Source of the DNA: Candidatus Doudnabacteria bacterium | GTDB lineage: Bacteria > Patescibacteriota > Doudnabacteria > UBA920 | Length of the DNA: 64,000 nucleotides | Assembly: GCA_963837465.1 (NCBI GenBank) | Contig: CAWINB010000004.1 | Location: 650,853 to 714,852 of the forward strand | Direction of reading: 5' to 3' | Shown: one piece after another, positions 1 through 64,000 of the stretch | Layout: the number at the start of each line of letters is the position of its first letter | Numbering within the stretch: position 1 is the first letter of the stretch | Made by a program: the position numbers and the translations under genes | Notes under the pieces: model-generated | Databases searched by the model: none | What the model was told of the DNA's origin: nothing | The model's input: only the letters and a program-made list of their open reading frames with translations

Positions 1-22
1 AAATTTTCCTACAAAAAGCGGT

Positions 23-1126
23 TTGAGGACTAATTTGGAAGAGGTTGAGTATGTTAGTAAATCAAGGAGTTCTAATTTACTTAATAAGCAAGAAAGAGCA
101 TTTTTATTGCATTTTTTAATGTTACGAGACTTGCTTTTTAATTTGATACAAAAGTATAATTCTCTTCCCGAAACAAATGACGAAAAACAAGCGTTTAAAG
201 ATTTTAATTTATATAATTGGCTACCGGGCCTGGGGGATTCAGAGTATGATAACGAGATTAAATTATCAAGTCCAATAAAAAGTAGAGACACAATTGCTGG
301 TATTGGCGTCGCTCCGATTTCAGGGGCAAATAATTATATTAGTGCTCAAAAGTCTACATTGTCGAATGGAATTTCACAGCCGCCACAAAACACTTCGCCG
401 TCTAGAATATCGGACCCTGCCATATCTTCTGTCACTCCAAAATCAATCCTCTCAAATACCCGCAGTGTTCTGGAAAGCGATAATCAAGACATAGTTAATC
501 TTGGGCCGGGGTTGAGGATGGGTGGTGGCGCGACACAAGTTCCAAGTTCCAAGTTGAAAGTTGAAAGTGGGGAACAGGCTGGTAAAGAGGGACAAATGCC
601 AAATGCCAAATTACCAATTTCAAATGCGGGTTTGCGCGGTGGCAGTGATTTGGGCAACCAATCCAACTACGCCAAGGCTTCGTCGGACAAAATGAAACCC
701 AGCCAAAGGCTGGGTGGTTTGGCAGACTCCAAACTGGAGTTTGAGCCAGGCTTGCTATCCAACAATAGTGTATCAGAAAATAATAAAACCGCCCAGTTAA
801 GGGCGGTTCCAGGGTCTCTACCGGATAATTTAAGACCTGGGTTGACGCTTAACAAAAGCATATCAGAAGCAAAAAATTTGTCAAGTTACCGTTCTTCAGG
901 TGGTGGACCCGGGGGGAGTCGAACCCCCGAAACCTTGGCGTCAACCCAGGCTTCATTCCCGGTACGGGCCCACTCGGATGAATTATACCATAAACAAGGC
1001 AATAATCAAAAATATCCTCAAATTAATGAGGTTTTATTGCCGCCACCTTCAAAGTTGCGGATAAAACAAGCGGATATTGACAGGAAGCTTGAGGAGCTCG
1101 ATAAGAGATTAAGTAAAAATAAGTAA
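23..1126 (+). CDS. hypothetical low-complexity (Ser/Gly/Pro/Asn-rich) protein
   Basis: 367-aa ORF with strong compositional bias and no recognisable catalytic motif. It may be regulated or translated together with the next ORF (28-bp gap). Confidence 0.4.
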   Translation: MRTNLEEVEYVSKSRSSNLLNKQERAFLLHFLMLRDLLFNLIQKYNSLPETNDEKQAFKDFNLYNWLPGLGDSEYDNEIKLSSPIKSRDTIAGIGVAPISGANNYISAQKSTLSNGISQPPQNTSPSRISDPAISSVTPKSILSNTRSVLESDNQDIVNLGPGLRMGGGATQVPSSKLKVESGEQAGKEGQMPNAKLPISNAGLRGGSDLGNQSNYAKASSDKMKPSQRLGGLADSKLEFEPGLLSNNSVSENNKTAQLRAVPGSLPDNLRPGLTLNKSISEAKNLSSYRSSGGGPGGSRTPETLASTQASFPVRAHSDELYHKQGNNQKYPQINEVLLPPPSKLRIKQADIDRKLEELDKRLSKNK

Positions 1127-1154
1127 AATTGTCCAGAGTTAAGTAAAATTACCA

Positions 1155-2330
1155 ATGCAAATGCAACCAGGACAAACAGAAAAACTAAAAATCCTTATCC
1201 AGACTTCCGCTATACTTTCGCCTTCTGAACGCGCGGAATGGCTGGCGCTTTTGGATGTGATGAATGATAAGCAGGTTTTTGAATTGGAAAAGATTCTGAC
1301 AGTGGGTCAGCAGTCATCGGTTAAAGCCGCGGTTCCCGATTTCAGAACAAGCGGGGTTAATTTGCCGCCCCCATCGCTTAGGCAAGTGCCGCATCTGAGC
1401 CATATTTTAAATCTTCCCCAGCACTTAAACCCTTCGGGTGATGCGCTTGCCGCTCCTCCAACTGCTGAGCCTCCCAAAGTTGACAACAAGCCCAAATCGC
1501 GTTTTGGCGAAAAATTAAAATCTATTTTTGCCGAAAAAGAACTGCCGCCCGGCCATGGCGATATTTTGGATTTGCCGGCTCCGCCGACCAAGATTGCGAC
1601 TCCGGGTTCCGCCTTGCCTTCGCGGGATACCGGCGGCGTTGCCGTAGAGAAACCGTCGCTACCCCCGGTTGTGCCAAAGCCAAAAACACCCGCGGCGGCG
1701 CTAAACAATATTTCGGAACCTCCGGTTAAGTTAAATCACCCCGATGTTTTAAATACTACTTTACCCCCGGCAGTGCCTTTGGTGTTTTCCAAACATGCTG
1801 ATAATTCCAAGGTTAATCCCGCGGCAGCCGCCATATTGCAAAAAACGCCGGTTAAGCCTGTTCTGCCCGGGCTTGAGCCTCCGTCCGCCATACCCCCCGG
1901 CCAGAAAAATAATTTGCCGCCCAAAGCCCCGGCGCAAAAGCCCGCGCCCGCGCAGCCCGCGCCGCCGGACGTTTCGGCGCAAAAAAAGCAGACAACGCCG
2001 CAGCCGGCCGTTCACCTTCCGGATGCCAAGCTGGAGCTTGATAAGTTAAGCGACACGGCCTTGTTGGATGTAAAAAATTTGCGGATTTTGGATCCGGAAT
2101 TTTTGGTTAAGCAAATTAAAGCGCTGATTGGCCAAAACGGCTACCACGAGGTCATTTTCAACCTTGAAAAAAGCCCGCTTTACTTAAACTATATCAAGAC
2201 GGGCGCGGAAATTTTAAACGGCCGCGCCGATTTTGAAGCCTTAAGCCAAAAGCCGGAAGCGGAAAGTTATTTAAACAGGCAGGAGTTTGAACGGATGACG
2301 GATTTATTAAGGGCGATTCAAGCGGAGTAA
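1155..2330 (+). CDS. hypothetical proline-rich protein with a small folded C-terminal domain
   Basis: 391-aa ORF. The central region is PPxxP/PAPAQ-rich. No motif recognised. Confidence 0.4.
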   Translation: MQMQPGQTEKLKILIQTSAILSPSERAEWLALLDVMNDKQVFELEKILTVGQQSSVKAAVPDFRTSGVNLPPPSLRQVPHLSHILNLPQHLNPSGDALAAPPTAEPPKVDNKPKSRFGEKLKSIFAEKELPPGHGDILDLPAPPTKIATPGSALPSRDTGGVAVEKPSLPPVVPKPKTPAAALNNISEPPVKLNHPDVLNTTLPPAVPLVFSKHADNSKVNPAAAAILQKTPVKPVLPGLEPPSAIPPGQKNNLPPKAPAQKPAPAQPAPPDVSAQKKQTTPQPAVHLPDAKLELDKLSDTALLDVKNLRILDPEFLVKQIKALIGQNGYHEVIFNLEKSPLYLNYIKTGAEILNGRADFEALSQKPEAESYLNRQEFERMTDLLRAIQAE

Positions 2331-2334
2331 AGAT

Positions 2335-2365
2335 AATATCAAATTACAAATTTCAAATGACAAAT
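2335..2365. repeat. left arm of inverted repeat flanking the 4HB gene (CAAATTACAAATTTCAAAT motif)
   Basis: Reverse-complementary to 2731-2755 (ATTTGATATTTGTAATTTGAAATT). The same motif family recurs at 11382-11488. Confidence 0.6.
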
Positions 2366-2725
2366 GAAAAAAAATTTGACCTTGAAGAGCGGACTGCAAA
2401 ATTCGGGGAATCAACAATTGAGTTTGCGGGATTTATTCCACAAGGGCCTATTACCAACCCCTTAATTAACCAATATGTTAAATCCGGCACCTCAATCGGG
2501 GCAAATTATTGTGAAGCTGATTCAGCAGAATCAAGAAAAGACTTTGAGCACAAAATCGGTATTTGTAAAAAAGAGTCCAAAGAAACCCGCTACTGGTTGC
2601 GTATGATACCAAAAGCCAGACCTGAATTAGACCAAAAGGCCGCGATTCTTTGGAAAGAAGCTAATGAGCTATTATTGATATTTTCCGCGATTATCAAAAA
2701 GTCACGTATTAACGGATCAAAGTAA
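2357..2725 (+). CDS. four helix bundle protein (TIGR02436 / 23S rRNA intervening-sequence protein family)
   Basis: 122 aa with motifs IGANYCEA...SRKDFxHKIGICKKESKETRYWL typical of the family. Flanked by inverted repeats. Confidence 0.7.
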   Translation: MTNEKKFDLEERTAKFGESTIEFAGFIPQGPITNPLINQYVKSGTSIGANYCEADSAESRKDFEHKIGICKKESKETRYWLRMIPKARPELDQKAAILWKEANELLLIFSAIIKKSRINGSK

Positions 2726-2730
2726 TTTAG

Positions 2731-2755
2731 AATTTGATATTTGTAATTTGAAATT
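2731..2755. repeat. right arm of inverted repeat flanking the 4HB gene
   Basis: See left arm (2335-2365). Confidence 0.6.
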
Positions 2756-2781
2756 ATTAATTATGTTATAATTAAGTCGAT

Positions 2782-3237
2782 ATGCAATTTCCCGTGCCAC
2801 AATTTACGGATGTTGAGGATAAAATCATCGGCTCGCTTACGATTAAGCAGTTTGGGATTTTGTTTGGCGTCGGCATTGTCATTTTTTTGGGCTACTCTGT
2901 TTCCAAAAGCATTTTGGTGGCGATATTTTTGTTTTTGTTGTTCGGCGTGCCGGGTCTGGGCGTGGCCTTTGCCAAAATTAACGGCCGGCCCATATACAGC
3001 AGCATAGGCAATTTTATTAAGTTTTTTACCAGTCCCAAAGTCCTGATTTTTCACAAGGAAACTGTAAGTTCGTCGGCATCGACTGCCGCTTTTAAAGACG
3101 CCCAAATGGCCGCGGCCGAAGTAAAAGTCCAGGCTCCTGTTCCGGCCGAAAACACCCAAACGCATCTTAAACAAGTGGAGGAGCTCCTGAGAAAAACATC
3201 AAACCAGGAACAGGAAATGGCTAATAAAATCCGTTAG
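2782..3237 (+). CDS. PrgI-family protein (T4SS/conjugation-associated small membrane protein)
   Basis: N-terminus MQFPVPQFTDVEDKIIGSLTIKQF followed by two TM helices. Matches the PrgI family as found next to VirB4 in Gram-positive and CPR T4SS loci. Confidence 0.6.
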   Translation: MQFPVPQFTDVEDKIIGSLTIKQFGILFGVGIVIFLGYSVSKSILVAIFLFLLFGVPGLGVAFAKINGRPIYSSIGNFIKFFTSPKVLIFHKETVSSSASTAAFKDAQMAAAEVKVQAPVPAENTQTHLKQVEELLRKTSNQEQEMANKIR

Positions 3238-3270
3238 AATCAGGAGTTAGGAATTATGAGTTAGGGTCCT

Positions 3271-3317
3271 CCCTAACCCCTAACCCCTAACCCCTAACCC
3301 CTAACCCCTAACCCCCT
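3271..3317. repeat. tandem heptamer repeat (CCCCTAA)x~6.5, telomere-like, preceded by hairpin GTTAGGG-TCCT-CCCTAAC
   Basis: Direct reading of the sequence. Lies in the 83-bp gap between prgI-like and virB4-like genes. Confidence 0.95.
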
Positions 3318-4004
3318 CTGATGAAACTAGAAATGCAAAAGAAAAATAAGGCGCCCGGGAAAACCACCCAGAGTTTTTTGCGCTTAAGCGAAATTAAAAA
3401 CGATACCGTGGTGGTGGACGACGGCACTTTGCGCGCCATTATTTCCGTTTCCAGCACCAATTTTGATTTAAAAAGCCAGGATGAGCAGAATTCCATCATC
3501 TTTAACTTCCAGCGTTTTTTAAACTCCCTGGATTTTTCCATCCAGATTTTAATGCAGAGCCGCAAAATGGAAGTCGGGAGCTATATTGAAAAACTCCACC
3601 GTTTGGCGGAAAAACAGACTAACGAACTGCTTCGGGTGCAGACGGCCGAATATATAGAGTTCATTAGCCGCCTTATTGAGAATGCCAGCATTATGAACAA
3701 AAATTTTTACATTATTGTTCCGCTTGGCGAAAGCATTTTTCCCAACGCCGCGGGTTTGTTTAGCCGGCTTTTGGGCAACGGGAAATCAAAGGAGATTAGC
3801 CAGAAAATAGAGAACTTTGAAAAGGCCAAGGAAAAATTGGACACCAGGGTGGTGGCGTTAATGTCCAATTTGTCGGGAATAGGCATCCGCGGCCAGCGGC
3901 TTAAAACCGAGGAAATTATCCAGCTCTATTACAACTCCTATAATTTTGAAGAAGCTCCGCTGGTGGATCCTGGGCAGCTTAAAGATATAAAAATCTCCGA
4001 ATAG

Positions 4005-4487
4005 TTATCAGGATACTGATATACCGATATGAATACGAATGATACCAATAATACGGATTCTAACAACCAACGCGGTGAATTAATTCATGGGGATTTAACA
4101 TATAAAATTAACAGTGTATTATTTTCTACCCACAATGAACTTGGTCCTTACGTCAGGGAAAGCAATATGAAGATGTGGCAAAAAGAATATTTAAAGAAAA
4201 AGGCATTGGTTATGAACAACAGGTTTCTATCGGCGATTCAGGTAATATAGTAGACGGCATTATTGATAAAAAGGTTCTTATTGAATACAAGGCCAAAAGG
4301 ATATTAACTAAAGAAGATTATTATCAAACCCAAAGATACCTTCAGGAAACCGGTTTAAAACTCGCTATTTTAGTCAATTTTAGAGATAAATATATTAAAC
4401 CCAAACGGATTATAAAAATAGATAACTGGAAATATTAGAATCAGTATTATTGGTATCATCTGTATCTTATCCGTATATTAGCATCAT
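4005..4487. mobile_element. 483-bp insertion in virB4 carrying the GxxExxY gene, bounded by inverted words GATACCAATAATAC (about 4050) and GTATTATTGGTATC (about 4450)
   Basis: virB4 N- and C-terminal parts are contiguous in homologues. The inverted repeats were read directly. Related repeat words also occur at 52840-52958. Confidence 0.5.
4029..4438 (+). pseudogene. GxxExxY-family protein (PD-(D/E)XK-like) gene, frameshifted, inside the insertion that splits virB4
   Basis: ORF 4029-4250 (LTYKINSVLFSTHNELGPY) and ORF 4175-4438 (YEDVAKRIF...IEYKAKRILTKEDYYQTQRYLQETGLKLAILVNF) together reconstruct the family consensus. The frames differ near 4160-4175. Confidence 0.6.
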
Positions 4488-6359
4488 ATGTCCATATTCA
4501 GTAAAATCAACGAAGAAGAATTAAAGAAAAAGAAGGAGCAGGTCAGCGAGGCCGAGACCGAGCGGAACTTGAGTTCTTCTTTGGGGGATCTGGAAAAAAC
4601 CTATCGCGAAGGCTTGACTACCCTAAAGGATATTATCGCGCCTTCGGCCCTGAAGTTTGAAAGTTCCCACTTTGAAATTAACGGCAAGTTCGGCCGCAGT
4701 TTTTTCGTGCTGGCTTATCCGCGCTTTTTGTCCAGCAATTGGCTGTCGTTTATTATCCAGGCCGAGGGAGCTTTGGATTTGTCCATGTTTATTTATCCCA
4801 TTGATTCCGCCGACATCCTGAAAAAACTCAAGAGCAAAGTCGGTGAAATCGGCTCGCAAATGTCCATTAACCAGGAAAAAGGCATGGTGCGCGACCCGAT
4901 GCTGGAAACCGCTTACAAAGATGTGGAAAGTTTGCGCGACAACCTCATGCAGGGAACGGAAAAATATTTCCGTTTCGCGCTTTACTTTACCATTTACGCC
5001 AACGACTTAAAGGAGCTGGACAAGTTTTCCTCCACTTTGGAAAGTTCTTTGGGAGCCAAACTTATAGTAACCAAGCGCGCGCTTTTGCAAACGCAAAACG
5101 GCCTTAACTCCAGTCTGCCTTTGGGGCTGGATGAACTGGACGTGGCCAACAATATGAACACCGGCCCGCTGTCTTCCTGCTTTCCTTTCGTGTCTTCCGA
5201 TTTAACCAGCAATGACGGAATTTTATACGGCATCAACCGCCACAATAACAGCCTGATTTTGTTCGATCGCTTTGCCATGGAAAACGCCAATTCCGTGGTG
5301 TTTGCCAAGTCCGGGGCCGGTAAATCTTACGCCGTCAAACTGGAAGTTTTGCGCTCGCTTATGGTGGGTACGGACGTTATTATAGTGGACCCGGAAAACG
5401 AGTACCAGCATTTGGCTTCGGCCGTGGGCGGGACTTATTTGAGCGTGTCGCTGAATTCGGAATTCGCGCATCAACCCTTTTGATTTGCCCACGGGCCTTG
5501 AGGGCGAGGACAGCGCCGATATTTTACGCAGTTCCGTCATCAATCTTTTGGGCTTGCTTAGTCTGATGCTGGGAAAACTTGACCCTACGGAAGAAGCGCT
5601 TATGGACAAGGCCATTTGGCAAACCTATGCCAAAAAAGACATTACGCCGCAACTGGAAGATTTTAAAGGCATAGAGCCTCCGACCATGAACGATTTGATA
5701 GAAATTTTAAACGGCATGGTCGGCGCCGAAAGCCTGGCCCAGCGCTTGTTTAAGTTTACCCAGGGTACTTTTGGCGGCTTGTTAAACCAGCCGACCAACG
5801 TGGTGCTGAACAATCAACTTGTAGTATTTAGCATTCGCGATCTGGAAGAGGAACTGCGGCCGATTGCCATGTACATTATTTTAAATTATATTTGGAATAT
5901 TGTGCGTTCGGAATTAAAGCGCCGAATCCTGGCCGTGGACGAGGCCTGGATTTTAATGCAGCACGAAGATTCGGCCAGGTTTTTGTTCGGCATTGCCAAG
6001 CGCGCGCGCAAATATTACCTGGGCCTGACCACCATTACCCAGGACGTGGCCGATTTTCTGGCCAGCCCGTACGGCAAGCCTATTGTCACCAACTCATCCA
6101 TCCAAATGCTGCTTAAGCAGAGTCCGGCGGCCATTAACGTTATCGCGGAAACGTTTTTTTTAACCGAGGGCGAAAAATACCTGCTGCTGGAAAGCGAAGT
6201 CGGCGAAGGCATCTTTTTTGCCGGCCTCAAGCACGCCGCGATTAAAATTTACGCCTCCTACGTGGAAGACCAGATTATCACCACGGATCCCAAACAGTTG
6301 CTGGAGATTCAGGAGAGCCAGGAGAAGTTGAATTAAATTCATGGATATGACAGATGCCA

Positions 6360-6393
6360 CTGTTTTCACAGACGCGCGCGTCTGTGAAAACAG
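6360..6393. repeat. 34-nt perfect palindrome CTGTTTTCACAGACGCGC|GCGCGTCTGTGAAAACAG
   Basis: Direct reading. Lies between virB4 and the giant downstream gene. Confidence 0.9.
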
Positions 6394-6399
6394 GGTTGT

Positions 6400-9300
6400 T
6401 TGTCTGTCCGTGAATTATTTTTTATGGCGGAAGAAGATTCACAATCAAATATAGGCGTAGCCGATGGGCAAGAAGATGCTGTTAGGTCTGACAAACAACC
6501 AGCCGCGTCTAAAAAATTTATCCCATTGTCGGGTAAACCGCAAATTGTCAGATTGGGGGAAAGCTTTTTGGGCGGCCGGGTGTTAATTGTTAATGTTACA
6601 GTTGGCGGCGAGCCTCTTAATAATGGCATCAAGGTTTATAAAGATTCCGAGATTATTTTTACCGGGCGGGGTTTGGATAATTTAGATTTTTGGGAAGTCA
6701 GCCGGGAGGGGCGCGACTCTCTGCCTTTTACCCGTTTTAGAACAAAAAGTCCGTCCTTGGCTGTATTCAGCCCGCAAGACGCGCTTGGCGCTCTGGAAAA
6801 CGGCGAGAGTTTCGGTATTTCTTTTTTTTCCAGCAAGTACGGCGGGACGATGCGCACATTATCGGCGCTTTTTACTTACGAAACCGAGGAAGCGGACGAA
6901 GAAGCCGCCCGGAAGGCTAAAGCCGCGCGGGCGGCGGCGGAGGCGGCGCAGTCGGAGGGCGGAGGCGGAACTTTGGGTATTTCCCAGTTGATTGATGAAA
7001 GCATTGGCGGGGTGGCTAACGCGGTTGGGAGGGGGTTGCGGAGTTCGGCGAGGTCGGCGGTTTCCGGGACCGCAGGGGCTTACGCTGCCGGTTCTCAAAC
7101 TGTCAGCCAAAAATCAACCACGGAAAGTGCCGGAGGTGGAGGGTATGATGAGGAGACAGCCCAAGTCTCAACCGTAAACGTTCCTTCATCTACCATTGAA
7201 GCTTCTTCGGCGGGCACGCGGGTTGTAAGCCAGTCAGGAACTGTGGGCGGGTCACGCGGCGCGGAGATTACTTCTTCGGGTACGGTTTCAGGGTCGGGTG
7301 GCGGTACAATTTCTTCTTCGGGTACGGTTGAACCGCGAACTCGGGTAGGTGCAACTGCCCAGGTTAGTTCAGCGTCCGGCGGCGGACAAACTTTTGGCGG
7401 CGGGACTGTATCTGCCGGTGGTACGGCATCGGCTCAGGCATTTGTGGAAGCCAGGGTTTCGGGATCAGCTTCGGGACAAGCTTCCGGCGGCGGGCAAGTA
7501 TCGGCTTCTGTTTCAGGCGGGGGCGGAGTTTCATCCGGCGGCGGCGGAAATATTTCCGGACAGGCTTCGGTTCAAAGCGGCGGATCCCAAGCCGCATCGG
7601 CGCGGCCGGTTTCGCAAGGTCTCCAGGGAGGGGGAATATCGTCCGGGCGTCAACAGACAGCGCAGGCTCAGTCAGCCGGACAAAACGCCGGCCAGCAGGC
7701 ACAGACAGTGTCTCAAAATCAGGGCGGGCGGGCAGGATCAACAATTTCCGGCACAGCGCAAACAGCCGTTCCTTCTTTTTCATCAGGGACAAACTTAAAG
7801 ACACAAATAGGTGGCGCGGGCGCAACTTCTCCGGCTGTGCCTAAAAGCCGACCTTTGGCATCGGGAGCACCAGCCACGCCTTTGGGTAGTTTACCGCAAA
7901 ATTTTTCGGGTGCCTCGGGAACTTTTCAGCCCGGTTTAAATTTAGGCGCCAGCACACCCGTGGATGGCATCGCGGTAAACCCTCCCGCGGGCATGGAAGG
8001 CACTTTGAATAAGTTTTTTGAAAACCAGTCGGCTTTGGGCAGGTTAGATTTGGGGCCTGCCGAGAATCAAAATCATGAAATTCAGGGTCAGGAAAGTTCT
8101 TTGCCGGACGGGGAGAATGTAACAGAATCATCTGGATCTCCTGCCTCCGATGGCCAGCCGGAAATTTCAGGCTCCCCGGAAACCGAGCCGGATGTCGCGC
8201 CGCCTTTGTCCGAAGCGGGACTTCCGGGCGAAGGCGCGGGTGGCGAAGGTCAGGGTGGTCAGGAAGGCGCGGTCGATTCGGGGGATTCGGGGTCAGGAGC
8301 TCAATCAGGAAATTCGGAGCCGGGAGCGAAAGGGGGATTGAATGGTCAAACAGAAGGCGGCCAGGGAGGCCCGCCGGATAAAAATGCTCCGACCGGAACA
8401 AAGCCGCCGGGGCAAAATCCCGAAGCGACCGGGGCGCCTGACGCTGCCGTTCCGGGACAGCAGCCCGCCGCGGAGGGAGCCGCTCCGGATTCGGCCGAAG
8501 CAGACGCTTTAGCAGGACCTGAAGCAGACGGGGAAGCGGGAGCTGGCGCGGGGCCCGAGGGAGCCGCCGCGGCAGGGGCCGCGCTTTCCGGCGGCGGGCT
8601 TGATGCCGCCGCCGCGTTGGTCAACACGGAAGTAAATAGTCTTCTCACTGCCGCGGCTTTATGGGTCTGGGGATCGGGGATAGTCAGCTGCGGTTTTACC
8701 ATTGTGCTGGGGGCGCTAGTTGGGGATTTTCTCGTGCTGATGAAGAAGCGGTTGGCCAAAAGGGCTGTCAGCGCGCTTTCGGTAACCAGTTTAGGCGCTG
8801 GGATGAAACTGGCTTCATTTTCAAATGACCAACTGGCGGAAAAAATTAAGTTTAATCTGCCGGTTAAGGCCAATATCGCGGCGATGAACGCGGTAGTGGC
8901 AGTTATGATTTTTGGGGCAATATTTTTTTTCGGTGTGGTGTTATACGCCGGCTGTACCTGGCCGTTGGGCCAGTTCATCAGTTCGGCAACCAATTTTAAA
9001 GCCTCCATTATCGGCGGAATGGGTTATTCCAATGTTTGCCAGGATTTTTTATCGTTCCCCGCCGGACTCAGCGGCGCGGCGCAGGGAGCGACTACTGCCG
9101 GACCGGGTGCGCCATCTCCGAGTACTTCGTCTTCCAGGACTTGCAATGTTTTACCTTCCGGCAATGCCAGCGTGGCGCAATTATCTACTACCTGCTTTGG
9201 CGCTAACGCCTACACCGCCGCTGTTGTTGCGGCGCACGAAAGCGGCGGTACTCCGGGTATTGCCAGCGGTACGGATTATTGCCGTAATCCGGATGGTAGT

Positions 9301-9591
9301 CCGGTAATGATAAACGGTAAAATAGCCTCTGTCTCTTTTGGTTTGTTTCAAATTAATATTACCGCGCATCCTCTTGGAAATTTAAATTGCCCCACTGCTT
9401 TTAGCAACCTTTACACCGGCAGTAATAAGCAATGCCAGATTACAAACCCGAACCTTTACAACCAATGTGTTGCCGCGGCTGAAGACCCCCAGCAAAATAT
9501 CCAGGCCGCCTGCCAAATTTCCAACAATGGTACCAAATGGAGCGCTTGGCAGGCCGATATTAATGCCTGCAATATAAATCCAGGTTCATAA
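6400..9591 (+). CDS. giant secretion-system-associated membrane protein: Gly/Ser/Ala-rich low-complexity N-terminal half, TM helices, C-terminal lytic-transglycosylase-like (SLT/VirB1-like) domain
   Basis: 1063 aa. TM segments lie near residues 735-760 and 800-830. The C-terminus reads AHESGGTPGIASG...SVSFGLFQIN, cf. the SLT E-S...G-L-M-Q motif. The true start may be the ATG at 6424. Confidence 0.55.
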   Translation: MSVRELFFMAEEDSQSNIGVADGQEDAVRSDKQPAASKKFIPLSGKPQIVRLGESFLGGRVLIVNVTVGGEPLNNGIKVYKDSEIIFTGRGLDNLDFWEVSREGRDSLPFTRFRTKSPSLAVFSPQDALGALENGESFGISFFSSKYGGTMRTLSALFTYETEEADEEAARKAKAARAAAEAAQSEGGGGTLGISQLIDESIGGVANAVGRGLRSSARSAVSGTAGAYAAGSQTVSQKSTTESAGGGGYDEETAQVSTVNVPSSTIEASSAGTRVVSQSGTVGGSRGAEITSSGTVSGSGGGTISSSGTVEPRTRVGATAQVSSASGGGQTFGGGTVSAGGTASAQAFVEARVSGSASGQASGGGQVSASVSGGGGVSSGGGGNISGQASVQSGGSQAASARPVSQGLQGGGISSGRQQTAQAQSAGQNAGQQAQTVSQNQGGRAGSTISGTAQTAVPSFSSGTNLKTQIGGAGATSPAVPKSRPLASGAPATPLGSLPQNFSGASGTFQPGLNLGASTPVDGIAVNPPAGMEGTLNKFFENQSALGRLDLGPAENQNHEIQGQESSLPDGENVTESSGSPASDGQPEISGSPETEPDVAPPLSEAGLPGEGAGGEGQGGQEGAVDSGDSGSGAQSGNSEPGAKGGLNGQTEGGQGGPPDKNAPTGTKPPGQNPEATGAPDAAVPGQQPAAEGAAPDSAEADALAGPEADGEAGAGAGPEGAAAAGAALSGGGLDAAAALVNTEVNSLLTAAALWVWGSGIVSCGFTIVLGALVGDFLVLMKKRLAKRAVSALSVTSLGAGMKLASFSNDQLAEKIKFNLPVKANIAAMNAVVAVMIFGAIFFFGVVLYAGCTWPLGQFISSATNFKASIIGGMGYSNVCQDFLSFPAGLSGAAQGATTAGPGAPSPSTSSSRTCNVLPSGNASVAQLSTTCFGANAYTAAVVAAHESGGTPGIASGTDYCRNPDGSPVMINGKIASVSFGLFQINITAHPLGNLNCPTAFSNLYTGSNKQCQITNPNLYNQCVAAAEDPQQNIQAACQISNNGTKWSAWQADINACNINPGS

Positions 9592-9602
9592 TTTCAGCTT
9601 TT

Positions 9603-10079
9603 ATGAAAAAATCCTACAAATTTTTAATCGCGATAATAATTATCGGCTTGTTTGCTTACAGCCTGTACTTCGCGCTGACTTCCAAAAAACAGGTTGCCGC
9701 GCCGGTTGTGACCAGCCAAATAAGCGGGCCGACTTTAACCGTGCCTACGCAAAACGGGAGCAGTACCCAGGTTAGTGATATTACCAAAAATCCCCAGGCA
9801 GTTTTGGGCGACACCGATGTCATTGACCAGAACAGCGGCTACAGCATTGTTTATTTTAGCAAAGACCAAAGCTTTTTGATTACCATTCTTTCGGAGCCGG
9901 CGCAGGAAAACCGGGACGCGGCGGAACAGGAATTGCTCACCAAGCTGCAAGTCAGCCAATCCACGGCCTGCGATTTAAAAGTAGCGCTGACCGTGCCCGC
10001 GGATGTAGACGAAGCGTTATCCGGACAGGACTGGGGCTTAAGTTTTTGTCCCATAGGACAGACATTTCCGATTGAATAA
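9603..10079 (+). CDS. hypothetical secreted/membrane-anchored protein
   Basis: 158 aa with an N-terminal TM/signal sequence (KFLIAIIIIGLFAYSLYFAL). Confidence 0.4.
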   Translation: MKKSYKFLIAIIIIGLFAYSLYFALTSKKQVAAPVVTSQISGPTLTVPTQNGSSTQVSDITKNPQAVLGDTDVIDQNSGYSIVYFSKDQSFLITILSEPAQENRDAAEQELLTKLQVSQSTACDLKVALTVPADVDEALSGQDWGLSFCPIGQTFPIE

Positions 10080-10189
10080 GGTCGTAAAACCATCCCCTTG
10101 AAGGCTGCCTTCAAGGGGAATTTTGCCGCCTTGGATTTTTGTGCTATAATATTTTTATTAACGAAGTATTATCATCGAAATAAAAATAA

Positions 10190-11347
10190 ATGAATAAAAG
10201 AGCTATTGCCATTTTAGGCGTTATTTTTCTTCTTATTGTGGGCACTTTGGGTTTTTTGATTTACGCCAAATATTCGGGCGGCAAAGCAAAAACACCGGCT
10301 GCGCCGTCTTTATCCCAAACCGCTACTTCCACCAGCACGCCTAATTCAACTGCTTCCACCACACCGCCATCAACAAGTCAGGGCATCGGGCAACTGACAA
10401 CCGACCAGGTGGTTTCCCCCGCTTTGTTTTTTAACGACAGCGGCATAACTTATTTTGACAATCAGGGCAATTTGTACCAGTCAACCCTGCAAACCAGCAA
10501 CGGCCAGCTTGAGTTAACCGATAAAAAACAGCTGGATATTCCGGTTAAGGCCAACATTACCAAAATTTTATGGCCGCAAAAAGGCAACGATTTTATAGCG
10601 GAAATTACCGACCCGGCGACCCAAAAAATAAGCTGGAGTTATTTTAACAGCAACAGCGGGGCTTACACGGACTTGCCGCCTCAGGTTGAAAGCGTGGATT
10701 GGATGCCCGACGGAACCCGGATAGCCTACGTTTGGCTGGCTAACGGTAAAGCCAGTTTGAGCATGGGCAATCCCGACGCTACCAGCTACAAAACCCTGGC
10801 TCCCATGTGGGAAACAGACGACACTTTGAGCGTCTCCCCCGACGGCTCGCAGATTTTGTATTACGAAACCAACAATACGGGTTTGACCAACGCCATTAAC
10901 TCCGTCAGCATAGACGGCAAGGTTTGGAAAGGCTTGGTTAAAAGCGGCCAGAATTTTGGGGTTTTGTGGAGCCCGGACGGACAAAAATTTTTGTTTGGCA
11001 AAAAAGATCCGGCCACGCTGCAGTACCAGTTGTGGTATTACAACTTAACTTCCGGCGAAACGGAAAATCTCGGCCTGTTTACCACCGTGGATAAAGCAGT
11101 ATGGGCCGGCGACAGCAATATTATTTACGCCGCCGTGCCCAATTCAACTTCTCCGGCCCAGGGTAGTTTAACCAGCGATAGTTTTTACAGCCTTAACACT
11201 TCCACTTTGGCCAAGCAGCAGTACGGCGTTGGCGTAACTACGGCCATTGACGGCCAGGATTTGTTCTTAAACTCCAGCGGCAACGACTTATTTTTTAAGA
11301 ACGCGCAGGATGGGGGCCTTTACTATCTTGATTTAAGCCAGCAGTAG
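10190..11347 (+). CDS. membrane-anchored PD40/TolB-like beta-propeller repeat protein
   Basis: N-terminal TM. Repeats DWMPDGTRIAY, SVSPDGSQILYY and WSPDGQKFLF. An extended -10 (TGCTATAAT) lies about 40 bp upstream. Confidence 0.5.
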   Translation: MNKRAIAILGVIFLLIVGTLGFLIYAKYSGGKAKTPAAPSLSQTATSTSTPNSTASTTPPSTSQGIGQLTTDQVVSPALFFNDSGITYFDNQGNLYQSTLQTSNGQLELTDKKQLDIPVKANITKILWPQKGNDFIAEITDPATQKISWSYFNSNSGAYTDLPPQVESVDWMPDGTRIAYVWLANGKASLSMGNPDATSYKTLAPMWETDDTLSVSPDGSQILYYETNNTGLTNAINSVSIDGKVWKGLVKSGQNFGVLWSPDGQKFLFGKKDPATLQYQLWYYNLTSGETENLGLFTTVDKAVWAGDSNIIYAAVPNSTSPAQGSLTSDSFYSLNTSTLAKQQYGVGVTTAIDGQDLFLNSSGNDLFFKNAQDGGLYYLDLSQQ

Positions 11348-11381
11348 GTCTGGATTTTATATATTCAGGCAGCTCCAGGTT

Positions 11382-11488
11382 AATTTCAAATTTCCAATTA
11401 CAAATTTCAAATTAATGCCGAGTACCCAATTTTGAATTTGATTGTTGGGGTTTGGTTTGAAATTTGATATTTGCAATTTGGAATTTTT
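11382..11488. repeat. solo copy of the CAAATTTCAAAT inverted-repeat element (no internal gene)
   Basis: Arms AATTTCAAATTTCCAATTACAAATTTCAAATT and TTTGAAATTTGATATTTGCAATTTGGAATT are inverted. Same family as the flanks of the 4HB gene at 2357. Confidence 0.6.
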
Positions 11489-11495
11489 TATTTTT

Positions 11496-12815
11496 ATGCC
11501 TAAAACATCAACAATCTTCGTCTGTTCCAACTGCGGCCACAAGAGTCCCCGCTGGCAGGGCAAATGCCCAAATTGCGGGCAATGGAACACTTTGGAGGAA
11601 AAGCACGAAGCAAAAGCCGGAGGCCGGACTTACAAAGCTTCGCGGATTGTGGATTTGTCTTCCGTGGACGTTGACCAGCGGCCGAGAATAATAACCGGCA
11701 TTGGGGAGTTTGACGAGGTCTTGGGCGGCGGCATTGTGCCGGGCAGTTTGGTGCTCCTGGGCGGTGACCCCGGCATAGGAAAATCCACTTTGGCGCTGCA
11801 GCTTTGCATGAAGGTTAAAGACAGCGTGCTGTATGTTTCGGGCGAGGAGTCGGTTAGCCAGATTAAACTGCGGGCGACGCGGCTGGATAAAAACCACCAA
11901 CTGGGAGTTTTGGCGGAGACCGATTTAGCTGCCATTTTGGCCACAATCCAAAACCAGGATCCGGCGTTGGTAATTTTGGATTCCATCCAAACCATTTACT
12001 CGGCCGAAAGCAGCGGCGTGGCAGGCGGCGTGGCCCAGGTTACCGGCGCGGTACAGCAGGTTATGCGTCTGGCCAAGCAAAACCATATTTCTTTTTTGGT
12101 TATTGGCCATGTAACCAAGGAGGGATATTTGGCCGGGCCCAAGACTTTGGAGCATATGGTGGACACCGTTTTGTATCTGGAAGGAGAACGGTTTGCCAAT
12201 TTCAGGATTTTGCGCTGCGTTAAAAACCGCTTTGGCACCACCAACGAAGTCGGAGTGTTTGAAATGCAGGGGCAGGGGTTGGTGGAAGTAAAAAATCCCT
12301 CCCAACTGTTTTTGGGCGAGGAGCAGTTGCAGGCTTCGGGGAACGTGGTAACTTCGGTTATGGAGGGCAGCCGCGCCCTGCTTTTGGAAATTCAGGCGCT
12401 TACTTCAACTACCAGTTTTGGTTATCCCAAGCGCACTACTGCCGGGTTTGATGTCAATCGTTTACAGTTATTAACCGCCATTCTTTCCAAGCGCGCGGGA
12501 CTGAACCTGTCCAACCAGGATATTTACGTCAACGTGGTCGGCGGCATAAAAATAGACGAGCCAGCCGCGGATTTAGCCGTGGCGCTGGCCATTGTTTCCA
12601 GCCTCAAAGATTCCATAATGTCCGAGACCGTGGCCATAGGCGAACTCGGCCTCTCCGGCGAAGTCCGCTTTGTCCCCAACCTGGAAAAACGCATAAAAGA
12701 AGCCGAAAAACTCGGCTTTAAAAAAATAATCTGCCCGAAAACTAAATTAACATCGCAAAATAAAATTGAGGTGGCGCAGGTTAGGACTTTGGCGGAAGCG
12801 ATTGTGAAAATATAA
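11496..12815 (+). CDS. radA: DNA repair protein RadA/Sms
   Basis: N-terminal zinc finger CSNCGHKSPRWQGKCPNCGQWNT, Walker A GGDPGIGKST, KNRFG motif and a Lon-like C-terminal domain. Confidence 0.9.
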   Translation: MPKTSTIFVCSNCGHKSPRWQGKCPNCGQWNTLEEKHEAKAGGRTYKASRIVDLSSVDVDQRPRIITGIGEFDEVLGGGIVPGSLVLLGGDPGIGKSTLALQLCMKVKDSVLYVSGEESVSQIKLRATRLDKNHQLGVLAETDLAAILATIQNQDPALVILDSIQTIYSAESSGVAGGVAQVTGAVQQVMRLAKQNHISFLVIGHVTKEGYLAGPKTLEHMVDTVLYLEGERFANFRILRCVKNRFGTTNEVGVFEMQGQGLVEVKNPSQLFLGEEQLQASGNVVTSVMEGSRALLLEIQALTSTTSFGYPKRTTAGFDVNRLQLLTAILSKRAGLNLSNQDIYVNVVGGIKIDEPAADLAVALAIVSSLKDSIMSETVAIGELGLSGEVRFVPNLEKRIKEAEKLGFKKIICPKTKLTSQNKIEVAQVRTLAEAIVKI

Positions 12816-12825
12816 AAAAAGGGGG

Positions 12826-12860
12826 CATCAGGACTGGCCTAGTCCATCCGCCCCCGGCTT
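12826..12860. terminator. GC-rich hairpin (GGGGGC...GCCCCC with inner AGGACTGGCCTAGTCC) after radA
   Basis: Direct reading. No clear T-run, so it may be a bidirectional terminator or a structural element. Confidence 0.4.
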
Positions 12861-12998
12861 GCTGTAGCCAGAGCATTGTGGTTTGGTTCAGCAAGATCGA
12901 GAAACGAAATACGGTTCGTCAGCCTAATGCTCGCTCAATCATGGGGCGAGGCGGGCAAGATGATTGAGAAAAGTTGGCGATCGACATTTCGCGTCTTG

Positions 12999-13232
12999 TT
13001 AGTCAACAGGTAATTCCTTTTGTTGGGCAACCCACTGCCCAACTGTTTGAGTAGCCGGAAAAAGAGGTATCTGGGAAAGAACCGTAGGTAAATTGCCTTT
13101 GTGTTTGCGCACCCATGATGCGACGATCATGAGTTGCTCATTTCTGGGAATTCCCCAGAAAAATTTTCCCCTACTATCCCAGCAGGGAAATGCTTGCGAT
13201 TCATCGTCGGCGTGTAACATGCTGGTAAACAT
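12999..13232 (-). CDS. small hypothetical protein (77 aa) downstream of recG
   Basis: Strong SD AAAAGGAGAG 6 nt before the ATG (minus strand). No homology recognised. Confidence 0.4.
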   Translation of the reverse strand: MFTSMLHADDESQAFPCWDSRGKFFWGIPRNEQLMIVASWVRKHKGNLPTVLSQIPLFPATQTVGQWVAQQKELPVD

Positions 13233-13338
13233 TGAACTCTCCTTTTAAAATATCCTAAAAGCCTACTGTTGATTATATTTGGCCTCCTCCGAATATTTAG
13301 CGATATTATGGCAGAAGGTTTATAAAAAAGCAAATCTA

Positions 13339-15393
13339 TCATTCAAAATGTACCACTTTATCTTTTATTTTGTCTTGTAGTAAAGGATATTTTTGTAAAT
13401 TTAGATCATCTTTTAACAGCTTTACAGCTTCCTGGCGGGCTGGTTCTATTAAGGCTGTGTAGCTTGGGTCAAAGTATTTAAAGTTCCAGCCGGCTTGGGC
13501 TTGGCCGTAGATTTCGCCGAAGCCGCGGGTTTTTAGGTCGGCTTCGGCCAGGGCAAAACCATCCTGGATTTTGGTAAAGGATGTTAGGCGGTTTATAGTG
13601 TCAGGGTTTTGGTTGTCTGTAAACAGAAAGCAAAAGCTTTGGTGCTCGGCCCGGCCCACGCGGCCGCGGAACTGGTGGAGCTGGGACAGGCCAAAACGGT
13701 CGGCGCCTTCAATCAACATAACCGAGGCGTTGGGTATGTCCACGCCTACTTCCACCACTGAGGTTGAAACTAAAATATTAATTTTATTGGCCAGGAAATC
13801 GGCCATGACGCTTTCTTTTTCTTTGGATTTCATCCGGCCGTGGAGCAGTCCGATGTTAAACCGCGGGAATATTTTTTTCAGGCTTTCCAGTTCTTTTTTG
13901 GCGGATTTGGTTTCCAATACCGCCGATTGCTCCACCAGCGGCGTAATCACAAAAGCCTGTCTGCCCAAAAGCAGTTGTTTTTTTACAAACTCGTAAGCCT
14001 GGCCGCGGTTTTGGGCCAGGACCAGTTTTGTCAGAATGGGTTTTCTGCCCACCGGCTTGGTTTTAATCTGGGAAATTTCCAGTTCGCCAAAAAAAGCCAG
14101 CTGCAGCGTGCGGGGTATGGGCGTGGCCGATAACGAAAGCAGGTGCGGGACTATTTTAGCGTTTTGCATTAACGCCGCCCGCTGCTCCACGCCAAAACGG
14201 TGCTGCTCGTCTATAATTACAAGAGCCGGATTTTTAAATTTGATATTTTTTTGCAGCAAAGCGTGGGTGCCTATGTAGATTCCCGGCATACCTTGGCTTA
14301 TGAGCATTTGCAATTTATCCTTGCTTAAGGATTCGTCGCCTATCTGGTTATAATTTTGAGTCAGCAGTATGATTTTAAGATTTTGACGGCCCTGGGAACC
14401 GGGCAAAAGTTTTTTTGCCACTTCAAAATGCTGGCGGGCCAAAATTTCCGTGGGCGCCAGAAAAACGGCCTGAAGATTCTGGCTGGCCGCTTCTAAAGAC
14501 GCGATTAAAGCCACCACGGTTTTGCCGCTGCCCACATCCCCCTGCAGCAGCCGGTTCATTGGCACGGGTTTTTCCAAATCCCGCAAAATATCCCAGGCCG
14601 CTTTTTTTTGCTCCACGGTAAGTTTAAAAGGCAGACTATCTACAAATTTTTTTACCAATACTTGGTCAAATTTTACAATATGGGATTTCTTGCGGGCCAG
14701 CTCCATTTTATGCCTTTGCGCCGCCAGCTGGCTTAAAAATATTTCTTCAAAAGCCAGACGTTTTTTCGCGGCCGCTAAAACCTGCTCGCTTTCCGGAAAG
14801 TGGGATTGGCGGATGGTTTGGCTTATATCCATCAGGCCTTGATTTTTTATTACGGCCGCGGGCAATTCGTCCGTCACTTCCCCGGCCAGCGGCAAAATAT
14901 TGGCTACCAGGTTGCGGAAAGTTTTTGGGTACAATCCTTGTTTGAGATGATACAGCGGGACCAAACGCGAGGTGTGCACCGGGAAATCGGCGGCTTTTTC
15001 GTAAATCGGGTTGGTAAGCTGCAGGGAAAAATTGTAATAGTCGGGCTGTCCGGCCAAAAATATTTCATCGCCGGTTTTTAAGCTTTGGGCCAGATACGGC
15101 TGGTTGAACCAGACCACCTTTAAAGATCCGGTTTCATCGCTGACTATGGCTTCAGCCAAAGACATCCGTCCCTTAAAGGAAAAACGGCTGCCGATGCTTT
15201 TAATTTGTACTTTCAGGCTGACGCTTTCGCCGGGCCTGATAGCTTTAATATTAACTACTTTGCTAAAATCCAAATAGCGGTAGGGGAAATACAGCAACAA
15301 ATCCCGGACCGTTAAAATTCCGAGTTTTTTTAAAGCCGCTAATTGCGGCTTTTGAAGTCTGGGCAGGTTTTCGATTGTGTCCGTAAGCTTCAT
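13339..15393 (-). CDS. recG: ATP-dependent DNA helicase RecG
   Basis: Motifs DVGSGKTVVAL, DEQHRFGV, SATPIPRTL and the wedge/OB region. The likely start is MKLTDTIENL at 15393; the ORF track extends to 15483, which would overlap the tRNA. Confidence 0.85.
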   Translation of the reverse strand: MKLTDTIENLPRLQKPQLAALKKLGILTVRDLLLYFPYRYLDFSKVVNIKAIRPGESVSLKVQIKSIGSRFSFKGRMSLAEAIVSDETGSLKVVWFNQPYLAQSLKTGDEIFLAGQPDYYNFSLQLTNPIYEKAADFPVHTSRLVPLYHLKQGLYPKTFRNLVANILPLAGEVTDELPAAVIKNQGLMDISQTIRQSHFPESEQVLAAAKKRLAFEEIFLSQLAAQRHKMELARKKSHIVKFDQVLVKKFVDSLPFKLTVEQKKAAWDILRDLEKPVPMNRLLQGDVGSGKTVVALIASLEAASQNLQAVFLAPTEILARQHFEVAKKLLPGSQGRQNLKIILLTQNYNQIGDESLSKDKLQMLISQGMPGIYIGTHALLQKNIKFKNPALVIIDEQHRFGVEQRAALMQNAKIVPHLLSLSATPIPRTLQLAFFGELEISQIKTKPVGRKPILTKLVLAQNRGQAYEFVKKQLLLGRQAFVITPLVEQSAVLETKSAKKELESLKKIFPRFNIGLLHGRMKSKEKESVMADFLANKINILVSTSVVEVGVDIPNASVMLIEGADRFGLSQLHQFRGRVGRAEHQSFCFLFTDNQNPDTINRLTSFTKIQDGFALAEADLKTRGFGEIYGQAQAGWNFKYFDPSYTALIEPARQEAVKLLKDDLNLQKYPLLQDKIKDKVVHFE

Positions 15394-15475
15394 AAATCCG
15401 TCAGTTTGACAGCCCTCCGCAGTCATCCGCTGCCGCGGATTCCGGCGCGGGACACGTTTTCGCGAAGCGAAAACG

Positions 15476-15552
15476 TGGTGCACCCGGCAGGGATCGAACC
15501 TGCGGCCTTTCCCTTCGGAGGGGAACGCTCTAATCCACTGAGCTACGGATGC
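15476..15552 (-). tRNA. tRNA-Arg (anticodon CCG)
   Basis: Cloverleaf folded by hand: acceptor GCATCCG/CGGGTGC, anticodon loop CTCCGAA, T-loop GGTTCGATCC and a 3' CCA. Confidence 0.85.
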
Positions 15553-15564
15553 TTAATATTCCAC

Positions 15565-15670
15565 AGATCACGGATAAGCACAGATTCACAGATTGATTAT
15601 CCGCTTAGTAGTATTGTTGGAAGAATTTAAATTATCAGATAAATAATCTGCGTATCTGTGTCAATCTGTG
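15565..15670. repeat. about 40-bp imperfect inverted repeat (CCACAGATCAC...CACAGATTCACAGATTGA / TCTGTGTCAATCTGTGATCTGTGG)
   Basis: Direct reading. Lies between tRNA-Arg and the downstream membrane-protein gene. Confidence 0.7.
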
Positions 15671-15681
15671 ATCTGTGGACA

Positions 15682-16152
15682 TTAAAATTTAAACCTATGC
15701 GTAATCTTTTGTGCCGGGGTTTCCTGGGTTTCGTGGTGTTCGGGCAGCCGGCGCGCAAGGTAATCCCGGATAGTATCCGGGTTTTGGTCTTCAAGTTCCA
15801 AAATCAGGGTATTGTTAACCAAGGCTGATGTGTGGAAATTTATGGTTTGGTGTCTTTCGTTGTGCACCACCCAGAAATATTTTAACTGTTTGTAGGGGTA
15901 AAATAAATTGCCGAATTTTATGCCACGGTCGTTAAGCTCTATGGTTACCACCCGCGGAATTTGCCGGGAGAACACAATAATTAAAAGGCAGATAATTCCC
16001 AGTGTGACGGAGGCGAAAAGATCGCTTTCCACTATGGCAAAAAAGGCAATCAGCAAAATAAAAACACAAATCAGCGTAACGTACCACCCTATGTTTTTGG
16101 GATAATGCTTAAACTCCGGAGCTTGCCAGGAAATATTGGCTGGGTTAGACAT
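15682..16152 (-). CDS. hypothetical small membrane protein
   Basis: 156 aa with two TM helices near the N-terminus. Confidence 0.4.
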   Translation of the reverse strand: MSNPANISWQAPEFKHYPKNIGWYVTLICVFILLIAFFAIVESDLFASVTLGIICLLIIVFSRQIPRVVTIELNDRGIKFGNLFYPYKQLKYFWVVHNERHQTINFHTSALVNNTLILELEDQNPDTIRDYLARRLPEHHETQETPAQKITHRFKF

Positions 16153-16356
16153 ATTGGCTTGAATTGATTAAAATGTATTGAGAAACCGTATAAAAAGTCC
16201 ATTCCGGCTGAAATCCCGTAATTTCGGCCGTTGTCATAAAAATTTTATCGGCTTGGCTTTAGGCTGAACCTTAAAAATTATTTATGCCAACCGCCACGAA
16301 ATTCTGAAATTTCATCACTAAAGCAACTTTCTGTACCGTTTCCAAGTATTTATCAC

Positions 16357-16448
16357 GGAGAGGTCGCATAGTGGTTTAGTGCACCGGTCTTGAAAACCGG
16401 CAGTAGCTTTATAAGCTCTCGAGGGTTCGAATCCCTCCCTCTCCGCCA
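16357..16448 (+). tRNA. tRNA-Ser (anticodon TGA)
   Basis: GGAGAGG acceptor, anticodon loop CTTGAAA, long variable arm, GGTTCGAATCC and CCA. Confidence 0.85.
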
Positions 16449-16528
16449 GGTTTGGCAAATAAGCCGCTTAAGCCGTTTAAAAGAAATACCGCGCAAATTT
16501 ATTATAACATAAGTTTTATTAAGACAAA

Positions 16529-16561
16529 AACAGCCTTTCTCTAGAAAAGGCTGTTTTGTAT
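16529..16561. terminator. rho-independent terminator AAAAACAGCCTTTCTCTAGAAAAGGCTGTTTTGTATT (bidirectional)
   Basis: Stem-loop with flanking A/T runs. Confidence 0.7.
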
Positions 16562-16670
16562 TCATTCACCCTAACGTTTTTAGGGCGTGGTGGTTATAGC
16601 CTCCACGGCCACTGCCATCATTAAATATATGGTGGAAATGGCAGCGGAGGCTATTTGGCTTGGAAACTGT

Positions 16671-17921
16671 TTAAGGATTAAATTGGGGGCTCGGACTTTC
16701 TAAAATAAACGAACCGGAATCCGAGTTGGGATCAAAATTTAAAACGGGACTGGTGCTGGATGTGCCATTTTTATCAACCGGCTGCGCGGCGTCGGTTTTA
16801 TCCGGTTTTTTGACGTCAGGATACGTGGAAGTGGCCGTAGAAGAAGCGCCGGTTAAGGACGTGCCCGGGACAGAGCCTGTCAAAACAAGTGTGGAGCCGG
16901 CGGTTGTTGAGGCCGAAGATGAAGCAATCTGGCTGGTAACCAGAATCTGCTCGGCAAGGATGGCATTTTTTTGCTGCGTGCCCACCACATTGGCCTGGTC
17001 GCCGGACGACAAATCTTTAATTTGCAAATTGTCGCCATTGGTATCCGTTATGGTTGTCTGGCTGTCAAGCTGAAATGTGGTTTTTTCCACTGTAATTTGA
17101 TCGGCCGAAACCTGGCTAATTTGTCCCAATACGGCTACGGCGGTGGAAGTGGAGTTTAAGTTGGTCAGAGTCTGGTCGCTGTCCGCCACGGCCACCGACT
17201 CCTTAATTTGGGACAATTGTTCGGAATTTTGTCCAAGAGTTTTTAAGGCATTGTTGGTGGCCGCCTGGATTTGGCTGTCCGGTTTTATTTGGGTAAGCAG
17301 GCTTTGCTGCTGCTTGGTAATGTTTTCCAGAGAATTTAAAAGAGGAGGGTTGCTTTGCGATTGCGGGTTGTTTTGGGCAACACTGCCTACAACAGCAACG
17401 GCGCTGCTGGTTTGGCTCGTGAGTTCATTAAGCGCCGCGTTCTTTTCATCCGCCGGGCTTTGGGGATTGCTAAAAACCTCCTGGGCATCGCTTAAGCGGC
17501 TTTGCGCAATGGCAATCTGTAAATTTGCCCTGTTTTGGGCGCTGCCGGCAAAAGCCAGTTGTACCTGCTCGCCGATTTTTTTAACCGCGAATAAGGCCTG
17601 GCCGGGCAGCGAGCCGGCCGCGGCATAGCCGGTGGCGGCGAAAGCCGAGAATACTAAAATCAAACTTAAGCTGGCCGCGGCCAAGCGCGACATTGGCACC
17701 CAGTTCAACCAAAAACTTTTTGTTTTAGCCAGGGCGTATTTGCGGTTCACCATAGGCGTTGGCACAATATTTTTGGGAATTGATAAAAGACTATGGCTTA
17801 AATCCAACAGCGGCTCCAGCTCATTTTTATAATCGGCAAATTTAACCAGGACATCCTGCTGGGAATGCCCTTTTCTCATAAGCTCAATGGCTTGGTCGTA
17901 AATTTCTTCTATGCTGTTCAT
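16671..17921 (-). CDS. putative anti-sigma factor / membrane protein downstream of ECF sigma
   Basis: Lies 16 bp downstream of the sigma gene. Cytoplasmic N-domain, one TM (LAAASLSLILVFSAFAATGYAAA) and a long Q/S/T-rich extracytoplasmic region. Confidence 0.45.
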   Translation of the reverse strand: MNSIEEIYDQAIELMRKGHSQQDVLVKFADYKNELEPLLDLSHSLLSIPKNIVPTPMVNRKYALAKTKSFWLNWVPMSRLAAASLSLILVFSAFAATGYAAAGSLPGQALFAVKKIGEQVQLAFAGSAQNRANLQIAIAQSRLSDAQEVFSNPQSPADEKNAALNELTSQTSSAVAVVGSVAQNNPQSQSNPPLLNSLENITKQQQSLLTQIKPDSQIQAATNNALKTLGQNSEQLSQIKESVAVADSDQTLTNLNSTSTAVAVLGQISQVSADQITVEKTTFQLDSQTTITDTNGDNLQIKDLSSGDQANVVGTQQKNAILAEQILVTSQIASSSASTTAGSTLVLTGSVPGTSLTGASSTATSTYPDVKKPDKTDAAQPVDKNGTSSTSPVLNFDPNSDSGSFILESPSPQFNP

Positions 17922-17937
17922 CTCTGGTAATTGACTA

Positions 17938-18528
17938 TTATTCGCGGTTGCCGGTCTTCTTTATTAATTCCTGGAGTTTTAAAATAGCGCGGTGCTGGAT
18001 TACCCTTATAGCGCCTTCTTTTTTATCCAAAGCCTGGGCGATTTCGGTGTTTTCCAGACCCTCGAAAAATTTTAATTTAATTACAGTTTGCTGCTCGGGG
18101 CCGAGCTCCTTCATCAACTTAAGCAAAGTTTTTTGCTGGTCTCGCAGGCTTAATACGTCAATAATATTGCTTTCGTACTCCAGGGTATTTTCCACATCTT
18201 CCAGGGCCACAGTAAATTTTTTCTGGCGGTAATAATCTATTACCAAATTCCTGGCAATTTGGTAAAGCCAGCCCTCAAACGAGCCGTCTTCGTTAATCCC
18301 GCTGATTTTGCCGAAGGCCTTTAAAAAAACTTCTTCGGCCAAGTCTTCGGCTATTTCTTTGTGGCCGACGCGGAAAAAAATAAACCGGTAAATCTTTTTA
18401 AAATAAAGATCATAAATTTCGCCAAAGGCTTCCTGGTTTCCCTGTTTGGCTCTGGCCAAAAGCCCAAGCAAAATATCATCTTTGCCTAAAGTGGGGGAAC
18501 TGATATTATAGACGGAAGTTGAGTCCAT
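17938..18528 (-). CDS. ECF-type RNA polymerase sigma-70 family factor
   Basis: Region 2 (YDLYFKKIYRFIFFRV...FEGWLYQIARNLVIDYYR) and region 4 HTH (TEIAQALDKKEGAIRVIQHRAILKL). Confidence 0.75.
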   Translation of the reverse strand: MDSTSVYNISSPTLGKDDILLGLLARAKQGNQEAFGEIYDLYFKKIYRFIFFRVGHKEIAEDLAEEVFLKAFGKISGINEDGSFEGWLYQIARNLVIDYYRQKKFTVALEDVENTLEYESNIIDVLSLRDQQKTLLKLMKELGPEQQTVIKLKFFEGLENTEIAQALDKKEGAIRVIQHRAILKLQELIKKTGNRE

Positions 18529-18776
18529 TTGTTACAGGTTGGTATTTATTAAACTATAAACGGCCAATTTCGGTGAAATCAGTAATAATTATACGATTTA
18601 TCGCGAGTTTTTGTTTCAAAGATGATGAGTATGAAAACACTACCGTAATTTTACCTGTAAAACCAAAAACCGCCAAATTGACTGTAGCCGGTTTTTTGGC
18701 TAAAATAGTTAGGATAATCTTAGCGGTGATTCCTGTAGGGGCTGGCCTTGGCCGCCCGTATTAAGTTTGAACATAT

Positions 18777-18868
18777 GGAGAGGTCGCATAGAGGCCTAGT
18801 GCGCTGGTTTGCTAAACCGGTAAAGGAGTCAAATCCTTTCGGGGGTTCGAATCCCCCCCTCTCCGCCA
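18777..18868 (+). tRNA. tRNA-Ser (anticodon GCT)
   Basis: GGAGAGG acceptor, anticodon loop TTGCTAA, long variable arm, GGTTCGAATCC and CCA. Confidence 0.85.
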
Positions 18869-18917
18869 GAAAATTTTATTTTGAAAAATCCAACGACCAT
18901 ATTTTGTGATCAGATAT

Positions 18918-19640
18918 TTAGTCCCTCGCCGCCGTCAAGCAAATCACTTTTGCCGCGCCGTTGCGTTTTAGGATTTTGGCGGCTTCCTGGAGGGTGGAGC
19001 CGGTGGTGGCGACATCGTCTACAAGGATAATATTTTTGCCGCGGACATCCGCTCCGGGTTTTAGCTTAAAGGCATCGCTGACATTTTTTAGGCGCTGCTC
19101 TTTTTTTAAATCTTTTTGCGTTTTCGTATGCTTACAGCGTACTAGTACGCTAGCGCACGCGATACCCAGTTCCCGGCTCAGGCTTCGGCATAAAATTTCC
19201 GCCTGGTTAAAGCCGCGCCAGCGTTCGCGGGATGGATGGAGCGGGACATAGGCTAATTCGTACGAATTAGCAGTCAGATGCGTATGGTCATTTTTAATTT
19301 TTTGCGCCACGGTTTTCCCAAAAATATTATAAACTTCCGATATGAATTTGTATTTTCCGGCGATTATTATTTTAGCGACTTTGTCATCGTGATAATCGTA
19401 AAAACTAATCAATCCGTCGGCTCCGTGAGGCGTTTGGCAGCCGGGATGTGTAAAGCCGAATATCGCCTGTTTTTGGCAGGCAATACAGCGCTGGCGCTCC
19501 AGCACCGTTAAAGATATTTTACATTCAGCGCAAATAAAATTTCCCTCACCGCCACAGCTCACACAGGAAATGGGGAATAAAGTGTCCAGGACGAAAGTTT
19601 TAATATCCAGCCAGAACGGTTTTATAAATGTTTGATACAT
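18918..19640 (-). CDS. comF: ComF family protein (phosphoribosyltransferase domain, competence)
   Basis: N-terminal Cys4 zinc ribbon (CVSCGGE...CAEC...CIAC) and a C-terminal PRTase motif ILVDDVATTGSTL. Confidence 0.75.
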   Translation of the reverse strand: MYQTFIKPFWLDIKTFVLDTLFPISCVSCGGEGNFICAECKISLTVLERQRCIACQKQAIFGFTHPGCQTPHGADGLISFYDYHDDKVAKIIIAGKYKFISEVYNIFGKTVAQKIKNDHTHLTANSYELAYVPLHPSRERWRGFNQAEILCRSLSRELGIACASVLVRCKHTKTQKDLKKEQRLKNVSDAFKLKPGADVRGKNIILVDDVATTGSTLQEAAKILKRNGAAKVICLTAARD

Positions 19641-20014
19641 GGCTTAACTATAACAGGATTTTAGGCAAAAGAAAAAGCGGACACAGTAGTGTCCGCCGCT
19701 CAACATTGCTGAGTAGGGCTATGGGGTTTTGGTTTAGCGACGCGGAGTATTTGCGTATTCGATGCCGGAATTTATCCGACTCCGTTCGTCTTCGCCTATA
19801 TCCGTGCTGGATTTACGCCGTGCTGACACTTTGAGCCTTTTGAGCTCTTGTGGACGCGCTCCGTGTTTTCTTGCGCTTGCGTATTTTTGCCCTGCAAAGG
19901 GTATTGTAGCGTGTGCCAACGCACACCTCCTTTGCAAGGAGGTTATCAAATTCGAGAGAGAGTCAATGGTTGATATAATAAAATGCGGCCGTTGTTTTTT
20001 ATACCAAAATAATT

Positions 20015-20045
20015 AAAAACCCCGCCCTTAAATAAGGGCGGGGTT
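20015..20045. terminator. hairpin AAAACCCCGCCCTTAAATAAGGGCGGGGTTT downstream of the clp gene
   Basis: Perfect GC stem with flanking A/T runs. Confidence 0.75.
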
Positions 20046-20088
20046 TGGTATGTCATCAATTCAATGATGTAGCTGATAAATTGTCGCG

Positions 20089-22656
20089 CTACACCACCAC
20101 AGCCAGTTTTTCCGCCTTGTGCACGCTAAAGGTAATTTTATCGCCTTTTACGTCCGCGGAGATTTTTGCGCCGTCTTTTAGGCCCATACCGGCAATAATT
20201 TTTTCGGCCAAAGGGTCTTCCAAAAACTGCTGGATGTTTTTGCGCACAAAGCGCGCGCCCTGGGCAGGGTCAAAACTTTTTTCCGATATAAATTTAAACA
20301 CCGCCGGAGTCACCTTGAGCTGGATATTCTGGCTAAGCAGTCTTCCCTGCAGCTGGGCGATTTGCAGCTGGGTGATTTTTTTCAGCTCGTCAAACCCCAA
20401 AGGTTTAAAGACGATAATTTTATCTATCCTGTTTAAAAATTCCGGGCGGAATTCCTGCTTAAGTTGTTCCATTACGCCTTCTTTAATGTGCTCGTACTCC
20501 TGTTCCAGCTTGGCTTTGTGGTCTTTTTCCTCGTTGGAACGGTCGGCAAAGCCGATTTTAGCCGCCTGGTTGGTAAGTTCCCTCATGCCCAAATTGGAAG
20601 TCATTATTATTACGGTGTTGCGGAAGTTGACCTTTTTCCCCTCGGCATCTGTCAGCTGTCCATCTTCCAAAATCTGCAAAAAGACGTTAAAGACATCGGG
20701 GTTGGCTTTTTCAATTTCATCAAACAGCACCACGCTGTAAGGTTTTCTGCGCACCGCTTCGGTCAGCCTGCCGCCTTCGCCGTAACCCACGTAACCGGCC
20801 GGCGCGCCAATCAATCTGGCGACATTGTGCCGCTCCATCAGTTCCGACATATCCACCCGAATAAGCGCGTCTTCGTCCTCAAAAATTTCTTTGGCCAAAA
20901 CTTTGGCGGTTTCGGTTTTGCCCACTCCGGTTGGCCCTAAAAATATAAAAGAACCAAGGGGTCGTTTTGGGTCCGTAATGCCGGCACGGGAACGCCTTAT
21001 GGCCCTGCTTATTTCCGAGCAGGCCTCGTTTTGTCCCACAATCTTGGCTTTAAGAGTTTTTTCCAGCAGGGACAGTTTGTTTAAGTCGGTTTTGGCCAGC
21101 TTGTGCAGGGGGATTTTGGTCATCATGGAAACCGTGTGGGCAATGTCCTCTGAACCGATAATGTGTCCGGAGCTTTTTTCTTCCGCGGCCAGGCTTTTCC
21201 CCAAAGTCTCTTTTTGCTTGAGCAGTTTTTCTTCCTGGGCGCGCAAGTGCAAAGCCGTGGTAAAATCCTGGGCCAGCACCGCTCTGGTTTTTTCCTGTTC
21301 CAGGGCGGCCAAATCGCCTTCTATTTTTTTGGCGGCCCGCAAAAATTTGCTGCCGGAATTTATGCTGCGCAAAAACGCGGCTGTTTCATCTATTAAGTCC
21401 ACGGCTTTATCCGGCAAATAGCGGTCCTGGATGTAGCGCGCCGAAAGCTCCACCGCGGACTTTATGGCCTCTTCGGTAATGGTAACGTTGTGGTGTTTTT
21501 CGTAATTCGGCCTAAGCCCGCGTAAAATAGCCATGGTTTCTTCCGGGCTGGGCTCATCAACAACAATGGGCTGAAAGCGCCTTTCCAGCGCCGCGTCTTT
21601 TTCTATGTGCTGTTTGTATTCCGTAAGGGTGGTGGCTCCAATGGCGCGGAGTTCGCCGCGGGCCAGGGCGGGTTTTAGAATGTTGGCGGCATCCAGCGAT
21701 CCGGTGGTGGCGCCGGCCCCGACCATGGTATGCAGTTCGTCTATGAACAATATAACGTCCGCGGAGTTTTTAACTTCATCTATAATTTGTTTCAGCCGGT
21801 TTTCGAACTCGCCCCGGAACATTGAACCCGCGACTATTAAGGCCAGATCCAAAGACAAAATCCTTTTATCCAGCAGGGAGTCGGGGACTTCTCGTTTGGT
21901 AATGGCCAGAGCCAGGCCCTCCACGATGGCGGTTTTGCCCACGCCGGCTTCGCCGATTAAAATAGGATTGTTTTTGGTGCGGCGGTTGAGTATGGAAACC
22001 ATGCGTTCTATTTCCCTTTTGCGGCCTATGACAGGATCAATGGAACCGGCGGCGGCTTTTTTGGTCAGGTCCGTGGTGAAGTAATCAAGCAGGCCCCCCT
22101 TTTTGGCATCCCCAATTTTAGATCCCAGGCTCGGCGGAGGCGGCATTGGGCCTTCCACCGGCGGCATTCCGTGGTCGTGCTGCTCGGGCATTTCCGGAAA
22201 CTTGGAAATATTTTCAAAAACATTGAGCAGGTTTTGTTCCAGCTCGTATGCATCTGTGCCAAGCTTGGAAAGTATGACCTTAGCCTTGTTTTGCGGCACG
22301 GTTAACAGGCCGTACAAAAAATGTTCGGTGCCGATAAACTGGTAACCGTACTGGCTGGCCACGATGGCCGATTTTTCTATGACCGATTTTAAGTTTTCGC
22401 TTAACACAGGCTTCCAGGCCGCCACGGAGTTGTTGCTGTTGACCAAAATTAATTCCTGTTTAATGACTTCCGGAGTCAGTTTGGTCTTTGTCAAAATTTC
22501 CGCGGCAAAAGAACTCTTTTCTGAAATCACCCCGTACAAAAGATGTTCGGTGCCAATATGGTCGTGCTTCAGCTCCTCGCTCACCAGCTGTGCCATTATA
22601 AGCGCGTTTTTGGCGCGCGAGGATAATCGTTCAAGAATGTAAGTGAAATTTGTCAT
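20089..22656 (-). CDS. clpC: Clp/Hsp100 ATP-dependent chaperone (ClpC/ClpB-like, two AAA+ modules)
   Basis: Clp_N repeats, two Walker A motifs (GEAGVGKTAIVEGLA and GPTGVGKTETAKVLA) and a short middle domain. The ATG at 22656 is preferred over the TTG at 22692. Confidence 0.8.
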   Translation of the reverse strand: MTNFTYILERLSSRAKNALIMAQLVSEELKHDHIGTEHLLYGVISEKSSFAAEILTKTKLTPEVIKQELILVNSNNSVAAWKPVLSENLKSVIEKSAIVASQYGYQFIGTEHFLYGLLTVPQNKAKVILSKLGTDAYELEQNLLNVFENISKFPEMPEQHDHGMPPVEGPMPPPPSLGSKIGDAKKGGLLDYFTTDLTKKAAAGSIDPVIGRKREIERMVSILNRRTKNNPILIGEAGVGKTAIVEGLALAITKREVPDSLLDKRILSLDLALIVAGSMFRGEFENRLKQIIDEVKNSADVILFIDELHTMVGAGATTGSLDAANILKPALARGELRAIGATTLTEYKQHIEKDAALERRFQPIVVDEPSPEETMAILRGLRPNYEKHHNVTITEEAIKSAVELSARYIQDRYLPDKAVDLIDETAAFLRSINSGSKFLRAAKKIEGDLAALEQEKTRAVLAQDFTTALHLRAQEEKLLKQKETLGKSLAAEEKSSGHIIGSEDIAHTVSMMTKIPLHKLAKTDLNKLSLLEKTLKAKIVGQNEACSEISRAIRRSRAGITDPKRPLGSFIFLGPTGVGKTETAKVLAKEIFEDEDALIRVDMSELMERHNVARLIGAPAGYVGYGEGGRLTEAVRRKPYSVVLFDEIEKANPDVFNVFLQILEDGQLTDAEGKKVNFRNTVIIMTSNLGMRELTNQAAKIGFADRSNEEKDHKAKLEQEYEHIKEGVMEQLKQEFRPEFLNRIDKIIVFKPLGFDELKKITQLQIAQLQGRLLSQNIQLKVTPAVFKFISEKSFDPAQGARFVRKNIQQFLEDPLAEKIIAGMGLKDGAKISADVKGDKITFSVHKAEKLAVVV

Positions 22657-22789
22657 ATAGATGGTACGAAAATATGGATGATAAACGGACAACGCTGATA
22701 TATGTTATATTTATTATACCACGCAAGTTGATTATATGGCGCATTAGCACTCTTGTCAATAGACTGATAATAAAAAATTTTAAAAGTTT

Positions 22790-23320
22790 GTGTTTAAGGC
22801 AAAAAATAAAACCAAGCAGCCGGAAAACGAGCAAAAGGCCTACGAGTATGCCGTGTTTTTGCTGTCTTTGCAGTTAAGGACTGTTGGTGAGGTTAGAAGT
22901 AAGATGGAAGGTCGCGGTTATTCTCCAGCGGTTATCGAAAACGTAACCGAGCAATTACGTAAACAGCGTTATTTGGATGACGAACGCTATGCCGAAGTTT
23001 TTTTGGAAAATTTAAAGCAATACAAAAATTTGGGCTATTATGGCATAAAGAAAAAATTTATGCTTAAAAAGTTGCCCGCTAACATAATCGAAAGAACTTT
23101 GGCCGATGGTTTATCCGTTGAAGAGGAATTAAAAATCGCCAAAAGGCTTTTAAAAAAAGAAGGGGTTGCGGCGGCTTCGTCCGATTCGGATAATAATCAG
23201 GTCGCGGATAATTCTTACGCCATTTTTAGTGAAGATCAGAGCAAACAAAAACAAAAAATCACCCAAAAATTAAGGGTGAGAGGATTTAGAGGAGAGGTTA
23301 TCGCCAGGCTTGTCTATTAA
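22790..23320 (+). CDS. recX: recombination regulator RecX
   Basis: RecX repeats (EQKAYEYAVFLLSLQLRTVGEVRSKMEGRGYSPAVIE...RYLDDERYAEVFLEN). Confidence 0.7.
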   Translation: MFKAKNKTKQPENEQKAYEYAVFLLSLQLRTVGEVRSKMEGRGYSPAVIENVTEQLRKQRYLDDERYAEVFLENLKQYKNLGYYGIKKKFMLKKLPANIIERTLADGLSVEEELKIAKRLLKKEGVAAASSDSDNNQVADNSYAIFSEDQSKQKQKITQKLRVRGFRGEVIARLVY

Positions 23321-23344
23321 GATTGAGGTTGGGGTAAATAAAAT

Positions 23345-23378
23345 CCGGGCCCGCTTACTGGTAGCGAGGCCCGGTTTT
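23345..23378. terminator. bidirectional rho-independent terminator CCGGGCCCGCTTACTGGTAGCGAGGCCCGGTTTT
   Basis: GC stem with T-run on the plus strand and A-run upstream. Confidence 0.7.
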
Positions 23379-23547
23379 GCGGGCAGTGCAAATACCACTA
23401 CCTGCGGGACGCAATCTCATGCGCGAGTGAGATAAGATTCAGCAAGCATCCAGCGAATTCCGGATTGCTTATTCTTAGAGTCTCAAACACTTCAGGTCCT
23501 CTGGTCAGAAGAGCCTGGATTAGACTTTCGTCGCAGAGACTTAGCCG

Positions 23548-24757
23548 ATACCGTTCGGAAATCCGTTGGTGAAATCAGATGTTCCTGTTAAGCTTAAGCG
23601 ATAAAACCAAGGTTTAACCAGTTAACTAAGAAAGGAATCTAGTCATGCCAAAAAAAACGTCGCCATGTTTGTCCACATTGCAGCAGTTTAAAAACAATTA
23701 AATTTGGTAAGGATGGCAAGAGTCATCGCTACCTCTGCCATTTTTGTAAGCGCACCTTTTCCATTTACCACGGCCAGGATTCTCACAACCTTTGGATAGA
23801 GCATATTGACGGCGTGGGCTTTAGACGCTTAGGCGATGAAAACACCCTGTCAGGGCCCCAGACCTACGCGCGCGTCATCACAGAGCTGGATCAGCTGCCA
23901 AAAAACGACTTTTTGACCAAAACCCTCTGTGATTTGGCCCACTGCCAGGGGATTTTAATCCTTGACGGCAAATACATCGCGGTTAAAGGCTTTGAGCGGA
24001 AGATTCCATTCCTGTTCGGCATTGATTACCTGACTCACGATATTTTACACGGAGAATTGTTCTTTTCTGAGGACGAAGCGGCTTTCTCCCAGTACTTTCA
24101 GAAACTAAAAGACCTGGGCTACAACCTTAAAATAGTTGTCGCCGATGACAGAGCAGGCATAAAACAGGCTCTAAACAAGGTCTTTCCCTACGCGCGGCTG
24201 CAGCTCTGCCATGTCCACTTCCTGGAAAACATCCGCGCTGTGCTTAGGGTTAAAACCGAGGAGCGCTACAGACACTTTTTTAATTCACTTAAGCTCCATG
24301 TGTTTACCGAAGGAGCGGATGAGGAAAAAATTGACGCCGGACTGGAGCATGTCTTAAGAAATCATGCCCAACACAGCCCCAAACTCCAGGATATTATCTG
24401 GGAAGTTAAGCGTAGACGCGAAGCCTTGTTTAATTACCTGAAAGTCAAAGACTGTCCCAACAACACCAACCTCATAGAACTTTTTAATTCCCACTTAAAC
24501 GGCCGCCTTAAAACCATCAAGGGTTTCCAGAGTTTTAAGTCGGCAAATCGCTGGCTTAACGCCTGGATGATTCGGCGCCGCAGCAAGACTTTTACCGATT
24601 GCGACAAAAAATTTAAATATTTAAACAAACACTGCTCCCTGGAATTTACCATTAAAAAACAGGCCCTGTGGCCTGAAACTTTAAAAACTTTAGGAATTAA
24701 CAAAATAAATTTTTTCGAAAAAAGCGATTACTAACAACGGATTCCCGAACGGTAACC
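23548..24757. mobile_element. IS1-family-like insertion sequence (about 1.2 kb) with imperfect terminal inverted repeats TACCGTTCGG(A/G)AATCCGTTG
   Basis: IRL 23548-23568 vs IRR 24735-24757 (19/20 match). Encodes one transposase with an InsA-like zinc ribbon and an InsB-like DDE domain. Confidence 0.65.
23645..24734 (+). CDS. IS1-family transposase (InsA-like Zn-ribbon fused to InsB-like DDE domain); frame broken in an A-run at 23650-23657
   Basis: Zinc ribbon CPHCSSLKTIKFGKDGKSHRYLCHFCKRTFS, cf. IS1 InsA ...[20 protein letters not shown]. DDE region ILDGKYIAVKG / IVVADDRAGIK / IELFNSHLNGRLKTIKGFQSF, cf. InsB MDEQWGYVGAK / WMTDGW / [22 protein letters not shown]. The ATG at 23645 is +1 out of frame with the body. 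The A-run is the only place they can be joined. Confidence 0.6.
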
Positions 24758-24943
24758 TCCAAGCGATCAAACGCCTCGAGCCAGGACTCGGAAACATGAC
24801 TTTGATTCATCATATTCTGTTACCTCCTTCCTCCAGTCAAATTCAATGCACTTTATATTAATAAACTATAACAAAAAAAGCAACCATAAATACTATGATG
24901 GTTGCTTTGTCCGCGTCCTTAGTATAGGAGTTTAGCCGACGAC

Positions 24944-25885
24944 TTATAAATTCATCTCCCGTAACCTCTTAACCCTGTCCTCAATCGGCGGGTGGGTGTT
25001 AAACAGGCTGGCGAACCAGCTGCGCGCGCCGTGGGCGCTGCCTTGTTGGCTGGAAGTGGCTTCCATCCTGTCCTGGTGGAATGGATTGACTATGTAAAAA
25101 TGCGCCGTGGCATTGTTGGCTTCGGCGAGCGGAGCGGAGTCATCTGAAATTTTTTCCAAAGCTGACGCAAGACCTTCGGGGTATCTTGTTAAAAGCGCGC
25201 CGCTGGCATCTGCCAAATATTCCCTTTGGCGGGAAACAGCCAGTTTTATTAAAGTGGCAATGAGCGGTGAAAGGATGGCCAAAAGAATACCAACCGCGAA
25301 AAGTATCATGCCTAAATTGCCATTATTGTTGTTATTGCTCCTGCGGCCGCCGAAAATGGAAAAGCGCAAAAACCAGTTGGACATAAGCGCTATCATGCCC
25401 ACCAAAACCACAACCAGGGTCATTAAACGGATATCGTAATTGCCAATGTGCGAAAGTTCGTGCGCGGTAACGCCTTCCAGTTCGGTTTTGTTCAATTTTT
25501 GCAGAATCCCGCTGGTGTAGCAAATGACCGCGTGCTTTGGGTCGCGGCCCGTGGCAAAGGCGTTGGGAGCGGAGTCTTGAATAATATAGATTTTTGGCGT
25601 AGGAATGCCCGCGGCAATGCACAAATTTTCCACTATGTTATAGAGCTGCTGGTTTGTCGCCCGGTCAACGGCCTGGGCTTTGGAAACCGCTAGCGTGATG
25701 GAGTCGGCAAAATAATAAGAGAATAATGCCGAGAAAACGCTAATAAACACAGCCAAATACAAAATCGCGTCGTCCTGATAAATTTGCGCGAACACCCAGC
25801 CAATAGCCGAAATTACCACTAAAAAGCTGAATATTAATATCCAGCTGTCGCGTTTATTTTTGGCGATAAAATCGTAGGTAAGCAT
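24944..25885 (-). CDS. htpX: zinc metalloprotease HtpX (M48)
   Basis: HELSH zinc motif (TAHELSHIGNYD) and a multi-TM topology. Confidence 0.8.
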   Translation of the reverse strand: MLTYDFIAKNKRDSWILIFSFLVVISAIGWVFAQIYQDDAILYLAVFISVFSALFSYYFADSITLAVSKAQAVDRATNQQLYNIVENLCIAAGIPTPKIYIIQDSAPNAFATGRDPKHAVICYTSGILQKLNKTELEGVTAHELSHIGNYDIRLMTLVVVLVGMIALMSNWFLRFSIFGGRRSNNNNNGNLGMILFAVGILLAILSPLIATLIKLAVSRQREYLADASGALLTRYPEGLASALEKISDDSAPLAEANNATAHFYIVNPFHQDRMEATSSQQGSAHGARSWFASLFNTHPPIEDRVKRLREMNL

Positions 25886-25886
25886 T

Positions 25887-25923
25887 GGGGGTAGGGTATA
25901 GGGGCTAGGGGGTTAGGGGTTAG
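25887..25923. repeat. G-rich flank GGGGGTAGGGTATAGGGGCTAGGGGGTTAGGGGTTAG (GGGGTTA units)
   Basis: Inverted complement of the C-rich flank 26308-26343 on the other side of the 4HB gene. Has at least 4 G-tracts. Confidence 0.85.
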
Positions 25924-25931
25924 AAAAGCAC

Positions 25932-26303
25932 CTAATTGATTGTAGTTGAGCGAAGTTTTTTGATTAGCGCTAGTAGCATTTTTTGTACTTGCAGAAGTAA
26001 TGACTTAGCGATCAAATAATCAAAATTCGGATACAATTTTTCCATCAGTAATATTTGTGTTTCAAGTTCTGCCGTCGATCCAAAAGCTATGCCCAAAAAT
26101 TGAATGAATTCTTTGGTATGGTTCCTCGCGTGGCCTTCTGCTATGTTGGAAGGTATAGAGATGGCAGCTCTTTGTGTTTGTGAACAAAGGCCGTAAAGTT
26201 CGTGTTTAGGAAATTGGCGGGTAATTTTATATATTTCTAATACTAAATCATTAGATTTTTGCCAAACAATTAAGTCTTTGTAGCTTAAGATCTGGTTTTG
26301 CAT
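25932..26303 (-). CDS. four helix bundle protein (TIGR02436 / 23S rRNA IVS protein family), second copy
   Basis: Motifs DLIVWQKS...FPKHELYGLCSQTQRAAISIPSNIAEGHAR...GSTAELETQ, canonical for the family. Confidence 0.8.
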   Translation of the reverse strand: MQNQILSYKDLIVWQKSNDLVLEIYKITRQFPKHELYGLCSQTQRAAISIPSNIAEGHARNHTKEFIQFLGIAFGSTAELETQILLMEKLYPNFDYLIAKSLLLQVQKMLLALIKKLRSTTIN

Positions 26304-26307
26304 ACTA

Positions 26308-26343
26308 TTCCCTAATCTCTATTCCCTAGCCCCTACCATTAGA
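26308..26343. repeat. C-rich flank ATTCCCTAATCTCTATTCCCTAGCCCCTACCATTAG
   Basis: Shares the core AGGGGCTAGGG/CCCTAGCCCCT in inverted orientation with 25887-25923. Confidence 0.8.
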
Positions 26344-26884
26344 ATTTCACCGCCACCGGCTGCGCCTCCGGACCGCTTTCGTCTATCCCAAAGAATTGCT
26401 TAGCCGTAAAACCAAACATGGAAGCGAACAGGTTGGTAGGGAAGACCTGGAGTTTGGTGTTGTAGTCGCGGGCGGTGCCGTTGTAGAAGCGGCGGGCGGC
26501 CTGGATTTTGTCTTCGGTATCGGTTAAATCGCTTTGCAGCTGCAAAAAGTTTTGGTTGGCTTTTAAGTCCGGATAGGCTTCGGCCACGGCAAACAAACTT
26601 TTTAGCGTGCCGGAAAGCGCGTTTTCCTTAGCCAGTTTATCATCAAGCGATCCTGCTCCCATAGCCGCGGTGCGGGCAGCCGTGACTTTTTCAAAAACTC
26701 CGGATTCATGAGCGGCGTAGCCCTGCACGGTACTGACCAAATTGGGGATTAAATCATACCGACGCTTTAACTGAACGTCTATATCGCTCCACGCTTCATC
26801 CACGCGGTTTTTGGAACGGACCAGACCGTTAAATAGCAGGACGGCAATAATCACAATTGCCAAAATTATCCACAAAAATACCAT
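26339..26884 (-). CDS. lemA: LemA family protein
   Basis: N-terminal TM followed by the LemA domain (RYDLIPNLV...). Confidence 0.75.
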   Translation of the reverse strand: MVFLWIILAIVIIAVLLFNGLVRSKNRVDEAWSDIDVQLKRRYDLIPNLVSTVQGYAAHESGVFEKVTAARTAAMGAGSLDDKLAKENALSGTLKSLFAVAEAYPDLKANQNFLQLQSDLTDTEDKIQAARRFYNGTARDYNTKLQVFPTNLFASMFGFTAKQFFGIDESGPEAQPVAVKF

Positions 26885-26987
26885 ATATTTAAGCTTTTCG
26901 TTTAATATTTAAGCTTTTCCATATTATACCATATATACGCAAAATATCATAAAATTGTTGCAAACCCAGGTTTAACCCGTGGCCGCC

Positions 26988-27016
26988 TTGACAAGTTTGG
27001 GGTGATGATATATAAT
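26988..27016 (+). promoter_or_regulatory. sigma70-like promoter TTGACA-17-TATAAT for the yerC-like gene
   Basis: Exact consensus hexamers with 17-nt spacing. Confidence 0.6.
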
Positions 27017-27017
27017 C

Positions 27018-27056
27018 GCTTTAGTTAACTAAAGCGCTTTAGTATGCTAAAGCGAC
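27018..27056. promoter_or_regulatory. two tandem palindromic operator-like sites, CGCTTTAGTTAACTAAAGCG and CTTTAGTATGCTAAAG
   Basis: Perfect dyads between the -10 and the start codon of a TrpR-like regulator gene. A related half-site GCTTTAGTGCACTAGC lies at about 27417-27436. Confidence 0.55.
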
Positions 27057-27065
27057 AACAATTAA

Positions 27066-27404
27066 ATGCTTATGAATAAATCCAACAAATGGGATAACAA
27101 AAAAACGGATGCTTTGGTAAAAACTGTTTTGGCTTTGAAGACCAAAAAAGAAGCCAAAAAGTTTTTGCGCGACCTGTTAACCGAAGACGAAATCCTGGAA
27201 TTCGGCAACCGCTGGCAAGCCGCGCAAATGTTAAGCAAAAAATTGTCCTACACTACCATATCCGGCAAAACCGGCCTGTCCAGCGCCACCATAGCCCGCA
27301 TTTCCAATTGGTTAAAAAACGGCCGCGGCGGATACAAATTAATGCTCAAACGCCTAGCTTTACATCATCACAACTCTCTTCCTGTTGGGAAAGGGTTGCG
27401 TTGA
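27066..27404 (+). CDS. YerC/YecD (TrpR-like) family DNA-binding protein
   Basis: LLTEDEILEFGNRWQAAQMLSKKLSYTTISGKTGLSSATIARISNWLKNG matches the family consensus. Confidence 0.7.
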   Translation: MLMNKSNKWDNKKTDALVKTVLALKTKKEAKKFLRDLLTEDEILEFGNRWQAAQMLSKKLSYTTISGKTGLSSATIARISNWLKNGRGGYKLMLKRLALHHHNSLPVGKGLR

Positions 27405-27575
27405 TAATATTTCGTAAGCTTTAGTGCACTAGCTGCAAGTCCGCCATAGCGCTTTGGCGAAGGCGGATACGCTAGCGTAAAAGGACTTGAAAATATCAAC
27501 TTAACCCGTTCCCAAGAGGAGCGGGTTTTTTGTTTGTCCCAAAACGAGCAAAATTTACAATCAAAAGGATGGAAT

Positions 27576-28193
27576 ATGAGTGATTTTTACCATTGTAGAA
27601 GGGCCCCGTACTTGGAAGAGATTGTTGAGGTTGAAGAAGCGGAACCAAAAAGGATGGTACGTAGATTGCAGATTGGCGTAATGGGAAGCGCTGCTGACCT
27701 CGGATATTCCGAAGCAGTAGCAAAATTGGCCGAAGATATCGGCCGCGAAGTGGCTTTGGCCGGATGCACTTTAGTCTTTGGCGCGGAGAAAGATTGTGAT
27801 TCGCTTTCTACCGCGGCCGGACGAGGCGCTCGAAGTGTCGGCGGCCTGACTGTCGGCGTGACTTATGGCAAGGGGCTGCAAGTTCACGACGATGCTGACG
27901 TTATTATCGCCACCGGCATGGAGCGCGGCGGCGGACGTGAGTTTGTGCTGGCGATTTCCTGCGATGCCATTATCGCCATTTCCGGAGGCAGCGGCACCTG
28001 CAACGAAATCGTTGTGGCTTACCAGGCCAGCATTCCGGTTATCGGAATTGTCGGCTGCGGCGGCTGGAGCGAAGAAATGGCTGGCCGGGCGTTTGATGCT
28101 CGGCGGCAGCACCTAGCGGTTAAGCCAGCTCGCACGGCCAAGGAAGCTGTAATGTTGGCGGTAGAAGCTGCACGTACAGGAGGGGAGCACTGA
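27576..28193 (+). CDS. TIGR00725/LOG-like (SLOG superfamily) Rossmann-fold protein
   Basis: GVMGSAADLGY...GCTLVFGAEKD...ISGGSGTCNEIVVAYQASIPVIGIVGCGGW matches the LOG/TIGR00725 pattern. SD AAAAGGATGG is present. The ORF track extends to 27534. Confidence 0.55.
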   Translation: MSDFYHCRRAPYLEEIVEVEEAEPKRMVRRLQIGVMGSAADLGYSEAVAKLAEDIGREVALAGCTLVFGAEKDCDSLSTAAGRGARSVGGLTVGVTYGKGLQVHDDADVIIATGMERGGGREFVLAISCDAIIAISGGSGTCNEIVVAYQASIPVIGIVGCGGWSEEMAGRAFDARRQHLAVKPARTAKEAVMLAVEAARTGGEH

Positions 28194-28194
28194 C

Positions 28195-28923
28195 ATGAAG
28201 AAGCTCAAGCTGGCCGTTTGCAACGGAACCATGGAACAGCAGATGGTGAATTATTTGGAACAAGCCGGTCTGAGGTTTCAAAAAGAGCCGCGGCGGTTTC
28301 GTTACGTCATCGGGCATGACTTGGTTTCCGAAGTTGTGTTCATGCGCCCGCAGGACATGCCGCGCGAAGTGGCGCATGGCAATTACGACATGGGGATTTG
28401 TGGCTTTGATTTTTTTCTGGAATATGGATCCAGCATTGATCACAATTCCGATAAACAAACTCCGGGCTGTGGAATGCATGGTTCATTCGATACCTCCAAA
28501 GCTGGTGCCCACAGCACGAAGGTGGTGCTCATTGCCCACAAAGACGATCCGGCCTCTTCCAAAGCGGATGTGCCGAAGGGAGCTAAGATCCTTTCTGAGT
28601 ACCCGTGGCTAACCCGGGAAGTGCTATCGCCAAATAAAGTCGAAGGTAGTGACCTGTGGACTTACGACTTAAATCGCAATGCGCATCCTGGAGTGGTTTA
28701 TTCCTGCGGTGCGACCGAAGCCCATATTCCGTGGAATTATCGTTTTGGGGTTTGCCTGGTCGCTTCAGGCCTGACGCTGGCTGCCAACAATCTCAAAATC
28801 GTCGACGTGCTTTGTGAAACCTGCCCGGTTATGTTACATGCGGGGCAGGATAAACAAAAAGAGCAGCGGCAGCTGCGGCATTTGTTCGCCGAAGCTGGGT
28901 TGCTGCGATTGGGGTTGTTATGA
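28195..28923 (+). CDS. HisG-like ATP phosphoribosyltransferase (short form, 242 aa)
   Basis: RPQDMPREVAHGNYDMGICGFDFFLE and SCGATEAHIPWN...SGLTLAANNLKIV resemble HisG catalytic signatures. There is an AGGAGG SD and a 1-nt gap from the upstream gene. Confidence 0.55.
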   Translation: MKKLKLAVCNGTMEQQMVNYLEQAGLRFQKEPRRFRYVIGHDLVSEVVFMRPQDMPREVAHGNYDMGICGFDFFLEYGSSIDHNSDKQTPGCGMHGSFDTSKAGAHSTKVVLIAHKDDPASSKADVPKGAKILSEYPWLTREVLSPNKVEGSDLWTYDLNRNAHPGVVYSCGATEAHIPWNYRFGVCLVASGLTLAANNLKIVDVLCETCPVMLHAGQDKQKEQRQLRHLFAEAGLLRLGLL

Positions 28924-30068
28924 AATACATCGTCGCGTACCCGCCAGTAGATTTTTCTATCCCTTTTTCGGAACTAAAGCCGGAAGATATTGACATCTAC
29001 TTTCACTACACAAACCGCATTGGCGCCGCTACCTGCAAGGCCGCGTGCGCCCATTGTTACTTTCGCAACAAGCCCGAGTTCCATATTCCGGTGGATAAGG
29101 CCCTAGCAATTACCCGTTCGCTTCGGACCCAAGGCTACAACATCGGGATGGCGCCGGCGGACAGCTTTGGCGATGAGGCGTTGTTGGCCGGGGACGCCGG
29201 TTCGGCTTTCCGCCTTAAGCCCATTGGTACGTCGGCTTGGAGCAGTGGAGTGCCGTTGTTTATCGCTGGCTGGCAAGAGCGGCTAAACCGCGCTTGGGAG
29301 ATTGGCTTTCGGTCAATCATAATCACCGCTCACGAAGCGGCCGGAACCCCTGTCCCAATAAAAGGTGTGACCAGGGCCCCGGTAATTTTAGGAGCCGTAA
29401 GCAACATCAAAACCTGGAATAGGATGAACCCAAACAAGCAATTCGCCATTTCCACCACTTTTACCATCCGCGCCGACAACTGCAAGTTGGAGTTGATGCG
29501 TCAAATGGTGCAGTGGGGCGTAGGAGAAGGGATTGATCTTGTTCGGTTCAACTGCTTTGCGAATTTTCAGGGTTTGTCTGAACATCGTCAGTATGAGATG
29601 TCGCGACGGGATATTACCAAGTTTTTCGGCTACCTTGCCTTGTTGCAGGAAGAGTTTTTGGAAACTCCGACTGCGCTGGGTATTTCGGAAGACTGGGGCG
29701 ACGCGGGAATAGAACAAATTTACCCGTACTTGCCGCCGGTCTGGCAAACTCGTACGGCCGGTTGGTGCCGCGCCGGGTATCGGCTATTTGCGATGATTGA
29801 AGTCCGGGGCCAAATTGTATTAACCGGATGCGTGGACAAATGGGAGCCTGAGCTTGGCCTGCTGCATCAAGTCGGCGAAGACAACTACCGCATTCAATGG
29901 CGGTATGATCAAATCGAAACGCTGCGGCAGGCGGTGCTTCAAAACCGAGTCTACGCCTGCTGGGGAGGCGTGGGTTGCGGTCGCGGTAAATCTGCCGGTT
30001 TTGCCACCGGCCAAAAAACAGAACAGCAAATCTTTGGCGGAAATAGTCCGCTTGAGATTTTAGCCTAA
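28920..30068 (+). CDS. radical SAM enzyme of unknown function
   Basis: CKAACAHCY equals CX3CX2C at residues 39-46. Extra C-terminal Cys cluster CWGGVGCG. ATGA start/stop overlap with the upstream gene. Confidence 0.6.
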   Translation: MKYIVAYPPVDFSIPFSELKPEDIDIYFHYTNRIGAATCKAACAHCYFRNKPEFHIPVDKALAITRSLRTQGYNIGMAPADSFGDEALLAGDAGSAFRLKPIGTSAWSSGVPLFIAGWQERLNRAWEIGFRSIIITAHEAAGTPVPIKGVTRAPVILGAVSNIKTWNRMNPNKQFAISTTFTIRADNCKLELMRQMVQWGVGEGIDLVRFNCFANFQGLSEHRQYEMSRRDITKFFGYLALLQEEFLETPTALGISEDWGDAGIEQIYPYLPPVWQTRTAGWCRAGYRLFAMIEVRGQIVLTGCVDKWEPELGLLHQVGEDNYRIQWRYDQIETLRQAVLQNRVYACWGGVGCGRGKSAGFATGQKTEQQIFGGNSPLEILA

Positions 30069-30096
30069 AGGAGGTTTTATCGAAAAGTAAAAGCAA

Positions 30097-30142
30097 GCCG
30101 GCGGTGAAGTTGAGAAATCAATTTTTCCGCCGGTTTTGTTTT
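30097..30142 (+). terminator. rho-independent terminator GCCGGCGG...CCGCCGGTTTTGTTTT
   Basis: 8-bp GC stem plus T-run immediately after the radical SAM gene. Confidence 0.75.
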
Positions 30143-30196
30143 AGGAGGGTTTTATGTTATAATTTAATCAAATTGTAAAAAGTTTTTGAAACAAAA

Positions 30197-32626
30197 ATGC
30201 CGGATTTTTTGGATAATTTAAAAGATAGTGTTGATAGCTATATTGACAATCGCGCTTTGGCGGATTTGCAGTATCGGGTGAAGTTGATTTTAAAGGAGCG
30301 CGAGGAGTTAAGGGACTGGAGCGACAAGGAGCTGCGTCTGGCGGCTTTGGCTTTTAAGGACGATTTGGCCAAAGGCAAGCGGCTGGATACTTTGGTGGTG
30401 CAGGCTTTTGCCGTGGTTAACGAAGCCGCCCGCCGCGTGACCAGGCAAACGCCTTTTCCGGCGCAAATTTTGGCGGGACTGGTCATCAACAGCGGCATTG
30501 TGGCGGAAATGAAGGCCGGCGAGGGTAAGACTTTAACCGAAACTATGCCGGTTTACACTAACGCGCTGCTTGGCCACGGCGTGCATCTGGTTACCACCAA
30601 CGATTACCTGGCCGAGCGCGACGCCGCGCAAAACGGCAAGCTGTTTAATTTTTTGGGCCTGTCCGTGGGCTTTGTGACCTCGACTATGAAGAGCGACGAG
30701 CGCAAAAAATCCTACGCCGCGGACATCACTTACGTCACCAACCAGGAGGTCGGGTTTGATTACCTGCGCGACAACCTGGTATTTTCCAAAAACCAAAGAG
30801 TTTTAAGGGCCGAGCATCCGCTTTATTTTGGCATTGTGGATGAAATTGACAGCATCTTAATAGACGAGTCGCGCACGCCGCTTATTATAGCCGAGCCGGT
30901 TAAGGAAGAGCGGAATTTTTACGATTTGTTCACCCAAATTGCTGAACAGTTAAAAGAAGACGAAGACTATACTGTTGATTACCAAAAAAAACAAATCAGC
31001 ATGACCGACGAAGGCCTTAACAAAGTGGAAAAATTTTTGGGCAGTCCGGTGTTTTCCAAAGACAATCCCATGTACGTGTTTTACCTGGATGTTTGTTTAA
31101 AGGCCAGGGTAATTTTTGAAAAAAACCGCGACTATATTTTAAGCGACGAGGGCGTGGAAATCGTGGATGAATTTACCGGCCGCGTTTTGCCCGGCCGCAG
31201 GTTCACCGACGGCGTGCACCAGGCCATCGAGGCCAAGGAAAAGGTTAAGGTTAAACAGGCGGACAGGATCCAGGCCAGCATCACCTTCCAGAATTTTTTT
31301 CCCATGTACGAAAAACTTTCCGGCATGAGCGGCACCGTTATGCGCGCCCGCGACGAGTTTAAAAAAGTCTACAAACTGGAAGTGGTTCAGATCCCAACCA
31401 ACCGGCCTATCATTCGCGTTGACCACAACGACTTGTTTTTTAAAACCCAAAAAGGCAAGTTTATGGGACTGATGAAAAAAGTCAGCCACCTTAACCAAAA
31501 AGGCCAGCCGGTATTAATCGGCACCCGCAACGTGGAGACCGCGCATTTGGTGGCTGAGCTTTTGGACCAGGCCCGCTATCCCTATCAGATGCTTACGGCC
31601 AGCGACCACCGCGCCGAGGCGGAAAAAATCCAGAAAGCCGGCCAAGACGGCATGATAACCGTGGCCACCAATATGGCCGGGCGCGGCACCGACATTTTGC
31701 TCGGCCCGGGAGTGGAAAATTCCGGCGGCTTGTTTGTGCTGGGTACGGAACGCCACGAATCGCGCCGCATAGACGACCAGCTGGTGGGACGCAGCGGCAG
31801 ACAGGGCGAACCCGGAGAATCGCAATTTTTAATTTCCATGGAAGACGAAATTATGCAGCTGTTCGGCAGCGAAGCGATTATTGACGCCATGGAAGCTTAC
31901 GATATCCCGGAGGACGAATATGTTTCCGGCAACAACCTGACCAAAGCTTTTAAAAAAGCCCAGGATTTTGTGGAAAGCAAAAATCTGGACAGCCGGCTCT
32001 ATCTTTACAAATACGACAGCGTCACCAATTACCAGAGGCGCTATGTTTACGGCCAGCGCGACAGCCTGCTGGAAAACGAAGCCAATTTTTTGGATTTTTT
32101 AACAACTTCCGTCCGCCGCCGCCTGAGGCAAATTTTGGAATTAAAAGATCCGCGGTTAATCGCCGGGGAAATGCTGGCCGTGTTCAGGGTGGAGGCGGCG
32201 CCCGAAGAAATTGCCGCTTCTTTGGGGCTGGAGCCGGATGCCGCCAAAACAACCCGCGCCATAAATGAGTGGCTCAATCCTTTTTACAAAAACCCGAACC
32301 CCCCAAACAATACCTTTAACGCGGCTCAGGAAAAACTGGCTTCGTATTTGGAAAAGTTGGCCTTAAAGATAAAGCGGGAGCCCGAGGTTTACCAGGCCGC
32401 CGGCAGTTTAATTCTGCAAATTATAGACAACCAGTGGAGCCAGCAGCTGGAGCTGATGGAAGCGCTTAAGGAACAGGCGGGACTGTTTTCCTACGTTTCC
32501 CAGGATCCGCTCATAGATTTCGTGCTGGAAGGCCAGAAACTGTTTGACCATAGCCAAAACGAAATGGCGCGCCAGTTTTTATCTGCCATATTTTTGCACT
32601 TGGAGCAAAAGGGGATGATAGAGTAG
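30197..32626 (+). CDS. secA: preprotein translocase ATPase SecA
   Basis: MKAGEGKTLTETMPVYTNALLG...LVTTNDYLAERD and DEAD-like motifs. 809 aa. Confidence 0.9.
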   Translation: MPDFLDNLKDSVDSYIDNRALADLQYRVKLILKEREELRDWSDKELRLAALAFKDDLAKGKRLDTLVVQAFAVVNEAARRVTRQTPFPAQILAGLVINSGIVAEMKAGEGKTLTETMPVYTNALLGHGVHLVTTNDYLAERDAAQNGKLFNFLGLSVGFVTSTMKSDERKKSYAADITYVTNQEVGFDYLRDNLVFSKNQRVLRAEHPLYFGIVDEIDSILIDESRTPLIIAEPVKEERNFYDLFTQIAEQLKEDEDYTVDYQKKQISMTDEGLNKVEKFLGSPVFSKDNPMYVFYLDVCLKARVIFEKNRDYILSDEGVEIVDEFTGRVLPGRRFTDGVHQAIEAKEKVKVKQADRIQASITFQNFFPMYEKLSGMSGTVMRARDEFKKVYKLEVVQIPTNRPIIRVDHNDLFFKTQKGKFMGLMKKVSHLNQKGQPVLIGTRNVETAHLVAELLDQARYPYQMLTASDHRAEAEKIQKAGQDGMITVATNMAGRGTDILLGPGVENSGGLFVLGTERHESRRIDDQLVGRSGRQGEPGESQFLISMEDEIMQLFGSEAIIDAMEAYDIPEDEYVSGNNLTKAFKKAQDFVESKNLDSRLYLYKYDSVTNYQRRYVYGQRDSLLENEANFLDFLTTSVRRRLRQILELKDPRLIAGEMLAVFRVEAAPEEIAASLGLEPDAAKTTRAINEWLNPFYKNPNPPNNTFNAAQEKLASYLEKLALKIKREPEVYQAAGSLILQIIDNQWSQQLELMEALKEQAGLFSYVSQDPLIDFVLEGQKLFDHSQNEMARQFLSAIFLHLEQKGMIE

Positions 32627-32880
32627 AACCTGTTTTAAAAATACTCCGGGCCGCGATTTAAGAATTTTGGCCAAAATCCCAAAAAAATTGTTCCGTTTAA
32701 CTTAGGTTAAACACCAAAATTTATATTGAAATTTTGTCACAAAATTCTTAAATTCCGCCCGCGAATTATTTTTCAAACAGGTTTTAGTGATAAAAATGAA
32801 CAAAAATTAAAAAAATGACAAAAATTAAACGCCCCACGCGGCGCATTGCCAAGTAGGCTTATTTTTAATATAATTGCTCC

Positions 32881-33162
32881 ATGCTTTCCAAAGAAGATGT
32901 TTTAAAAATCGCTGAATTGGCGCGTATAGCTTTAACCAATGCCGAGGTGGAAAAGTTCCAAAAGGACCTTTCCGCGGTTTTGGATTATGTGGACGAGTTA
33001 AAATTGGTTGACGTTTCCGGTTTGGAAGAAGTTTCGCAGGTTACGGGACTGGTTAATGTCCAGCGCGAAGACAAAACCGTAACGGCCGAAAACCACGAAG
33101 CTATTTTTAAAAACGCGCCGGAGATGAAAGACGGGTATTACAAGGTTAAAGCAATATTGTAA
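32881..33162 (+). CDS. gatC: Asp/Glu-tRNA amidotransferase subunit C
   Basis: LSKEDVLKIAELARIALTNAEVEKFQKDLSAVLDYVDEL. Confidence 0.85.
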   Translation: MLSKEDVLKIAELARIALTNAEVEKFQKDLSAVLDYVDELKLVDVSGLEEVSQVTGLVNVQREDKTVTAENHEAIFKNAPEMKDGYYKVKAIL

Positions 33163-33218
33163 TTTACGAAGTCGTGCCATTCGTAAGTTCGTAAATTTTT
33201 CGTACTTCGTAAACTAGA

Positions 33219-34688
33219 ATGAACTTCCAATATCTACAACTAACCGAATTGCGCAAGCTTTTGGATGACAAACAACTCTCCTCCGTTGAACTGACGAAGT
33301 ATTTTTTGGAGCGGATAAAAAACAGCGACCTTAACGCTTTTATTACGGTAACCGAAGATTTGGCTATCCAGCAGGCAAAGCGCGCGGATGATTTTATATC
33401 AAGCCCAGGTGAAAACCCTTTTTTATGCGGTATTCCTTACGCGGCCAAAGATTTGTTTTGCGCAAAAGGCGTCCGCGCCACCGCGGCCAGCAAAATTTTG
33501 GACAACTATATCGCGCCGTACAATGCCACGTCAATTAGCAAAATCAAACAAAATTACGGAGTATTAATCGGCAAAACCAATTTGGACCAGTTCGCGCACG
33601 GCTCAAGCGGCGAGACATCGGCTTACGGCCCCACCAAAAATCCCTGGGACGAAACCCGCATGCCCGGCGGCTCGTCTTCCGGCTCATGCGCGGCCGTTGC
33701 CGCCGGCCTTAGTCCCTGGGCGGTGGCGACCGAAACCGGCGGCAGTATCCGCCAACCCGCCTCGCTTTCCGGCATCAGCGGCTGGAAACCAACATACGGC
33801 CGCGTTTCGCGCTACGGAGTTATTTCCATGGGCTCGTCACTGGATTCCATAGGAGCGGTAGCCTATTCGGTCCGCGATCTGGCGGAAATTGCCAATGTTA
33901 TGTCGGGCATTGACCCCAAAGATTCAACCACCGGCGACCATCCCGCAAACTACAAACTACATCCTACAAACTTGTCCCACATCCGCGTGGGCATCCCCAA
34001 ACAATATTTTGTGGATGGCATGGAAGCGGGCGTAAAGCAGCGCGTAATGGAAGCGATTAAAGAACTGGAAAAGTTGGGCGCAACGCTGGTGGAAGTTGAT
34101 TTGCCGAATACCAAATATGGTTCCTTGGTTTACGCGATTATCTGCCCATCGGAAGTTTCTTCCAATTTGGCGCGCTACGACGGCATTCGCTACGGACATG
34201 TAACCAACGAGGCCAAAGATCTTTTGCAGGTTTACGAAAAATCCCGCGCCGAGGGTTTTGGCAACGAAGCCAAGCGCCGCATTTTAACCGGTACTTACGT
34301 GCTGTCCGCCGGTTATTACGATGCTTACTACAAAAAAGCCCAAAAAGTCCGCAGGCTGATTATTAACGAATTTGCCGAAATTTTTAAACAGGTGGATGTT
34401 TTAGCCTGCCCCTCCACCCCGAATGTGGCCGCAAAGCTTGGCCATGCCGCCGACAACCCGCTTCACGGCTACATTGCCGACCAGTTAAATATTCCCGGCT
34501 CCCTGGCCGGCCTGCCCGCTTTATCGGTACCCTGCGGTTTTGCCAAAGCTCCCGATGCCGATGTTGACCTACCCGTGGGCCTGCAAATAATCGGCCCGCA
34601 ATGGGGCGAGCAAAAAGTTTTTGATGTCGGGCATGCGTACCAGTTGGCTACGGACTGGCATAAAAAACATCCGGACAGTATGAATTAG
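33219..34688 (+). CDS. gatA: Asp/Glu-tRNA amidotransferase subunit A
   Basis: Amidase signature (GGSSSGSCAAVA...ETGGSIRQPAS). Confidence 0.9.
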   Translation: MNFQYLQLTELRKLLDDKQLSSVELTKYFLERIKNSDLNAFITVTEDLAIQQAKRADDFISSPGENPFLCGIPYAAKDLFCAKGVRATAASKILDNYIAPYNATSISKIKQNYGVLIGKTNLDQFAHGSSGETSAYGPTKNPWDETRMPGGSSSGSCAAVAAGLSPWAVATETGGSIRQPASLSGISGWKPTYGRVSRYGVISMGSSLDSIGAVAYSVRDLAEIANVMSGIDPKDSTTGDHPANYKLHPTNLSHIRVGIPKQYFVDGMEAGVKQRVMEAIKELEKLGATLVEVDLPNTKYGSLVYAIICPSEVSSNLARYDGIRYGHVTNEAKDLLQVYEKSRAEGFGNEAKRRILTGTYVLSAGYYDAYYKKAQKVRRLIINEFAEIFKQVDVLACPSTPNVAAKLGHAADNPLHGYIADQLNIPGSLAGLPALSVPCGFAKAPDADVDLPVGLQIIGPQWGEQKVFDVGHAYQLATDWHKKHPDSMN

Positions 34689-34705
34689 GAAGTATGAATT
34701 AGGAA
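34678..34705. repeat. 14-bp tandem duplication GTATGAATTAGGAA x2 spanning the gatA stop codon
   Basis: Direct reading. Confidence 0.9.
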
Positions 34706-34710
34706 TAAGG

Positions 34711-34786
34711 GTGTCATCCCGGAATTTTTACAGCGTCCGACGTAGCTTTAGCGAAGTCGGAAGGGCTGTTAAAATATCCGGGATCC
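34711..34786. repeat. copy D of the dispersed palindromic element family (GTCATCCCGG...GCGTCCGACG...CCGGGAT)
   Basis: Shares words with 53857-53937, 59562-59652 and 62539-62606. Confidence 0.5.
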
Positions 34787-35089
34787 AGAATTAAGTGTGC
34801 CGCGCCGATTCATCGGCTTAATTATTAAAGGTTATAAAATGACAAGCGCAATTGTGTTTATAATTTTGTTAGAAGATGTTTAAAAAGTGCTTTGTAGGCG
34901 AAATTACAGAATTTTGCGCGGATTGACGGAAACAAATTTTGACGTTTAGCCTAAAGCTAAGCGGAAAAATTTTTTTCGGCAAGGCGCCAAACATTCTGGA
35001 ATCGCGGCCCAAATGACTTTTTAAACAGCTTCTTAGATGTTTTGGCTTTAATTACAATAATTTATTATTTTTTACAAAGAAGGTAACTA

Positions 35090-36730
35090 ATGCCTAAAGA
35101 ATTTCCATCATCAACCCAATATCAACCCGTCATTGGCTTTGAAATCCACGTCGAACTTGCCACCAAGAGCAAGATGTTCGGGCCGGCGGCCAATAATCCG
35201 GATGAGAACAGGCCGAATGTAAATATAGACGAGATTGTCACGGCTGAGCCGGGGACTTTACCCGTGGCCAACAAAGAAGCCATACGTTTAGCCGCTATGG
35301 TTGGTTTAGCTTTGAATTGTACGATTGATGAATGGAGCAAGTTTGACCGCAAACATTATTTTTATCCGGACTTGCCAAAGGGCTACCAAATTTCGCAGTA
35401 TGACCAGCCGATATCTAAAGACGGATATTTGGATATTGAGCTTCCTGTTAGTAACGAGTCTGCCTTCGCCAAGGCTACGGCGGATAAATTCGCAGTCTCA
35501 TCGGGCAACGCCTACAAAACATCCAAACTCGGAACTGTAATTAAGCGCGTGGGTATAACACGTGCTCATTTAGAAGAAGACGCGGGAAAAAATATCCATC
35601 CCGAGGGTTTGCCGTATTCGCTTGTGGATTACAACCGCGCCGGCTGCGCTCTTTTGGAAATTGTCACGGAACCGGACATAGAAAGCGGCGAAGAGGCAAA
35701 AGTTTTTTTAACCGAACTCCGCAATATTATCCGCTACCTGGGCGCCAGTGATTGTGATATGGAAAAGGGGACTATGCGCGTGGAGCCGAATATTTCGGTG
35801 CGGATGCCCGGCGAGACCGGTTTGCCGAAATATAAAGTTGAAGTAAAAAATATCAACAGCTTTAAATTTGCCCAAAGCGCGATTGATTATGAAATCGCGC
35901 GGCAGACGGAAATTTTAAAGGAAGGCAAAACGCCTAAGCAGGTGACTATGGGCTGGAACGAAAAAGACAGCATGACGGTTGAGCAAAGAAGCAAGGAAGA
36001 AGCCAACGACTACCGCTATTTTCCGGAGCCGGATTTGCCGGTACTGCAGTTTACAAAAGAATATCTCGATACCTTGCGGGCCGAAATGCCCGAGTTGCCG
36101 GCGCAAAAACGCGCGCGCTTTTTGGAAGAATTTGGCTTGCCCGCGGCCGATGTGGAAAATTTAATCAACTGGAAGGAGCTGGCTAATTATTTTGAGGAAG
36201 TTGTTTCGGAAATTGACGAATGGATAAATCAGGACGCAGGGGCTGGGCTTGCCCGCCCGCTTTTCGACGATGGCGGGCAGCTAAAGCCAGCCCCCACAGA
36301 TCGTCAAATACTAATCAAACAAGCAGCCAACTGGTGCCTGCAGGATTTTTCCGCGGCCTTGAACCAAAAACTAATCAATCCCGCAGATTCCGAAGTAACC
36401 CCGGAAAATTTTGCCGAACTGTTAAAATTAATCCAGCAACAAAAAATTTCCGTCAGCGCGGCAAAAACCGTATTTAAAGTAATGTTTGAAAAAGGCGGCG
36501 AACCTCTGTCTATTGTTTCGGATTTAGGCCTTGAGCAGACATCCGATAGCGATGCCATTGCGTCAGCCATAGACAAAGTCCTTGCCGCCAACCCAAAAGC
36601 CGCCGCTGACTACAAAGGGGGCCTTGAAAAATCTTTCGGCTTTTTGGTGGGACAAACAATGAAAGAGCTAAAAGGCAAAGGCAACCCGCAGGTAATAAAC
36701 GAGTTATTAAGGAAAAAATTATCAGCCTAA
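35090..36730 (+). CDS. gatB: Asp/Glu-tRNA amidotransferase subunit B
   Basis: YQPVIGFEIHVELATKSKMF and the GatB/YqeY C-terminal domain. Confidence 0.9.
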   Translation: MPKEFPSSTQYQPVIGFEIHVELATKSKMFGPAANNPDENRPNVNIDEIVTAEPGTLPVANKEAIRLAAMVGLALNCTIDEWSKFDRKHYFYPDLPKGYQISQYDQPISKDGYLDIELPVSNESAFAKATADKFAVSSGNAYKTSKLGTVIKRVGITRAHLEEDAGKNIHPEGLPYSLVDYNRAGCALLEIVTEPDIESGEEAKVFLTELRNIIRYLGASDCDMEKGTMRVEPNISVRMPGETGLPKYKVEVKNINSFKFAQSAIDYEIARQTEILKEGKTPKQVTMGWNEKDSMTVEQRSKEEANDYRYFPEPDLPVLQFTKEYLDTLRAEMPELPAQKRARFLEEFGLPAADVENLINWKELANYFEEVVSEIDEWINQDAGAGLARPLFDDGGQLKPAPTDRQILIKQAANWCLQDFSAALNQKLINPADSEVTPENFAELLKLIQQQKISVSAAKTVFKVMFEKGGEPLSIVSDLGLEQTSDSDAIASAIDKVLAANPKAAADYKGGLEKSFGFLVGQTMKELKGKGNPQVINELLRKKLSA

Positions 36731-36743
36731 TATTTTTATGTAA

Positions 36744-36787
36744 ATTCGTATGTTTTAGCGTACTAGTACGTTAGCTATTACGAAATC
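36744..36787. repeat. palindromic element (core AGCGTACTAGTACG), copy 2
   Basis: ATTCGTATGTTTTAGCGTACTAGTACGTTAGCTATTACGAAAT, related to 58514-58559 and 19122-19165. Confidence 0.7.
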
Positions 36788-36901
36788 CGAAAATTAATAT
36801 AATTAGGACTTACGCCTTTGACAATATTACCTAAGTTATTGTTTAATCAGCTTTTAAAAAAGCCATAATTTAGACCCCAAAGGCGTAAGTCCTAATAATA
36901 A

Positions 36902-36940
36902 ATCAACGCCGCGCAGGAACTGCAAGTCCTGGCGGCGTTT
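36902..36940. terminator. bidirectional terminator CGCCGCGCAGGAACTGCAAGTCCTGGCGGCGTTTTTG
   Basis: Stem plus T-run. Confidence 0.65.
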
Positions 36941-36947
36941 TTGCTTT

Positions 36948-37172
36948 CTATGCGTGCCTTTCCCAATCTTTCTTAGCTTCCGGTACTGATTCCGAGTAAG
37001 GCGACGGTTGTCGCGGTCTTTCGTGTCTGGATGCGAATAGAGCCTGCGAAGCCTCAAACGACTCATCGGACTCAACAGGTTCGGCGTTAACGGCATCGTT
37101 TTGCTTTTCATAATGCTTGGCTGCGATATTGACTAATTCGTTGTAAAGCCTCTCAGCGTCTTTCTGTTCCAT
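36948..37172 (-). CDS. small acidic hypothetical protein (74 aa)
   Basis: Strong SD AAAGGAGGAG upstream of the ATG. Confidence 0.45.
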   Translation of the reverse strand: MEQKDAERLYNELVNIAAKHYEKQNDAVNAEPVESDESFEASQALFASRHERPRQPSPYSESVPEAKKDWERHA

Positions 37173-37297
37173 GGAATAACTCCTCCTTTCGGAAGAAGTA
37201 TATATATATTGATTAAAAGTTGCAAATAAATAAAGATGAAAAAGCTCAATAGTTTAGACTATCAGGCTTTTTATTTTAATAATTTTACAACCAGCTT

Positions 37298-38224
37298 TTA
37301 CGTTTCAGATAGTTTTGCCACCCAGACAATATCCTTATTCTTTTTCCACCACGTCATCTGCCGTTTGGAGTAGTGCTTAATGGCAAAAGAAAGCTGGGTG
37401 AGCATTTCTTCACGCGACAGTTTTTTTTGCAGGAATAGCGCTATATATTTGTATTCCAGGCCGAATGATTCCAGCCGTTTCCAGGACAGGCCGAGGCTAT
37501 GGAGTTTTCGGACTTCCTTTACTACTCCCGCCTTAAAGCGCAGCTTTAGCCTGACGTCTATTTTTTCATAAAGCTCATCTTGCTCCGGATACAAGCCAAG
37601 CCAAAGAGCGTCATAGCTGACTGCTGACTGCTGATTACTTTTGACAGGCACAGGCTTGCCGGTTGTTATAACAATTTCCAGCGCGCGGATGAGGCGGCGT
37701 TTGTTGTGGCGGTCGATGGTTGTTGCGCGGCTTGGATCCAGTTTTTTAAGTTGCCGGTACAAATCATCGGCCGATTTTTTTTCCAGTTTCGCCCGCAATT
37801 TCAAGTTCGGCTTAACATCTGGAATTTTTTGATCGTAAACAACGGCATCAATCCAGTGCGCCGTGCCGCCGCAGAGGATGGGCAGTTTGCCGCGGCTTAA
37901 AATATCGGCGATGGCTTTTTTGGCGTCTTGCTGAAAAAGCGCGGCGGAATATTGCCTGTTCGGATTTATAAAGTCTATGCAATGGTGCGCGATTTTTTTA
38001 TAAACAAACTGTTTGCATAAATGACGGCCGTCATTTATAGTAACACTCCATTTGCCGGGGACTTTGCCGGTGCCCAGGTCAAGGCCGCGGTAAATTTGCC
38101 GGCTGTCGCAGGAAATTATCTCGCCGTTGAATTTTTTTGCCAGTTTGACGGCAAGTTCCGATTTACCGGACGATGTAGGGCCGACGACGATAATTATCTT
38201 CGGGAGGTTATTTTTTGCCATCAT
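37298..38224 (-). CDS. miaA: tRNA dimethylallyltransferase MiaA
   Basis: P-loop GPTSSGKS and DSRQIYRGLDLGTGK. Confidence 0.85.
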   Translation of the reverse strand: MMAKNNLPKIIIVVGPTSSGKSELAVKLAKKFNGEIISCDSRQIYRGLDLGTGKVPGKWSVTINDGRHLCKQFVYKKIAHHCIDFINPNRQYSAALFQQDAKKAIADILSRGKLPILCGGTAHWIDAVVYDQKIPDVKPNLKLRAKLEKKSADDLYRQLKKLDPSRATTIDRHNKRRLIRALEIVITTGKPVPVKSNQQSAVSYDALWLGLYPEQDELYEKIDVRLKLRFKAGVVKEVRKLHSLGLSWKRLESFGLEYKYIALFLQKKLSREEMLTQLSFAIKHYSKRQMTWWKKNKDIVWVAKLSET

Positions 38225-38471
38225 CGTTTTGTTATCTTTTTCCCGGCGTGCTTTTGCGCAACTATTAAACCCCGTCCGTGGATTTGCATCCGCGGGCGTT
38301 TTTTTAGCTCCCGCTTTTTAGCCCGGGTTACGTATTCGTCTGTAATTTTTTTCTTCATGGCATTATGATTATCATATCATTAGTTGCGATTCCCTTGAAG
38401 GCAGCCTTTAAGGGAAGCCTTGTTTACAGCTGTTTTTGCTCTAACGGCTCCAAAATGTTATAATTAAACCT

Positions 38472-39302
38472 ATGGATTGGCAAACTTTTGGGCATAAGGG
38501 CGTAAAAAATACTTTAGAGCGGCAGCTGTTTTCGGCCAATCTCCCGCAGACCTATCTTTTTACGGGCCCCCGGGGTTTGGGTAAGCAGAGTTTGGCTCTG
38601 GAATTCGCGCGCAAAATTTTGCGCGCCGAGAACTTGCCAACGCATCCCGACTTCGCCCTTTTAAGCCAGGACGGCGAAATTACCATGGAGTCGGCCGTAA
38701 CTTTTATGGCCAAATTGCCGTTTAAGCCTTTTGTCGGGCAAAAAAAAGTCGCTATTATAAACGACGCCCAAAATTTGAACCCGCAGAGCAGTAACGCTTT
38801 GCTTAAAACTCTGGAAGAGCCGTCGCCCAGCGGTGTTATTATCCTTGTGGCCAGCGGCAGACTTTTGCCCACAATTGTTTCGCGCTGCCAGGTTTTAAAT
38901 TTTAGTTTGTTTAGCGCCGGTGATTTATCCGCTTTTGCCCAAAGCCTGGGCCACAAACCCGTGCAGGAAATTTTGGACTTGAGTTTCGGCCGTCCCGCGA
39001 GGCTAAAAAGGTTTTTGGAAGACAGGGATTATTTTTCGGAGCAGCAAAAAATCCTGCGAAAGTACAGGGAAATTACAAAGCTTTCGGTCGGGGAAAAACT
39101 TTTGGCTATCGGTGATTTTGCGGATGTGGAAAGCCAGCAATTATCGGGGCGGTTTGAAAATTGGCTTTTTTGGCAGGCTGGTAACCTGCGCTTTGAACCT
39201 CAGGATTTCCCCAAAGTACGCGCTTTAATGGACGCGGTTTTGGGGCTTAAGATGAATAAGAATAAAAAATTGGTTTTACAGAGTTTGTTTTTAAAAATAT
39301 GA
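38472..39302 (+). CDS. holB: DNA polymerase III subunit delta' (HolB-like clamp-loader subunit)
   Basis: LFTGPRGLGKQSLALEFARKIL, AAA+ delta' type. Confidence 0.65.
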   Translation: MDWQTFGHKGVKNTLERQLFSANLPQTYLFTGPRGLGKQSLALEFARKILRAENLPTHPDFALLSQDGEITMESAVTFMAKLPFKPFVGQKKVAIINDAQNLNPQSSNALLKTLEEPSPSGVIILVASGRLLPTIVSRCQVLNFSLFSAGDLSAFAQSLGHKPVQEILDLSFGRPARLKRFLEDRDYFSEQQKILRKYREITKLSVGEKLLAIGDFADVESQQLSGRFENWLFWQAGNLRFEPQDFPKVRALMDAVLGLKMNKNKKLVLQSLFLKI

Positions 39303-40360
39303 AAAACAAAAAACTTTTTCTAACGGCAGCCTTTATTTTTTTGGCGGCCGGATGCAATCCTTTCAGCAAATCGCTGCCCGCCGGCGTGGTCAAAAGCGTC
39401 AATGGCGGCGTGGACTGGCAGTTTGCCAATACCGCCAGCGGCAGTCCGGTTTCCGGCTTGTCAACTTTAAGCATCTCCAAACTGGCCTTCGACCCGCAAA
39501 ACCGCCAAACTGTCTTCGCCGCCAGTTATACCGGCGGTATGTATAAATCGGAAGACGCGGCCGGCAGTTGGGCCAATATTTTATCCGACATTTATGTTTA
39601 CGATTTTGCCATCAGTCCCATTGACTCCAAAACCATTTACGCCGCTGGCTTTTATAATGCCGATGGCCGCGCGCTAAAAACTACGGACGGCGGCGCCAGC
39701 TGGAACCAAATTTATGACGAAGAAACGCCTTCGGACGCCGTCAGAAGCATCGCCTTAAATCCAGCCAACCCCAATGAATTGGTTATTGGCACTACAGTAG
39801 GCGATGTAATTAAAAGTTCCGACGGCGGTCAAACCTGGCTGCTGCTTAAAAGTTTTAACGACCAGGTTAATAGGGTGCTGTGGCAGGATAATTCTGTTTA
39901 CGTGCTGCTTAAAACCAAGGGCTTGTTTGCTTCCACCGATTCCGGCGCGACTTTTACCCAACTGACTTCGTCCCTGGCCAATGTTTACGGTTTAGGCGGC
40001 CTTTCTTACAGTTCCAGCCCCATAGAAAACTTCAGCCAGGTTTATGTTGATTTTGACAGCCAAGACTTAATTTACATCACCACCAATAAAGGTTTGTATA
40101 AAACCATTGATGGCGGCAAGACCTGGACCTTTTTGCCTCTGCCTGTAAGCGCCCAGGACAGCGCCGCCCGCGCCATTGCCGTGGCCCCGGGCGACAGCAG
40201 CACGGTGTTTACCAGCGTGGGTTCCACTGTATATAAGTCTTTGGATGCCGGCCAAACCTGGCAGACTCAGGGCTTGACCACAGCAGGCTTTATCAATTAC
40301 ATTCTAATAGACCCCCAGTTGCCGCAGATTGTGTACGCGGGAGTGTATAGCACGCAGTAA
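39299..40360 (+). CDS. BNR/Asp-box repeat lipoprotein (Ycf48/sialidase-like beta-propeller)
   Basis: Lipobox LAAGC. SxDxGxTW repeats (TDGGASW, SDGGQTW, IDGGKTW, LDAGQTW). Confidence 0.6.
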   Translation: MKNKKLFLTAAFIFLAAGCNPFSKSLPAGVVKSVNGGVDWQFANTASGSPVSGLSTLSISKLAFDPQNRQTVFAASYTGGMYKSEDAAGSWANILSDIYVYDFAISPIDSKTIYAAGFYNADGRALKTTDGGASWNQIYDEETPSDAVRSIALNPANPNELVIGTTVGDVIKSSDGGQTWLLLKSFNDQVNRVLWQDNSVYVLLKTKGLFASTDSGATFTQLTSSLANVYGLGGLSYSSSPIENFSQVYVDFDSQDLIYITTNKGLYKTIDGGKTWTFLPLPVSAQDSAARAIAVAPGDSSTVFTSVGSTVYKSLDAGQTWQTQGLTTAGFINYILIDPQLPQIVYAGVYSTQ

Positions 40361-40458
40361 CAACAAATTGAGCAAAATTAAATAAAATTAAGTAAAATGG
40401 AACAAAATTTACCGCGGTCAAATTTTACTTGATTTTTTAAATTTTATTTAATAATTCT

Positions 40459-41016
40459 ATGATCGACCAAATCCTGAACGAACACAAAGAAAATTTTGAA
40501 AAAGCCATGGAGCATTTCGCGCATGAACTTTCCGGCGTGCGCACCGGCCGCGCCAACCCGGCTTTGTTAAACAGCGTAACGGTGGAGTCTTACGGATCCA
40601 AAATGCCGCTTGAGCACGTGGCTTCGGTTACGGTTAGCGATGCCAAGACTCTGGTAATTTCGCCGTGGGACAAAGGCCAGATTCCGGCCATTGAAAAAGG
40701 CATCCAAACGGCCAACCTGGGGTTTAACCCATCAAACGACGGAGTTGTCATACGCATAACTTTGCCGGCGCTTAACGAGGAGCGCCGCAAAGAAATGGTT
40801 AAGTTGGTGGGCCAAATAGCGGAAAAAGGCAAAATCGGCATCCGCAACGTCCGCGAAACCATCCACAAAGAAATGAAGAAAGCCGAAAGCGAAAACAGCA
40901 TCAGCAAAGACGATCTCCAGGCAGGCCAAAGAAAACTCCAGGAAGTAGTGGATAAATACAACGAAGAAATCAAGCAACACGCGGAAGCCAAAGAAAAAGA
41001 AGTAATGACGGTTTAA
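40459..41016 (+). CDS. frr: ribosome recycling factor
   Basis: Full-length RRF consensus. Confidence 0.9.
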   Translation: MIDQILNEHKENFEKAMEHFAHELSGVRTGRANPALLNSVTVESYGSKMPLEHVASVTVSDAKTLVISPWDKGQIPAIEKGIQTANLGFNPSNDGVVIRITLPALNEERRKEMVKLVGQIAEKGKIGIRNVRETIHKEMKKAESENSISKDDLQAGQRKLQEVVDKYNEEIKQHAEAKEKEVMTV

Positions 41017-41019
41017 AAT

Positions 41020-41538
41020 ATGCAAGAAAGGCCAGAAGCGAATATTGGTAACCATGAATTGATGTCTGAGCAGGAAGCCTATGATTTGACTAAGCTAATG
41101 TGGGCAAAGATGCGAATGGATCCCCGTAGCGGCGAAATTCGAACAGAAGATCCCAGAACTGAAAGCCAAAAGCAACACAATCAGTTTTTTGGTGTTCCCG
41201 AAGGAGGTTTTGATAACTTGCCTAATGCCGCAGATTATAATCTGGCCTTATCAGCAATAGAAAAATTAAGCCACGCCGCCGCAGAGGAAAGTGATTTTGA
41301 AAAATTAAAATCCCGTGTCGCTGTCATACTTTCATCTTTAAGTTTTAATGTAAAAGAATTAATTGGTTCGATATTTTATTCCCATCCAGAAAATGATCAT
41401 GGGCCTAACAGTAGGTATGCTAGGCAGCAAGTAAAGCAAAAACATCACTCAGTAAAGGTAGAAGGCATTAAAGGCCCAAGCGCAAAATTAGGTGATTTAA
41501 GAAAAGCTGGTAGCAGAATAGAAAAAAACGCAAAGTAG
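41020..41538 (+). CDS. hypothetical protein, AT-rich relative to its neighbours
   Basis: 172 aa with no motif. Lies between frr and rseP. Confidence 0.4.
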   Translation: MQERPEANIGNHELMSEQEAYDLTKLMWAKMRMDPRSGEIRTEDPRTESQKQHNQFFGVPEGGFDNLPNAADYNLALSAIEKLSHAAAEESDFEKLKSRVAVILSSLSFNVKELIGSIFYSHPENDHGPNSRYARQQVKQKHHSVKVEGIKGPSAKLGDLRKAGSRIEKNAK

Positions 41539-41548
41539 ATTATTTACT

Positions 41549-42667
41549 ATGTTTGTCACAATCCTCATCTTCATCCTCATCCTCGCCATCCTCGTGTTCG
41601 TCCACGAGTTTGGTCATTTTATCGTGGCCAAAAAAAGCGGTATGCAGGTGGAGGAGTTTGGGTTTGGGTTTCCGCCGCGGATTGTGGGTTTGCAAAAAAT
41701 TAACGGCAAGTGGAAAGTTGTGGGGGCAAAAAATCAAAATGTAAATCCTAACGCCACGGTCTATTCCATCAACTGGATTCCCCTGGGCGGCTTTGTGCGC
41801 ATCCTGGGCGAAAATAACGAACGCGAAGACCACCCCGGAAGTTTTATCAACAAAGGCTTCTGGCCCAGATTTTTAACATTGGTGGCGGGGGTATGCATGA
41901 ACGTAATTTTAGCCTTTGTTATTTTTTCAGCCGGTTACTTAATCGGCCTGCCGGTGGCCGTAGACAGCCTGGCGGACGTTCCGGCTCACGCCACTTTTAG
42001 CCATCAGCAAACCGGCATTTTAGATGTCCAGAGCGGTTCTCCGGCCGCCAAAGCCGGTGTTGAGCCCAATGACATTTTGCTTTCGATTGATGGCAATGCT
42101 TTTTCCGGGGTTGCTGACATACAAAATTATATTTACAGTCACGAAGGCAAGCAAATAACGTTCGCAGTCCAAAGAGGACGGCAGGATCTATCTTTTAAAG
42201 TAACTCCTTTGGTAAACCCGGGGCCAAACCAGGGACCTACGGGAATTGAGTTGTCGTTGGTCGGCAGGTTAAAATATTCGCTGGTTTTTGCGGTTTGGGA
42301 AGGAGCCAAAACTACCGGCTCCGAACTGGGGGCTATTGTGGCGGGAATTTACCAGCTGTTTTCTCAGCACTTGGGTTTTTCCAGCCTCGGCGGCCCGGTT
42401 CAGATTGAGCGGCTGACCGGACAAGTGGCGGGTTTGGGTTTTGTTTACTTAATGCAATTTGTGGCTTTTTTGTCTTTAAACCTGGCCGTGCTTAACATTT
42501 TGCCGTTCCCGGCCCTGGACGGCGGCCGCGTATTGTTTTTGTTGATAGAAAAAATCCGCCGCAAGCCCAACAACCAAAAAGTTGAGCAGATTATAAACAC
42601 CGCGGGATTCGTGTTTTTAATTTTACTGATGGTAGCGGTAACGATTAATGACATAATCAGGAAATAA
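41549..42667 (+). CDS. rseP: RIP metalloprotease RseP (site-2 protease, M50)
   Basis: HEFGHF zinc motif, a PDZ domain and the LDGG motif. Confidence 0.85.
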   Translation: MFVTILIFILILAILVFVHEFGHFIVAKKSGMQVEEFGFGFPPRIVGLQKINGKWKVVGAKNQNVNPNATVYSINWIPLGGFVRILGENNEREDHPGSFINKGFWPRFLTLVAGVCMNVILAFVIFSAGYLIGLPVAVDSLADVPAHATFSHQQTGILDVQSGSPAAKAGVEPNDILLSIDGNAFSGVADIQNYIYSHEGKQITFAVQRGRQDLSFKVTPLVNPGPNQGPTGIELSLVGRLKYSLVFAVWEGAKTTGSELGAIVAGIYQLFSQHLGFSSLGGPVQIERLTGQVAGLGFVYLMQFVAFLSLNLAVLNILPFPALDGGRVLFLLIEKIRRKPNNQKVEQIINTAGFVFLILLMVAVTINDIIRK

Positions 42668-42949
42668 TATAGGTGATTTTTATAGGGGAACCAGGAGAAT
42701 CACAGAATTATTTGGCAGCGCCAAGATAAAATTGTTCCGCCGACTGTCAAGCCGCTTGAAATTGAGCCAAAAAGCGATATTAAGACAAAATTGCCGCCTA
42801 AGCTTATTAATGGCGTGGAAGTCAAAATTTTACCCCCGGGCGAACAAAGAAGAGAACTGGAATTTGATTATAAGGGTCGTGAATTAAAATCCGATGAAGA
42901 AATAAGAAGAATAACATCTGAGCATCAAAGAAGTAAATAAAATTTAATT

Positions 42950-44640
42950 ATGCGGCAATCCAAATATTTTTTAAAAACTTCCAAAACATTTTCCGAAGAA
43001 GATGTTAAGATTATTTCTTCCAAGCTTTTAAAGCAGGCCGGGTATATTGCCGAGTCGGTGGCCGGACGGTATTATTTTTTGCCGGCCGGACAGCGGGTCC
43101 AGCAAAAGATTATGAAAGTTATTAAGGAAGAAATGGACGCGGCCGGGGCCCAGGAAATGGTCGCGCCGATTTTGCATCCTTTGGAGTTATGGAAAGAGAC
43201 CAACAGGACTTCCACGGCGGGGTTTGAGCTTATGAAAGTCAAAGACCGGCGCGACAGCGAATTCGCCCTAGGCGGCACGGCCGAGGAAATGTTCGTGGAC
43301 TTGGCGCGCAAATACCAGCTCAGCTACAAAGATTTGCCGTTTCAGTTGTATCAGTTTTCTCCAAAATTTCGCGACGAACTGCGCGCGCGCGGCGGACTTT
43401 TGCGCGTCCGGGAGTTTATAATGAAGGACGGTTACTCTTTCCATCGCGACGAACAAGATTTCAGGCTGACTTATGAGCAGATGAAAAAAGTTTACAGCGT
43501 GATTTTTAGCCGCTTGGGACTGAAAACAGATATAGTGGAATCGGACAACGGTTATATCGGCGGCGAATATTGCCATGAATTTGTGGTTGAATCGGAAATC
43601 GGCGAAACCCGCTATTTCGCCGCGGAAGACGGCAGCTACGCGGCGCACGAAGACGTGGCTAAATTTAAAAAATACCGGGACGAACAGGACGAAGCCGGAC
43701 AGGAACGCCGGGATGTGGAAGGCGCGGGAATTATCGGGGTTGAGCAACTGGCTAAATTCTTAAAAATCCCCGTGGAAAAAACCACCAAAACAATTTTGTT
43801 TGAAACCGACAAAGGCCAAGTCGTGGCCGCCGCGGTTAACGGCATGTACGATATTAACGAGACCAAGCTGAAGCATGTTTTGGGCTGTAATGATTTAAAG
43901 CTGGTCAGTCCCGAGACAATAAAAAAACTTACCGGCGCCGAGGTCGGCTATGCCGGAATTTTAAATCTTCCCGAAAGCGTCAGGGTTGTCATGGATGAAT
44001 CGGTAGGCGCGAGGAAAAATTTTGAATGCGGCGCCAATAAAACCAATTACCATTCCATCAACATCAATTTTGGCCGTGATTTGCCGCTGCCGGAAAAATT
44101 TTACGACATCGCCATGGCCAAGGCCGGATATTTGTCGGTGGACGGACGGAATCAGTTAGTGGAGAAACGCGGCATTGAAGTCGGCAATATTTTCCAGCTC
44201 GGCTACCATTACACGAAACTTATGAAGGGCGCCAATTTCCGCGACGAAGACGGCCTGGAAAAACCCTATTACATGGGCTGTTACGGCATTGGCGTGGGCG
44301 CGCTATGGCCACGCTGGTGGAAGTATTCCATGATGAAAAAGGCATTATGTGGCCGGAAAGTTCGGCGCCGTTTAAGGCTCATCTTATTGCCCTTAAGGGA
44401 GCGGAAAAAGAAGCCGAAAAAATTTACCGCAATCTTCTTGAACAAGGCATTGAAGTACTGTATGATGACAGGGAAGCCAGCGCCGGAGTAAAATTCGCGG
44501 ACAGTGATTTAATCGGCATTCCCTGGCGCCTGGTAGTTTCGGCCAAAACTCTGGAAAAAAACAGCGTGGAAGTCAAAAAAAGGGCGGAAAAGGATTTTAA
44601 GCTGGTGGAAATCCCCAAAATCTCAGAAGCAATAAAATAA
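42950..44640 (+). pseudogene. proS: prolyl-tRNA synthetase with an apparent -1 frameshift near 44296-44302 (ORFs 42950-44491 and 44305-44640)
   Basis: Class II motifs are intact. ...GCYGIGVG is followed out of frame by RAMATLVEVFHDEKGIMWP, the anticodon-binding domain. One C appears to be missing in a GGCCGCGC context. Confidence 0.8.
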
Positions 44641-44719
44641 AAAACACAAATTTTTGTTTTTATCACAGGCGATAATTTGTGTTTTTGTTTTATCCTAAAA
44701 TCTATATTAAAAATATTTC

Positions 44720-45772
44720 GTGCTACAAAAATTTTACCAAAAATTCAGCAAAGACATCGGCATAGATTTGGGCACGGCCAATACGCTTGTGTATGTTAAA
44801 GGCAAGGGGATTGTTATTAATGAGCCCAGTGTTGTTGCCATTAACCAGCGCACCAAACAGATTTTGGCCATTGGCAGCGAGGCTCGGAACATGGTCGGCC
44901 GCACGCCGCCGCACATTGTGGCTACCAGGCCGTTGGTGGACGGCGTCATTTCGGATTTTGAAGTTACCGAAGCCATGCTCCGTTATTTTATAGACAAAGT
45001 CCACAACCAGACTTATCCTTTTTTGCGCCGGCCGCGGGTGGTTATAGGAATCCCCAGCGGCGTCACTGAAGTGGAAAAACGCGCGGTTATTGACGCGGCC
45101 ATTAACGCCGGAGCCAGCCGGGCCTACTTGATAGAAGAACCCATGGCCGCGGCCATTGGCGCCAGGTTAAAAGTCCAGGACGCCGCCGGCAGCATGATTG
45201 TTGACATAGGCGGCGGCACCACGGAAATTGCCGTCATCTCTTTGGGAGGCATTGTTATCTCCAAAAGTTTGCGCGTGGCGGGCGACGAAATGAACCAAAA
45301 TATAGTCCAGTACGCCCGCGAACATTTTAACCTGCTGTTGGGCGAGCGCACGGCCGAAGATGTCAAAATAAAAATCGGCAGCGCTTATCCGCTGGAAAAA
45401 CCAATCTACGCCCAAATGCGCGGCCGGGATTTGGTCAGCGGCCTGCCCAAAGAAGTTACAATTTCCGATACCCAAGGCAGGGAAGCTTTAATGCGCAGCT
45501 TGAAAGTTATTGTCAACAGCATTAAAAGCGTGGTTGAGGAAATTCCGCCTGAACTGATATCCGATATTTTGGGCAGCGGCATAGTTCTTGCTGGCGGCGG
45601 CTCGCTTTTGCGCGGCCTGGACAAGCTGGTTTACGAGGCCACCTCCCTGCCGATTAACGTGGCCGAAGACCCGTTAACCTGCGTGGTCCGCGGCACGGGA
45701 GTTATCGTGGAAGACCTGGAGGTTTTAAAGGATGTGTTAGTCCCCACGGAGTTCGCCAAGATCCCGAGATAA
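44720..45772 (+). CDS. mreB: rod shape-determining protein MreB
   Basis: DIGIDLGTANTLVYVKGKGIVINEPSVVAI. Confidence 0.9.
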   Translation: MLQKFYQKFSKDIGIDLGTANTLVYVKGKGIVINEPSVVAINQRTKQILAIGSEARNMVGRTPPHIVATRPLVDGVISDFEVTEAMLRYFIDKVHNQTYPFLRRPRVVIGIPSGVTEVEKRAVIDAAINAGASRAYLIEEPMAAAIGARLKVQDAAGSMIVDIGGGTTEIAVISLGGIVISKSLRVAGDEMNQNIVQYAREHFNLLLGERTAEDVKIKIGSAYPLEKPIYAQMRGRDLVSGLPKEVTISDTQGREALMRSLKVIVNSIKSVVEEIPPELISDILGSGIVLAGGGSLLRGLDKLVYEATSLPINVAEDPLTCVVRGTGVIVEDLEVLKDVLVPTEFAKIPR

Positions 45773-45797
45773 AAGTATTAAAGGTTAAGGATAAAGC

Positions 45798-46598
45798 ATG
45801 AGATTCATCTATACCAAAGCTTTTGCCATGTTCGCTTCGTGTCTGGCGCTGCTGGCGGTACTGGTACTTTTGCAGGTTAAAGGTTTGCTTGGCCCGATAA
45901 GAGTGGCTATTTTAGAGGCGCCGCGGCCGGTAACCAGCCTGGCGGGCGCCGCCGCTTCGCCCGTGAAAAATTTTTTCCTTACCATTTACCAATTAAAAAA
46001 AATCAGCCAGGAAAATTCCCGGTTGCGGGCCCAGGTATCCGCGCTGGAGCAGAATTTGGCGCAGTATCAGGAAGAAAGCCGTGAAAATCAGGCCTTAAGG
46101 ACGGAGCTGGGGTTTGTCAAAAGCAGCCAGATGCAGCTTTCATCCTGCACGGTGCTGTCGGAAAACCCTTTCGGTTTAACTGACGACATAGTTTTGAACT
46201 GCGGCAGCAATGATGGCGTGCAACTGGGGCAGGCCGTGATTTCCCAGGGCTATTTGGTGGGCAAAATTATTTACGCCGGCAGCGACTCCAGCACTGCCCA
46301 ACTTATAACGGCTTCGGATTTTTCCACTGATGCCAGAGTCAGCGAGACCGCGGCCACGGCCATTGTCACAGGTTCCTTTAACTCCGGCATCACCCTGGAC
46401 CAAGTGCCTCAAACATCCGATCTGCGGGCAGGCTGGCTGGCGGTAACGGCCGGCATTAATTCGCAAATCCCCAAAAATATTTTAATCGGCCAGGTCAGCC
46501 AGATTCTTTCTTCCGGCAACGATTTGTTTAAAAAAGCCGCTCTGACAAGCCCCATTGATTTTAATAATTTACAGTTTGTGTTCGTGGTAAAACAGTAG
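45798..46598 (+). CDS. mreC: rod shape-determining protein MreC
   Basis: N-terminal TM, coiled coil and MreC beta domain. Lies downstream of mreB. Confidence 0.7.
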   Translation: MRFIYTKAFAMFASCLALLAVLVLLQVKGLLGPIRVAILEAPRPVTSLAGAAASPVKNFFLTIYQLKKISQENSRLRAQVSALEQNLAQYQEESRENQALRTELGFVKSSQMQLSSCTVLSENPFGLTDDIVLNCGSNDGVQLGQAVISQGYLVGKIIYAGSDSSTAQLITASDFSTDARVSETAATAIVTGSFNSGITLDQVPQTSDLRAGWLAVTAGINSQIPKNILIGQVSQILSSGNDLFKKAALTSPIDFNNLQFVFVVKQ

Positions 46599-46636
46599 TA
46601 GTGAGTAGCGCGCAACCCGCTACCTGCCGGCCTCCC

Positions 46637-47173
46637 ATGAAATACCTCATCTATACAATTTCCATCATCTTGGTGCTTGGGCTTAATGTCGGCTTGTTCG
46701 GCAACCTCCAGATTAACGGTCAAATTCCCGATTTGCCGCTGTTGATGGTCCTGTTTTTTGCCCTGGATAAAAAAAATTGGGATTTTTTTTTCGTGGCTTT
46801 CGCGGGCGGAATTTTTTTGGATTGCTACTCCGCGGGCTTTTTTGGCGGCTTTACCCTGGCGTTCCTGGTGCTGGCGCTTATCTGCCATCTGCTGGTCAGT
46901 AATCTTATGGTTTTGGAATTAACCTGGAAAAATTTGGTTTTGCTGGTTTTTGGCGCTCTGATAGTGGTGGATTTTTGCCTGTGGTTTTACTCGCTGGCGG
47001 CGTTTAAGTTGGGCCTAAGTCCGGATTATTCCGGCTTGAGAGTTTACGCGGACGCGTTTTTACCGCAGTTATTTTATAACTTACTCCTGTTCTATCCCAC
47101 GCGCCTGTTGTGTGATTTTATAAAAAAAACAGTGGAGAATTTTACCATCCGCCGCCGGAGTTTGGTTAGGTAG
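46637..47173 (+). CDS. mreD: rod shape-determining protein MreD (putative)
   Basis: Small polytopic membrane protein sitting between mreC and the PBP2 gene. Confidence 0.5.
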   Translation: MKYLIYTISIILVLGLNVGLFGNLQINGQIPDLPLLMVLFFALDKKNWDFFFVAFAGGIFLDCYSAGFFGGFTLAFLVLALICHLLVSNLMVLELTWKNLVLLVFGALIVVDFCLWFYSLAAFKLGLSPDYSGLRVYADAFLPQLFYNLLLFYPTRLLCDFIKKTVENFTIRRRSLVR

Positions 47174-47248
47174 TCCTAAACTGCGCAGGGCTTCCGAACT
47201 AAGCCTTTAGGTTCTGAATATTTATAGCTAAAACGCGGTAAGTCCTGT

Positions 47249-49198
47249 ATGTACGACCCTTTTGACATTAAAACCGGCTCCAGCGCCCCGGGCAAAAAAA
47301 AACCCCTGGACTGGGAAGAGTCGGCCGTGGACACCAACAGCAGCATCAAAGAGCTGCATGATTCCGATCGCCTAACGCCGACTTTGTGGTGGCTGGGTGG
47401 TTTGCTGCTCCTGACTTTTTTTATTTTAGCCTCCAGGATATTTTTTCTTCAGATTGTCCAGGGGAAAAGTTTCCGCCAGCTGTCGGACAGTAACCGCATC
47501 CGCAGCCAGGCTATCCTGGCGCCGCGCGGGTTAATCGCAGACAGAAACGGCCAGCCTTTGGTGCAGAATGTGGCCAGTTTTAATTTAGTAGCGGTACCTT
47601 TTGACTTGCCCAAAGACAGTTCCGTGCTGCAGTCTGAAATTCAGAGTTTGGCCCAAACTTTTTCCCTGAACGCTTCGGATATCAGCCAAAAATTGGCGGA
47701 CGTAAACCGTGACTCCGTGGATCCGGTGGAAATCAAACAGGGTTTAACCGGCGACCAGAGTATCCTGCTTCAAACCCAGAGCGACCAGTTCGCGGGTTTT
47801 GAGGCGCAGCAGGTTCCCATAAGGCAGTATCTGGACCCGCTGGCTTTTTCCGATATTTTGGGATATACCGGCTTAGTCGGTCCCGGGGACTTAACCGCGC
47901 AAAACCAGGATTTATACAATACGGTTGATTTTATCGGCAAAACCGGCGTGGAAGCTTCCTACGAAAAATACCTGCACGGGCAAAACGGGGAAAATATCAT
48001 AGAGGTGGACGCGACCGGAAAATTTTTAAGCGCCCTGGGGCAGCAAAATCCGGTTGCCGGCGACAAGCTGGTCTTAAATATAGACAAAGGTCTGCAGGAC
48101 CGCTTGTATCAGGATTTGGCGTCGGTTAAGTCCCCCAGGGCCGCGGCCGTTGCTTTGGACCCGCGGACCGGAGCCGTGTTGGCTTTAGTCAGCCTGCCGG
48201 GGTTTGACGACAATCTTTTTGCCGCCGGCATAAGCTCGCAGGACTATCAAAAACTTTTAAACGATCCCAACCTGCCTCTTTTTAACCGCGCCATTGCCGG
48301 GCAGTATCCGCCCGGCTCCACTTCCAAACTTATGACGGCCACGGCCGGACTCCAGGAAGGTGTTATCACTCCGGACACGGTGATAGTGGACAATGGTGAT
48401 CTTATAGTACCCAACGAGTTTGGAGGCACCCCCGCCCAGTTCCACGGCTGGAAGCCCGGCGGTCTTGGCCCGATGACCGTGCGCGGCGCCATCGCCTTAA
48501 GCTCGGACATCTTTTTTTACCAGGTGGCAGGCGGTCCGCCCAACGGTTCCTGGCCCGGGTTGGGCCCAAACAGGCTGGCGGAGTATTTCCGGAAGTTCGG
48601 CCTTGGTAAAGCATTGGGCATAGACATCCCTGGAGAAAAAGGCGGTCTTGTGCCGGACCCTGCCTGGAAAATGCAGTATTACAACAACGACCCGCTTTTG
48701 GGCAAATGGTACTTGGGCGACACCTACCACATGGGCATTGGCCAGGGTGATTTGCTGGTCACGCCGCTGCAAGTGGCGGAGTGGACCGCGATTGTGGCCG
48801 ATGGCGGCACGGGATATGTACCCGAGGTGGCGCAGCAGGCCGTAGACCAAAACGGCCAGGTTGTTTGGCAAAACAAACCCAAGGTCCTGGTTTCCAATAT
48901 TGCCTCGCCGGCAGTGTTTAAAATTGTGCAGGAGGGGATGAGGCAAACGGTCACCGCCGGCACGGCCAAGCCTTTAAATTCCCTGCCCATAACATCCGCC
49001 GGGAAAACCGGAACCTCCCAGTTTGACGGTTCCGACCCAAGCGCGACGCATGCCTGGTTTACGGCCTACGCGCCCTATGAGGATCCGCAGATTGTGGTAA
49101 CCGTCCTGGTTGAGGCCGGCGGCGAAGGCAATGCCGTGGCCGAGCCCGTAGTCAAAGACGCCCTCAACTGGTGGGCGGTTAACAGGATGGGGAAATAA
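47249..49198 (+). CDS. mrdA: penicillin-binding protein 2 (transpeptidase)
   Basis: N-terminal TM. SxxK (PGSTSK) and KTG (GKTGTS) motifs. Confidence 0.8.
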   Translation: MYDPFDIKTGSSAPGKKKPLDWEESAVDTNSSIKELHDSDRLTPTLWWLGGLLLLTFFILASRIFFLQIVQGKSFRQLSDSNRIRSQAILAPRGLIADRNGQPLVQNVASFNLVAVPFDLPKDSSVLQSEIQSLAQTFSLNASDISQKLADVNRDSVDPVEIKQGLTGDQSILLQTQSDQFAGFEAQQVPIRQYLDPLAFSDILGYTGLVGPGDLTAQNQDLYNTVDFIGKTGVEASYEKYLHGQNGENIIEVDATGKFLSALGQQNPVAGDKLVLNIDKGLQDRLYQDLASVKSPRAAAVALDPRTGAVLALVSLPGFDDNLFAAGISSQDYQKLLNDPNLPLFNRAIAGQYPPGSTSKLMTATAGLQEGVITPDTVIVDNGDLIVPNEFGGTPAQFHGWKPGGLGPMTVRGAIALSSDIFFYQVAGGPPNGSWPGLGPNRLAEYFRKFGLGKALGIDIPGEKGGLVPDPAWKMQYYNNDPLLGKWYLGDTYHMGIGQGDLLVTPLQVAEWTAIVADGGTGYVPEVAQQAVDQNGQVVWQNKPKVLVSNIASPAVFKIVQEGMRQTVTAGTAKPLNSLPITSAGKTGTSQFDGSDPSATHAWFTAYAPYEDPQIVVTVLVEAGGEGNAVAEPVVKDALNWWAVNRMGK

Positions 49199-49263
49199 CG
49201 ACCCTTTCTTACTTTCTATGGATCCGCGTGGGCGATAGGGCTGATTTTTGATATAATTGCCCT

Positions 49264-49341
49264 ATGAAACTTGTATTGATAGACGGTGGTCCTGCGTCCG
49301 GGAAAAATACTCTCGGGAATTTATTAGAACCTATTTAAAAA
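49264..49341 (+). pseudogene. remnant of a P-loop nucleoside/nucleotide kinase gene (MKLVLIDGGPASGKNTLG then stop)
   Basis: Walker-A-containing N-terminus of only 25 codons. Confidence 0.4.
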
Positions 49342-49580
49342 ATCCTTTATGGCTGAAGTAGCGGAGTTTCGGCATCCTGCCGCAAAAATTTTTTCCTCTT
49401 AACTTATTGACTTTCCGCATTTAAGTTAATATTGATGCTTGTTAAAAATGTCCGATTTTATTAGGTTTTACCACTATAATGATAGCCAGCTTTTTGACAT
49501 TTATTACATTATAATTTACCATATTATCATGAAGACCGTTACAATTTCCAAAAAAGAATACAATGCTTTAGCCATTACAT

Positions 49581-49832
49581 ATGAGAGACCGAGTTAAAAT
49601 CCGAAGTTATTTTGTCGTATTTGAACCCGCGGAGGAGGGTGGTTTTAATGTTACTTTTCCGGATTTTCCGGGATGCGTGACTTTTGGAAAAAATTTTGAA
49701 CAGGCAAAAAAAATGGCTCAGGAAGTTTTGGAATTGTGGATTGAAGAATTAAATGCCAGTAAACAGGTCATTCCAAAAAAAGTCTTCCGGCCTATCATCG
49801 ACCAAATAAGCGTTTCCGTTCCGTTAAAATGA
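49581..49832 (+). CDS. hicB: HicB-family antitoxin
   Basis: YFVVFEPAEEGGFNVTFPDFPGCVTFGKNFEQAKKMAQEVLELWIEEL matches the HicB/UPF0150 pattern. Confidence 0.7.
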   Translation: MRDRVKIRSYFVVFEPAEEGGFNVTFPDFPGCVTFGKNFEQAKKMAQEVLELWIEELNASKQVIPKKVFRPIIDQISVSVPLK

Positions 49833-50040
49833 AGCCCCTGCCTTATAAAAAACTTATTAAAGTTCTTGAGGCCAGGGTTTTGTAATTGCCAGGCAAAAAG
49901 GGAGTCATGTCATTCTAAAAAATATCCGGACCGGCAAAATGGTTCCGGTTCCTTCGCACGGCAGAAACAAACGCATCTACATCGGGACTTTTTTAGCTAT
50001 CTTAAAACAGGCTAATATTGAACCAAGGGATATAAATTAA
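49829..50040 (+). pseudogene. hicA: HicA-family toxin, frameshifted at a G-run (about 49874-49876)
   Basis: ATGA overlap with hicB. MKPLPYKKLIKVLEAR, then after a 1-nt shift GFVIARQKGSHVILKNIRTGKMVPVPSHGRNKRIYIGTFLAILKQANI. Confidence 0.65.
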
Positions 50041-50080
50041 CCCCCCAAAGCATTGTTAGAAGTTATCTTAAAAATAAATT

Positions 50081-50917
50081 TTGATGAAAATTCTAGACGG
50101 CAGGAAAATTGCGGCAGACATTTTGGATGAGGTAAAATTGGAAGTAGGCAAGCTTCCTTTCCAGCCTGTCTTTTGCGATGTCCTGGTCGGCGGGGATCCG
50201 GCTTCGGCCCAGTATGTAAAGATGAAGGGCGGAACGGCCGAAAAAGTCGGAATAAAGTTTAGGACCGCCAATTATCCGGAAAATATTTCTACCAATGATC
50301 TGGTAGCGGAAATACAAAAAATCGGCCGGGAACAAAGTATGCGCGGCTTGATTGTCCAGTTGCCTTTGCCCCCGTCAATAGACAGGCAGGCCGTGCTTGA
50401 CGCCATTGACCCGAAAATAGATGTTGACTGCACCGGCAGCGTCAATACGGATTTATTTTACGCCGGCAAAGCTTACGTGGAATTCCCCACAGCCGCGGCG
50501 GTTATGAAAATTCTGGACAGCGCCGGGATTAATTTGCGGGGTAAGAATATTTTGGTGGTGGGTTTTGGGCAACTGGTCGGACGGCCGGTAAGTTTTTTGC
50601 TGCGGCAAAGGGGGCTTAAGGTTGAAGTGGCGCGCAGCAAAACGGAAAACATAGATGAGTTGATGAAAAACGCGGACGTGATTATTTCCGCGGTGGGCAA
50701 GCCCAAACTGATTACCGGGGATAAAATTAAGCCCGGTTCCGTAATTATTGATGCCGGGACTTCGGAAAGCCAGGGCGGCATTGTAGGCGATGTGGATTTT
50801 GAAAGCGTAAAAGACGCAGCTGATTTTGTCTCGCCGGTGCCCGGAGGCGTAGGTCCGGTTACGGTGGCGAAGCTGCTGTTTAATGTTCTTAAAACCGCAA
50901 AAATTGATTATGCCTGA
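50081..50917 (+). CDS. folD: bifunctional methylenetetrahydrofolate dehydrogenase/cyclohydrolase FolD
   Basis: ILDGRKIA...GLIVQLPLP...VVGFGQLVGRP...ISAVGKP. Confidence 0.9.
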   Translation: MMKILDGRKIAADILDEVKLEVGKLPFQPVFCDVLVGGDPASAQYVKMKGGTAEKVGIKFRTANYPENISTNDLVAEIQKIGREQSMRGLIVQLPLPPSIDRQAVLDAIDPKIDVDCTGSVNTDLFYAGKAYVEFPTAAAVMKILDSAGINLRGKNILVVGFGQLVGRPVSFLLRQRGLKVEVARSKTENIDELMKNADVIISAVGKPKLITGDKIKPGSVIIDAGTSESQGGIVGDVDFESVKDAADFVSPVPGGVGPVTVAKLLFNVLKTAKIDYA

Positions 50918-51845
50918 AACAAAAATCCCCGCAAATAACGCTCGCCCTTATAAAATAACAACCGGATTTTTCAGCGGTTTTGGCCTTGCTTGCCTGGATT
51001 TTACCAACCGGCTGCTGGTACTTTTTAATTTAAAAGACAGTAAGCGGTTTTGGGGCATTGTTTATGACAGCGTAAGCAAGCAACCTCTGGACCCCGTCAT
51101 AGTTAAACTGGTTTATACCGATGGTTACGAAATAGAACAAGCTATTACGGATTTGGGGGGCGGTTACGGTTTTTTGGCCCGCAAGGGCAAATTTAAAATC
51201 TTTCCCCATAAAAGCAACTATACTTTTCCTTCAAACTATGTCCAGGGCGACAGGGACGGTGTATATGAAAATTTATACCACGGCGAATTCTTTGTCGTTG
51301 ATAATGACGATGGGGACGATGAAGTAGTGGCCCCAAATATCCCCATGGACCCGCAAAATTTTGACTGGAACCAGAAGGACAAGCAGCGGGTTTTAAACAC
51401 TTATCCTTATTTGCGTTTATTTTTCAGGCGCCTGCTGGGCGTGCTGTTCTGGTTTGGCTTTATTTTTACTGCCCTGCGTTTTTGGGCTTCTTATCAGGAT
51501 GTAAGCTGGTACATTTATTTTATACTGGGGGTGTATGTTATTCTTGTATTTTTGGCCGGGGTCCTGCCCGAACCACGGTTATTGGGAAAAATTGTCGTCA
51601 GAAATTCCGACCTGAGCGCGGAAAAATTATTTTTACAACTCCATCGGCCCCAGCTTCCGGGCGTAAGGTTTGGGTCAGCCAGAGTAAGCGAAACGGGAAA
51701 ATTTCTGCTCAGGGCCAATAAAGGCAGTTACGCGCTTTCAGTCAGCAGTTTAGGCCCCAATAAGGAGGAAAACCTTTTGGGTTCCGTAAAAGTAAAAATC
51801 GGCTCAACAGGGGTATTTAACGGTTCGGTAATCATAGATATCTAA
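50910..51845 (+). CDS. hypothetical membrane protein
   Basis: Multi-TM protein. Its start overlaps the folD stop. Confidence 0.4.
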   Translation: MPETKIPANNARPYKITTGFFSGFGLACLDFTNRLLVLFNLKDSKRFWGIVYDSVSKQPLDPVIVKLVYTDGYEIEQAITDLGGGYGFLARKGKFKIFPHKSNYTFPSNYVQGDRDGVYENLYHGEFFVVDNDDGDDEVVAPNIPMDPQNFDWNQKDKQRVLNTYPYLRLFFRRLLGVLFWFGFIFTALRFWASYQDVSWYIYFILGVYVILVFLAGVLPEPRLLGKIVVRNSDLSAEKLFLQLHRPQLPGVRFGSARVSETGKFLLRANKGSYALSVSSLGPNKEENLLGSVKVKIGSTGVFNGSVIIDI

Positions 51846-51861
51846 GAACCTATTGACCAAT

Positions 51862-51891
51862 TTGACAGTTTTTTTGTCCCCGTGGTATAAT
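51862..51891 (+). promoter_or_regulatory. sigma70-like promoter TTGACA-18-TATAAT upstream of secE
   Basis: Exact hexamers. Confidence 0.55.
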
Positions 51892-51960
51892 CCTCAACAT
51901 AAAGGCCTGCGGGGCCTTTTAAAAAAGGCTGATTTATTTTAGGGAAACCCATCAAACCAA

Positions 51961-52134
51961 ATGTTCCAATTCCTAACCCAGGTTAAAAATGAGCTTAGTA
52001 AAGTAGTTTGGCCCACAAGGGCTGAAACCATCAGGTATACCTTTACGGTTATTATTTTTAGTTTGGTTGTGGCTGCCATTTTAGGCGCGTTTGATTTTTT
52101 GCTGCTGACTGTGATTGAGAAAGTCCTGACTTAG
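51961..52134 (+). CDS. secE: preprotein translocase subunit SecE (57 aa, below the ORF-track cutoff)
   Basis: MFQFLTQVKNELSKVVWPTRAETIRYTFTVIIFSLVVAAILGAFDFLLLTVIEKVLT. Canonical position upstream of nusG. Confidence 0.7.
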   Translation: MFQFLTQVKNELSKVVWPTRAETIRYTFTVIIFSLVVAAILGAFDFLLLTVIEKVLT

Positions 52135-52302
52135 AACTTATCTTAAAAATACTTAGGGCCGCAATTCCGTAATTTTGGCGGCTTGCCTGGAAAAACATTT
52201 TTGCTTAATTCAGGTTAAACATCAAAGTTTGTTTGGAGCTAATCCGTCCAAAATTCCGAAATTCCACCTACAAATTATTTTTAAGGCCGGTTCTCATTAA
52301 AA

Positions 52303-52839
52303 ATGTTGCCTCCAGGACATATTGCCGCGGGTTTTTTAACAGCCAAAGCTCTTTTGCGCTACAACCACCGTTCTTTGACCATTCACCAGCAATCCATGCT
52401 TTTATTCTGGGGAGCTTTGTTTGGCTTTAGTCCGGACTTGGATACCTTTGTGAGTTTTGCCCGGGAAAAGGCCTTTGTGGTCAAAAATCGGCAAAACAAC
52501 CACCGTAAGTTTGTCAGCCACGCGCCAATATTATGGCTTTTTGCCGGACTGCTGATTTATTTTTTGGCTAAAACCGCTTACGTTAAGGATATTGGTTTGC
52601 TTTTATGGCTTGCCAGCTGGAGCCATTTCATCCTCGACTCCATAGATTACGGTATTATGTGGCTGTGGCCGTTTTCCAAAAAAGTTTACGCCTTGCGCAA
52701 CCGTGAAGTTAACTTTAAAATAGCGGATAAAACCTTTTTGGGTTACTGGTTTGAATTCCTAAAATATTACTCCAAAACCTGGACATTTTATACTGAAATT
52801 TTAATTCTCGCGCTTTCATTAATAATTTATTTTAAGTAA
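52303..52839 (+). CDS. membrane-bound metal-dependent hydrolase-like protein (DUF457/YdjM-like)
   Basis: His-rich TM protein (HIAAGF...SHAP...SWSHFILD). Confidence 0.4.
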   Translation: MLPPGHIAAGFLTAKALLRYNHRSLTIHQQSMLLFWGALFGFSPDLDTFVSFAREKAFVVKNRQNNHRKFVSHAPILWLFAGLLIYFLAKTAYVKDIGLLLWLASWSHFILDSIDYGIMWLWPFSKKVYALRNREVNFKIADKTFLGYWFEFLKYYSKTWTFYTEILILALSLIIYFK

Positions 52840-52958
52840 TTAATATCATACGGATATACGGATTTAAATACTAATTATACGGATAATCCTGATGCTAAAA
52901 ACGTCAGTATTCGTATTATCGGCATCATCCGTATGTATCAGTATATCGGCATCGTACT

Positions 52959-53504
52959 ATGTCACGACAACAAGTTACCGGGCAGCGCCATTGGTATGTT
53001 TTGCACACTTACAGCGGTTATGAAGACAGCGTGGCTTTTAATTTGAAGCAGCGCATAGAAACCATGAACATGCAGGACAGCATTTTTGACGCCATGGTGC
53101 CCAAGGAAAAGAAAATCAAGATTAAAGACGGCAGGCGCGCAACTTTTGAGGAGAAAATTTTTCCCGGATATGTTTTGGTGGATATGGTCGTAACCGACGA
53201 TTCCTGGTACGTGGTCCGCAACACGCCCAACGTTACGGGTTTTGTGGGCAGCGGCACCGTTCCCACGCCAATCAGCGAAGACGAGCTCAGCTTCCTTAAA
53301 AAGCGTATGGGCGCGGATGAGCCCAAATACAAGGTTGAGTTTATCGCCGGCGATTTGGTTAAAATAAACGACGGGCCGTTTAAGGATTACGAAGGCAAAG
53401 TCGGCTCCCTGGACGAAGCCCACGGCAAAGTCAAAGTCATGGTCACTATCTTCGGTCGCGAAACCCCGGTGGAGCTGGACTTTTTGCAGGTTAAGAAAAT
53501 GTAA
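52959..53504 (+). CDS. nusG: transcription antiterminator NusG
   Basis: NGN domain plus KOW (GDLVKINDGPFKDYEGKV). Confidence 0.9.
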   Translation: MSRQQVTGQRHWYVLHTYSGYEDSVAFNLKQRIETMNMQDSIFDAMVPKEKKIKIKDGRRATFEEKIFPGYVLVDMVVTDDSWYVVRNTPNVTGFVGSGTVPTPISEDELSFLKKRMGADEPKYKVEFIAGDLVKINDGPFKDYEGKVGSLDEAHGKVKVMVTIFGRETPVELDFLQVKKM

Positions 53505-53513
53505 ATTTTTTAA

Positions 53514-53789
53514 ATGCTAATAACAAAAAGTAAAATACCTAGGTATGTAAGTGGTTTTATAATAGGAGTTATATTGGCAGTTTTCGGTTTAGGTAAATTA
53601 TATTATTTGCCTCCTCCAGTTGACTTGGACGCAACACCTAATCAGTTCATTATTGGTTTTGGATTACTCTTTATTATTATAATAGGCTGCTTGATAGCAG
53701 TTATTTGCTTAATAATGATAATTATAGAATCGGTTCAAGCTCATAAAAGAGATGTAGATCAGAATAAAACCGGCGATAAAATCATTTAA
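53514..53789 (+). CDS. hypothetical small membrane protein, strongly AT-rich
   Basis: 91 aa with two TM helices. Lies between nusG and rplK. Confidence 0.4.
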   Translation: MLITKSKIPRYVSGFIIGVILAVFGLGKLYYLPPPVDLDATPNQFIIGFGLLFIIIIGCLIAVICLIMIIIESVQAHKRDVDQNKTGDKII

Positions 53790-53856
53790 TTTTTGAAAGG
53801 CATGGTTGGTCACGGATTCGTCCTGTGATCCCGATCGCGCTAAAAAGCCATAAATT

Positions 53857-53937
53857 GTCACCATTCCGAGGAGCGCGTCCGACGAGGAATCCCTTATCCC
53901 TATGTTTAAGGGATTCCTCGGATGCGCTAGGGATGGT
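53857..53937. repeat. copy A of the dispersed palindromic element (CCATTCCGAGGAGCGCGTCCGACGAGGAATCCCT ... AGGGATTCCTCGGATGCGCTAGGGATGG)
   Basis: Self-complementary arms. Same family as copies B, C and D. Confidence 0.7.
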
Positions 53938-53972
53938 ACAATGAGGGCAGCGGTCTACCATCGTAAAAACAT

Positions 53973-54395
53973 ATGGCAAAGAAAGTTAAAGTTTTAATTA
54001 AGCTCCAGCTTCCGGCCGGAAAGGCCACTCCCGCTCCTCCGGTTGGTACGGCGCTTGGTCCCCACGGTGTGAACATCGCGGCTTTTGTTAAGGAATTTAA
54101 CGACAAAACAGCGGGCGGAGACATGCTTATCCCGGTGGACATGACGGTTTACGAGGACAGGTCATTCAGTTTTGTTTTAAAAACTCCTCCGGCCGCCAAC
54201 CTGATAATGAAGGCGATTGGCCTGGCCAAAGGTTCGGCCAACCCTTTAACCACCAAAGTCGGCAAAATCACCTCCAAACAAATTAAGGAAATCGCGGAAA
54301 AAAAGATGGCGGACTTAAACGCCAACGATTTGGCCGCGGCGGAGAAAACCATACGGGGAACGGCACGGAGCATGGGAGTTGAAGTGATAGATTAA
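53973..54395 (+). CDS. rplK: 50S ribosomal protein L11
   Basis: Full consensus. Confidence 0.95.
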
Positions 54396-54567
54396 TTGAC
54401 CTAATTATACTAATTACCCTAAGTGCCCTAAGAATAACTAATGTCCAATTTCTAATATCCAAGCATCACGAGGTTTTGGGTATTAGACGTTAGATATTGT
54501 TAATTATTTAGAGTACTTGGGTTAATTAGAACAATTAGTATAATTTATAAACTTAATTTTTATTACT

Positions 54568-55326
54568 ATGTCTATACTCTCCATCTTATTCCTCATCCTA
54601 ATCTTCATCATCCTCCCCGGTTTTCGCGTGGTCCAGCAGTACCAAAAAGGCGCGGTGTTTTTGTTCGGTAAAATTACCGGGATTAAGGACCCCGGCTTGA
54701 CTTGGATCGTCCCTTATTTCGCTAACATGCGCAAAGTGGATTTGCGCACCATTACTTTGCCCATCCCTGCCCAGCGCATTATTACCAAAGACAATGTCTC
54801 TTTGGATGTTTCGGCCGTGGCTTACTATAAGGTCGTGGATGTTACCAAAAGTATTGTCGGCATTGAAAACGTCATGTCGGCTATAAACCAGCTTTCTCAA
54901 ACCACTATGCGCAACATTGTCGGCAAGTTCCAATTGGATGAAATTTTATCAGAACGTGACGCCATCAACGGCGAAATCCGCACAACCTTGGACGCTCGGA
55001 CCGAGGAATGGGGAGTTATAGTTTCGGCCGTGGAAATTAAGGATATTGAACTGCCGGAAAATATGCAGCGGGCCATGGCCAAGCAGGCCGAGGCCGAACG
55101 CGAAAAGCGCGCCAAAATAATCGCGGCCGAAGGAGAATTCCTGTCCGCGCAAAAACTGGCGGACGCCGCCGATGTAATCGCGGCGCATCCAATCGCTTTA
55201 CAGTTAAGGAATTTACAGACAATGTCGGAAATTTCCGTGGAAAAAAATTCCACAATAATCTTCCCGGCCCAGTTTATGAGCACTGTTAAGGACATCCAGA
55301 AGTTTATGGAGAGTGAGAGCAAATAG
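54568..55326 (+). CDS. SPFH/band-7 (stomatin/prohibitin-like) membrane protein
   Basis: N-terminal TM. SPFH core plus a C-terminal coiled coil (RAMAKQAEAEREKRAKII). Confidence 0.8.
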   Translation: MSILSILFLILIFIILPGFRVVQQYQKGAVFLFGKITGIKDPGLTWIVPYFANMRKVDLRTITLPIPAQRIITKDNVSLDVSAVAYYKVVDVTKSIVGIENVMSAINQLSQTTMRNIVGKFQLDEILSERDAINGEIRTTLDARTEEWGVIVSAVEIKDIELPENMQRAMAKQAEAEREKRAKIIAAEGEFLSAQKLADAADVIAAHPIALQLRNLQTMSEISVEKNSTIIFPAQFMSTVKDIQKFMESESK

Positions 55327-55439
55327 GCATCCTATAATTTTAACATCATATCAAGCGGCGATGTTAAAATTATAGGACGGTAAAATTAATTGTTTGTGGG
55401 AGATCTTTACGATCGCTTACCACGAAAGGAACCAAGACG

Positions 55440-56120
55440 ATGAAAATTGCCAAGAGAGCTAAAGCCAACAGCGCGCTGGTAGACGCCAATAAAATCTACA
55501 CTCCGGAAGAAGCCATTGAGTTGGCCAAAAAGACGGCCAACACCAAATTTGTTGGCAGTATTGAAGTGCATGTGCATACTTTGGTTGAGGCCAAAAAAAC
55601 CGACCAGGCTGTCCGTGGCACCGTAAGTTTGCCGCACGGAACGGGCAAGAGCAAAAAGGTGGCGGCTTTTGTTACAGAGGGTAAGGAAAAAGAAGCGCGC
55701 GATGCCGGGGCTGTTTTAGTTGGCGGTGAAGATTTAATTAAACAAATTAAGGAAACCGAAAAAACCGACTTTGAAGTGGCCGTGGCCGAACCGGCTTTAA
55801 TGCCCAAGCTGGCACAGATTGCCAAAATTTTGGGTACCCGCGGCCTTATGCCCAACCCCAAAACCGGCACCGTGGGTGTCAACATTGGGGCGATGATTAA
55901 GGAAATTGCCGGCGGCAAAGTCAACTTTAAAAACGACGACAGCGGCAACCTCCACCAAATTATCGGCAAAAGCAGTTTTGAGTCCAAAGCCCTTTTGGAA
56001 AACCTTCGCGCGCTTTACAAAGCCATAACCGAAAGCAAACCCGTTACGGTTAAGGGGCAGTTTATATCCGGCGTCAGCGTAAACTCCACTATGGGACCGG
56101 GGATCAAGGTTAAGATGTAG
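55440..56120 (+). CDS. rplA: 50S ribosomal protein L1
   Basis: Full consensus. Confidence 0.95.
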   Translation: MKIAKRAKANSALVDANKIYTPEEAIELAKKTANTKFVGSIEVHVHTLVEAKKTDQAVRGTVSLPHGTGKSKKVAAFVTEGKEKEARDAGAVLVGGEDLIKQIKETEKTDFEVAVAEPALMPKLAQIAKILGTRGLMPNPKTGTVGVNIGAMIKEIAGGKVNFKNDDSGNLHQIIGKSSFESKALLENLRALYKAITESKPVTVKGQFISGVSVNSTMGPGIKVKM

Positions 56121-56137
56121 TTGTTTTTGATCTTTAG

Positions 56138-56172
56138 AAAAGCGTTCCGCTTAAGGCGGGACGTTTTTTTTG
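56138..56172 (+). terminator. rho-independent terminator CGTTCCGCTTAAGGCGGGACGTTTTTTTT
   Basis: Stem plus T8. Confidence 0.75.
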
Positions 56173-56310
56173 GTAAAATGCTATAATCAACTCAGAGATG
56201 GCGGGATTTTTATCAGCATTTATCCCTAGAGGCTGGCTTTGGCCGCCGCCATCAGAGACACAGGCGGCCAAGGCCAGCCTCCGCACGGACAATCCAGCTT
56301 GTCTTAACCA

Positions 56311-57144
56311 ATGAAACAAAAAACCCTCCTCTACCAACAACTCATTCCCATTCCGCTTACCGTTGTGGTCTTCGCGGGGCTGTCGGCCGCGTTGTTTTTT
56401 CTTATCCGCCTTTTAAACCATTTGCCCGGGCCGCACATGGTTTTGCGACTGCGCTGGACAGATGTCGCGGCCGGGCTGCTGGTTTATTTTAAAACCTCGG
56501 TGGATTTTGCTTTGTTTATCGGCAGGCTGATGCGGTCCAACCAGGGCTGGAAAAAACGCATTGCCATAGAAACCGGCACGGCTTTGGGCAACGCCGTAAG
56601 CACAATGCTTATTCTGTCCCTTTGGGTGATATTTAAACAGCTCCACATTCTGCTGGGGCTGATGACGCTTTTGGCCGCGCTGGTTTTGTTTGAAATGGCC
56701 GCCGAAGGACTAAGCCATTTTGAAGACTGGAACTCGGCCGGAAAATTTAAAAAATCTTTTTATCTGGTTTTGCAGAAATTGCTGAACGCGATTTTAAAAG
56801 TCACCCACCCCGTAACATCGCGCATAATGCCCAATCTTTCCAAAAAATTAAAAGGCGAAGAAACTTTGCCCTGGTTTAGCCTGTTTATATTCGCCCTGTC
56901 CATCCCATTTATTTTAGGTTTGGATGATTTTGCCGGCTACGTCCCGCTATTTTCCTTAGTCAACGTTTTTGGTTTCGCCGTAGGCGTAATGGCCGCGCAT
57001 ATGATTTTAAATCTGGCTTTATTCCTAAAACCCCAAACCACCATAACCTGGGTCCGCAACCAATGGGTCGCCCTGTTGGGTTCTGTGGCTTTTATTGGAT
57101 TGGGGGTGTGGGGAATAATTGAGGCGATTAGGGTTTTGATTTGA
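56311..57144 (+). CDS. hypothetical polytopic membrane protein
   Basis: 277 aa with at least six TM helices. A 5'-UTR hairpin lies at 56228-56281. Confidence 0.4.
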   Translation: MKQKTLLYQQLIPIPLTVVVFAGLSAALFFLIRLLNHLPGPHMVLRLRWTDVAAGLLVYFKTSVDFALFIGRLMRSNQGWKKRIAIETGTALGNAVSTMLILSLWVIFKQLHILLGLMTLLAALVLFEMAAEGLSHFEDWNSAGKFKKSFYLVLQKLLNAILKVTHPVTSRIMPNLSKKLKGEETLPWFSLFIFALSIPFILGLDDFAGYVPLFSLVNVFGFAVGVMAAHMILNLALFLKPQTTITWVRNQWVALLGSVAFIGLGVWGIIEAIRVLI

Positions 57145-57154
57145 GCTTCCGACA

Positions 57155-57269
57155 GCGCGCCCCTCAAGGGCAACCCTCGCGCGGAGGCTTTATATAATTT
57201 AATTATGGCCATATGATTAATTTACTACAAACCTAAACCGGGCGGCGCGAGGGTTGCCCTTGAGGGGCT
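57155..57269. repeat. perfect 24-bp inverted repeat GCCCCTCAAGGGCAACCCTCGCGC separated by 63 nt of AT-rich loop
   Basis: Direct reading. Confidence 0.9.
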
Positions 57270-57592
57270 AACTCCTTAAAATAAAAACATCCCAAACTAC
57301 CAATGTTTGAGGAACTCGGAAGTAAGAAGGTGGGGAGCTTTCTTAAAAAGTTGGTAATATATTACATCATTTTATGCTTATATTGCTAACTGAGGCAAAA
57401 ACCTTTAAATAAGCCGAGTTTGGTCATAATTCTACATTTTTATTGGCGATTTTGGGTGTTTCTCTTGACATCTTTTAAAAACCCTTGATTTTATTAGCTT
57501 TTTTGGGTAATATGTAATTGTTAACTAATAAATTAGCCTACGGATTCCGTCATCTTTAAAGATTGGGGGAAAAGTGGGCAGGAGACAAAAAA

Positions 57593-57865
57593 ATGACAAA
57601 GTCAGAAATCTTGCAGGCCTTGGCCGAAAAAACGGGCATGACCCGCAAGCAGGTTAGTGAATTTATGGATGCTATGGTGGAAATGGCTTACGCCGTAACC
57701 AAAAAAGAAGGCGAATTCGTAATTCCGGGTATGGGCAAGTTGCAGAAAAAGCACCGCGACGCCAGAATGGGCAGAAACCCCGCCACCGGCGCGTCTATTT
57801 CCATTCCTGCCAAAACCGTGCTTAAATTCCGCGTAGCCAAGGCCGCCAAGGATGCTATTCTTTAG
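57593..57865 (+). CDS. hup: HU/IHF-family DNA-binding protein
   Basis: MTKSEILQALAEKTGMTRKQV...GMGKLQKKHRDARMGRNPATGASISIPAKTV. Confidence 0.85.
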   Translation: MTKSEILQALAEKTGMTRKQVSEFMDAMVEMAYAVTKKEGEFVIPGMGKLQKKHRDARMGRNPATGASISIPAKTVLKFRVAKAAKDAIL

Positions 57866-58033
57866 TAATTCGCGGGAATCCGTAATATAGAATTTAGACA
57901 GTAATTAGAAAACCGTCCTTTGGCTTCGCTAAGGGCGGTTTTTTAATTTGGGGACTCTATGTTATAATGGGGTTATAATGGGATTGTAAATTATTTTTTT
58001 TGTGCAGAGTTTAAACCAAGCTTGAAATAAAAT

Positions 58034-58474
58034 ATGCAGAATTACCTAAAAAAAATCCAGCTGGAAACCAAAAAGCAATTTGAAATTATAGATATCACCG
58101 CCTATGCCAAACAGGCTGTTGCCGAGTCTAAGGTTAAAAGCGGATTGGCTGTGGTGGTTTGTCCCCATACTACGGCCTCGGTGCGGCTTAACCACAACGA
58201 GCCGTTGCTTATGCAGGATATTATGAAAGCGCTTTACCGTTTGGTGCCGATTGACAACAGCTACAGCCACGATCTGTTTGAGGTGCGGCAGAACGTGGCG
58301 CCCAACGAGCGCAGTAACGGCCACGCCCACGTTAAAGCTTTTTTAATGGGGTCTTCGGAATCGCTGATTATTGAAAACAGTCAACTTATGCTTGGCGGCA
58401 AGCAAAGCCTGTTTTTTGTGGAGCTGGACGGCGGCCGGAGCAGAGAGGTTTTTGTAAAGGTTTTGGGAGAGTAG
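58034..58474 (+). CDS. YjbQ/UPF0047 family protein
   Basis: ITAYAKQAVAESKVKSGLAVVVCPHTTASV...SHDLFE matches the family. Confidence 0.65.
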   Translation: MQNYLKKIQLETKKQFEIIDITAYAKQAVAESKVKSGLAVVVCPHTTASVRLNHNEPLLMQDIMKALYRLVPIDNSYSHDLFEVRQNVAPNERSNGHAHVKAFLMGSSESLIIENSQLMLGGKQSLFFVELDGGRSREVFVKVLGE

Positions 58475-58513
58475 ACGTTTAGGATAGATAATAGAAAAAC
58501 TGGTTTCCTTTTA

Positions 58514-58559
58514 GGTTTCGTGTGCGCTAGCGTACTAGTACGCTAGCGCACACGAAACC
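58514..58559. repeat. 46-bp perfect palindrome GGTTTCGTGTGCGCTAGCGTAC|TA|GTACGCTAGCGCACACGAAACC (copy 3 of the palindromic element)
   Basis: Direct reading. Contains NheI- and SpeI-type hexamers. Related copies at 36744-36787 and 19122-19165. Confidence 0.9.
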
Positions 58560-58585
58560 CGTTTTAGCCTCTGCGTATCTAAAAA

Positions 58586-59431
58586 ATGGCCAAAAGATTT
58601 TTAATCTGCTTAGTGTTGGTGTTATTGTTTTTTGCCGCGGCAGGAATTTACGGGGCGCTAAAGTACCGCGCCCAAATAAGGCAGGCCAGGCAAACCGCCA
58701 AAGCGCCGCAAACAAGCATTACTTTACTGCCGGGATGGAATAATCAGCAAATCGCCGATTATTTGCAGAAGAATAATATTGTTTCCGCGGCTGATTTTTT
58801 GAGCGCGGAGAAATCTTTTAACCTTTCCGTTTTTAATATGTCATATTATCCCAACCTAACAAGTAAGCCGGCCGCCGCCGACTTACAGGGCTTTATTTTT
58901 CCGGATACTTATTTTATCCCGGCCGCGGCACCCAGCGGTACCAATATTAGCGACATAATTATAGAAAAAGCACTGGATAATTTTTCCCAAAAGATTACGC
59001 CCCAAATAATTGACCAAGCGCAAAGCCAGGGGCTGGATTTGTACCAGCTCATTACTTTGGCATCTATAATAGAAAAAGAAACCGGGGCAAGCCAGGATGA
59101 CAAAAGAATAGTAGCCGGAATTTTTTATAACCGCCTTAACGCCGGTATGCCTCTGCAAAGCGATGCCACGGTAGAATACGCCTTGGGGCAAAGCAACAGC
59201 CATACCAGCGACCAGGACACGCAGGTTAATTCTCCATACAATACTTATTTGCATAACGGCTTGCCTCCGGGGCCGATATGCAACCCCTCCCTGGCTTCCA
59301 TTATGGCCGCGGCAGACCCAATCCAAACCAGTTATTTTTATTTTTTGACAGACCCCAAAACCGGCCAGGCCATTTACGCGCAAACGTACCAGGAGCAGCG
59401 GCAAAACCAGCAAAAATATTTGGGTGATTGA
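58586..59431 (+). CDS. mltG: endolytic murein transglycosylase MltG (YceG-like)
   Basis: N-terminal TM. GIFYNRLNAGMPLQSDATVEYALG. Confidence 0.75.
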   Translation: MAKRFLICLVLVLLFFAAAGIYGALKYRAQIRQARQTAKAPQTSITLLPGWNNQQIADYLQKNNIVSAADFLSAEKSFNLSVFNMSYYPNLTSKPAAADLQGFIFPDTYFIPAAAPSGTNISDIIIEKALDNFSQKITPQIIDQAQSQGLDLYQLITLASIIEKETGASQDDKRIVAGIFYNRLNAGMPLQSDATVEYALGQSNSHTSDQDTQVNSPYNTYLHNGLPPGPICNPSLASIMAAADPIQTSYFYFLTDPKTGQAIYAQTYQEQRQNQQKYLGD

Positions 59432-59561
59432 ATTTTGATAATTATCGTGTGTTTTGTAGGGCTGGCTTTCTTGACCGACGAAGCCTCGGCGAAGTTGGTA
59501 GTCGCCCGTCAAAGGATGGAGGGCTGCTAATCCCCGCACCTACAAACTTTGAATCACAAAA

Positions 59562-59652
59562 CGCCATTCCGAGCGCGGCGAGGAATCCCTTTCCATAAAG
59601 AATTATCCTTAGATAAGGGATCCCTCACTCGGCTGCTACTGTTCGGGATGGC
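59562..59652. repeat. copy B of the dispersed palindromic element (CATTCCGAGCGCGGCGAGGAATCCCT ... AGGGATCCCTCACTCGG...CGGGATGG)
   Basis: Same family as A, C and D. Confidence 0.65.
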
Positions 59653-59695
59653 CAAAATAGTGTTTCGTAATTTAAAGCTACAAAGATGGTTCGAG

Positions 59696-60616
59696 TTACC
59701 CTAAATGGCTACCCACAAAATCCCTATAACCATTTAAAAAATCGTTTATTGCCATTTCATTTTTACCCTCAAGCTTGAGGGTTTTTATTTGGATTATTGT
59801 GCTATTGCCGGAGGACACTTTGCCGCCGGGCATTATTGTCCCCGGGTCGCTAAGCGCAGTCTCGTCCGTTGGCAGGCAATCCAAAATCTGGATTTTTTTG
59901 CCCTGCCAGGTTGTCCAAATTCCCGGCCAAATATAGAAAGCGCGGAACTGGTTGTATATTTCCGCGGCTGTTTTTTGCCAGTTAATCTGCCCATCCTGTT
60001 TGGCTATGATTTTGCTGTAACTGGCGGCGGAATCATCCTGGGGCAGGGGAGTTATTTTGCCGTTCGCGTAGTCATTTAATACTTCGTTAATGATTTTCGC
60101 GGAAAGCCGGGCTAACTTATCTGACAGCGTAAAGAAATTGTCATCGGAGTCTATACCTGTAATTTCCTGGGATAACAGCGGGCCGTCATCAACTTTTTCA
60201 TCCAGCAAAAATATGGAAGTGCCGGTTTGCGCGTCACCGTTAAGCAGCGCGAACTGAATGGGGGATGGGCCCCGGTATTTCGGCAAAACCGAAAAGTGGA
60301 CATTGACGGTTTTAAATTTCGGCAGGTTAATTATCTGGGGCGGCAAAATTTTGCCGTAAGCCACCACTACAAAAATATCAGCGCCTAAATTTCGCAGCTC
60401 TGCCGGAAGTTCCTGGTTATTTTTTACTTTTTCGGGCTTAAAAGTTTTTAAGCTTAAATCTTTGGCCAAAGCCGCAACGGGGCTTTCCCGGGTCAATTGT
60501 TTGCGCCCGACCTTAACATCCGGCGTGGTAACCACAGCCAAAACCTCATGCTGCTTTTTTAAAGCTTCCAAAACCGGCAGTGCCACGTTGGAAGTGCCAA
60601 AAAATATTATTTTCAT
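59696..60616 (-). CDS. fmt: methionyl-tRNA formyltransferase
   Basis: MKIIFFGTS...VVTTPD...SLLPKYRG. Confidence 0.85.
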   Translation of the reverse strand: MKIIFFGTSNVALPVLEALKKQHEVLAVVTTPDVKVGRKQLTRESPVAALAKDLSLKTFKPEKVKNNQELPAELRNLGADIFVVVAYGKILPPQIINLPKFKTVNVHFSVLPKYRGPSPIQFALLNGDAQTGTSIFLLDEKVDDGPLLSQEITGIDSDDNFFTLSDKLARLSAKIINEVLNDYANGKITPLPQDDSAASYSKIIAKQDGQINWQKTAAEIYNQFRAFYIWPGIWTTWQGKKIQILDCLPTDETALSDPGTIMPGGKVSSGNSTIIQIKTLKLEGKNEMAINDFLNGYRDFVGSHLG

Positions 60617-60679
60617 AGAGTTTGCAAAGTACGAAAAATTTACGAGCTCGCGAATCGCCGCGCAGGTCCTTCATAAATT

Positions 60680-61249
60680 CTATTTTAATTGCGACACTAT
60701 TTTTCTTAAAATTTTCGCTTCCAGCCGGCAATCCACCAAAGCGTCGTGGAGTTGATTTTTATCAACTTTTATCTTAAGCATCTTAACCAGACTTTCCAGC
60801 CCAAAACCGGCAAAGTCCTTTTTGGACGTCAGCCGGTTTTTGTTGGCCAGATAAGCGTAGAACAAGCCCCAGATGTTAAAGGTATGGTAGTCAAAGGGAT
60901 AGTTTAGTTTAGTTTTTTTGTAGGCCGTGGATAAAAACAGGATGTCATTAATGCCTACATAATAGGCAAGAATTACATTTTTAAGGTCAAAAATTTTGCC
61001 GAATTTTTGCAGGGCCTGCTTAAGCGTCGGCGCGTCTTTTAGCTGCTCCCAGCTAATTTTGTTCACAGCCATGGATTCCGGGTCGCGATTTTTCCAGTTT
61101 AAGGGCTTGATGTAAGTGTTAAAAGCCTGTTTTTCCTTAAGAGTTTTTTTATCCAGAAGCACGGCCGCCAACTGGATAAGGTCGTGTTTGCCCGCGTCCA
61201 GGCCAGTAAATTCGGTATCAATCAAAAGGATGTCTTTCTTAAAGTTCAT
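60680..61249 (-). CDS. DEDDh-type 3'-5' exonuclease domain protein (paralog 1)
   Basis: Exo I IDTEFTGLD and Exo III HDALVDC. Confidence 0.6.
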   Translation of the reverse strand: MNFKKDILLIDTEFTGLDAGKHDLIQLAAVLLDKKTLKEKQAFNTYIKPLNWKNRDPESMAVNKISWEQLKDAPTLKQALQKFGKIFDLKNVILAYYVGINDILFLSTAYKKTKLNYPFDYHTFNIWGLFYAYLANKNRLTSKKDFAGFGLESLVKMLKIKVDKNQLHDALVDCRLEAKILRKIVSQLK

Positions 61250-61376
61250 AGCGCGCCATTCCGAGGGCAGGCGCAGCCGCCGCCCGGGGAACCCTTTAAA
61301 TTTAATTATTGCGAAACAGTACGGTTAACGTAGTGTCAAGGGTGACCCTTGACACTACGTGGGGTGCCGTGTCCTT

Positions 61377-61913
61377 CTACACTTCCTTGATTATTCTTCT
61401 GAAAATTTCCGCGTCCAGCCTGACTTTTTCCAGAGCGTCGTAAGGATTTTTTTGCTTTAGCCTGAAGTAATCAATAAAAGTATGGAAGCTCGGCATTTTT
61501 TTCAGGCCGTAATTCAGGGTATAAATGTAACCCAGAGTCCATACTTGGATTATGTGCGGATCGTAATCAAATTTGGCCGCGGCTTTTTTAAAAGCGTTTT
61601 TTAAAAACAGCAGATTGTTAAAATTATGGCTGCCCAAAAGTAAATTTGTGCCAAACTTGCCGTGGAAATTTTTCACCGCGTCGTAAATTTTCGGGCTTTT
61701 GCGCAGGGTTTCGTAATCGGTGTGGAGCAATGCCGCGTGTTCGTTTATAATACTGTCCAGATAACTTATGCGGATATAGCTGGTAAAATTGTCTTTTTCC
61801 AGCAGGTTATCTTTATCCAGTAAAACCGCGGACAATTGGATTACCGAATCTTTGTCCGGATCCGGCCCGGTGGTTGTGACTTCAAAAAATAACAAATCTT
61901 TGATGAACTTCAT
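61377..61913 (-). CDS. DEDDh-type 3'-5' exonuclease domain protein (paralog 2)
   Basis: Same architecture as 60680-61249 (FFEVTTTGPD...DALEKVRLDAE). Confidence 0.55.
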   Translation of the reverse strand: MKFIKDLLFFEVTTTGPDPDKDSVIQLSAVLLDKDNLLEKDNFTSYIRISYLDSIINEHAALLHTDYETLRKSPKIYDAVKNFHGKFGTNLLLGSHNFNNLLFLKNAFKKAAAKFDYDPHIIQVWTLGYIYTLNYGLKKMPSFHTFIDYFRLKQKNPYDALEKVRLDAEIFRRIIKEV

Positions 61914-61993
61914 AAAATTTACGAGATACGGAAATTTGCGAACTTACGAATGGCGCGACTTCGTAAGTTCGCACGCGTTCGACGGTTCGCAAA

Positions 61994-62497
61994 CTACAAC
62001 TTTTTTTCTTTCTTCCATTGACTGACAATTTCCTCCCCCTGCGTGTACTTGTTAATCAAATCTATAATCAGCCGGCCGTTAATGTGGTCAATTTCGTGCT
62101 GCGCCACGCGGCTGACCCAGGCCTCATCCGTAAAAGTAATTTTTTCCCCCAGCGCATTTTGCGCCGCAATGGTAACTTTTCGCGGGCGCTTGACCATGCC
62201 AAATACTCCGCGAATGGACAGGCAACCTTCTTCCAGTTCTGTTTTTTTTAGTCCTTTATAAACAACTTTCGGGTTGTAGAGCGCCAGCAGGGGAATGCTG
62301 TTTTTTTCCAGATTAATGATAATCAATTTTACGGATTTTCCAACCTGCGGCGCGGCCAACCCAATGCCGTCAGCCTGCCGCACCGTGTCCATCATGTCTT
62401 TGGTCAATTTTTTTATTTCCGGCGGCAAAGGAAAAATTACCGGCTCGGTCGGTTTGCGCAAAGCTTCGTTGGGATAAGTAAGGATTGGTAGAATCAT
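61994..62497 (-). CDS. def: peptide deformylase
   Basis: GIGLAAPQVG, EGCLS and HEIDH. Confidence 0.9.
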   Translation of the reverse strand: MILPILTYPNEALRKPTEPVIFPLPPEIKKLTKDMMDTVRQADGIGLAAPQVGKSVKLIIINLEKNSIPLLALYNPKVVYKGLKKTELEEGCLSIRGVFGMVKRPRKVTIAAQNALGEKITFTDEAWVSRVAQHEIDHINGRLIIDLINKYTQGEEIVSQWKKEKKL

Positions 62498-62531
62498 ACT
62501 GGTAATGACAAAAATAACAAACCTTAATTTA

Positions 62532-62948
62532 TTATTCAGCTGTCATCCCGAGCGCGTCCGAGGAATCCCTCGCTTTGTCCGGGACGGCAGTAAACTGCCG
62601 TTTTCGCATAATTTTGTCATTTTTGCCCAATTCCTGATTGTTCTTTTTTATCAAATAAGCAAACAGCCGTCCCGGGGTTTTTACGGTTTTGCTTTCCGTT
62701 ATCTGTCCCGCCAGTCCCCGTAGAAAGTCGTGATTATACAAAACCGCCATCTTTAAATAAAACGCGAAGTGTTTCCTGTCGTTCAGTTTTTGGGAAAGTT
62801 CGTCGGCCAAAAGATGGTTGGCAGAATGCAAATGGGGGCTGGGCTTAGGCTTGGCCGCTTTTCTCTGCTCAAATTTGGCGATTTTACCCAAAAGTTCCAT
62901 AAGATTATTATACATTATTTTCTTAAAAAAGGCTATTAAAATAGGCAT
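62532..62948 (-). CDS. hypothetical protein whose 3' end is encoded by repeat-element copy C
   Basis: The likely start is MELLGK at 62898. The last 15 or so codons overlap element C. Confidence 0.35.
   Translation of the reverse strand: MPILIAFFKKIMYNNLMELLGKIAKFEQRKAAKPKPSPHLHSANHLLADELSQKLNDRKHFAFYLKMAVLYNHDFLRGLAGQITESKTVKTPGRLFAYLIKKNNQELGKNDKIMRKRQFTAVPDKARDSSDALGMTAE
62539..62606. repeat. copy C of the dispersed palindromic element (GTCATCCCGAGCGCGTCCGAGGAATCCCT...), followed by hairpin CGGCAGTAAACTGCCG
   Basis: Same family as A, B and D. Confidence 0.65.
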
Positions 62949-62968
62949 TTTTGGGTTATAATTGGTTT

Positions 62969-64000
62969 ATGGAAAAAATGGATATTGCCGGATTAAAAGT
63001 CAATGCCGTTACCAAACGGGAATTTCTGGCCCAATGCCTGGCGCGGGTAAAAGCGGGAGAGAAAACTTTTGTCATCACGCCTTATTCCGAGTTTTTGTAC
63101 CGTGCTTTTAAGAACCCATCGCTTTTGGAAATTTTCAACGCCGCGGATTTTTCCCTGGCCGACGGCATCGGAATTTTTTGGGCCAAAAAATATTTGGGCT
63201 TGCCTTTAACCGCCAAAAGTTTTTACGGAAAAATTTTGCAGAGTTTATGGCAAATGTTTTATAGTTTGGCCGCGATAATTTTTTATCCCGCCTGGATAAA
63301 ATTGGCATTGCCGGAAAAAATCGTAGGCGCGGACTTGGTATGGGATTTGGCAAGACTTGCGGCCAACAACAACCTGTCAATTTATCTTTTGGGCGGGTTC
63401 GGCGACACGGCAAAAATAGCCGCCCATCAACTAACCGCTGTTACTAAAAATGACGGCCGTCATTTAAGCGAACGGTTAAAAATCGCGGGATGGTCAAATA
63501 AAAATCCGGATGACCTCTCGGTTATGAAGGACATTAACAAATCATCAGCGGATATTTTGTTTGTGGCTTACGGCCCGGTAAAACAGGAGAAATGGATAGC
63601 GGAAAATTTAAAAAACCTTAACGTTAAACTGGCCATAGGCGTGGGCGGCAGTTTTGATTACATCGCGGGAGTAAAATCCGCGCCGCCGAAAATCATCAGA
63701 TATTCCGGCCTGGAATGGTTATGGCGGCTGGTTACCCAACCCTACCGTTTTAAAAGAATCGTGAACGCGACTTTTGGGTTGATGACTTATCTTACCCGCT
63801 ACAAAGTTTTTATGAGCTATCCTTATCGTAAAAACGTTGTCAGTATTATTTTAAACTCAAAAAATGAAGTGCTGATATGCCGCCGCAATCCCAACAATCC
63901 CCAAGACATACTCTACGGTTTTCAAAAAAATGACATGGTTAATTATTGGCAGTTTACCCAAGGCGGGATAGATGATGGAGAAACCATTGAACAAACGGCT
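62969..64000 (+). CDS. WecB/TagA/CpsF-family glycosyltransferase fused to a C-terminal NUDIX hydrolase domain (3' end beyond the window)
   Basis: Absent from the ORF track because the frame is open to the window end. DGIGIFWA and DILFVAYGPVKQEKW match TagA. The Nudix box begins GGIDDGETIEQ. Confidence 0.6.
   Translation, partial: MEKMDIAGLKVNAVTKREFLAQCLARVKAGEKTFVITPYSEFLYRAFKNPSLLEIFNAADFSLADGIGIFWAKKYLGLPLTAKSFYGKILQSLWQMFYSLAAIIFYPAWIKLALPEKIVGADLVWDLARLAANNNLSIYLLGGFGDTAKIAAHQLTAVTKNDGRHLSERLKIAGWSNKNPDDLSVMKDINKSSADILFVAYGPVKQEKWIAENLKNLNVKLAIGVGGSFDYIAGVKSAPPKIIRYSGLEWLWRLVTQPYRFKRIVNATFGLMTYLTRYKVFMSYPYRKNVVSIILNSKNEVLICRRNPNNPQDILYGFQKNDMVNYWQFTQGGIDDGETIEQTA

Follow-up and report, generated by a model that had tools for sequence, protein, structure and literature searches.

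The intervening sequence of Coxiella is 428 nt long, carries an ORF in its loop and heptamer repeats in its stem, has a lower GC content than the average of its genome, and is excised by RNase III (PMC4990558). In CPR bacteria, 23S_rRNA_IVP and GIY-YIG genes are carried at stem-loops by inserts in the rRNA genes (PMC11270868). The element that we describe here, a cassette located between a TrsD-like gene and a VirB4 ATPase core gene, resembles both the 23S and 16S rRNA intervening sequences (428 nt in Coxiella burnetii, and also known from Leptospira and Salmonella) and the non-intron rRNA inserts of CPR bacteria in its size class of approximately 430-490 bp. As in the rRNA intervening sequences, terminal inverted repeats produce a long, extended stem around a small loop ORF, short tandem words are present in the stem (GACAGAT heptamers in Coxiella, 7-nt arrays in the cassette), the GC content is low relative to the genome, the distribution is sporadic and the ORF decays. 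The ORF families of the rRNA intervening sequences, the 23S_rRNA_IVP four-helix bundle and GIY-YIG, also occupy this same junction in relatives. The cassette differs, however, in that it lies not in an rRNA helix but between two protein-coding genes of an mRNA operon, in that its cargo is a GxxExxY PD-(D/E)XK nuclease, and in that its ends abut a stop codon and a start codon.

Free-standing homing endonuclease genes of T4-like phages, such as the seg and mob genes, are associated with 'intronless homing', and mobE splits nrdA of phage Aeh1 into two genes. With these phage genes the cassette family shares a small co-oriented nuclease gene located between conserved genes, presence or absence that varies among relatives, and greater conservation than that of the flanks. 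The 'genes-in-pieces' notion was the idea behind the preliminary description of this locus, whereas the flanking genes are here already separate. Unlike the phage genes, the cassette family also has terminal inverted repeats that are long and conserved, as well as cargo-less miniatures. In this respect it is similar to REPIN/RAYT systems and MITEs, in which intergenic spacers contain scattered inverted repeats that form hairpins, a full-length form carries a small gene between the repeats, and short derivatives are more numerous. It differs from them in that we observed no HUH/Y1 (RAYT) or DDE transposase and no target-site duplication, in its other cargo families, and in an insertion that is linked to operon junctions and to transcriptional orientation. 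The rRNA intervening sequences and free-standing homing endonuclease genes are the closest analogues of the cassette. The family to which it belongs, one of very small mobile elements of the ultra-small (CPR) bacteria, has hardly been described.

The genes on either side of the cassette

The genes that flank the cassette are part of a conserved type IV secretion (T4SS)-like operon of a Patescibacteria (Doudnabacteria-like) genome. The features identified in the window, by which we mean the whole 64-kb stretch of DNA that was analysed, are collected in Table 1.

Table 1. Features of the TrsD-VirB4 junction, and a related hairpin elsewhere in the window
Feature	Coordinates	Strand	Description
PrgI/VirB3-like gene	2782..3237	+	Pfam PF12666 PrgI, E = 1.9e-10; first gene of the studied T4SS-like operon segment
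TrsD-like gene	3321..4004	+	227 aa, own TAG stop; NCBIfam TrsD NF041427 and N-terminal parts of VirB4 models
Cassette	4012..4485	+	474 bp, bounded by inverted repeats; termini GATACTGATATACCGATATG ... GTATATTAGCATC fit the family consensus
Left terminal inverted repeat	4012..4063	+	ATACNNAT-type words; includes the cargo start codon (4029), encodes MNTNDTNNTDSNN
GxxExxY / PD-(D/E)XK nuclease pseudogene (cargo)	4029..4438	+	Pfam PDDEXK_3 and TIGR04256 on the 3' part
Right terminal inverted repeat	4435..4485	+	runs from the cargo stop codon to 2 nt short of the VirB4-core ATG
VirB4 ATPase core gene	4488..6336	+	615 aa once repaired, +1 frameshift; NF045971 positions 176-728
Cargo-less miniature of the same inverted-repeat family	52847..52953	+	right arm aligns with the cassette right arm

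The PrgI/VirB3-like gene is syntenic in 50 or more related loci. The product of the gene downstream of it matches NF041427 (TrsD) with E = 2.3e-7, which is below the curated cut-off, and matches VirB4-type models in their N-terminal parts only (positions 9-136 of 752 in NF045971, and 93-233 in NF045975); a PF26593 TraC-like match is precomputed for this gene and for its orthologues in related loci. Thus, it has the properties of a TrsD, namely a separate ORF of approximately 200-250 aa that is homologous to the VirB4 N-terminus and adjoins virB4, and the ORF is separate in 60 of 60 related loci.

The core gene on the other side of the cassette is read as two ORFs, at 4488-5483 and 5485-6336, which match NF045971 positions 176-475 (1.6e-55) and 488-728 (2.8e-41), respectively. 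The Walker A motif GAGKS is found at 5313-5327 and the Walker B motif VDEAW at 5935-5949, so that the family match and the motifs of a VirB4/TrsE-type T4SS ATPase are present while the reading frame is not intact. The core is 83-93% identical to 615-aa homologues, and homologues of 613-617 aa begin with MS(I/L)F(G/S)K, as does the ORF from the ATG at 4488. The interruption consists of an extra A at 5461/5462 (GAAT in place of GAT), where homologues have LNS-x-SRINPFDL, and judging from this alignment we regard the frameshift as possible. A Logan contig (L064) stops exactly at 5463, at the extra A; no second contig was found across the site, and look-ups with neighbouring proteins yielded at most a short contig from the sequencing run of L064. 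A promoter/terminator scan also revealed a terminator-like hairpin 3' of the core gene, at 6360-6393.

The preliminary description had held that the VirB4 N-domain and core are contiguous in homologues, and that a small mobile or intron-like insert had split them. Contiguity is true only of remote families, for example the single-polypeptide VirB4 of the CD1110 type. Among the best 120 core homologues none carries the N-domain, and 104 are 613-617 aa long. We also searched for fused proteins with a query in which the N-domain was concatenated with the repaired core; none of the best 120 matches covers the N part, and the longer ones (650-807 aa) owe their length to expanded Pro/Glu-rich linkers and not to fusion. 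In all 60 related loci the TrsD-like gene ends at its own stop codon, and the gap between it and the VirB4 gene falls into three classes: 2-9 nt, hairpins of 70-280 nt, and 430-525 nt with one ORF of 119-139 aa. The 2-9-nt, insert-free gap is observed in L031, L033, L034, L008 and L042. Homologues thus encode VirB4 naturally as two genes at this point, an outcome that the preliminary description had itself named as refuting its claim. This is consistent with a survey of Patescibacteria in which TrsD was the most abundant T4SS component, with 2,272 stand-alone homologues, 1,664 of them adjoining virB4 (PMC12102498). It also resembles the TrsD and TrsE (VirB4) pair of staphylococcal pGO1/pSK41-type systems and of Patescibacteria T4SS, in which the core gene is located immediately downstream of TrsD; the present locus differs in that a cassette fills the junction and the core has a possible frameshift, and is otherwise not unusual.

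A once-contiguous virB4 whose function is restored by splicing or read-through across an intron-like insertion is therefore a very improbable account of this locus, and one that the comparative sequence data have already refuted. It would draw on the remote families that hold both parts in one polypeptide, on the single model (NF045971) that covers both fragments, and on an insert of 483 bp, a multiple of 3, that leaves the fragments in the same frame. Against this, the two genes are separate in the homologues and loci described above, including those with insert-free gaps, TrsD is a recognised stand-alone component, and both ends of the element fall outside the flanking ORFs, which retain stop and start codons of their own. 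The insert is rich in stop codons in the shared frame, and an Rfam scan of 2200-6500 (E <= 1) returned chance stem-loops only, with no intron, rRNA or other RNA family; the locus thus has neither the ribozyme match nor the interrupted gene expected of a group I or group II intron or an intein. Since the TrsD-like gene and the VirB4 core are separate in every relative examined, the cassette splits nothing.

Anatomy of the cassette and its cargo gene

The cassette fills the TrsD-VirB4 junction, leaving 7 nt of the 483-bp spacer (4005-4487) at the left and 2 nt at the right, and without it the spacer would measure 9 nt, as in L008. The GC content of the spacer is 0.31, compared with 0.47 for the window. 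The inverted words that had been described at its boundaries are real: GATACCAATAATAC (4041-4054) and GTATTATTGGTATC (4444-4457) are exact inverted copies. When the window was searched for this pattern at up to two mismatches, four matches were found against 0.29 expected by chance, namely the two exact copies and 10865-10878 and 52913-52926, with two mismatches each. On careful alignment terminal repeats are indeed present and are longer than first reported, at approximately 50 nt per end, with 4033-4063 matching 4435-4465 (31 nt, 90%) and 4012-4032 matching 4465-4485 (21 nt, 81%); they are built of short repeated words. The minimum free energy fold pairs 4012-4069 with 4427-4485, and the insert as a whole folds at -99 kcal/mol (z = -3.3), with none of 100 shuffles folding as well. 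The cassette contains a single, promoter-less ORF that is co-oriented with the host operon, starts inside the left repeat and has a stop codon that abuts the right repeat; a promoter/terminator scan inside the insert returned only AT-rich consensus noise.

We confirmed that the GxxExxY gene is frameshifted, as had been noted earlier. It is read as ORFs 4029-4250 and 4175-4438, with one A missing at 4159-4161, a deletion that was called by alignment of this A-run with three relatives. The repaired cargo protein scores 56.8 bits on TIGR04256, for which the cut-off is 35, and it matches the GxxExxY (TIGR04256) / PDDEXK_3 (PF13366) family over the full model and carries the D...ExK motif. Residues G39, E44, Y47, D76, E86 and K88 are invariant in the cargo family. 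The gene is not intact, however, since in addition to the 1-nt deletion it carries the substitutions G29S, R64Q and E65Q, each at a position conserved to 90-98%. Given that the nuclease gene is frameshifted and that conserved residues have been lost, the window cassette is a decaying, now passive remnant.

A PDB search by sequence for solved relatives of the cargo returned none, and a fold search was used instead. A PADLOC search of the GxxExxY, four-helix-bundle and GIY-YIG cargo gave no defence match, and a defence system as cargo was rejected on this basis. A literature search on GxxExxY and related accession numbers returned almost nothing relevant, and we know of no characterised member of the family and of no activity for it.

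Two single-A indels within 1.3 kb, the end of contig L064 exactly at the extra A of the VirB4 core, and a core that is multiply frameshifted in the related metagenome-assembled genome L022 could be taken to mean that a chimeric join or an error-ridden region in the assembly produced the apparent insert and its frameshifts. We find this scarcely credible. The Logan contig, a separate assembly of run ERR10755945 that probably derives from the same reads, matches 3286-5463 at 100% identity, a span that takes in the complete element with its cargo frameshift, and homologous elements are present at TrsD-VirB4 and other junctions in dozens of other genomes.

Distribution and mobility of the element family

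Conserved termini of the form GAT[A/G]CNNATATACNNATG ... GTATATNNG[T/C]ATC are present in 49 relatives, which are 433-491 nt long. The family shares conserved 17-nt terminal sequences (35-49 elements), with covariation at positions 4, 7 and 15, while positions 6 and 14 are systematically unpaired. The arms are approximately 77% complementary with regularly spaced mismatches, and in most of the testable relatives the flanking regions are complementary far above shuffled controls. On the transcribed strand, the mismatches of the arms show no excess of G.U-compatible ones (52, versus 83 A.C). Because of this, and because positions 6 and 14 are unpaired, selection for an RNA stem is not demonstrated; the covariation at some stem positions fits a hairpin and paired protein-binding sites alike, and protein binding at the DNA level could be the sole function of the repeats.

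Neighbouring genes are co-oriented with the element in 42 of 49 cases upstream and 47 of 50 downstream, the median gap is approximately 3 nt from the upstream stop codon and approximately 6 nt to the downstream start codon, and the cargo start codon occupies a fixed position within the left repeat across the family. The neighbours match 124 Pfam families and include many different housekeeping genes; the closest cargo homologues are flanked by Nramp and infC or by gap and pgk. At the two T4SS junctions, nearly all spacers longer than 60 nt fold into an end-to-end stem, and the ORFs found there in relatives comprise ten 23S_rRNA_IVP, nine PDDEXK_3 and one GIY-YIG. The four-helix-bundle cassettes are identical in kind in their anatomy, but lack a nuclease. 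Arm type follows cargo subfamily, with GATAC-type arms in the present GxxExxY clade and GAATTATGAAT-type arms in one four-helix-bundle clade, and identical outer arms accompany different cargo in L001 and L003. The conserved terminal inverted repeats of a TIR transposon or MITE are present, but we could define no target site, no target-site duplication was recognisable in 49 flank pairs, and no transposase was found in any locus examined.

Miniature elements, which are internal-deletion derivatives, also exist. Repeat words similar to those of the cassette had been reported at 52840-52958, upstream of nusG; these are genuine and belong to a miniature of the same family, a 107-nt hairpin at 52847-52953 (-29.8 kcal/mol, z = -2.4) whose end is separated by 5 nt from the start codon of nusG. 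Full elements elsewhere also repeatedly neighbour a NusG gene, and a hairpin in L003 retains a remnant of the 3' end of an ORF.

Elements and flanks were then compared for identity. The elements of L108 and L117 are 98.6% identical and their flanks 70.7%, and those of L095, L097, L100 and L112 are 89-94% identical with flanks at 70-74%. Unrelated flanks surround elements that are 86-87% identical, two copies are present in one operon, and the TrsD-VirB4 junction is empty, filled by a hairpin only, or occupied in different relatives. Element identity so far above flank identity, among copies at orthologous sites, indicates, at the level of sequence comparison, that the family is horizontally mobile. 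The presence/absence polymorphism and the greater conservation of the element that characterise homing are therefore found for the family. The window copy, by contrast, shows 71-72% identity to every relative, against 75-80% between its flanks and the L022 flanks, and it is thus without direct sign of recent movement. Of the small mobile or intron-like family carrying GxxExxY genes that had been suggested initially, the mobility, the terminal inverted repeats and the cargo stand, while the likeness to introns does not.

How the cassettes may spread, and what they mean

We conclude that the window probably holds a small selfish mobile cassette, located in the junction between a TrsD-like gene and a VirB4 core gene that are separate in every relative, and that this copy is decaying. 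Its cargo, a GxxExxY PD-(D/E)XK nuclease with a Cas4/RecB-like fold, would spread the element in the manner of a free-standing homing endonuclease: the nuclease would cleave empty or related sites, recombinational repair would copy the element into them, and ectopic insertion would occasionally follow. The element would be transcribed by read-through from the host operon, and pairing of the repeats in the transcript would bring the upstream stop and the downstream start again to approximately 9 nt from one another. Such pairing may keep translation coupled, or may offer an RNase III site as in the rRNA intervening sequences, and by either route the host operon would tolerate the element. A motif search for an RNase III gene, confined to the 64-kb window, found none.

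Since the four-helix-bundle cassettes share the anatomy without a nuclease, mobility may depend on an enzyme other than the cargo nuclease. A transposase or recombinase that is not linked to the element could instead move non-autonomous, MITE-like ends, with the GxxExxY, four-helix-bundle and GIY-YIG proteins as passengers that act, for example, as toxins, in defence or in nucleic-acid binding. Three unrelated cargo families with a common anatomy and common junctions would be expected of such passengers, as would a four-helix-bundle cargo that lacks a nuclease fold, the abundance of cargo-less miniatures, and the pairing of the same outer arms with different cargo in L001 and L003. We nevertheless regard this explanation as unlikely, given that arm sequence follows cargo subfamily, a pattern to be expected of a cargo protein that recognises the ends of its own element, that the left repeat contains the cargo start codon at an unvarying position, that no transposase is located nearby in any locus, and that PADLOC gave no defence match. 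It is also conceivable that the hairpins are vertically inherited regulatory features of the host, such as REP-like mRNA stabilisers or RNase III sites, in which the small ORFs are incidental or domesticated. The end-to-end folding of nearly all longer spacers at the two junctions, the co-directional neighbours with exact placement between stop and start, and the covariation at some stem positions are consistent with this. We consider it quite improbable, however, since presence and cargo type vary among close relatives, some junctions measure only 2-9 nt, element identity far exceeds flank identity, GC content is low relative to the host, the transcribed strand lacks a G.U bias, and the cargo genes decay.

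Extending the selfish-cassette reading beyond this locus, we tentatively suggest that the GxxExxY, four-helix-bundle and small GIY-YIG genes of CPR bacteria could be the cargo of one unrecognised class of cassette of approximately 0.45 kb, a proposal that we rate as possible and short of probable. Bounded by inverted repeats, this class would colonise both rRNA helices, as the classic intervening sequences, and the stop/start junctions of essential operons, where its paired ends would restore stop-start proximity or allow excision by RNase III; the GxxExxY proteins would then be a new family of endonucleases, homing or structure-specific, with specificity for the repeats of their own elements.

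The original claim of a split virB4 is of little consequence, the two-gene layout of TrsD and VirB4 being the published norm in Patescibacteria. Of greater interest is the element family, which also carries a warning for annotation: inserts of this kind, and the hairpins left by their decay, occur commonly between genes of CPR bacteria and should not be taken for gene disruptions. The cassettes are located at junctions in essential, highly expressed operons of reduced CPR genomes, among them those for T4SS, ribosomal proteins, nusG, infC and glycolysis, and the comparative data give clear signs of horizontal spread of the family. In GxxExxY it provides a new candidate homing-type nuclease that can be put to the test, and its defined 17-nt terminal motif can be used in experiments. 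The family also ties the long-unexplained rRNA intervening sequences and 'S23p' ORFs to a wider set of tiny cassettes, and if all of these form one class, the rRNA intervening sequences would gain a mechanism and a wider natural history.

TrsD and VirB4 are separate genes

The studied region is part of a type IV secretion-like operon in a Patescibacteria genome, and its best protein matches are annotated as Candidatus Doudnabacteria. The preliminary description had read its virB4-like gene as split by an intron-like insert. We searched 5.8 billion proteins with a query in which the N-terminal fragment was joined to the repaired ATPase core. The best 120 matches (83-93% identity) cover the core only and lack the N-domain, and 104 of them are 613-617 residues long and begin with MS(I/L)F(G/S)K, as does the ORF at 4488. 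Where core homologs are longer, as a few are, the extra length comes from Pro/Glu-rich linker expansions, not from an N-domain. The 227-residue product finds its matches solely in the N-terminal portion of VirB4 models and in TrsD, a stand-alone family. The N-domain gene has its own stop codon ahead of the core gene in all 60 related loci, and the gap between the two is only 2-9 nt in five genomes. A published survey found 2,272 TrsD homologs in Patescibacteria, 1,664 of them adjoining virB4 (PMC12102498). Since homologs, loci and survey all show two separate genes, the split-gene claim is refuted; VirB4 is naturally encoded by two genes at this point. An intron-like insert is also rejected, given that an Rfam search of the region matched no family, intron or other, and that the frame common to both VirB4 parts contains many stop codons across the insert.

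Some relatives lengthen this junction region by another route: in three related loci and four homologous proteins, a low-complexity, Pro/Glu/Gln-rich expansion of 75-500 residues, encoded by GC-rich DNA, immediately follows the conserved MSLFGP start of the core. A GC-rich hairpin directly 3' of the VirB4 core stop is the one noteworthy terminator-like site in this part of the operon.

The core also carries a +1 frameshift, an extra A at 5461/5462 that changes GAT to GAAT and creates GAATTCGGAATTCG (5453-5466), at a site where thirteen homologs read LNS-x-SRINPFDL. A Logan contig of run ERR10755945 stops exactly at 5463, which suggests a variant bubble or error, not a settled pseudogene; look-ups for another contig spanning the site found none. 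The extra A may thus reflect an error or a variant within the population instead of a true pseudogene, a reading that fits the reported essentiality of this type IV secretion system (T4SS) (PMC12102498).

Anatomy and spread of the element family

The spacer between TrsD and VirB4 has a GC content of 0.31, compared with 0.47 for the window. As the preliminary description had proposed, it encodes a frameshifted GxxExxY protein, with GxxExxY/PDDEXK_3 matches in two frames. The inverted 14-mers said to bound the insert are exact copies, but they are part of a much longer inverted repeat (4012-4063 and 4435-4485), the two halves of which pair as the stem that closes the minimum-energy fold. Taking out the element (4012-4485) leaves a 9-nt spacer, equal in length to the empty junction of L008, one of the five genomes with short gaps.

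When metagenomes were scanned for relatives of the repaired cargo protein, 80 loci at 40-73% identity were gathered. Common ends, 5'-GAT(A/G)CNNATATACNNATG ... GTATATNNG(T/C)ATC-3', delimit 49 elements of 433-491 nt, and the position of the cargo ATG within the left repeat is fixed across the family. In most testable loci the ORF-flanking regions complement each other far better than shuffled controls do. In a set of 57 distinct elements, co-orientation with the element holds for 42 of 49 upstream genes and 47 of 50 downstream genes; the median distance is about 3 nt from the upstream stop to the left end, and about 6 nt from the right end to the downstream start. These comparisons establish the anatomy of the element and the conserved termini, co-orientation and gene-junction placement of its family.

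T4SS genes are neighbors at only about 8 of the 80 loci. The neighbors fall into 124 different Pfam families, with ribosomal proteins S9 and L11, NusG, GAPDH/PGK and SecDF among them. Of the two closest cargo homologs (75-77%), one sits between Nramp and infC, the other between gap and pgk. Among close relatives, the TrsD-VirB4 and PrgI-TrsD junctions vary, being empty or occupied by a hairpin (70-280 nt) or a cassette (430-570 nt). Of the spacers above 60 nt, nearly all fold from end to end. The ORFs of these junction cassettes comprise ten 23S_rRNA_IVP (four-helix bundle), nine PDDEXK_3 and one GIY-YIG. The elements of loci L108 and L117 are 98.6% identical over 440 nt, compared with 70.7% for their orthologous flanks; at four other loci elements are 89-94% and flanks 70-74% identical, and some elements are 86-87% identical despite unrelated flanks. 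A single T4SS operon (L094) holds two GxxExxY cassettes that are 82% identical, one upstream of PrgI and itself frameshifted, the other at the TrsD-VirB4 junction. These identities and the varied neighbors support and extend the suggestion of a small mobile element family carrying GxxExxY genes and show, at the level of sequence comparison, that it spreads horizontally.

In the glycolytic operon of another CPR genome (L148, also L149 and L150), two cassettes occur together. One has a GIY-YIG gene and separates transketolase from pfkB; the other separates gap from pgk and holds the intact gene most closely related to the window's GxxExxY gene (77%).

The repaired cargo protein scores 56.8 bits against TIGR04256, passing the cut-off of 35, and G39, E44, Y47, D76, E86 and K88 are invariant in 41 family members. 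A sequence search found no solved structure of a relative, a search for defense-system matches found none, and there is hardly any literature on GxxExxY proteins. Compared with three relatives, the cargo gene is one A short in the run at 4159-4161, and three highly conserved residues are altered. The Logan contig of ERR10755945 was assembled separately, though probably out of the same reads, and shows no difference over 3286-5463; therefore, the deletion is not an assembler error. The window copy shares about 71-72% identity with all relatives; for its flanks and those of the related locus L022 the figure is 75-80%. It is an old, decaying copy, an ordinary instance in an intergenic junction.

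Miniatures and other cassettes

Cassettes give rise to cargo-less hairpins by deletion, and comparison of loci shows this decay of the family into miniatures. A 202-nt hairpin (L003) has both arms in common with the cassette of L006 and retains a remnant of the ORF 3' end; L005 and L011 have arms of this family too, at the other junction. The similar words noted earlier upstream of nusG were correctly recognized, the right arm of that hairpin being homologous to the cassette right arm.

Two other cassettes with four-helix-bundle cargo were observed in the window, that at 2331-2781 having the same anatomy as the element. The PrgI-TrsD spacer, whose heptamer array is telomere-like in appearance, is probably a cargo-less miniature of a CCCTA-word cassette family. 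Two perfect repeats (57159-57268 and 58514-58559) are GC-rich, unlike the AT-rich cassette arms.

Coordinates of features in the window and in two other loci
Feature	Position	Strand	Remarks
Second cassette	2331-2781		33-nt inverted repeat 2333-2365/2725-2757, AATTTCA-type words; start codon within left arm
Its four-helix-bundle gene	2357-2725	+	first in gene order; GC 0.385; TIGR02436/23S_rRNA_IVP
PrgI/VirB3-like gene	2782-3237	+	
PrgI-TrsD spacer hairpin	3233-3320		GTTAGG(A/G) words opposite perfect CCCTAAC x 6.4 (3271-3315)
N-domain ORF	3321-4004	+	227 aa
Spacer	between 227-aa ORF and 4488		483 bp
VirB4 remainder, two ORFs	4488-5483, 5485-6336	+	jointly encoding it
Walker A; Walker B	5313-5327; 5935-5949		VirB4 core
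Terminator-like hairpin	6349-6404		15 pairs, then T-rich tail
1063-aa protein gene	downstream of ORF 5485-6336	+	
Cargo-less long hairpin	11382-11486		intergenic, just upstream of radA; AATTTCA x 4.6 opposite TTTGAAA x 4.4; 17-mer AATTACAAATTTCAAAT in common with second-cassette arms
Cargo-less long hairpin	15560-15679		intergenic; CACAGAT/ACGGAT words, 59-nt arms
Third cassette	25886-26338	-	between htpX-like and lemA-like genes; inverted repeat 25890-25908/26319-26337, TAGGG/CCCTA words
Its four-helix-bundle gene	25932-26303	-	TIGR02436, 4e-34
Hairpin upstream of nusG	52847-52953		
Perfect inverted repeat	57159-57268		24 nt, 62 nt apart
Perfect overlapping palindrome	58514-58559		25 nt
L094 cassettes	619-998, 2501-2905		
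L148 cassettes	462-758, 3001-3411		all co-oriented

Known systems and a proposed mechanism

The nearest analog of the element is the rRNA intervening sequence (IVS). The 428-nt Coxiella IVS has a decaying ORF in its loop and tandem heptamers in its stem; its GC content is lower than the average of the genome, and RNase III excises it (PMC4990558). In CPR bacteria, 23S_rRNA_IVP and GIY-YIG genes are carried by rRNA inserts at stem-loops (PMC11270868). However, an IVS is defined by its location inside an rRNA gene, which is not that of the element; it is IVS-like, not an IVS. The element behaves like free-standing homing endonuclease genes, but these are without the conserved terminal repeats and miniatures that it has. 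REPIN/RAYT systems and MITEs are similar in layout, but their enzymes and target duplications are absent from the element.

We propose that the promoter-less cargo would be expressed through read-through from the host operon and that, in the style of free-standing homing endonucleases, the PD-(D/E)XK nuclease would drive copying into empty sites, with occasional ectopic insertion. The mobility enzyme could instead be encoded elsewhere, because there are four-helix-bundle cassettes without a nuclease. In the transcript, the repeats would pair and bring the upstream stop and downstream start to about 9 nt apart again; alternatively, the paired repeats might be an RNase III site, as in IVSs. Either way, by pairing or by cutting, essential operons would suffer no harm from the element. 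Complementarity between the arms is only about 77%, with covariation at positions 4, 7 and 15 and systematically unpaired positions 6 and 14, and a test on the transcribed strand found no excess of G.U over A.C mismatches in the arms. Instead of forming an RNA stem, the repeats may serve in DNA as paired sites for protein binding. The original observation is largely confirmed, with the split-VirB4, intron-like reading rejected, and the element family is a variant of kinds already known.

Follow-up and report, generated by a model that had tools for sequence, protein, structure and literature searches.

The closest described system is the Patescibacteria MPF-FATA-like T4SS reported in 2025, which has the same architecture as the locus analysed here (PMC12102498). 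In Ca. Southlakia epibionticum ML1 the T4SS cluster was essential, and epibiotic growth required T4SS genes that include PrgI, the VirB4-associated TrsD homologue and the lysozyme homologues downstream (PMC12102498). The locus lies in a 64,000-nt stretch of a Candidatus Doudnabacteria bacterium, called the window below, and all coordinates are those of the window. Gene set and order (PrgI, TrsD-like, VirB4, lysozyme-like SLT_3) are common to both systems; only in the window is the virB4 frame broken by one base. Ca. Southlakia belongs to Saccharimonadia and the organism here to Doudnabacteria, so essentiality is extrapolated from another class. The partner genes were annotated as follows.

2782..3237, + strand: PrgI (VirB3-like) gene, intact.
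3321..4004, + strand: TrsD/TraC-like gene, homologous to the VirB4 N-terminal domain; 227 aa, separate, intact.
6400..9591, + strand: gene downstream of virB4, intact in the window; product of 1063 aa, with a lysozyme-like SLT_3 domain at its C-terminus.

The T4SS partners expected of a VirB4 (VirB3/PrgI, TrsD, cell-wall hydrolase) were thus found around virB4. Genes for a PD40 beta-propeller protein and then RadA follow 3' of the 1063-aa gene, and the locus is chromosomal. The order of the conserved locus genes was kept in the five closest related loci inspected. Over 81 loci, identity reached a maximum of 92.8% (median 77.5%) for VirB4 and 79% (median 59%) for RadA; no other gene of the locus comes near VirB4 in sequence conservation. 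On the NCBIfam model NF045971 (752 positions), the TrsD-like gene matched positions 9-136 and the ATPase gene positions 176-728. By this division of the model, the VirB4 N-terminal domain is a separate 227-aa gene in this lineage, in agreement with PMC12102498.

The reconstructed protein was matched by Pfam PF19044 at 86.6 bits (cut-off 25.8), by AAA_10, and by NF045971 (CD1110-type VirB4) at 357.2 bits (cut-off 325). PDB 4AG5 was matched to residues 237-598 with E = 7e-44. On these profile and structure matches the repaired protein is a VirB4/TraC-type T4SS ATPase (Patescibacteria, MPF-FATA-like). Its homologues showed up to 93% identity, and the named ones were labelled Candidatus Doudnabacteria or Patescibacteria. 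Close homologues were mostly 615 aa long and none was below 613. The uninterrupted frame of about 615 aa expected of the VirB4/TraC family was absent from the window sequence, where virB4 is split at a short repeat into ORFs 4488-5483 and 5485-6336. The features of the split gene are these.

4488..5483, + strand: virB4 N-terminal part, 331 aa; Walker A inside; stop TGA at 5481-5483.
5304-5327, + strand: Walker A, AKSGAGKS, 0 frame.
5453..5459, + strand: heptamer copy 1, GAATTCG; last base of a Leu codon plus AAT TCG (Asn-Ser), the normal family codons.
5455..6336, + strand: virB4 C-terminal part, +1 frame; open from after TGA 5452-5454 to the stop at 6334-6336.
5460..5466, + strand: heptamer copy 2, GAATTCG; GAA TCG (Glu-Ser of the family X-S dipeptide) plus one extra T.
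5463..5464, + strand: TT dinucleotide, one T being the putative +1 insertion; contig L084 ends at 5463.
5467-5484, + strand: RINPFD motif, in the +1 frame.
5475..5484, + strand: CCC TTT TGA T, holding the stop codon of the 0 frame directly after UUU (UUU_UGA).
5485, + strand: first start codon of the +1 frame, TTG, one base past the 0-frame stop.
5926-5949, + strand: Walker B, ILAVDEAW, +1 frame.

The sequence at 5453-5466 is GAATTCGGAATTCG, a perfect 7+7 tandem of GAATTCG (5453-5459 and 5460-5466), exactly as the original prediction had described it. The 331-aa N-terminal ORF ends in ...SLNSEFAHQPF (...GGTYLSVSLNSEFAHQPF*), and the +1 frame is translated as ...IRNSRINPFDLPTG... and IRNSRINPFDLPTGLEGE.... 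Reading of the frames bore out the predicted frameshift just 5' of the invariant R-I-N-P-F-D. Deletion of one 7-mer also fused the two ORFs in frame, as had been proposed, giving 613 aa with zero stops. Because Walker A and Walker B are in different frames, a full ATPase cannot be encoded from the sequence as written; to this extent the claimed inactivation of the ATPase holds, and the recent slipped-strand 7-bp event to which it had been ascribed is not supported. Perfect 7+7 tandems numbered 15 in the window and 4.7 +/- 2.0 in dinucleotide-preserving shuffles. The repeat per se is not beyond chance and is notable only for coinciding with the frame break. The tandem array at 5453-5466 lies below the TRF score threshold, no inverted repeat was found near the repeat site, and the antisense ORFs 5223-5615, 4994-5308 and 5625-5813 gave no Pfam match.

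The lesion is, with high probability, a +1 insertion of a T, and neither a 7-bp duplication nor a switch. The window codons are CTG AAT TCG GAA TTC GCG CAT. Deletion of one T (5463 or 5464) gives CTG AAT TCG GAA TCG CGC ATC, which is translated as SLNSESRINPFDL in a protein of 615 aa and reads SLNS-ES-RINPFDL; deletion of one 7-mer leaves SLNS-RINPFDL. The alleles were represented by the strings GGAATTCGCGC (TT), GGAATCGCGC (T), and CTGAATTCGCGCATC and CTGAATTCGCGC (single 7-mer).

The length of the loop before the motif separates these models. The stretch from GG to NPFD was exactly 19 residues, SLN[SA]-X-X-R[IV]NPFD, in 80/80 related genomic loci matched there, with the consensus G-G-x-[YF]-...-SLN[SA]-X-X-R-[IV]-NPFD at identical spacing. 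Two residues stood between SLN[SA] and R[IV]NPF in 207/207 homologues compared, and the zero-residue form in none. All seven close homologues that were read carry SLNS-[A/P/N/D]-S-RINPFDL. The very tripeptide restored by removing one T was seen in relatives: SESRINPFD in 5/80 loci, and SES for example in L012, L018, L021, L048, L061 and P0362. In L018 and L021 the Glu-Ser-Arg site is encoded by GAA TCG CG[G/C].

A true 7-bp tandem duplication of GAATTCG, from an ancestor with SLNS-RINPFDL and 613 aa, is accordingly very improbable. It would account directly for the perfect repeat, and dropping one copy reopens the frame; the earlier loss of 6 bp between the TCG codons that it presupposes is mechanistically possible. 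The site would nevertheless have had to change twice, by an unseen 6-bp deletion in a length-invariant loop and then by the duplication, by way of an intermediate without the two residues present in all 80 loci and all 207 homologues. Such a single-copy ancestral state, with SLN[SA] abutting R[IV]NPF, was found in none of these loci or homologues. Copy 2 minus one T is, moreover, exactly the family Glu-Ser. Comparison with sister genomes, a check named with the original prediction, showed a repeat or frameshift at the site in 0/80 relatives.

The resemblance to a duplication is explained by the insertion itself. The ancestral ...G AAT TCG|GAA TCG would have been a 6-of-7 near-repeat (GAATTCG/GAA-TCG), pre-existing because Asn-Ser and then Glu-Ser use one and the same Ser codon. 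The extra T completes the perfect 7+7, and the lesion therefore looks like a duplication. Since only 5 of the 5,548 possible single-base insertions in virB4 yield a perfect 7+7, the insertion looks templated by the near-repeat. A nascent strand ending in ...GAAT may have misaligned on the previous GAATTCG copy. The extra T shifts the frame by +1, and translation halts six codons on at TGA 5481-5483.

Independent assemblies were taken from Logan, whose contigs derive from a k=31 de Bruijn graph with single-occurrence k-mers dropped and conservative simplification (PMC12424806). By these rules the end of a Logan contig marks an unresolved branch or a dead end. Exact products of the neighbouring genes were recorded on short Logan contigs (runs ERR10755945 and ERR10755938) and on one contig of 0.2-1 Mb. 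The latter is probably the 868,218-bp contig on which the 283-aa product from start 5485 is found. No mention of the run accessions was found in the literature. The contigs were aligned to the window as follows.

1880-3300: L082, no difference there; its first base (1879) is T, against C in the window.
3286-5463: L084 (run ERR10755945), 100% identical over 2,178 bases.
9168-11409: L083, one 1-nt gap.
24727-28510: L085, one SNP, at 25099.
24727-26351: L086, SNP at 25099 as in L085.

L084 ends in ...GAATTCGGAAT (...GCTGAATTCGGAAT). Its last position, 5463, is the branch point between T and TT and lies beyond 5459/5460, where one-copy and two-copy alleles would diverge. L084 thus crosses the 7-mer boundary and halts at the T/TT position, yet never reaches 5466, which again speaks against a 7-bp duplication. 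The chance of a contig of about 2 kb ending within +/-1 base of the site is roughly 0.002. In L083, at about 9374 of the window (position ~207 of the contig), CCTCTGG stands against CCTCTTGG in the window, again T versus TT, 3.9 kb downstream of the virB4 site. Relatives share the frame of the window across ~9374, and the frameshift sits in L083; with the relatives siding with the window, this discrepancy indicates that 1-nt indel noise exists in these data. With the 1-nt deletion at ~9374, the 1063-aa protein would have its lysozyme-like SLT_3 domain cut short.

Over 11.2 kb, comparison of window and Logan sequences gave two base substitutions and a single 1-nt indel, besides the contig break at the suspect T. 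At 1879 the window has C and Logan T, a change of Pro to Leu in a 391-aa protein. At 25099 the window has A and both runs have G, a change of Phe to Leu in an M48 peptidase. These two differences indicate that the runs hold a closely related, non-identical strain. The contigs of both runs stop at one and the same base, 24727, beside the palindrome TTTTTTCGAAAAAA.

The 283-aa product was recorded on the 868,218-bp contig only. Look-up by the 331-aa N-terminal product found no contig carrying an exact match, and contig look-up by the 283-aa C-terminal product (window 5485-6336 with TTG; P0361 with Met) returned none. Twenty candidate products, comprising both reconstructions, alternative starts and the partial products expected to the right of the site, were matched exactly against the protein collection. 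The 283-aa product alone was present; neither the 613-aa nor the 615-aa reconstruction was in the collection. The control, the 325-aa partial product of L084, was also absent from it, so these absences carry no weight. A gapped DNA pattern across the site had no match in JGI metagenome contigs. Protein searches for a fragment from the same strain, in which the junction segment and the C-terminal 299 aa served as separate queries, gave nothing above 93% identity.

Whether the TT is a true state of the population was weighed on the same data. The balance tips slightly towards an error in the 868-kb source contig (consensus, basecalling or polishing), or towards a minority allele taken into its consensus. 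TT would then not be the true state of the dominant population, and the functional allele would read ...AAT TCG GAA TCG CGC... (615 aa). The gene is under strong constraint: dN/dS against the closest relatives was 0.03-0.06 (~0.04) in both halves of virB4, with dS saturated. No second lesion was found in virB4, with no other stop in 614 codons and no decay in either half. Low dN/dS together with the lack of a second lesion means that the frameshift is either extremely recent or not real. A fixed or dominant null allele is also unlikely a priori, the T4SS being essential in the one Patescibacteria species tested (PMC12102498). The ratio of indels to substitutions, in constrained genes, looks more like technical noise than natural variation.

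The other reading, somewhat doubtful but with real weight, is that TT is genuine: a very recent +1 insertion that gave this Doudnabacteria population a null virB4 allele, either fixed or segregating. Mechanistically, the misaligned nascent strand would have copied one more T and then realigned, and the perfect direct repeat is the signature of such templated misalignment; a repeat-making insertion on a near-repeat is the pattern of polymerase misalignment and so favours a real mutation. Long homopolymers are the usual place of long-read consensus errors, and the extra base lies outside one, a point against the consensus error. The other long ORFs and adjacent ORF pairs of the window that were checked with Pfam were intact, so assembly errors appear rare here. 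No broken gene besides a GxxExxY pseudogene was found in the window, so the rate of assembly indel errors is not high. The GxxExxY gene is identically frameshifted in L084, so true pseudogenes occur at the locus. The end of L084 at 5463 is equally compatible with a T/TT polymorphism and, the Logan runs being a slightly different strain, may reflect strain variation rather than error. The operon has a further frameshift allele in a Logan contig, at 9374. Against a genuine TT stand the position of virB4 as the most conserved gene of the locus (dN/dS ~0.04), the essentiality of T4SS genes in Ca. Southlakia (PMC12102498), the lack of secondary decay in either half, and the count of two frameshift-type differences (9374 indel, 5463 break) to two substitutions in 11 kb, which resembles technical noise.

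It is improbable that TT is real and belongs to a set of null alleles that arose independently and segregate within the T4SS operon in this natural population. Such alleles would comprise +T in virB4 here and -T at ~9374 in the lysozyme-like gene (ERR10755945), and residual VirB4 might then arise by +1 slippage at UUU_UGA. If it were true, it would mean a recurrent, selected or tolerated switch-off of a machine thought essential for the epibiotic lifestyle. A null virB4 in a free-living population of Patescibacteria, if real, would bear on the dispensability of their T4SS beyond the single Saccharimonadia system in culture.

In other assemblies, many short fragments of VirB4 (130-260 aa; P0124, P0134, P0137, P0160, P0171, P0194, P0202, P0223) were seen on contigs as long as 36 kb to 950 kb, and split virB4 genes seem to recur in Patescibacteria MAGs.

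Several other features of the window were recorded. The GxxExxY / PD-(D/E)XK (PDDEXK_3) gene at 4029-4438, between the TrsD-like gene and virB4, is read in frame 1 as ...LTYKINSVLFSTHNELGP... and then in frame 3 as ...KQYEDVAKRIFKEKGIGYEQQ...; L053 has a GxxExxY homologue at the corresponding place. A perfect hairpin with a 15-bp stem (CTGTTTTCACAGACG CGCG CGTCTGTGAAAACAG) lies at 6360-6393, between virB4 (24 nt past its stop) and the gene of the 1063-aa protein. In form it resembles a terminator, though the T tract after it is weak. A perfect heptamer array, (CCCTAAC) x6.4, was found at 3271-3315 just 5' of the ATG (3321) of the TrsD-like gene, and (GGGGTTA) x5.1 on the + strand at 25887-25923 just 5' of the minus-strand M48 peptidase gene 24944-25885. 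The two arrays have a common unit and a common orientation relative to their genes, and L082 and L084 both break within the first. They are a better candidate for length variation than the GAATTCG site.

AT-rich heptamer arrays of ~3.6-4.6 units each (CAAATGA, AATTTGA, AATTTCA, TTTGAAA) were found at 2335-2371, 2727-2762, 11382-11413 and 11456-11486. These arrays lie on either side of the 23S_rRNA_IVP-family gene (2357-2725) and of the radA start (11442), and L083 ends inside one of them. A tRNA-Arg (CCG) gene at 15476-15552 shares 8 nt with the RecG ORF (13339-15483, minus strand) when the most upstream GTG of that ORF is taken as its start; the real recG start is probably further downstream. 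The ORF pairs 27534/28195, 45798/46601 and 50081/50883 were rejected as frameshifts, being distinct intact genes. EcoRI-type restriction-modification or methylation was rejected also, since GAATTC shows no avoidance (15 sites; 17.4 expected).

The site was compared with known systems in which a broken frame has a function. That it is itself functional, as a phase switch, a programmed +1 frameshift at CCC UUU UGA U or a reinitiation at TTG 5485, is barely credible. In its favour, the unit of 7 nt is not divisible by 3, UUU_U before a stop would permit perfect tRNA-Phe +1 re-pairing to give 615 aa (...SLNSEFAHQPFDLPTG...), and TTG 5485 is at hand one base beyond the stop; the repeat, the frameshift and UUU_UGA are, however, absent at this position in relatives, 80/80 of which are in frame. 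Contingency loci undergo slipped-strand phase variation at short repeat tracts, as in genes of Neisseria, Haemophilus and Helicobacter. The virB4 site is likewise a short non-multiple-of-three tandem within the coding region of a surface-machinery gene. Contingency loci have long tracts, whereas here there are merely two units, no copy-number variation was seen among the 80 relatives or in L084, and the predicted ON state was never observed. The sole copy change that restores the frame leads to that 613-aa form, and three copies would leave the frame broken. The reversible phase switch offered in the original prediction was not upheld for these reasons.

Programmed +1 frameshifting of the prfB type takes place at CUU UGA C with an upstream Shine-Dalgarno. 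The likeness is that a P-site codon can re-pair +1 beside UGA (UUU UGA U, 5478-5484), so the slippery codon by a stop is present. The upstream GAATTCGCGCATCAACCC contains no Shine-Dalgarno-like or GGAGG-like stimulator, the site is not conserved in the 80 relatives, and the +1-recoded product would read EFAHQPFD and not the invariant ESRINPFD, with F-A-H-Q in place of S-R-I-N. Programmed +1 frameshifting at 5475-5484 was rejected on these three grounds. The peptides diagnostic of +1 read-through at the site would be EFAHQPFDLPTG and SLNSEFAHQPFDLPTGLEGEDSADILR. An ATPase made in two pieces would be cut in the RecA-like core between Walker A and Walker B, a split that is, to our knowledge, unprecedented in the VirB4 family.

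Among solved structures, the VirB4 C-terminal ATPase domain of Thermoanaerobacter pseudethanolicus (4AG5/4AG6) and TrwK of R388 (7O41) conserve Walker A and Walker B. The NP[FL] motif is kept as far as KINPL in 4AG5 and FNPF in TrwK. 4AG5 was matched over the ATPase domain only, and its loop preceding the motif has one residue fewer; within the Doudnabacteria group the length of that loop does not vary.

The lesion is thus an ordinary frameshift in a known system, whether error or recent null allele, and the gene is best annotated as a virB4 that probably carries a single-base frameshift rather than as phase-variable. A perfect short tandem at a frame break can stem from a one-base insertion into a near-repeat, and caution is due where such tandems are met; the family-wide loop length is what separates insertion from duplication models. 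As in other single-base frameshifts of MAGs (residual indel errors, young pseudogenes), an isolated +1 indel lies in a pristine, constrained gene, and an independent assembly of related reads disagrees at the exact base. Two features set it apart from the typical case: there is no long homopolymer at the site, and the extra base makes a 7+7 repeat perfect.

Follow-up and report, generated by a model that had tools for sequence, protein, structure and literature searches.

The operators of TrpR-family regulators have a CTAG/half-site architecture and bind dimers in tandem. The parS, matS, Noc and SlmA sites have a palindromic core of ~16 bp, are present as a few sites clustered within tens of kilobases, and can be intragenic and conserved at synonymous positions. 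The uptake sequences of Neisseria and Haemophilus are located inside genes and also, as inverted pairs, in terminators. For the comparisons made in this study, the TrpR motif TGTAcTnGTnnACnAgTACA, the GNACT half-site and the HisR motif cacTTTAnnnnnnTAAAgtg were taken from PMC9413887. Symmetric sequences can arise when quasi-palindromes are corrected through template switching, a mutational process that is well documented (PMC7202029, PMC6357072).

The DNA covered here comprises 64 kb of the host genome (the whole stretch analysed, hereafter the window), on a contig of 868 kb (868,218 bp), and ~20 kb per relative. The host is a patescibacterium with a small, Doudnabacteria-like genome, and the homologues of its ComF, MltG and YerC-like proteins all belong to this group. 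An earlier note on this DNA, which was made from the sequence alone, described three near-identical copies of a palindromic element of ~45 nt, and both their coordinates and the occurrences of the 16-mer AGCGTACTAGTACGCT bear this out: the 16-mer has three matches at ≤1 mismatch in the 64-kb window (19136, 36757 and 58529) against 0.10 expected, and none of 100 shuffled sequences (0/100) had three matches. Copy A (19120–19166, minus strand) lies inside comF and contains a 16-nt perfect palindrome at 19136–19151; as the note had it, the copy is in frame, being read as ...GIACASVLVRCKHTKT... on the minus strand without a break. Copy B (36743–36788), 14 nt past the gatB stop codon, is a decayed palindrome with a self-complementarity of 73%, which agrees with its previous description as an imperfect palindrome after gatB, and its spacer is convergent (gatB rightward vs a small ORF and miaA leftward). 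Copy C (58514–58559) is indeed a perfect 46-nt palindrome, as had been claimed, and is placed between yjbQ/UPF0047 and mltG/YceG, 39 nt past the yjbQ stop codon and 26 nt before the start of the mltG ORF; the sequence right after it is cgttttag, with four T residues. An nhmmer search with the three copies detected a degenerate fourth at ~27409–27432, with a second part at 27464–27479 (E = 0.04). This copy D (27410–27485, plus strand) starts 5 nt past the stop codon of a yerC/trpR-like gene and consists of TTTCGTAAGCTTTAGTGCACTAGCTGCAAG, a mini-hairpin at 27440–27467 and then TACGCTAGCGTAAAAGGA, with an intrinsic terminator on its 3' side at 27505–27533; its homology is confirmed by comparison with the relatives.

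The similarity among the copies is uneven. Copies A and C have 23 exact nucleotides in common (AGCGTACTAGTACGCTAGCGCAC) and can be aligned in their flanks too, through TTTCGTRTGC on one side and GCAC(G/A)CGA(T/A)ACC on the other, but the exact match of copy B is only 14–15 nt long. The 26-nt 'core' that headed the note is intact in copy C only; the 16-mer core is present at ≤1 mismatch in all three copies. The three copies and the degraded fourth are a small family of one CTAG-centred palindrome, which is anchored in the coding sequence of comF, and amount to 3–4 copies in the 64-kb window, or ~1 per 16 kb.

The gene holding copy A (comF, 18918–19640, minus strand) is of the ComFC family and encodes a double zinc ribbon and a phosphoribosyltransferase domain (PF00156 and PF18912). 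The codons of the copy, GGT ATC GCG TGC GCT AGC GTA CTA GTA CGC TGT AAG CAT ACG AAA AC, specify the peptide G I A C A S V L V R C K H T K T. In an alignment of 24 ComF sequences, in which the orthologues are 53–74% identical, there were zero gaps at residues 156–174, and the residues of copy A correspond to the ComF family motif L-x-R...T..Q, with L166, R168, T172 and Q175 invariant. One option raised previously was a mobile, terminator-forming palindrome that had been inserted in comF, and this is contradicted by the 24-sequence alignment: because the orthologues align without a gap and carry the residues of the family's conserved motif, the reading as an in-frame mobile element is wrong for comF. 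The comF copy is a native and selected coding sequence, not an insertion, and we regard this as secure. The comparison of ComF orthologues for extra residues, which had been proposed as a check, gave a mixed answer, as the same residues are present in the orthologues, but the nucleotides GTACTAGTACGCTGTAA are the same too, an outcome that had not been foreseen.

It is scarcely credible, then, that a mobile palindromic element (RPE- or MITE-like) became inserted in frame in comF and in two spacers. The flanks that the copies have in common beyond the core would suit such an element, and small hairpin elements do sit in frame in gatB of this genome; against this, ComF has no extra residues relative to its 23 orthologues, the comF sequence is ancestral to the whole subclade, there are no target-site duplications, just 3–4 copies are present in 64 kb, and, outside the window, the collection scans detected the 19-mer in one further comF and at unrelated chance sites only. 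Specifically, the scan of a collection of other genomes with AGCGTACTAGTACGYTAGC yielded a single chance match, in a high-GC gene for a FAD protein. The metagenome scan yielded five matches: a single unrelated upstream site of high GC content accounts for three, and the remaining two are the FAD gene again and a further comF.

The constancy of the comF motif extends to its silent positions. The sequence (G/T)TA CTA GTA CG(C/A) TGT AA(A/G) is common to comF of six lineages (the window, L001, L007, L010, L011 and L012), of which the L007 gene carries a bias, since it was retrieved with a nucleotide query; the remaining four orthologues had been picked from their protein sequences. The codons adjoining the core vary freely among these six lineages. 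Invariant codon columns with a degeneracy of 4-fold or higher numbered 52. Just four were identical in all six lineages, and the neighbouring CTA and GTA codons of the comF core account for two of them. The codons that follow are CGC in 5/6, TGT in 6/6 and AAA in 5/6 lineages, with ACG in 5/6 two codons beyond. In the host genome, Leu is encoded by CTA in 4% of cases, Val by GTA in 15% and Cys by TGT in 27%; no codons for Leu and Val are used less often than CTA and GTA, and the probability of GTA CTA GTA CGC given VLVR, calculated from codon usage alone, is 4e-4 per lineage. As the silent positions are constant despite the use of the rarest codons, selection acts on the nucleotides themselves. 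It is thus shown that, within a patescibacterial subclade, the central ~17 nt of the comF copy (GTACTAGTACGCTGTAA) do not vary even at synonymous positions. In L001, comF retains TACTAGTACG despite a broken stem, which argues that the conserved thing is the sequence rather than pairing only. We read both strands of comF by eye for an internal promoter, and no acceptable -10 element was found.

Conservation of this kind bears on the possibility that the palindrome is the target of a restriction-modification system or a methyltransferase, via GCTAGC, ACTAGT, GTAC or CTAG. The core is made of short palindromic sites of the restriction type, and CTAG is strongly avoided, both of which are consistent with this explanation. 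Nevertheless, restriction pressure removes sites and would not fix one at synonymous positions of comF, the 45-nt similarity would be left without a reason, and a Pfam scan of 58 window ORFs revealed no restriction-modification gene. We consider such a target highly improbable.

The palindrome family is also securely present at other loci of related genomes. In L012, TTAGCGTACTAGTACGCTAG is located directly past the stop codon of the yerC/trpR-like gene, and L011 has arms of the L012 type past its yerC-like gene, split by an insert of ~30 nt. At the corresponding site L015 carries the variant GCACTAGTGC (GCTTTAATGCACTAGTGCAGTAATGC), in which two symmetric positions are altered on both arms; written as half-sites, the variant is GCACT|AGTGC and differs only at the N of GNACT, in both halves. 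The core was not found at the yerC-like 3' site of L014, L016 or L019, and L014 and L019 carry a different, unrelated G+C hairpin there. L014 possesses, after gatB, the palindrome TGTACTAGCGTACTAGTACACTAGTACA with three CTAG tetramers, in the same spacer as copy B, and its own comF is without the motif. The region adjoining LemA in L001 contained no yerC-like gene, and this assembly has a scaffold gap within secA. As for copy C, two relatives have a canonical terminator and no palindrome at this place: L017, whose metagenome also yielded L001, in its yjbQ–mltG spacer, and L018 in the spacer that precedes mltG. Copy C therefore occupies the place where orthologous loci have terminators, and the ordinary terminators of L017 and L018 indicate that it is specific to the lineage of the window.

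These loci help to judge whether the family could be a neutral by-product, in which case the comF motif would be kept for a comF-internal reason (a rare-codon pause or an mRNA feature) and copies B, C and D would be functionless patches of conversion or template switching. Several observations are in line with it: the minor codons GTA, CTA and TGT are clustered in the motif, copy C is perfect and hence probably young, and is absent from the relatives, copy B is decaying, and template switching at quasi-palindromes is well established (PMC7202029). Yet L011 and L012 have kept the core at the yerC-like 3' site, where L015 has a compensated variant, and it is found at the gatB 3' site of L014, whose comF is without the motif; neutral debris would not be expected to persist independently at several non-coding loci. 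An origin of this sort without any function in the spacers appears unlikely.

Comparison of the copies with one another gives a direction of transfer. Copy C matches comF of this genome at 39/47 positions, as opposed to 30–34/47 for five other comF genes. The comF flanks TCGCGTGC (I/L-A-C) and ACGAAAAC (T-K-T) are native codons, present in L010 as well, and are common to B, C and D. Furthermore, copy D of the host has the TTTCGTAAGC flank (ACGAAA), which is absent from copy D of the relatives. The closer match between C and comF, the native flanks and the flank of D all point to a flow of sequence from comF, or from comF-derived copies, to the other sites. On these alignments the intergenic copies of this genome probably derive from its own comF by short-patch copying. 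Gene conversion, which the earlier note had listed among its options, thereby gains support as the origin of the intergenic copies, with comF as the donor (C/comF 39/47).

Both arms of copy C are the image of the upstream arm of comF (21/23). If the symmetric sequence of copy C were placed in the comF frame, a TAG stop would appear right after the Arg codon, and this explains why perfect symmetry is seen only outside the reading frame. We infer that the comF sequence would have reached intergenic sites by short-patch gene conversion or by template switching during replication, and that the copies would then have gained their symmetry through quasi-palindrome correction, on which no reading frame imposes a limit there. 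The copies may have ended up at gene 3' ends as places where a hairpin is tolerated or useful. What selection preserves would be the recognition site of a putative sequence-specific dimeric DNA-binding protein.

The derivation from a competence gene invites the thought of a competence-linked signal, either a sequence for DNA uptake or self-recognition, or 3'-UTR copies that act as trans-antisense partners of the comF mRNA. The anchor does lie inside a competence gene, every symmetric copy has 26–31 nt complementary to comF, and one arm of copy C is complementary to the comF codons for G-I-A-C-A-S-V-L-V-R at 29/31 positions. On the other hand, the density of ~1 per 16 kb (three core matches in 64 kb) is far from the ~1 per kb of known uptake sequences, L014 has the element and no comF site, and the copies would be tied up in their own hairpins, which have a very high predicted stability. 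We find a signal of this kind very improbable.

The stability of those hairpins and their placement lead to a further explanation, in which the palindrome acts, like REP sequences, as a single-strand hairpin (a terminator, a stabiliser of mRNA 3' ends or a processing site), the copies are kept alike by exchange between sites or by a trans-acting enzyme, and comF is the source of the family but shares no function with it. We take this, the main rival of the protein-site reading, to be possible, though less likely than not. Copies B, C and D are situated 14, 39 and 5 nt past stop codons, respectively, which fits an extragenic 3'-end location, and copy A is coding sequence, which does not. Copy C, with a short run of T on its 3' side, stands in for the ordinary terminators of L017 and L018. 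The predicted stability of the hairpins is very high (z = -7 for C and z = -4 to -7 for the D regions), and the lower stem of D is preserved via different sequences in L012 and L015. That this lower stem differs by genome, and that L019 and L014 have an unrelated G+C hairpin at the same place, fits a structural (RNA) role. Presence at orthologous sites is patchy, the density of ~1 per 16 kb falls in the REP range, and L019 has a Y1 transposase (Y1_Tnp) flanked by its own, different REP-like hairpins.

A hairpin function nevertheless leaves two observations unexplained, namely (i) the nucleotide-level selection in comF, where the hairpin is weak (z = -0.6) and, in L001, broken with the sequence retained, and (ii) the maintenance of the avoided CTAG in 8-bp phase in independently shaped elements. 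In addition, the terminator scan calls neither B nor C, and the Pfam scan of 58 window ORFs gave no Y1 transposase. The G+C-rich hairpin with a directly following U run that defines an intrinsic terminator is seen at neither of them, the tail of C being cgttttag and B being without a T run. The term 'terminator-forming' that had been applied to the palindrome is reasonable for copy C, which takes the place of the terminators of the relatives, and is refuted in the sense of a mobile insert for comF.

The layout of the core would suit a protein as the ligand. The core, GTACT|AGTAC, is composed of two abutting half-sites of the form GNACT/AGTNC, with CTAG tetramers 8 bp apart. The arrangement CTAG-N4-CTAG was found in copy A, in copy C (twice), in the elements of L011 and L012 and in that of L014 (twice); the window and seven related loci (~200 kb) contain no further instance. 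CTAG itself is eight-fold depleted in this genome (29 observed vs 248 expected). The L014 element has two matches to the TrpR motif TGTAcTnGTnnACnAgTACA, each at 15/16 positions and in the 8-bp register. The window copies agree with the 20-mer TrpR consensus at only 12/16 positions, which counts against the protein-site reading; a search of the window with this 20-mer consensus at ≤3 mismatches did not match the copies and returned only an unrelated site at 57513. The CTAG tetramers are phased alike in the trp operator of E. coli, whose position ahead of trpL was verified, and this operator shares ACTAGTACGC with the palindrome. A putative recognition site for a DNA-binding protein, another option of the earlier note, is the best-supported functional reading. 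Judging from the sequence comparisons, we tentatively favour a site for a sequence-specific protein, of the TrpR-operator type, which would be anchored in comF, copied to gene ends and then symmetrised.

Further features count against the protein-site reading. First, the sites are outside obvious promoter regions: copy A is intragenic, B is in a convergent spacer and D is upstream of a terminator; copy C is downstream of one weak promoter-like match. Second, a perfect palindrome of 46 nt far exceeds what a protein site needs. Among other protein-bound palindromes, parS was considered and rejected, since the window had no match to tGTTNCACGTGAAACa at ≤3 mismatches and the palindrome is unrelated in sequence. 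GC skew showed no switch within the window.

A TrpR-like protein that might bind the palindrome is encoded beside copy D. The gene at 27066–27404 (plus strand) encodes a TrpR-family (YerC/HisR-like) regulator (PF01371, E = 3e-22), whose homologues are named YerC/YecD; it is followed by SLOG and HisG genes, and no other TrpR-fold protein was seen in the DNA covered. A tandem pair of 20-bp palindromes, CGCTTTAGTTAACTAAAGCG and CGCTTTAGTATGCTAAAGCG, is located at 27017–27054, between a promoter-like TTGACA-17-TATAAT and the start codon of the yerC-like gene. They fit the HisR motif cacTTTAnnnnnnTAAAgtg, are arranged as CGCTTTAG-N4-CTAAAGCG and are distinct from the CTAG palindrome; from their sequence and position they are probably auto-operators of the yerC-like gene. 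Across the genomes, the helix GLS(SA/ST/TT)TIARIS occurs with GCTTTAG-N4-CTAAAGC (four genomes) and the helix GLSPRTIARIS with GCTATAC-N4-GTATAGC (three genomes). The CTAG palindrome is found with both helix types and hence shows no co-variation with the recognition helix of the YerC-like protein. We have downgraded this protein as a binder of the CTAG palindrome, as its helix co-varies with its own upstream palindromes instead; the YerC-like regulator is still a candidate, but the evidence leans against it.

Stated at its broadest, the reading as a cis-acting site would be that a patescibacterial clade keeps a site of 16–17 nt in comF and at a few loci of one syntenic block for a putative specific system. 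Such a system might consist of a dimeric protein, of the TrpR fold or another, that serves chromosome organisation or the control of read-through and not promoters, or alternatively of a network of pairing between 3'-UTRs and the comF mRNA. Such a clade-wide system is, in our estimation, a rather long shot. If it is genuine, a coding sequence repeatedly templates new regulatory or terminator palindromes, and would exemplify coding sequence as the donor of gene-end palindromes. The regulatory biology of the candidate phyla radiation is almost unknown, and these organisms are not culturable for genetics; a fixed comF motif that is common to a few non-coding sites offers a concrete and cheap target.

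In-frame inserts of another kind were noticed in GatB of this genome, which has two that are absent from GatB of L015 and L016. The first insert is of 29 aa (SNESAFAKATADKFAV...) and contains a mini-hairpin, CCGCCTTCGCCAAGGCTWCGGCGGA, which also interrupts copy D here and in L011, adjoining the central CTAG, and which is found in L010, L014, L015 and L018 as well. The second insert, of 18 aa (AGLARPLFDDGGQLKPAP), is made by a G+C-rich palindrome at 36239–36294, with related copies at 56231/56263 and 18740. An 'apical insertion' in the hairpin past the yerC-like gene had been considered as an RNA expansion segment and was rejected, because it is a copy of this widespread mini-hairpin element. 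In an Rfam search, only three tRNAs passed the gathering scores in the window, and nothing significant was found in 27350–27700. It is these gatB inserts that truly correspond to the in-frame palindromes of the Rickettsia type, and the comF site does not. A mis-annotation is thereby avoided, the comF site not being a Rickettsia-type in-frame insertion although two such insertions are nearby in gatB.

How the family compares with the described systems can now be set out. It resembles the Rickettsia palindromic elements (PMC1458961, PMC1166351) in that a palindromic repeat overlaps an ORF without breaking the frame, but those elements add residues to the host protein and the comF copy adds none. 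Quasi-palindrome correction supplies a route from an imperfect, comF-derived inverted repeat to the perfect copy C; it is, however, a mutational mechanism and not a function, and it does not by itself explain the move of the patch to other loci. The likeness to parS, matS, Noc and SlmA sites consists in a palindromic core of ~16 bp, a few sites in tens of kilobases and one intragenic site that is conserved at synonymous positions. With REP/REPIN sequences and their RAYTs (PMC3116915, PMC3337134) the family has in common short hairpin-forming palindromes at gene 3' ends, which are lineage-specific, patchy at orthologous sites and present in few copies per tens of kilobases. It differs from them in that one member is conserved coding sequence, in that no RAYT gene was found among the window ORFs scanned, and in having no paired REPIN arrangement. 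Relative to the operators of the TrpR family, the sites are found within a gene or past the 3' ends of genes and not in promoters, and the palindromes extend to 46 nt; what they share with these operators are the inverted GNACT half-sites, the CTAG tetramers in an 8-bp register in the core, and a TrpR-family gene in the same syntenic block as the palindrome.

The GatB encoded in the window bears an in-frame insert of 29 aa (SNESAFAKATADKFAVSSGNAYKTSKLGT; 35447-35542, gatB codons ~120-151), which is missing in the GatB sequences of two related genomes (loci L015 and L016). The insert carries a copy of a mini-hairpin, CCGCCTTCGCCAAGGCTWCGGCGGA, the core of which occupies 35457-35484. Further copies were identified in the window at 34736-34759, 27440-27467 and 665-687, and the same hairpin is present in related genomes (L010, L011, L014, L015 and L018), the copy in L014 being bordered by a direct repeat, cgctgatt. 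The mini-hairpin looks like a small mobile element, of which in-frame insertion is tolerated, and its preferred landing place seems to be the loops of other hairpins.

We found a second in-frame insert in GatB, 18 aa in length (AGLARPLFDDGGQLKPAP; 36239-36294, gatB codons ~384-402), which orthologues lack. This insert consists of a G+C-rich palindrome, GGGGCTGGGCTTGCCCGCC...GGCGGGCAGCTAAAGCCAGCCCC, with a fold of -36 kcal/mol, relatives of which lie in the intergenic region 3' of rplA (56231-56281) and at 18740-18756.

Other repeats were noticed in the window. Another palindrome, AAATGACGGCCGTCATTT, is common to a coding sequence (38009-38045, within miaA) and a separate locus (63438-63466). 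Shortly 3' of the decayed CTAG-centred palindrome that follows gatB, there is a perfect inverted repeat of 16-19 nt (AGGACTTACGCCTTTG / CAAAGGCGTAAGTCCT; arms at 36808-36826 and 36877-36895, separated by ~50 nt), and promoter-like hexamers overlap its left arm. CCCTAAC heptamer repeats (3271-3319 and 26310-26330) are located near two ORFs matching PF05635, the 23S rRNA intervening-sequence protein family (2357-2725 and 25932-26303).

The spacer that separates recX from the M48 peptidase gene seems to have received mobile DNA repeatedly. In the window it houses an ORF for a Mutator-family transposase (23814-24734), and the corresponding place in L019 is occupied by a Y1 (IS200/RAYT-type) transposase (L019 7075-7563) flanked by three GCAGGCCnnnGGCCTGC hairpins.

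The gene for the YerC/HisR-like repressor is followed in the window by genes for a SLOG/LOG-like protein (LDcluster4) and HisG (27534-30068), and in relatives (L015 10470-11537; the P0164 locus) a PRA-CH (HisI) gene is also found 3' of it, at times as a fusion with SLOG. These downstream genes are a fragment of the histidine pathway coupled to a LOG-like enzyme, in organisms that are not expected to make histidine.

The repressor helix co-varies with its probable auto-operators (window 27017-27054; upstream regions of the yerC-like genes in L011, L012, L014, L015, L016 and L019). The helix GLS(SA/ST/TT)TIARIS is paired with an upstream GCTTTAG-N4-CTAAAGC in four genomes, and GLSPRTIARIS with GCTATAC-N4-GTATAGC in three. 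On this pattern, the TrpR family appears to have undergone a clean switch of specificity in nature. As for the trp operator itself, that of E. coli NZ_CP148323.1, upstream of trpL, carries an 8-bp tandem duplication (CTAGTTAA), and consequently has three CTAG tetramers instead of two, in 8-bp phase.

Follow-up and report, generated by a model that had tools for sequence, protein, structure and literature searches.

The 64,000-nucleotide stretch of DNA analysed here (the window) carries a complete and intact insertion sequence (IS) at positions 23547–24756, a zinc-ribbon variant of the IS256/Mutator superfamily. The start codon of its only transposase gene is out of frame with the rest of the gene, and the sequence comparison indicates that this break, at a run of eight A residues (A8), is a built-in feature of the family and not a lesion of the window copy. 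We consider it probable (roughly 60%) that the intact element uses the run for programmed transcriptional realignment. The features of the element are as follows.

23547–24756, plus strand: complete IS of 1210 bp, GATACCGTT...AACGGTAAC, with ends taken from the family comparison
23547–23568, plus strand: left terminal inverted repeat, GATACCGTTCGGAAATCCGTTG
23600–23607, plus strand: GATAAAAC/ATAAAAT block, kept in position and sequence across relatives, a candidate -10 element for transcription of the transposase gene
23614–23625, plus strand: palindrome TTAAC-CA-GTTAA in the leader, a possible operator, recurring at the corresponding position in many members of the family as TTAAC-N2-3-GTTAA
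23630–23636, plus strand: Shine–Dalgarno (SD)-like GAAAGGA, 8 nt before the ATG
23645–23701, plus strand: start codon and unshifted frame, encoding an 18-aa dead-end peptide that reads MPKKTSPCLSTLQQFKNN before the stop
23650–23657, plus strand: run of exactly eight A, putative slippage and recoding site
23658–24734, plus strand: body of the transposase ORF, in a frame shifted one base downstream relative to the ATG, with the stop TAA at 24732–24734
23670–23747, plus strand: zinc ribbon CPHC-x18-CHFC, residues 9–34 of the recoded protein
23964–24479, plus strand: DDE catalytic core, with D107 (23964–23966), D167/D168 (24144–24149), and E278 (24477–24479)
24735–24756, minus strand: right terminal inverted repeat, GTTACCGTTCGGGAATCCGTTG (read inward)

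The ends of the element were set by comparison with 44 related loci, all of which start with G(A)TACCGTT and end with AACGGTA(A)C; where a target-site duplication is present, it directly adjoins these bases. The cores of the inverted repeats (TACCGTTCGGAAATCCGTTG at 23549–23568 on the plus strand and TACCGTTCGGGAATCCGTTG at 24735–24754 on the minus strand) match nowhere else in the 64 kb (chance expectation, 0.02). A preliminary description of this DNA had placed the terminal repeats at these positions and had proposed a 1.2-kb IS; the element is indeed complete, with its true ends 2 bp further out on each side (1210 bp, not 1206 bp). A second, independently assembled copy (L001) was 100% identical from GATACCG onward and had a different left flank. 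A perfect 9-bp target duplication was present in 15 of the 44 relatives and absent from the window copy and 28 other relatives. In the window copy, neither the tips nor the 40 nt around them showed a duplication (left, GACTTAGCC; right, CTCCAAGCG), and approximately 60% of the relatives likewise lack one. We attribute the missing duplications in part to chimeric short-read contigs spanning the 1.2-kb repeat. No GC-skew switch that would indicate an inversion was seen at the IS, and no Rfam family was detected between 22700 and 25100 at E values up to 1. Because a scan for promoter consensus sequences missed the block at 23600–23607, we only infer its role as a -10 element.

In terms of domain structure, the catalytic region matched the Pfam domain Transposase_mut (PF00872; 63.7 bits against a cut-off of 21, E = 1.8e-17, residues 99–306), and the residues of the conserved DDE triad (D107, D167, D168, and E278) were invariant in an alignment of 26 sequences. 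The best-scoring NCBIfam families were NF033543 (IS256; E = 3.4e-21, 75.6 bits), NF048019 ("IS256 family transposase, variant Zn-binding type"; 53.4 bits), and NF033544 (IS1249; 35.3 bits), each of which scored below its cut-off (an equivalog cut-off of 150, 150, and 300, respectively). As the IS256 equivalog cut-offs were not reached, the zinc-ribbon IS256-type clade can be regarded, on the sequence evidence, as a divergent, separate, and uncurated branch. The clade occurs mainly in Patescibacteria, and its transposases carry an N-terminal four-Cys zinc ribbon. The only relative found with a solved structure was the IS256-family transposase ISCth4 (PDB 6xg8; weak similarity, E = 1e-3), and copy-out/paste-in transposition may be supposed by analogy with IS256 and ISCth4. 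The zinc ribbon of the window copy matched the IS1/IS1595 zinc-binding domain NF050000 (35 bits against a cut-off of 28) and NF048018 (33.4 bits against 27), and the InsA-type zinc ribbon PF03811 scored 14.1 bits, below its cut-off of 26.1. The preliminary description had recognized a zinc ribbon fused to a DDE domain, and both are present, but it had taken the DDE domain to be InsB-like and the element to belong to the IS1 family. The DDE domain is of the Mutator/IS256 type (PF00872, NF033543); no match to DDE_Tnp_IS1 was found at E values up to 1, and the score against the IS1 transposase model NF033558 (19.7 bits against a cut-off of 100) was confined to residues 9–49, that is, to the zinc ribbon. 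The likeness to IS1 is therefore limited to the N-terminal domain.

The same description had proposed that the insertion recently split an SD-led gene of about 80 aa. The flanking features that bear on this proposal are listed below.

23341–23378, unstranded: G+C-rich hairpin (inverted repeat) after recX and outside the IS, probable bidirectional terminator
23398–23546, minus strand: open frame from the IS to the terminator, which joins the ORF at 24757–24813 only if 1206 bp (not 1210 bp) is removed
24757–24813, minus strand: ORF of 19 codons adjoining the IS, MMNQSHVSESWLEAFDRLE, a putative gene
24823–24834, minus strand: SD of this ORF, GGAGGAAGGAGG, upstream of the ATG at 24813

The ATG at 24813 with its strong SD does read into the IS, and exact removal of 1206 bp creates a 69-aa open frame ending at 23398; by our estimate, an open frame of about 50 codons arises by chance with a probability of about 0.06 (at a stop frequency of about 5.5%). 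Together with the IS1/IS1595-type zinc ribbon, these observations are what speaks for an IS1-family element inside a small gene. However, 1210 bp is not a multiple of three, so the frames on the two sides cannot be connected, whether or not a 9-bp duplication is allowed for. A search of 5.8 billion proteins with the joined 69-aa sequence returned no homologue, only the protein's own 38-aa truncated ORF. No empty site or uninterrupted copy of the small gene was found, either by the search with the joined protein or by exact look-ups of the neighbouring proteins: RecX returned two short contigs, one of which (L106) has the same recX–IS junction and breaks inside the IS, while the other ends before the junction, and HtpX and the protein P0002 returned no record. 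The assembly may moreover have joined the flanks of different IS copies, as contigs of the source samples break inside the IS. Since the flanking frames do not form a conserved protein, and given the IS256/Mutator DDE domain and the lack of a target-site duplication in the window copy, a recent insertion of an IS1-family element into such a gene is very improbable.

Within the element, the ATG at 23645 and the A8 run at 23650–23657 are where the preliminary description had put them, and the ATG is out of frame with the body of the gene. The body frame runs uninterrupted from 23643 until its stop codon at 24732–24734 and encodes ..QKKRRHVCPHC..CHFC.. and the DDE domain, with no ATG, GTG, or TTG ahead of the GTG at 23814; the version given by gene callers is a 306-aa fragment (P0001). 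The ATG would be in frame with the body if the run consisted of 7 or 10 A residues, giving junction peptides of MPKKRRHVCPHC and MPKKKRRHVCPHC, respectively, and with one A fewer, the product would be a 362-aa protein reading MPKKRRHVCPHC...EKSDY. The identical, independently assembled copy L001 also carries eight A residues, and the run is therefore not a local assembly error. The claim that the two frames can be joined only within the run could not be drawn from the window by itself, in which they overlap over 23645–23701, but it was upheld by the relatives: at 18 loci, a stop codon in the body frame overlaps the first A residues, so the shift must fall inside the run. Initiation at a non-AUG codon in the body frame was considered and rejected, as only TCA TGC CAA lies between the TAG at 23640–23642 and the run, and in 18 relatives nothing but AAA codons remains.

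To assess how general the frame break is, we compared 90 distinct related loci from Doudnabacteria, Saccharibacteria, and other Patescibacteria (41–82% amino acid identity). The ATG was out of frame with an intact zinc-ribbon–DDE ORF in 89 of these. The spacer between the ATG and the run was short, usually 2–3 nt, and the run contained at least seven A residues (A7–A9) at 88 loci (A8, n = 60; A7, n = 25; A9, n = 3; A6, n = 2). One A fewer restores the frame at 75 of the 90 loci (72 + 3) and one A more at 14, and one locus is in frame. This minimal edit, in either direction, yields a uniform N-terminus of M-x-K-K-x4-C-x2-C; the N-termini of in-frame relatives are similar, for example MTKKRRHFKCPKC in P0125, encoded by ATG ACA AAA AAG. 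The unshifted peptides varied in length from 5 to 77 aa and were mostly shorter than 20 aa. Meanwhile, the zinc ligands CxxC...Cx2-4[C/H] were kept at all 90 loci, the ORF, counted from the first Cys, spanned 332 codons or more at 86 loci (178–295 codons at the remaining four), and the entropies of the three codon positions were 0.77, 0.69, and 1.54, the third position being twice as variable as the first and second. This pattern indicates that the downstream zinc-ribbon–DDE frame is functional and under purifying selection. The run itself is conserved at the nucleotide level: all 167 Lys codons within it were AAA, versus 69% elsewhere in the same genes (naive P of about 2e-27, although such probabilities overstate independence because the 90 loci are phylogenetically related). 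Among eight pairs of identical or nearly identical sequences, several with different flanks, the run length was shared within each pair; no DNA-level variation in run length was therefore seen among near-identical copies, for which these eight are the only informative pairs. The window copy and L001 are identical in different flanks, which indicates recent mobility of A8 copies that are out of frame. Some in-frame relatives have equally long runs (A7 in L110, A9 in L053, and A10 in the decayed L111), and run length is therefore an imperfect separator of the two classes.

These observations suggest the following scheme. Translation would start at the ATG at 23645 and enter the A8 run after two codons, and an unshifted message would give only the 18-aa peptide. 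RNA polymerase would slip on the A8/T8 tract to produce messages that effectively contain A7, or that are two A residues longer, and a minority of messages (or translation events) would then yield the whole zinc-ribbon–DDE protein starting with MPKKRRHVCPHC. Slippage of this kind may cap the output of transposase at a few per cent of transcription, and no separate regulator protein would be made because the upstream "ORF" is just Met-Pro-Lys-Lys. We infer both the transcriptional stage of the shift and its efficiency from the sequences. The occurrence of both shift directions in one family, the pure homopolymer, and the fact that no stimulatory signal was detected together point to programmed transcriptional slippage. 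Both directions within a single family have been used as a criterion for transcriptional slippage in transposases (PMC3711429), which the loci requiring one A fewer and one A more fit. In IS1447, the experimental minimum was seven A residues, and with A9, deletions and insertions in cDNA each amounted to about 16% (PMC6211511); the presence of at least seven A residues at 88 of the 90 loci agrees with this minimum. Among the relatives, no codon was conserved after the run (ATG, ACA, ACG...), and folding of the 45 nt upstream and 60 nt downstream at all loci revealed no conserved RNA structure (mean z of +0.12 and -0.12, respectively). The symmetry GCCA-A8-TGGC, seen in one subgroup, was rejected as a signal, being a consequence of the M-P and W-H codons. 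Among the points that count against transcriptional slippage, A8 falls one nucleotide below the 9-nt threshold established for many bacteria (PMC1088944), and the main class requires either a deletion or an insertion of two (+2), the less common need in the cases known so far.

A shift by the ribosome would have the same outcome. Ribosomes from the ATG at 23645 would slip on AAA-AAA-A at codons 3–5; the P-site tRNA-Lys would re-pair one base further downstream (or, in the minority class, one base upstream), and translation would proceed in the transposase frame. The tRNA-Lys can re-pair perfectly in any frame on a run of A residues, A_AAA_AAA-type heptamers are known shifty sites (PMC3711429), and in relatives with an initiation SD, only 13–17 nt separate it from the site, a proximity that could influence early elongation. 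However, ribosomal cases keep to one direction (PMC3711429), whereas this family would need both (75 versus 14 loci). A slow codon or stop codon after the run is not conserved, nor is a downstream structure, and an SD core was found 3–12 nt upstream of the start codon in only 35 of 87 relatives, the other 52 lacking one. In addition, the four nucleotides AAA-A are enough for a +1 slip in the P site, yet seven or more are conserved. Programmed ribosomal frameshifting is accordingly an unlikely explanation, albeit one that deserves consideration.

The run might instead act at the DNA level, with replication slippage switching A8 copies (OFF) to rare A7 or A10 copies (ON) whose transposase would also act in trans. 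Homopolymers are hot spots of replication slippage (PMC3711429), and in-frame variants occur in L053 (A9) and L111 (A10, the +2 version of an A8 type). Nevertheless, only 1 of the 90 loci of the clade is in frame, the eight near-identical pairs never differ in run length, and changes in run length are coupled to offset-preserving substitutions (A7-C-A-C in L063 versus A9-C in L081); moreover, an ON copy would spread ON copies, which was not seen. Phase variation is thus a poor candidate, and simple inactivation of the window copy, by a one-base insertion in an A7 run or a sequencing artefact, is poorer still. A change from A7 to A8 is the commonest kind of indel, and gene callers treat the gene as a fragment, but the same A8 occurs in an independent assembly at another locus, and the out-of-frame layout recurs across many unrelated projects, in 89 of 90 relatives, whose ORFs are intact and under selection.

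The element resembles the IS256 family (Mutator superfamily, p-MULT 1; IS256, ISCth4; ISfinder subgroup IS1249) in its Transposase_mut DDE domain, its length of approximately 1.2 kb with a single ORF, its terminal inverted repeats of approximately 22 bp starting with G, and the 9-bp target duplications of its relatives, and it shares a four-Cys N-terminal domain with the Zn-binding variant (NF048019). It differs in that its clade falls below the NCBIfam equivalog cut-offs and has a frame break. A parallel for the break is found in the IS1447 group of the IS3 family (PMC6211511), in which a conserved run of 7–9 A residues loses one A in the transcript to give the full-length transposase. The IS1447 group, however, belongs to the IS3 superfamily, with a DDE/RNase H domain and a helix–turn–helix OrfA; its site lies at the orfA/orfB overlap, where the unshifted product is a functional OrfA, whereas the site in the window lies at codons 3–5 and leaves a short, non-conserved peptide. 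The IS1447 run also adjoins a stem–loop, and the window family has no conserved structure. The IS630, IS5 (DDE_Tnp_1), and IS1 clusters (Baranov 2005, PMC1088944; Antonov 2013, PMC3711429) likewise have A-rich homopolymers, with +1 and -1 clusters within one family, and are systematically misannotated as two genes or fragments. In those families, a mid-gene shift joins the DNA-binding and catalytic ORFs, whereas both domains of the window element lie downstream of the shift. IS1 itself (InsA/InsAB') also has a broadly similar N-terminal zinc ribbon and changes frame at a run of A residues. It is 768 bp long, however, and has another DDE domain; its InsA is a repressor, and its frame change is a ribosomal -1 shift at A6C, which lies between insA and insB. 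The shift in the window occurs at codons 3–5 of the only ORF, upstream of both domains, and not between InsA-like and InsB-like ORFs. A conserved frame break that has been read as programmed is also present in the Mutator-superfamily transposase of the ISMich2 group of prokaryotic Mutator-like elements (p-MULT 4; PMC3942029). That group comes from another clade of the superfamily, however, and combines two sizeable ORFs with a predicted -1 shift in translation. In the freely accessible literature, we found no prior description of slippage or frameshifting in IS256 or Transposase_mut elements or in an IS of Patescibacteria. Programmed transcriptional slippage is a known strategy of ISs, and we found no report of its use in the IS256 family or at codons 3–5 of a single ORF.

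Recognition of the recoding site would restore the true protein of 350–362 aa and prevent these elements from being miscounted as pseudogenes; the database proteins of this abundant Patescibacteria family are mostly fragments of approximately 305–317 aa that lack the DNA-binding zinc ribbon, or begin within the ribbon at a spurious TTG or GTG. The design appears to be minimal, with the shift site immediately after the start codon, so that no upstream regulator protein would be made. It is conceivable, although rather doubtful, that the start-proximal run is the only regulatory device of the element and senses the physiology of the host. The tract would be transcribed about 50–60 nt after the estimated promoter, and the frequency of slippage might depend on ATP/NTP pools, the speed of RNA polymerase, or Gre-type factors. 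If so, transposase output would rise under particular growth states in the host-dependent Patescibacteria with their tiny genomes, and the unshifted short ORF would merely load ribosomes, in a regulator-free design unlike the OrfA/OrfAB logic of IS1, IS3, and IS630. With programmed slippage as the preferred reading, the family may offer a clean natural system in which RNA-polymerase slippage on A7–A8 tracts can be measured in both the deletion and insertion directions, and a means of studying how candidate-phyla bacteria whose genomes are very small restrain multi-copy ISs.

The element in the window comprises the following features.

23547–24756 (+): insertion sequence (IS), 1210 bp
23549–23568: left 20-nt inverted repeat, TACCGTTCGGAAATCCGTTG
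24735–24754: right inverted repeat, a near-perfect complement of the left
23614–23625: palindrome TTAAC-N2–3-GTTAA
23645: ATG of the short frame
23650–23657: run of eight A's
23643 to 24732–24734 (+): body frame, open to its stop

The two inverted repeats, located in the region 23100–25100, were the sole matching pair in the 64-kb window (chance expectation, 0.02). The frame of the ATG translates as MPKKTSPCLSTLQQFKNN and then stops. The body frame, one base downstream of it, encodes ..QKKRRHVCPHC-x18-CHFC.. and, beyond this motif, a long domain; it contains no ATG, GTG, or TTG upstream of the GTG at 23814. A run of seven or ten A's would bring the ATG in frame, generating a protein of 362 (or 363) amino acids. 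The preliminary description of the inverted repeats, the out-of-frame ATG, and the A run, including their coordinates, was correct on re-reading of the sequence.

The same description assigned the element to the IS1 family, which holds only for the kind of zinc ribbon: the N-terminal four-cysteine motif passed the NCBIfam "IS1/IS1595 N-terminal zinc-binding" (35 vs 28) and "transposase-like zinc-binding" (33.4 vs 27) models. The joined protein matched Pfam Transposase_mut (PF00872) at 63.7 bits (gathering score, 21; E = 1.8e-17) and fell slightly below the cut-off for Pfam MULE, with no Pfam match to the IS1 DDE domain. The top NCBIfam models were IS256 (75.6 bits), "IS256 family transposase, variant Zn-binding type" (53.4), and IS1249 (35.3), all under their strict equivalog cut-offs, and the IS1 transposase model scored 19.7 bits vs 100 over residues 9–49 only. 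ISCth4 (6xg8, E = 1e-3), an IS256-family copy-out/paste-in transposase, was the only solved structure matched by sequence, and residues D107, D167/D168, and E278 did not vary among 26 aligned homologues. The Pfam match, the NCBIfam ranking, ISCth4, and the invariant D/D/E residues indicate that the element is a divergent IS of the IS256/Mutator superfamily with a zinc-ribbon N-terminus, not an IS1 element.

A search of the protein database identified 1012 homologues. We retrieved 24 related loci from genomes (Doudnabacteria, Saccharibacteria, Daviesbacteria, Yanofskybacteria, and other Patescibacteria MAGs) and 80 from metagenomes, and tabulated their 5' ends; 90 distinct loci, with 41–82% amino acid identity to the window protein, spanned the N-terminus. 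The run was A8 in 60 of these, A7 in 25, A9 in three, and A6 in two, and lay 2–3 nt downstream of an ATG in nearly all. At 72 of the 90 loci, the start codon was one base out, and the frame was restored by one A fewer (or two more); three others (L019, L079, and L089) had the same offset with an ATG 11 nt upstream, and 14 had the opposite offset, restored by one A more. Only L053 (ATG then A9; the locus of database protein P0040) was in frame. At 18 loci, the opening A's of the run overlap a body-frame TAA, which confines the frame change to the run itself. The frame break is thus shared across the family and not peculiar to the window copy.

The leader palindrome, 15–30 nt 5' of the transposase ATG, is kept across much of the family and was found at the same position in L002, L007, L013, L017, L027, L031, L043, L090–L104, and others; another subgroup carries a conserved TTTTTCATCTTTAAACATTAA block in its place. 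The palindrome may function as an operator or as another leader element.

Some relatives are read in frame. The more distant P0125 (MTKKRRHFKCPKC) is in frame from ATG ACA AAA AAG AGG, and its element shares the GATACCGTT end and the leader palindrome. The start regions at four in-frame loci were as follows.

L108, 395–430: ATG ACA AAA AAG (A6G), in frame
L109, 55–90: GTG-A6, in frame
L110, 15–50: ATG CAA AAA AAT (A7), in frame
L111, 295–345: ATG TC-A10, in frame, with a second frameshift within the zinc ribbon

L111 looks like a decayed copy. With in-frame members carrying A6G, GTG-A6, A7, A9, and A10, the in-frame and out-of-frame members cannot be fully told apart by run length alone.

The downstream frame shows the marks of selection. 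CxxC...Cx2-4[C/H] was kept in 90/90 loci, the mean column entropy at codon positions 1, 2, and 3 was 0.77, 0.69, and 1.54 bits over the first 13 zinc-ribbon codons, and the ORF from the first cysteine extended for at least 332 codons in 86 of 90 loci (178–295 in the other four). The run itself is also conserved at the nucleotide level and not only as lysines: in-run body-frame lysine codons were AAA in 167/167 cases, whereas those outside the runs in the same genes were AAA in 69% (2017 AAA, 897 AAG), a bias with a naive probability of ~2e-27, which is inflated by the relatedness of the loci, although its direction is clear. Where related elements differed in run length, the offset was kept by substitutions (e.g., A7-C-A-C in L063 vs A9-C in L081). 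When the smallest restoring change (−1 A or +1 A) was applied, the N-terminus became strikingly uniform, M-x-K-K-x4-C-x2-C, which the in-frame N-termini of the more distant relatives resemble.

Out-of-frame copies are mobile; that they are simply dead is unlikely. L001, from an independent Logan assembly (ERR10755938), matched the window element at 100% identity between GATACCG and the end of its contig, with a different left flank and likewise eight A's, and several further pairs of identical or near-identical elements, such as L040/L042 and L092/L093, had flanks that differed. Run length was equal within 8/8 such pairs, and DNA-level phase variation of the run is similarly unlikely. Contigs of the source samples end inside the IS, as expected of a multi-copy repeat. 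One contig from ERR10755938 (L107) ends instead at ~23453, ~95 nt before the IS end, a possible sign of a variant, or of a gap in coverage, within the spacer between the IS and its left neighbour, recX. One family member (L012, CAYPWV010000003.1; contig of 87 kb) belongs to a MAG that carries the label "uncultured Gammaproteobacteria", which could reflect mis-binning or horizontal spread beyond the Patescibacteria.

We consider programmed recoding at the run very likely, with a probability of about 0.85. Programmed frame changes at A runs are well known in IS elements, and relatives of IS630, IS5, IS3, and IS1 provide demonstrated or inferred cases of transcriptional realignment (PMC1088944, PMC3711429, PMC4066793); programmed A-run slippage in transposase genes is an established class of mechanism. 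By the criterion of Antonov et al. (PMC3711429), RNA-polymerase slippage is indicated when homologues require shifts in both directions; in ribosomal frameshifting the direction stays the same. Both directions were present here (75 loci, −1 A; 14 loci, +1 A), so ribosomal slippage would have to operate in both within one family. Furthermore, no codon after the run was conserved (ATG, ACA, ACG, AAG, etc.), no RNA structure upstream or downstream was conserved across the loci, and only 35/87 leaders had an SD core; the usual stimulators of a ribosomal +1/−1 shift are therefore absent. Given recoding, ribosomal slippage at the run thus seems rather improbable, and RNA-polymerase slippage (transcriptional realignment) would probably be the mechanism. 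The closest experimental precedent is IS1447 (IS3 family), in which ~16% of cDNA clones had gained and ~16% had lost an A at an A9 run, the transposase arises from the deletion only, and a run of seven A's is both required and enough (PMC6211511); runs of at least seven A's in 88/90 loci fit that threshold. The site is unusual in lying at codons 3–5 of the only ORF. Unlike InsA or OrfA, which are DNA-binding regulators, the unshifted product in the relatives is a non-conserved peptide of 5–77 amino acids and, because no regulator is made, the slippage device could act only as a limit on transposase yield.

Members of the family share conserved termini, G(A)TACCGTT... at the left end and ...AACGGTA(A)C at the right end, directly abutted, where present, by a 9-bp target-site duplication (e.g., CTGCTGTTT in L044, CCATTCGCC in L061, and TCAGCAACC in L013), which places the ends of the window element at 23547 and 24756. 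The window copy itself had no duplication, either at its tips, where the flanking 9-mers differ (GACTTAGCC at 23538–23546 and CTCCAAGCG at 24757–24765), or within 40 nt. Duplications were also missing from ~60% of the related loci (L004, L026, L029, L035, L040, L042, L046, L055, L081, L104, and others), several of which showed similarity between their two ends running 2–15 nt past the GATACC tip. Because most of these are short-read contigs across a 1.2-kb repeat, chimeric joins between IS copies are a likely cause; recombination between copies and longer ends in some subgroups are other possible causes. The same caveat applies to the window assembly, in which case its two flanks need not be neighbours.

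The proposal that the IS had split a small SD-led gene was not borne out. The flanking frames join, as a 69-aa ORF, when 1206 bp are excised; they fail to do so with 1210 bp or 1210 + 9, since 3 divides neither length, and a 1210-bp excision leaves an ORF of only 20 codons (…RLE-G-stop). In a search of 5.8 billion clustered proteins, the 69-aa product matched nothing but its own 38-aa truncated form, the search for an uninterrupted copy or empty site recovered none, and no Rfam RNA family covered the IS flanks. On the right side, the htpX terminator (24877–24908, −) is a perfect 11-bp hairpin then a T run, beyond which come an A/T-rich stretch, an SD-like GGAGGAAGGAGG of 12 nt (24823–24834), and ATGATG (24811–24813). 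The minus-strand ORF from the ATG at 24813 has 19 codons left before the IS end and resembles a real gene start; with its strong SD, it may be a real small ORF.

Elsewhere in the window, G+C was 0.54–0.55 at 6001–10000 and 28001–30000, against ~0.46 in the remainder, with no rRNA found in either segment. Rfam identified only three tRNAs.

15479–15552 (−): tRNA
16357–16445 (+): tRNA
18777–18865 (+): tRNA

Among the best 120 of the 1012 homologues, most are recorded as 305–317-aa proteins starting past the zinc ribbon, the "longer" records start at a TTG, GTG, or ATG inside it (LCPGCGS.., MCPNC.., VHCGS..), and P0040 alone starts MKKKWHHTCPRC, suggesting that gene callers fail on family members everywhere for one shared reason. 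The family is poorly annotated in the databases: one record among P0006 (JGI) and P0001/P0002 (NCBI/ENA) is named "ribosome modulation factor". Our searches of the openly accessible literature turned up no programmed A-run slippage for the IS256 family or for Patescibacteria, and no start-proximal slippage site lacking an upstream ORF product; among prokaryotic Mutator-superfamily elements, the sole reported frameshift is that of the ISMich2 group, a predicted −1 shift between two ORFs (PMC3942029). A-run recoding in this IS256-type family would be of moderate biological interest, and its practical consequence for annotation is that most database entries for the family are without the DNA-binding domain.
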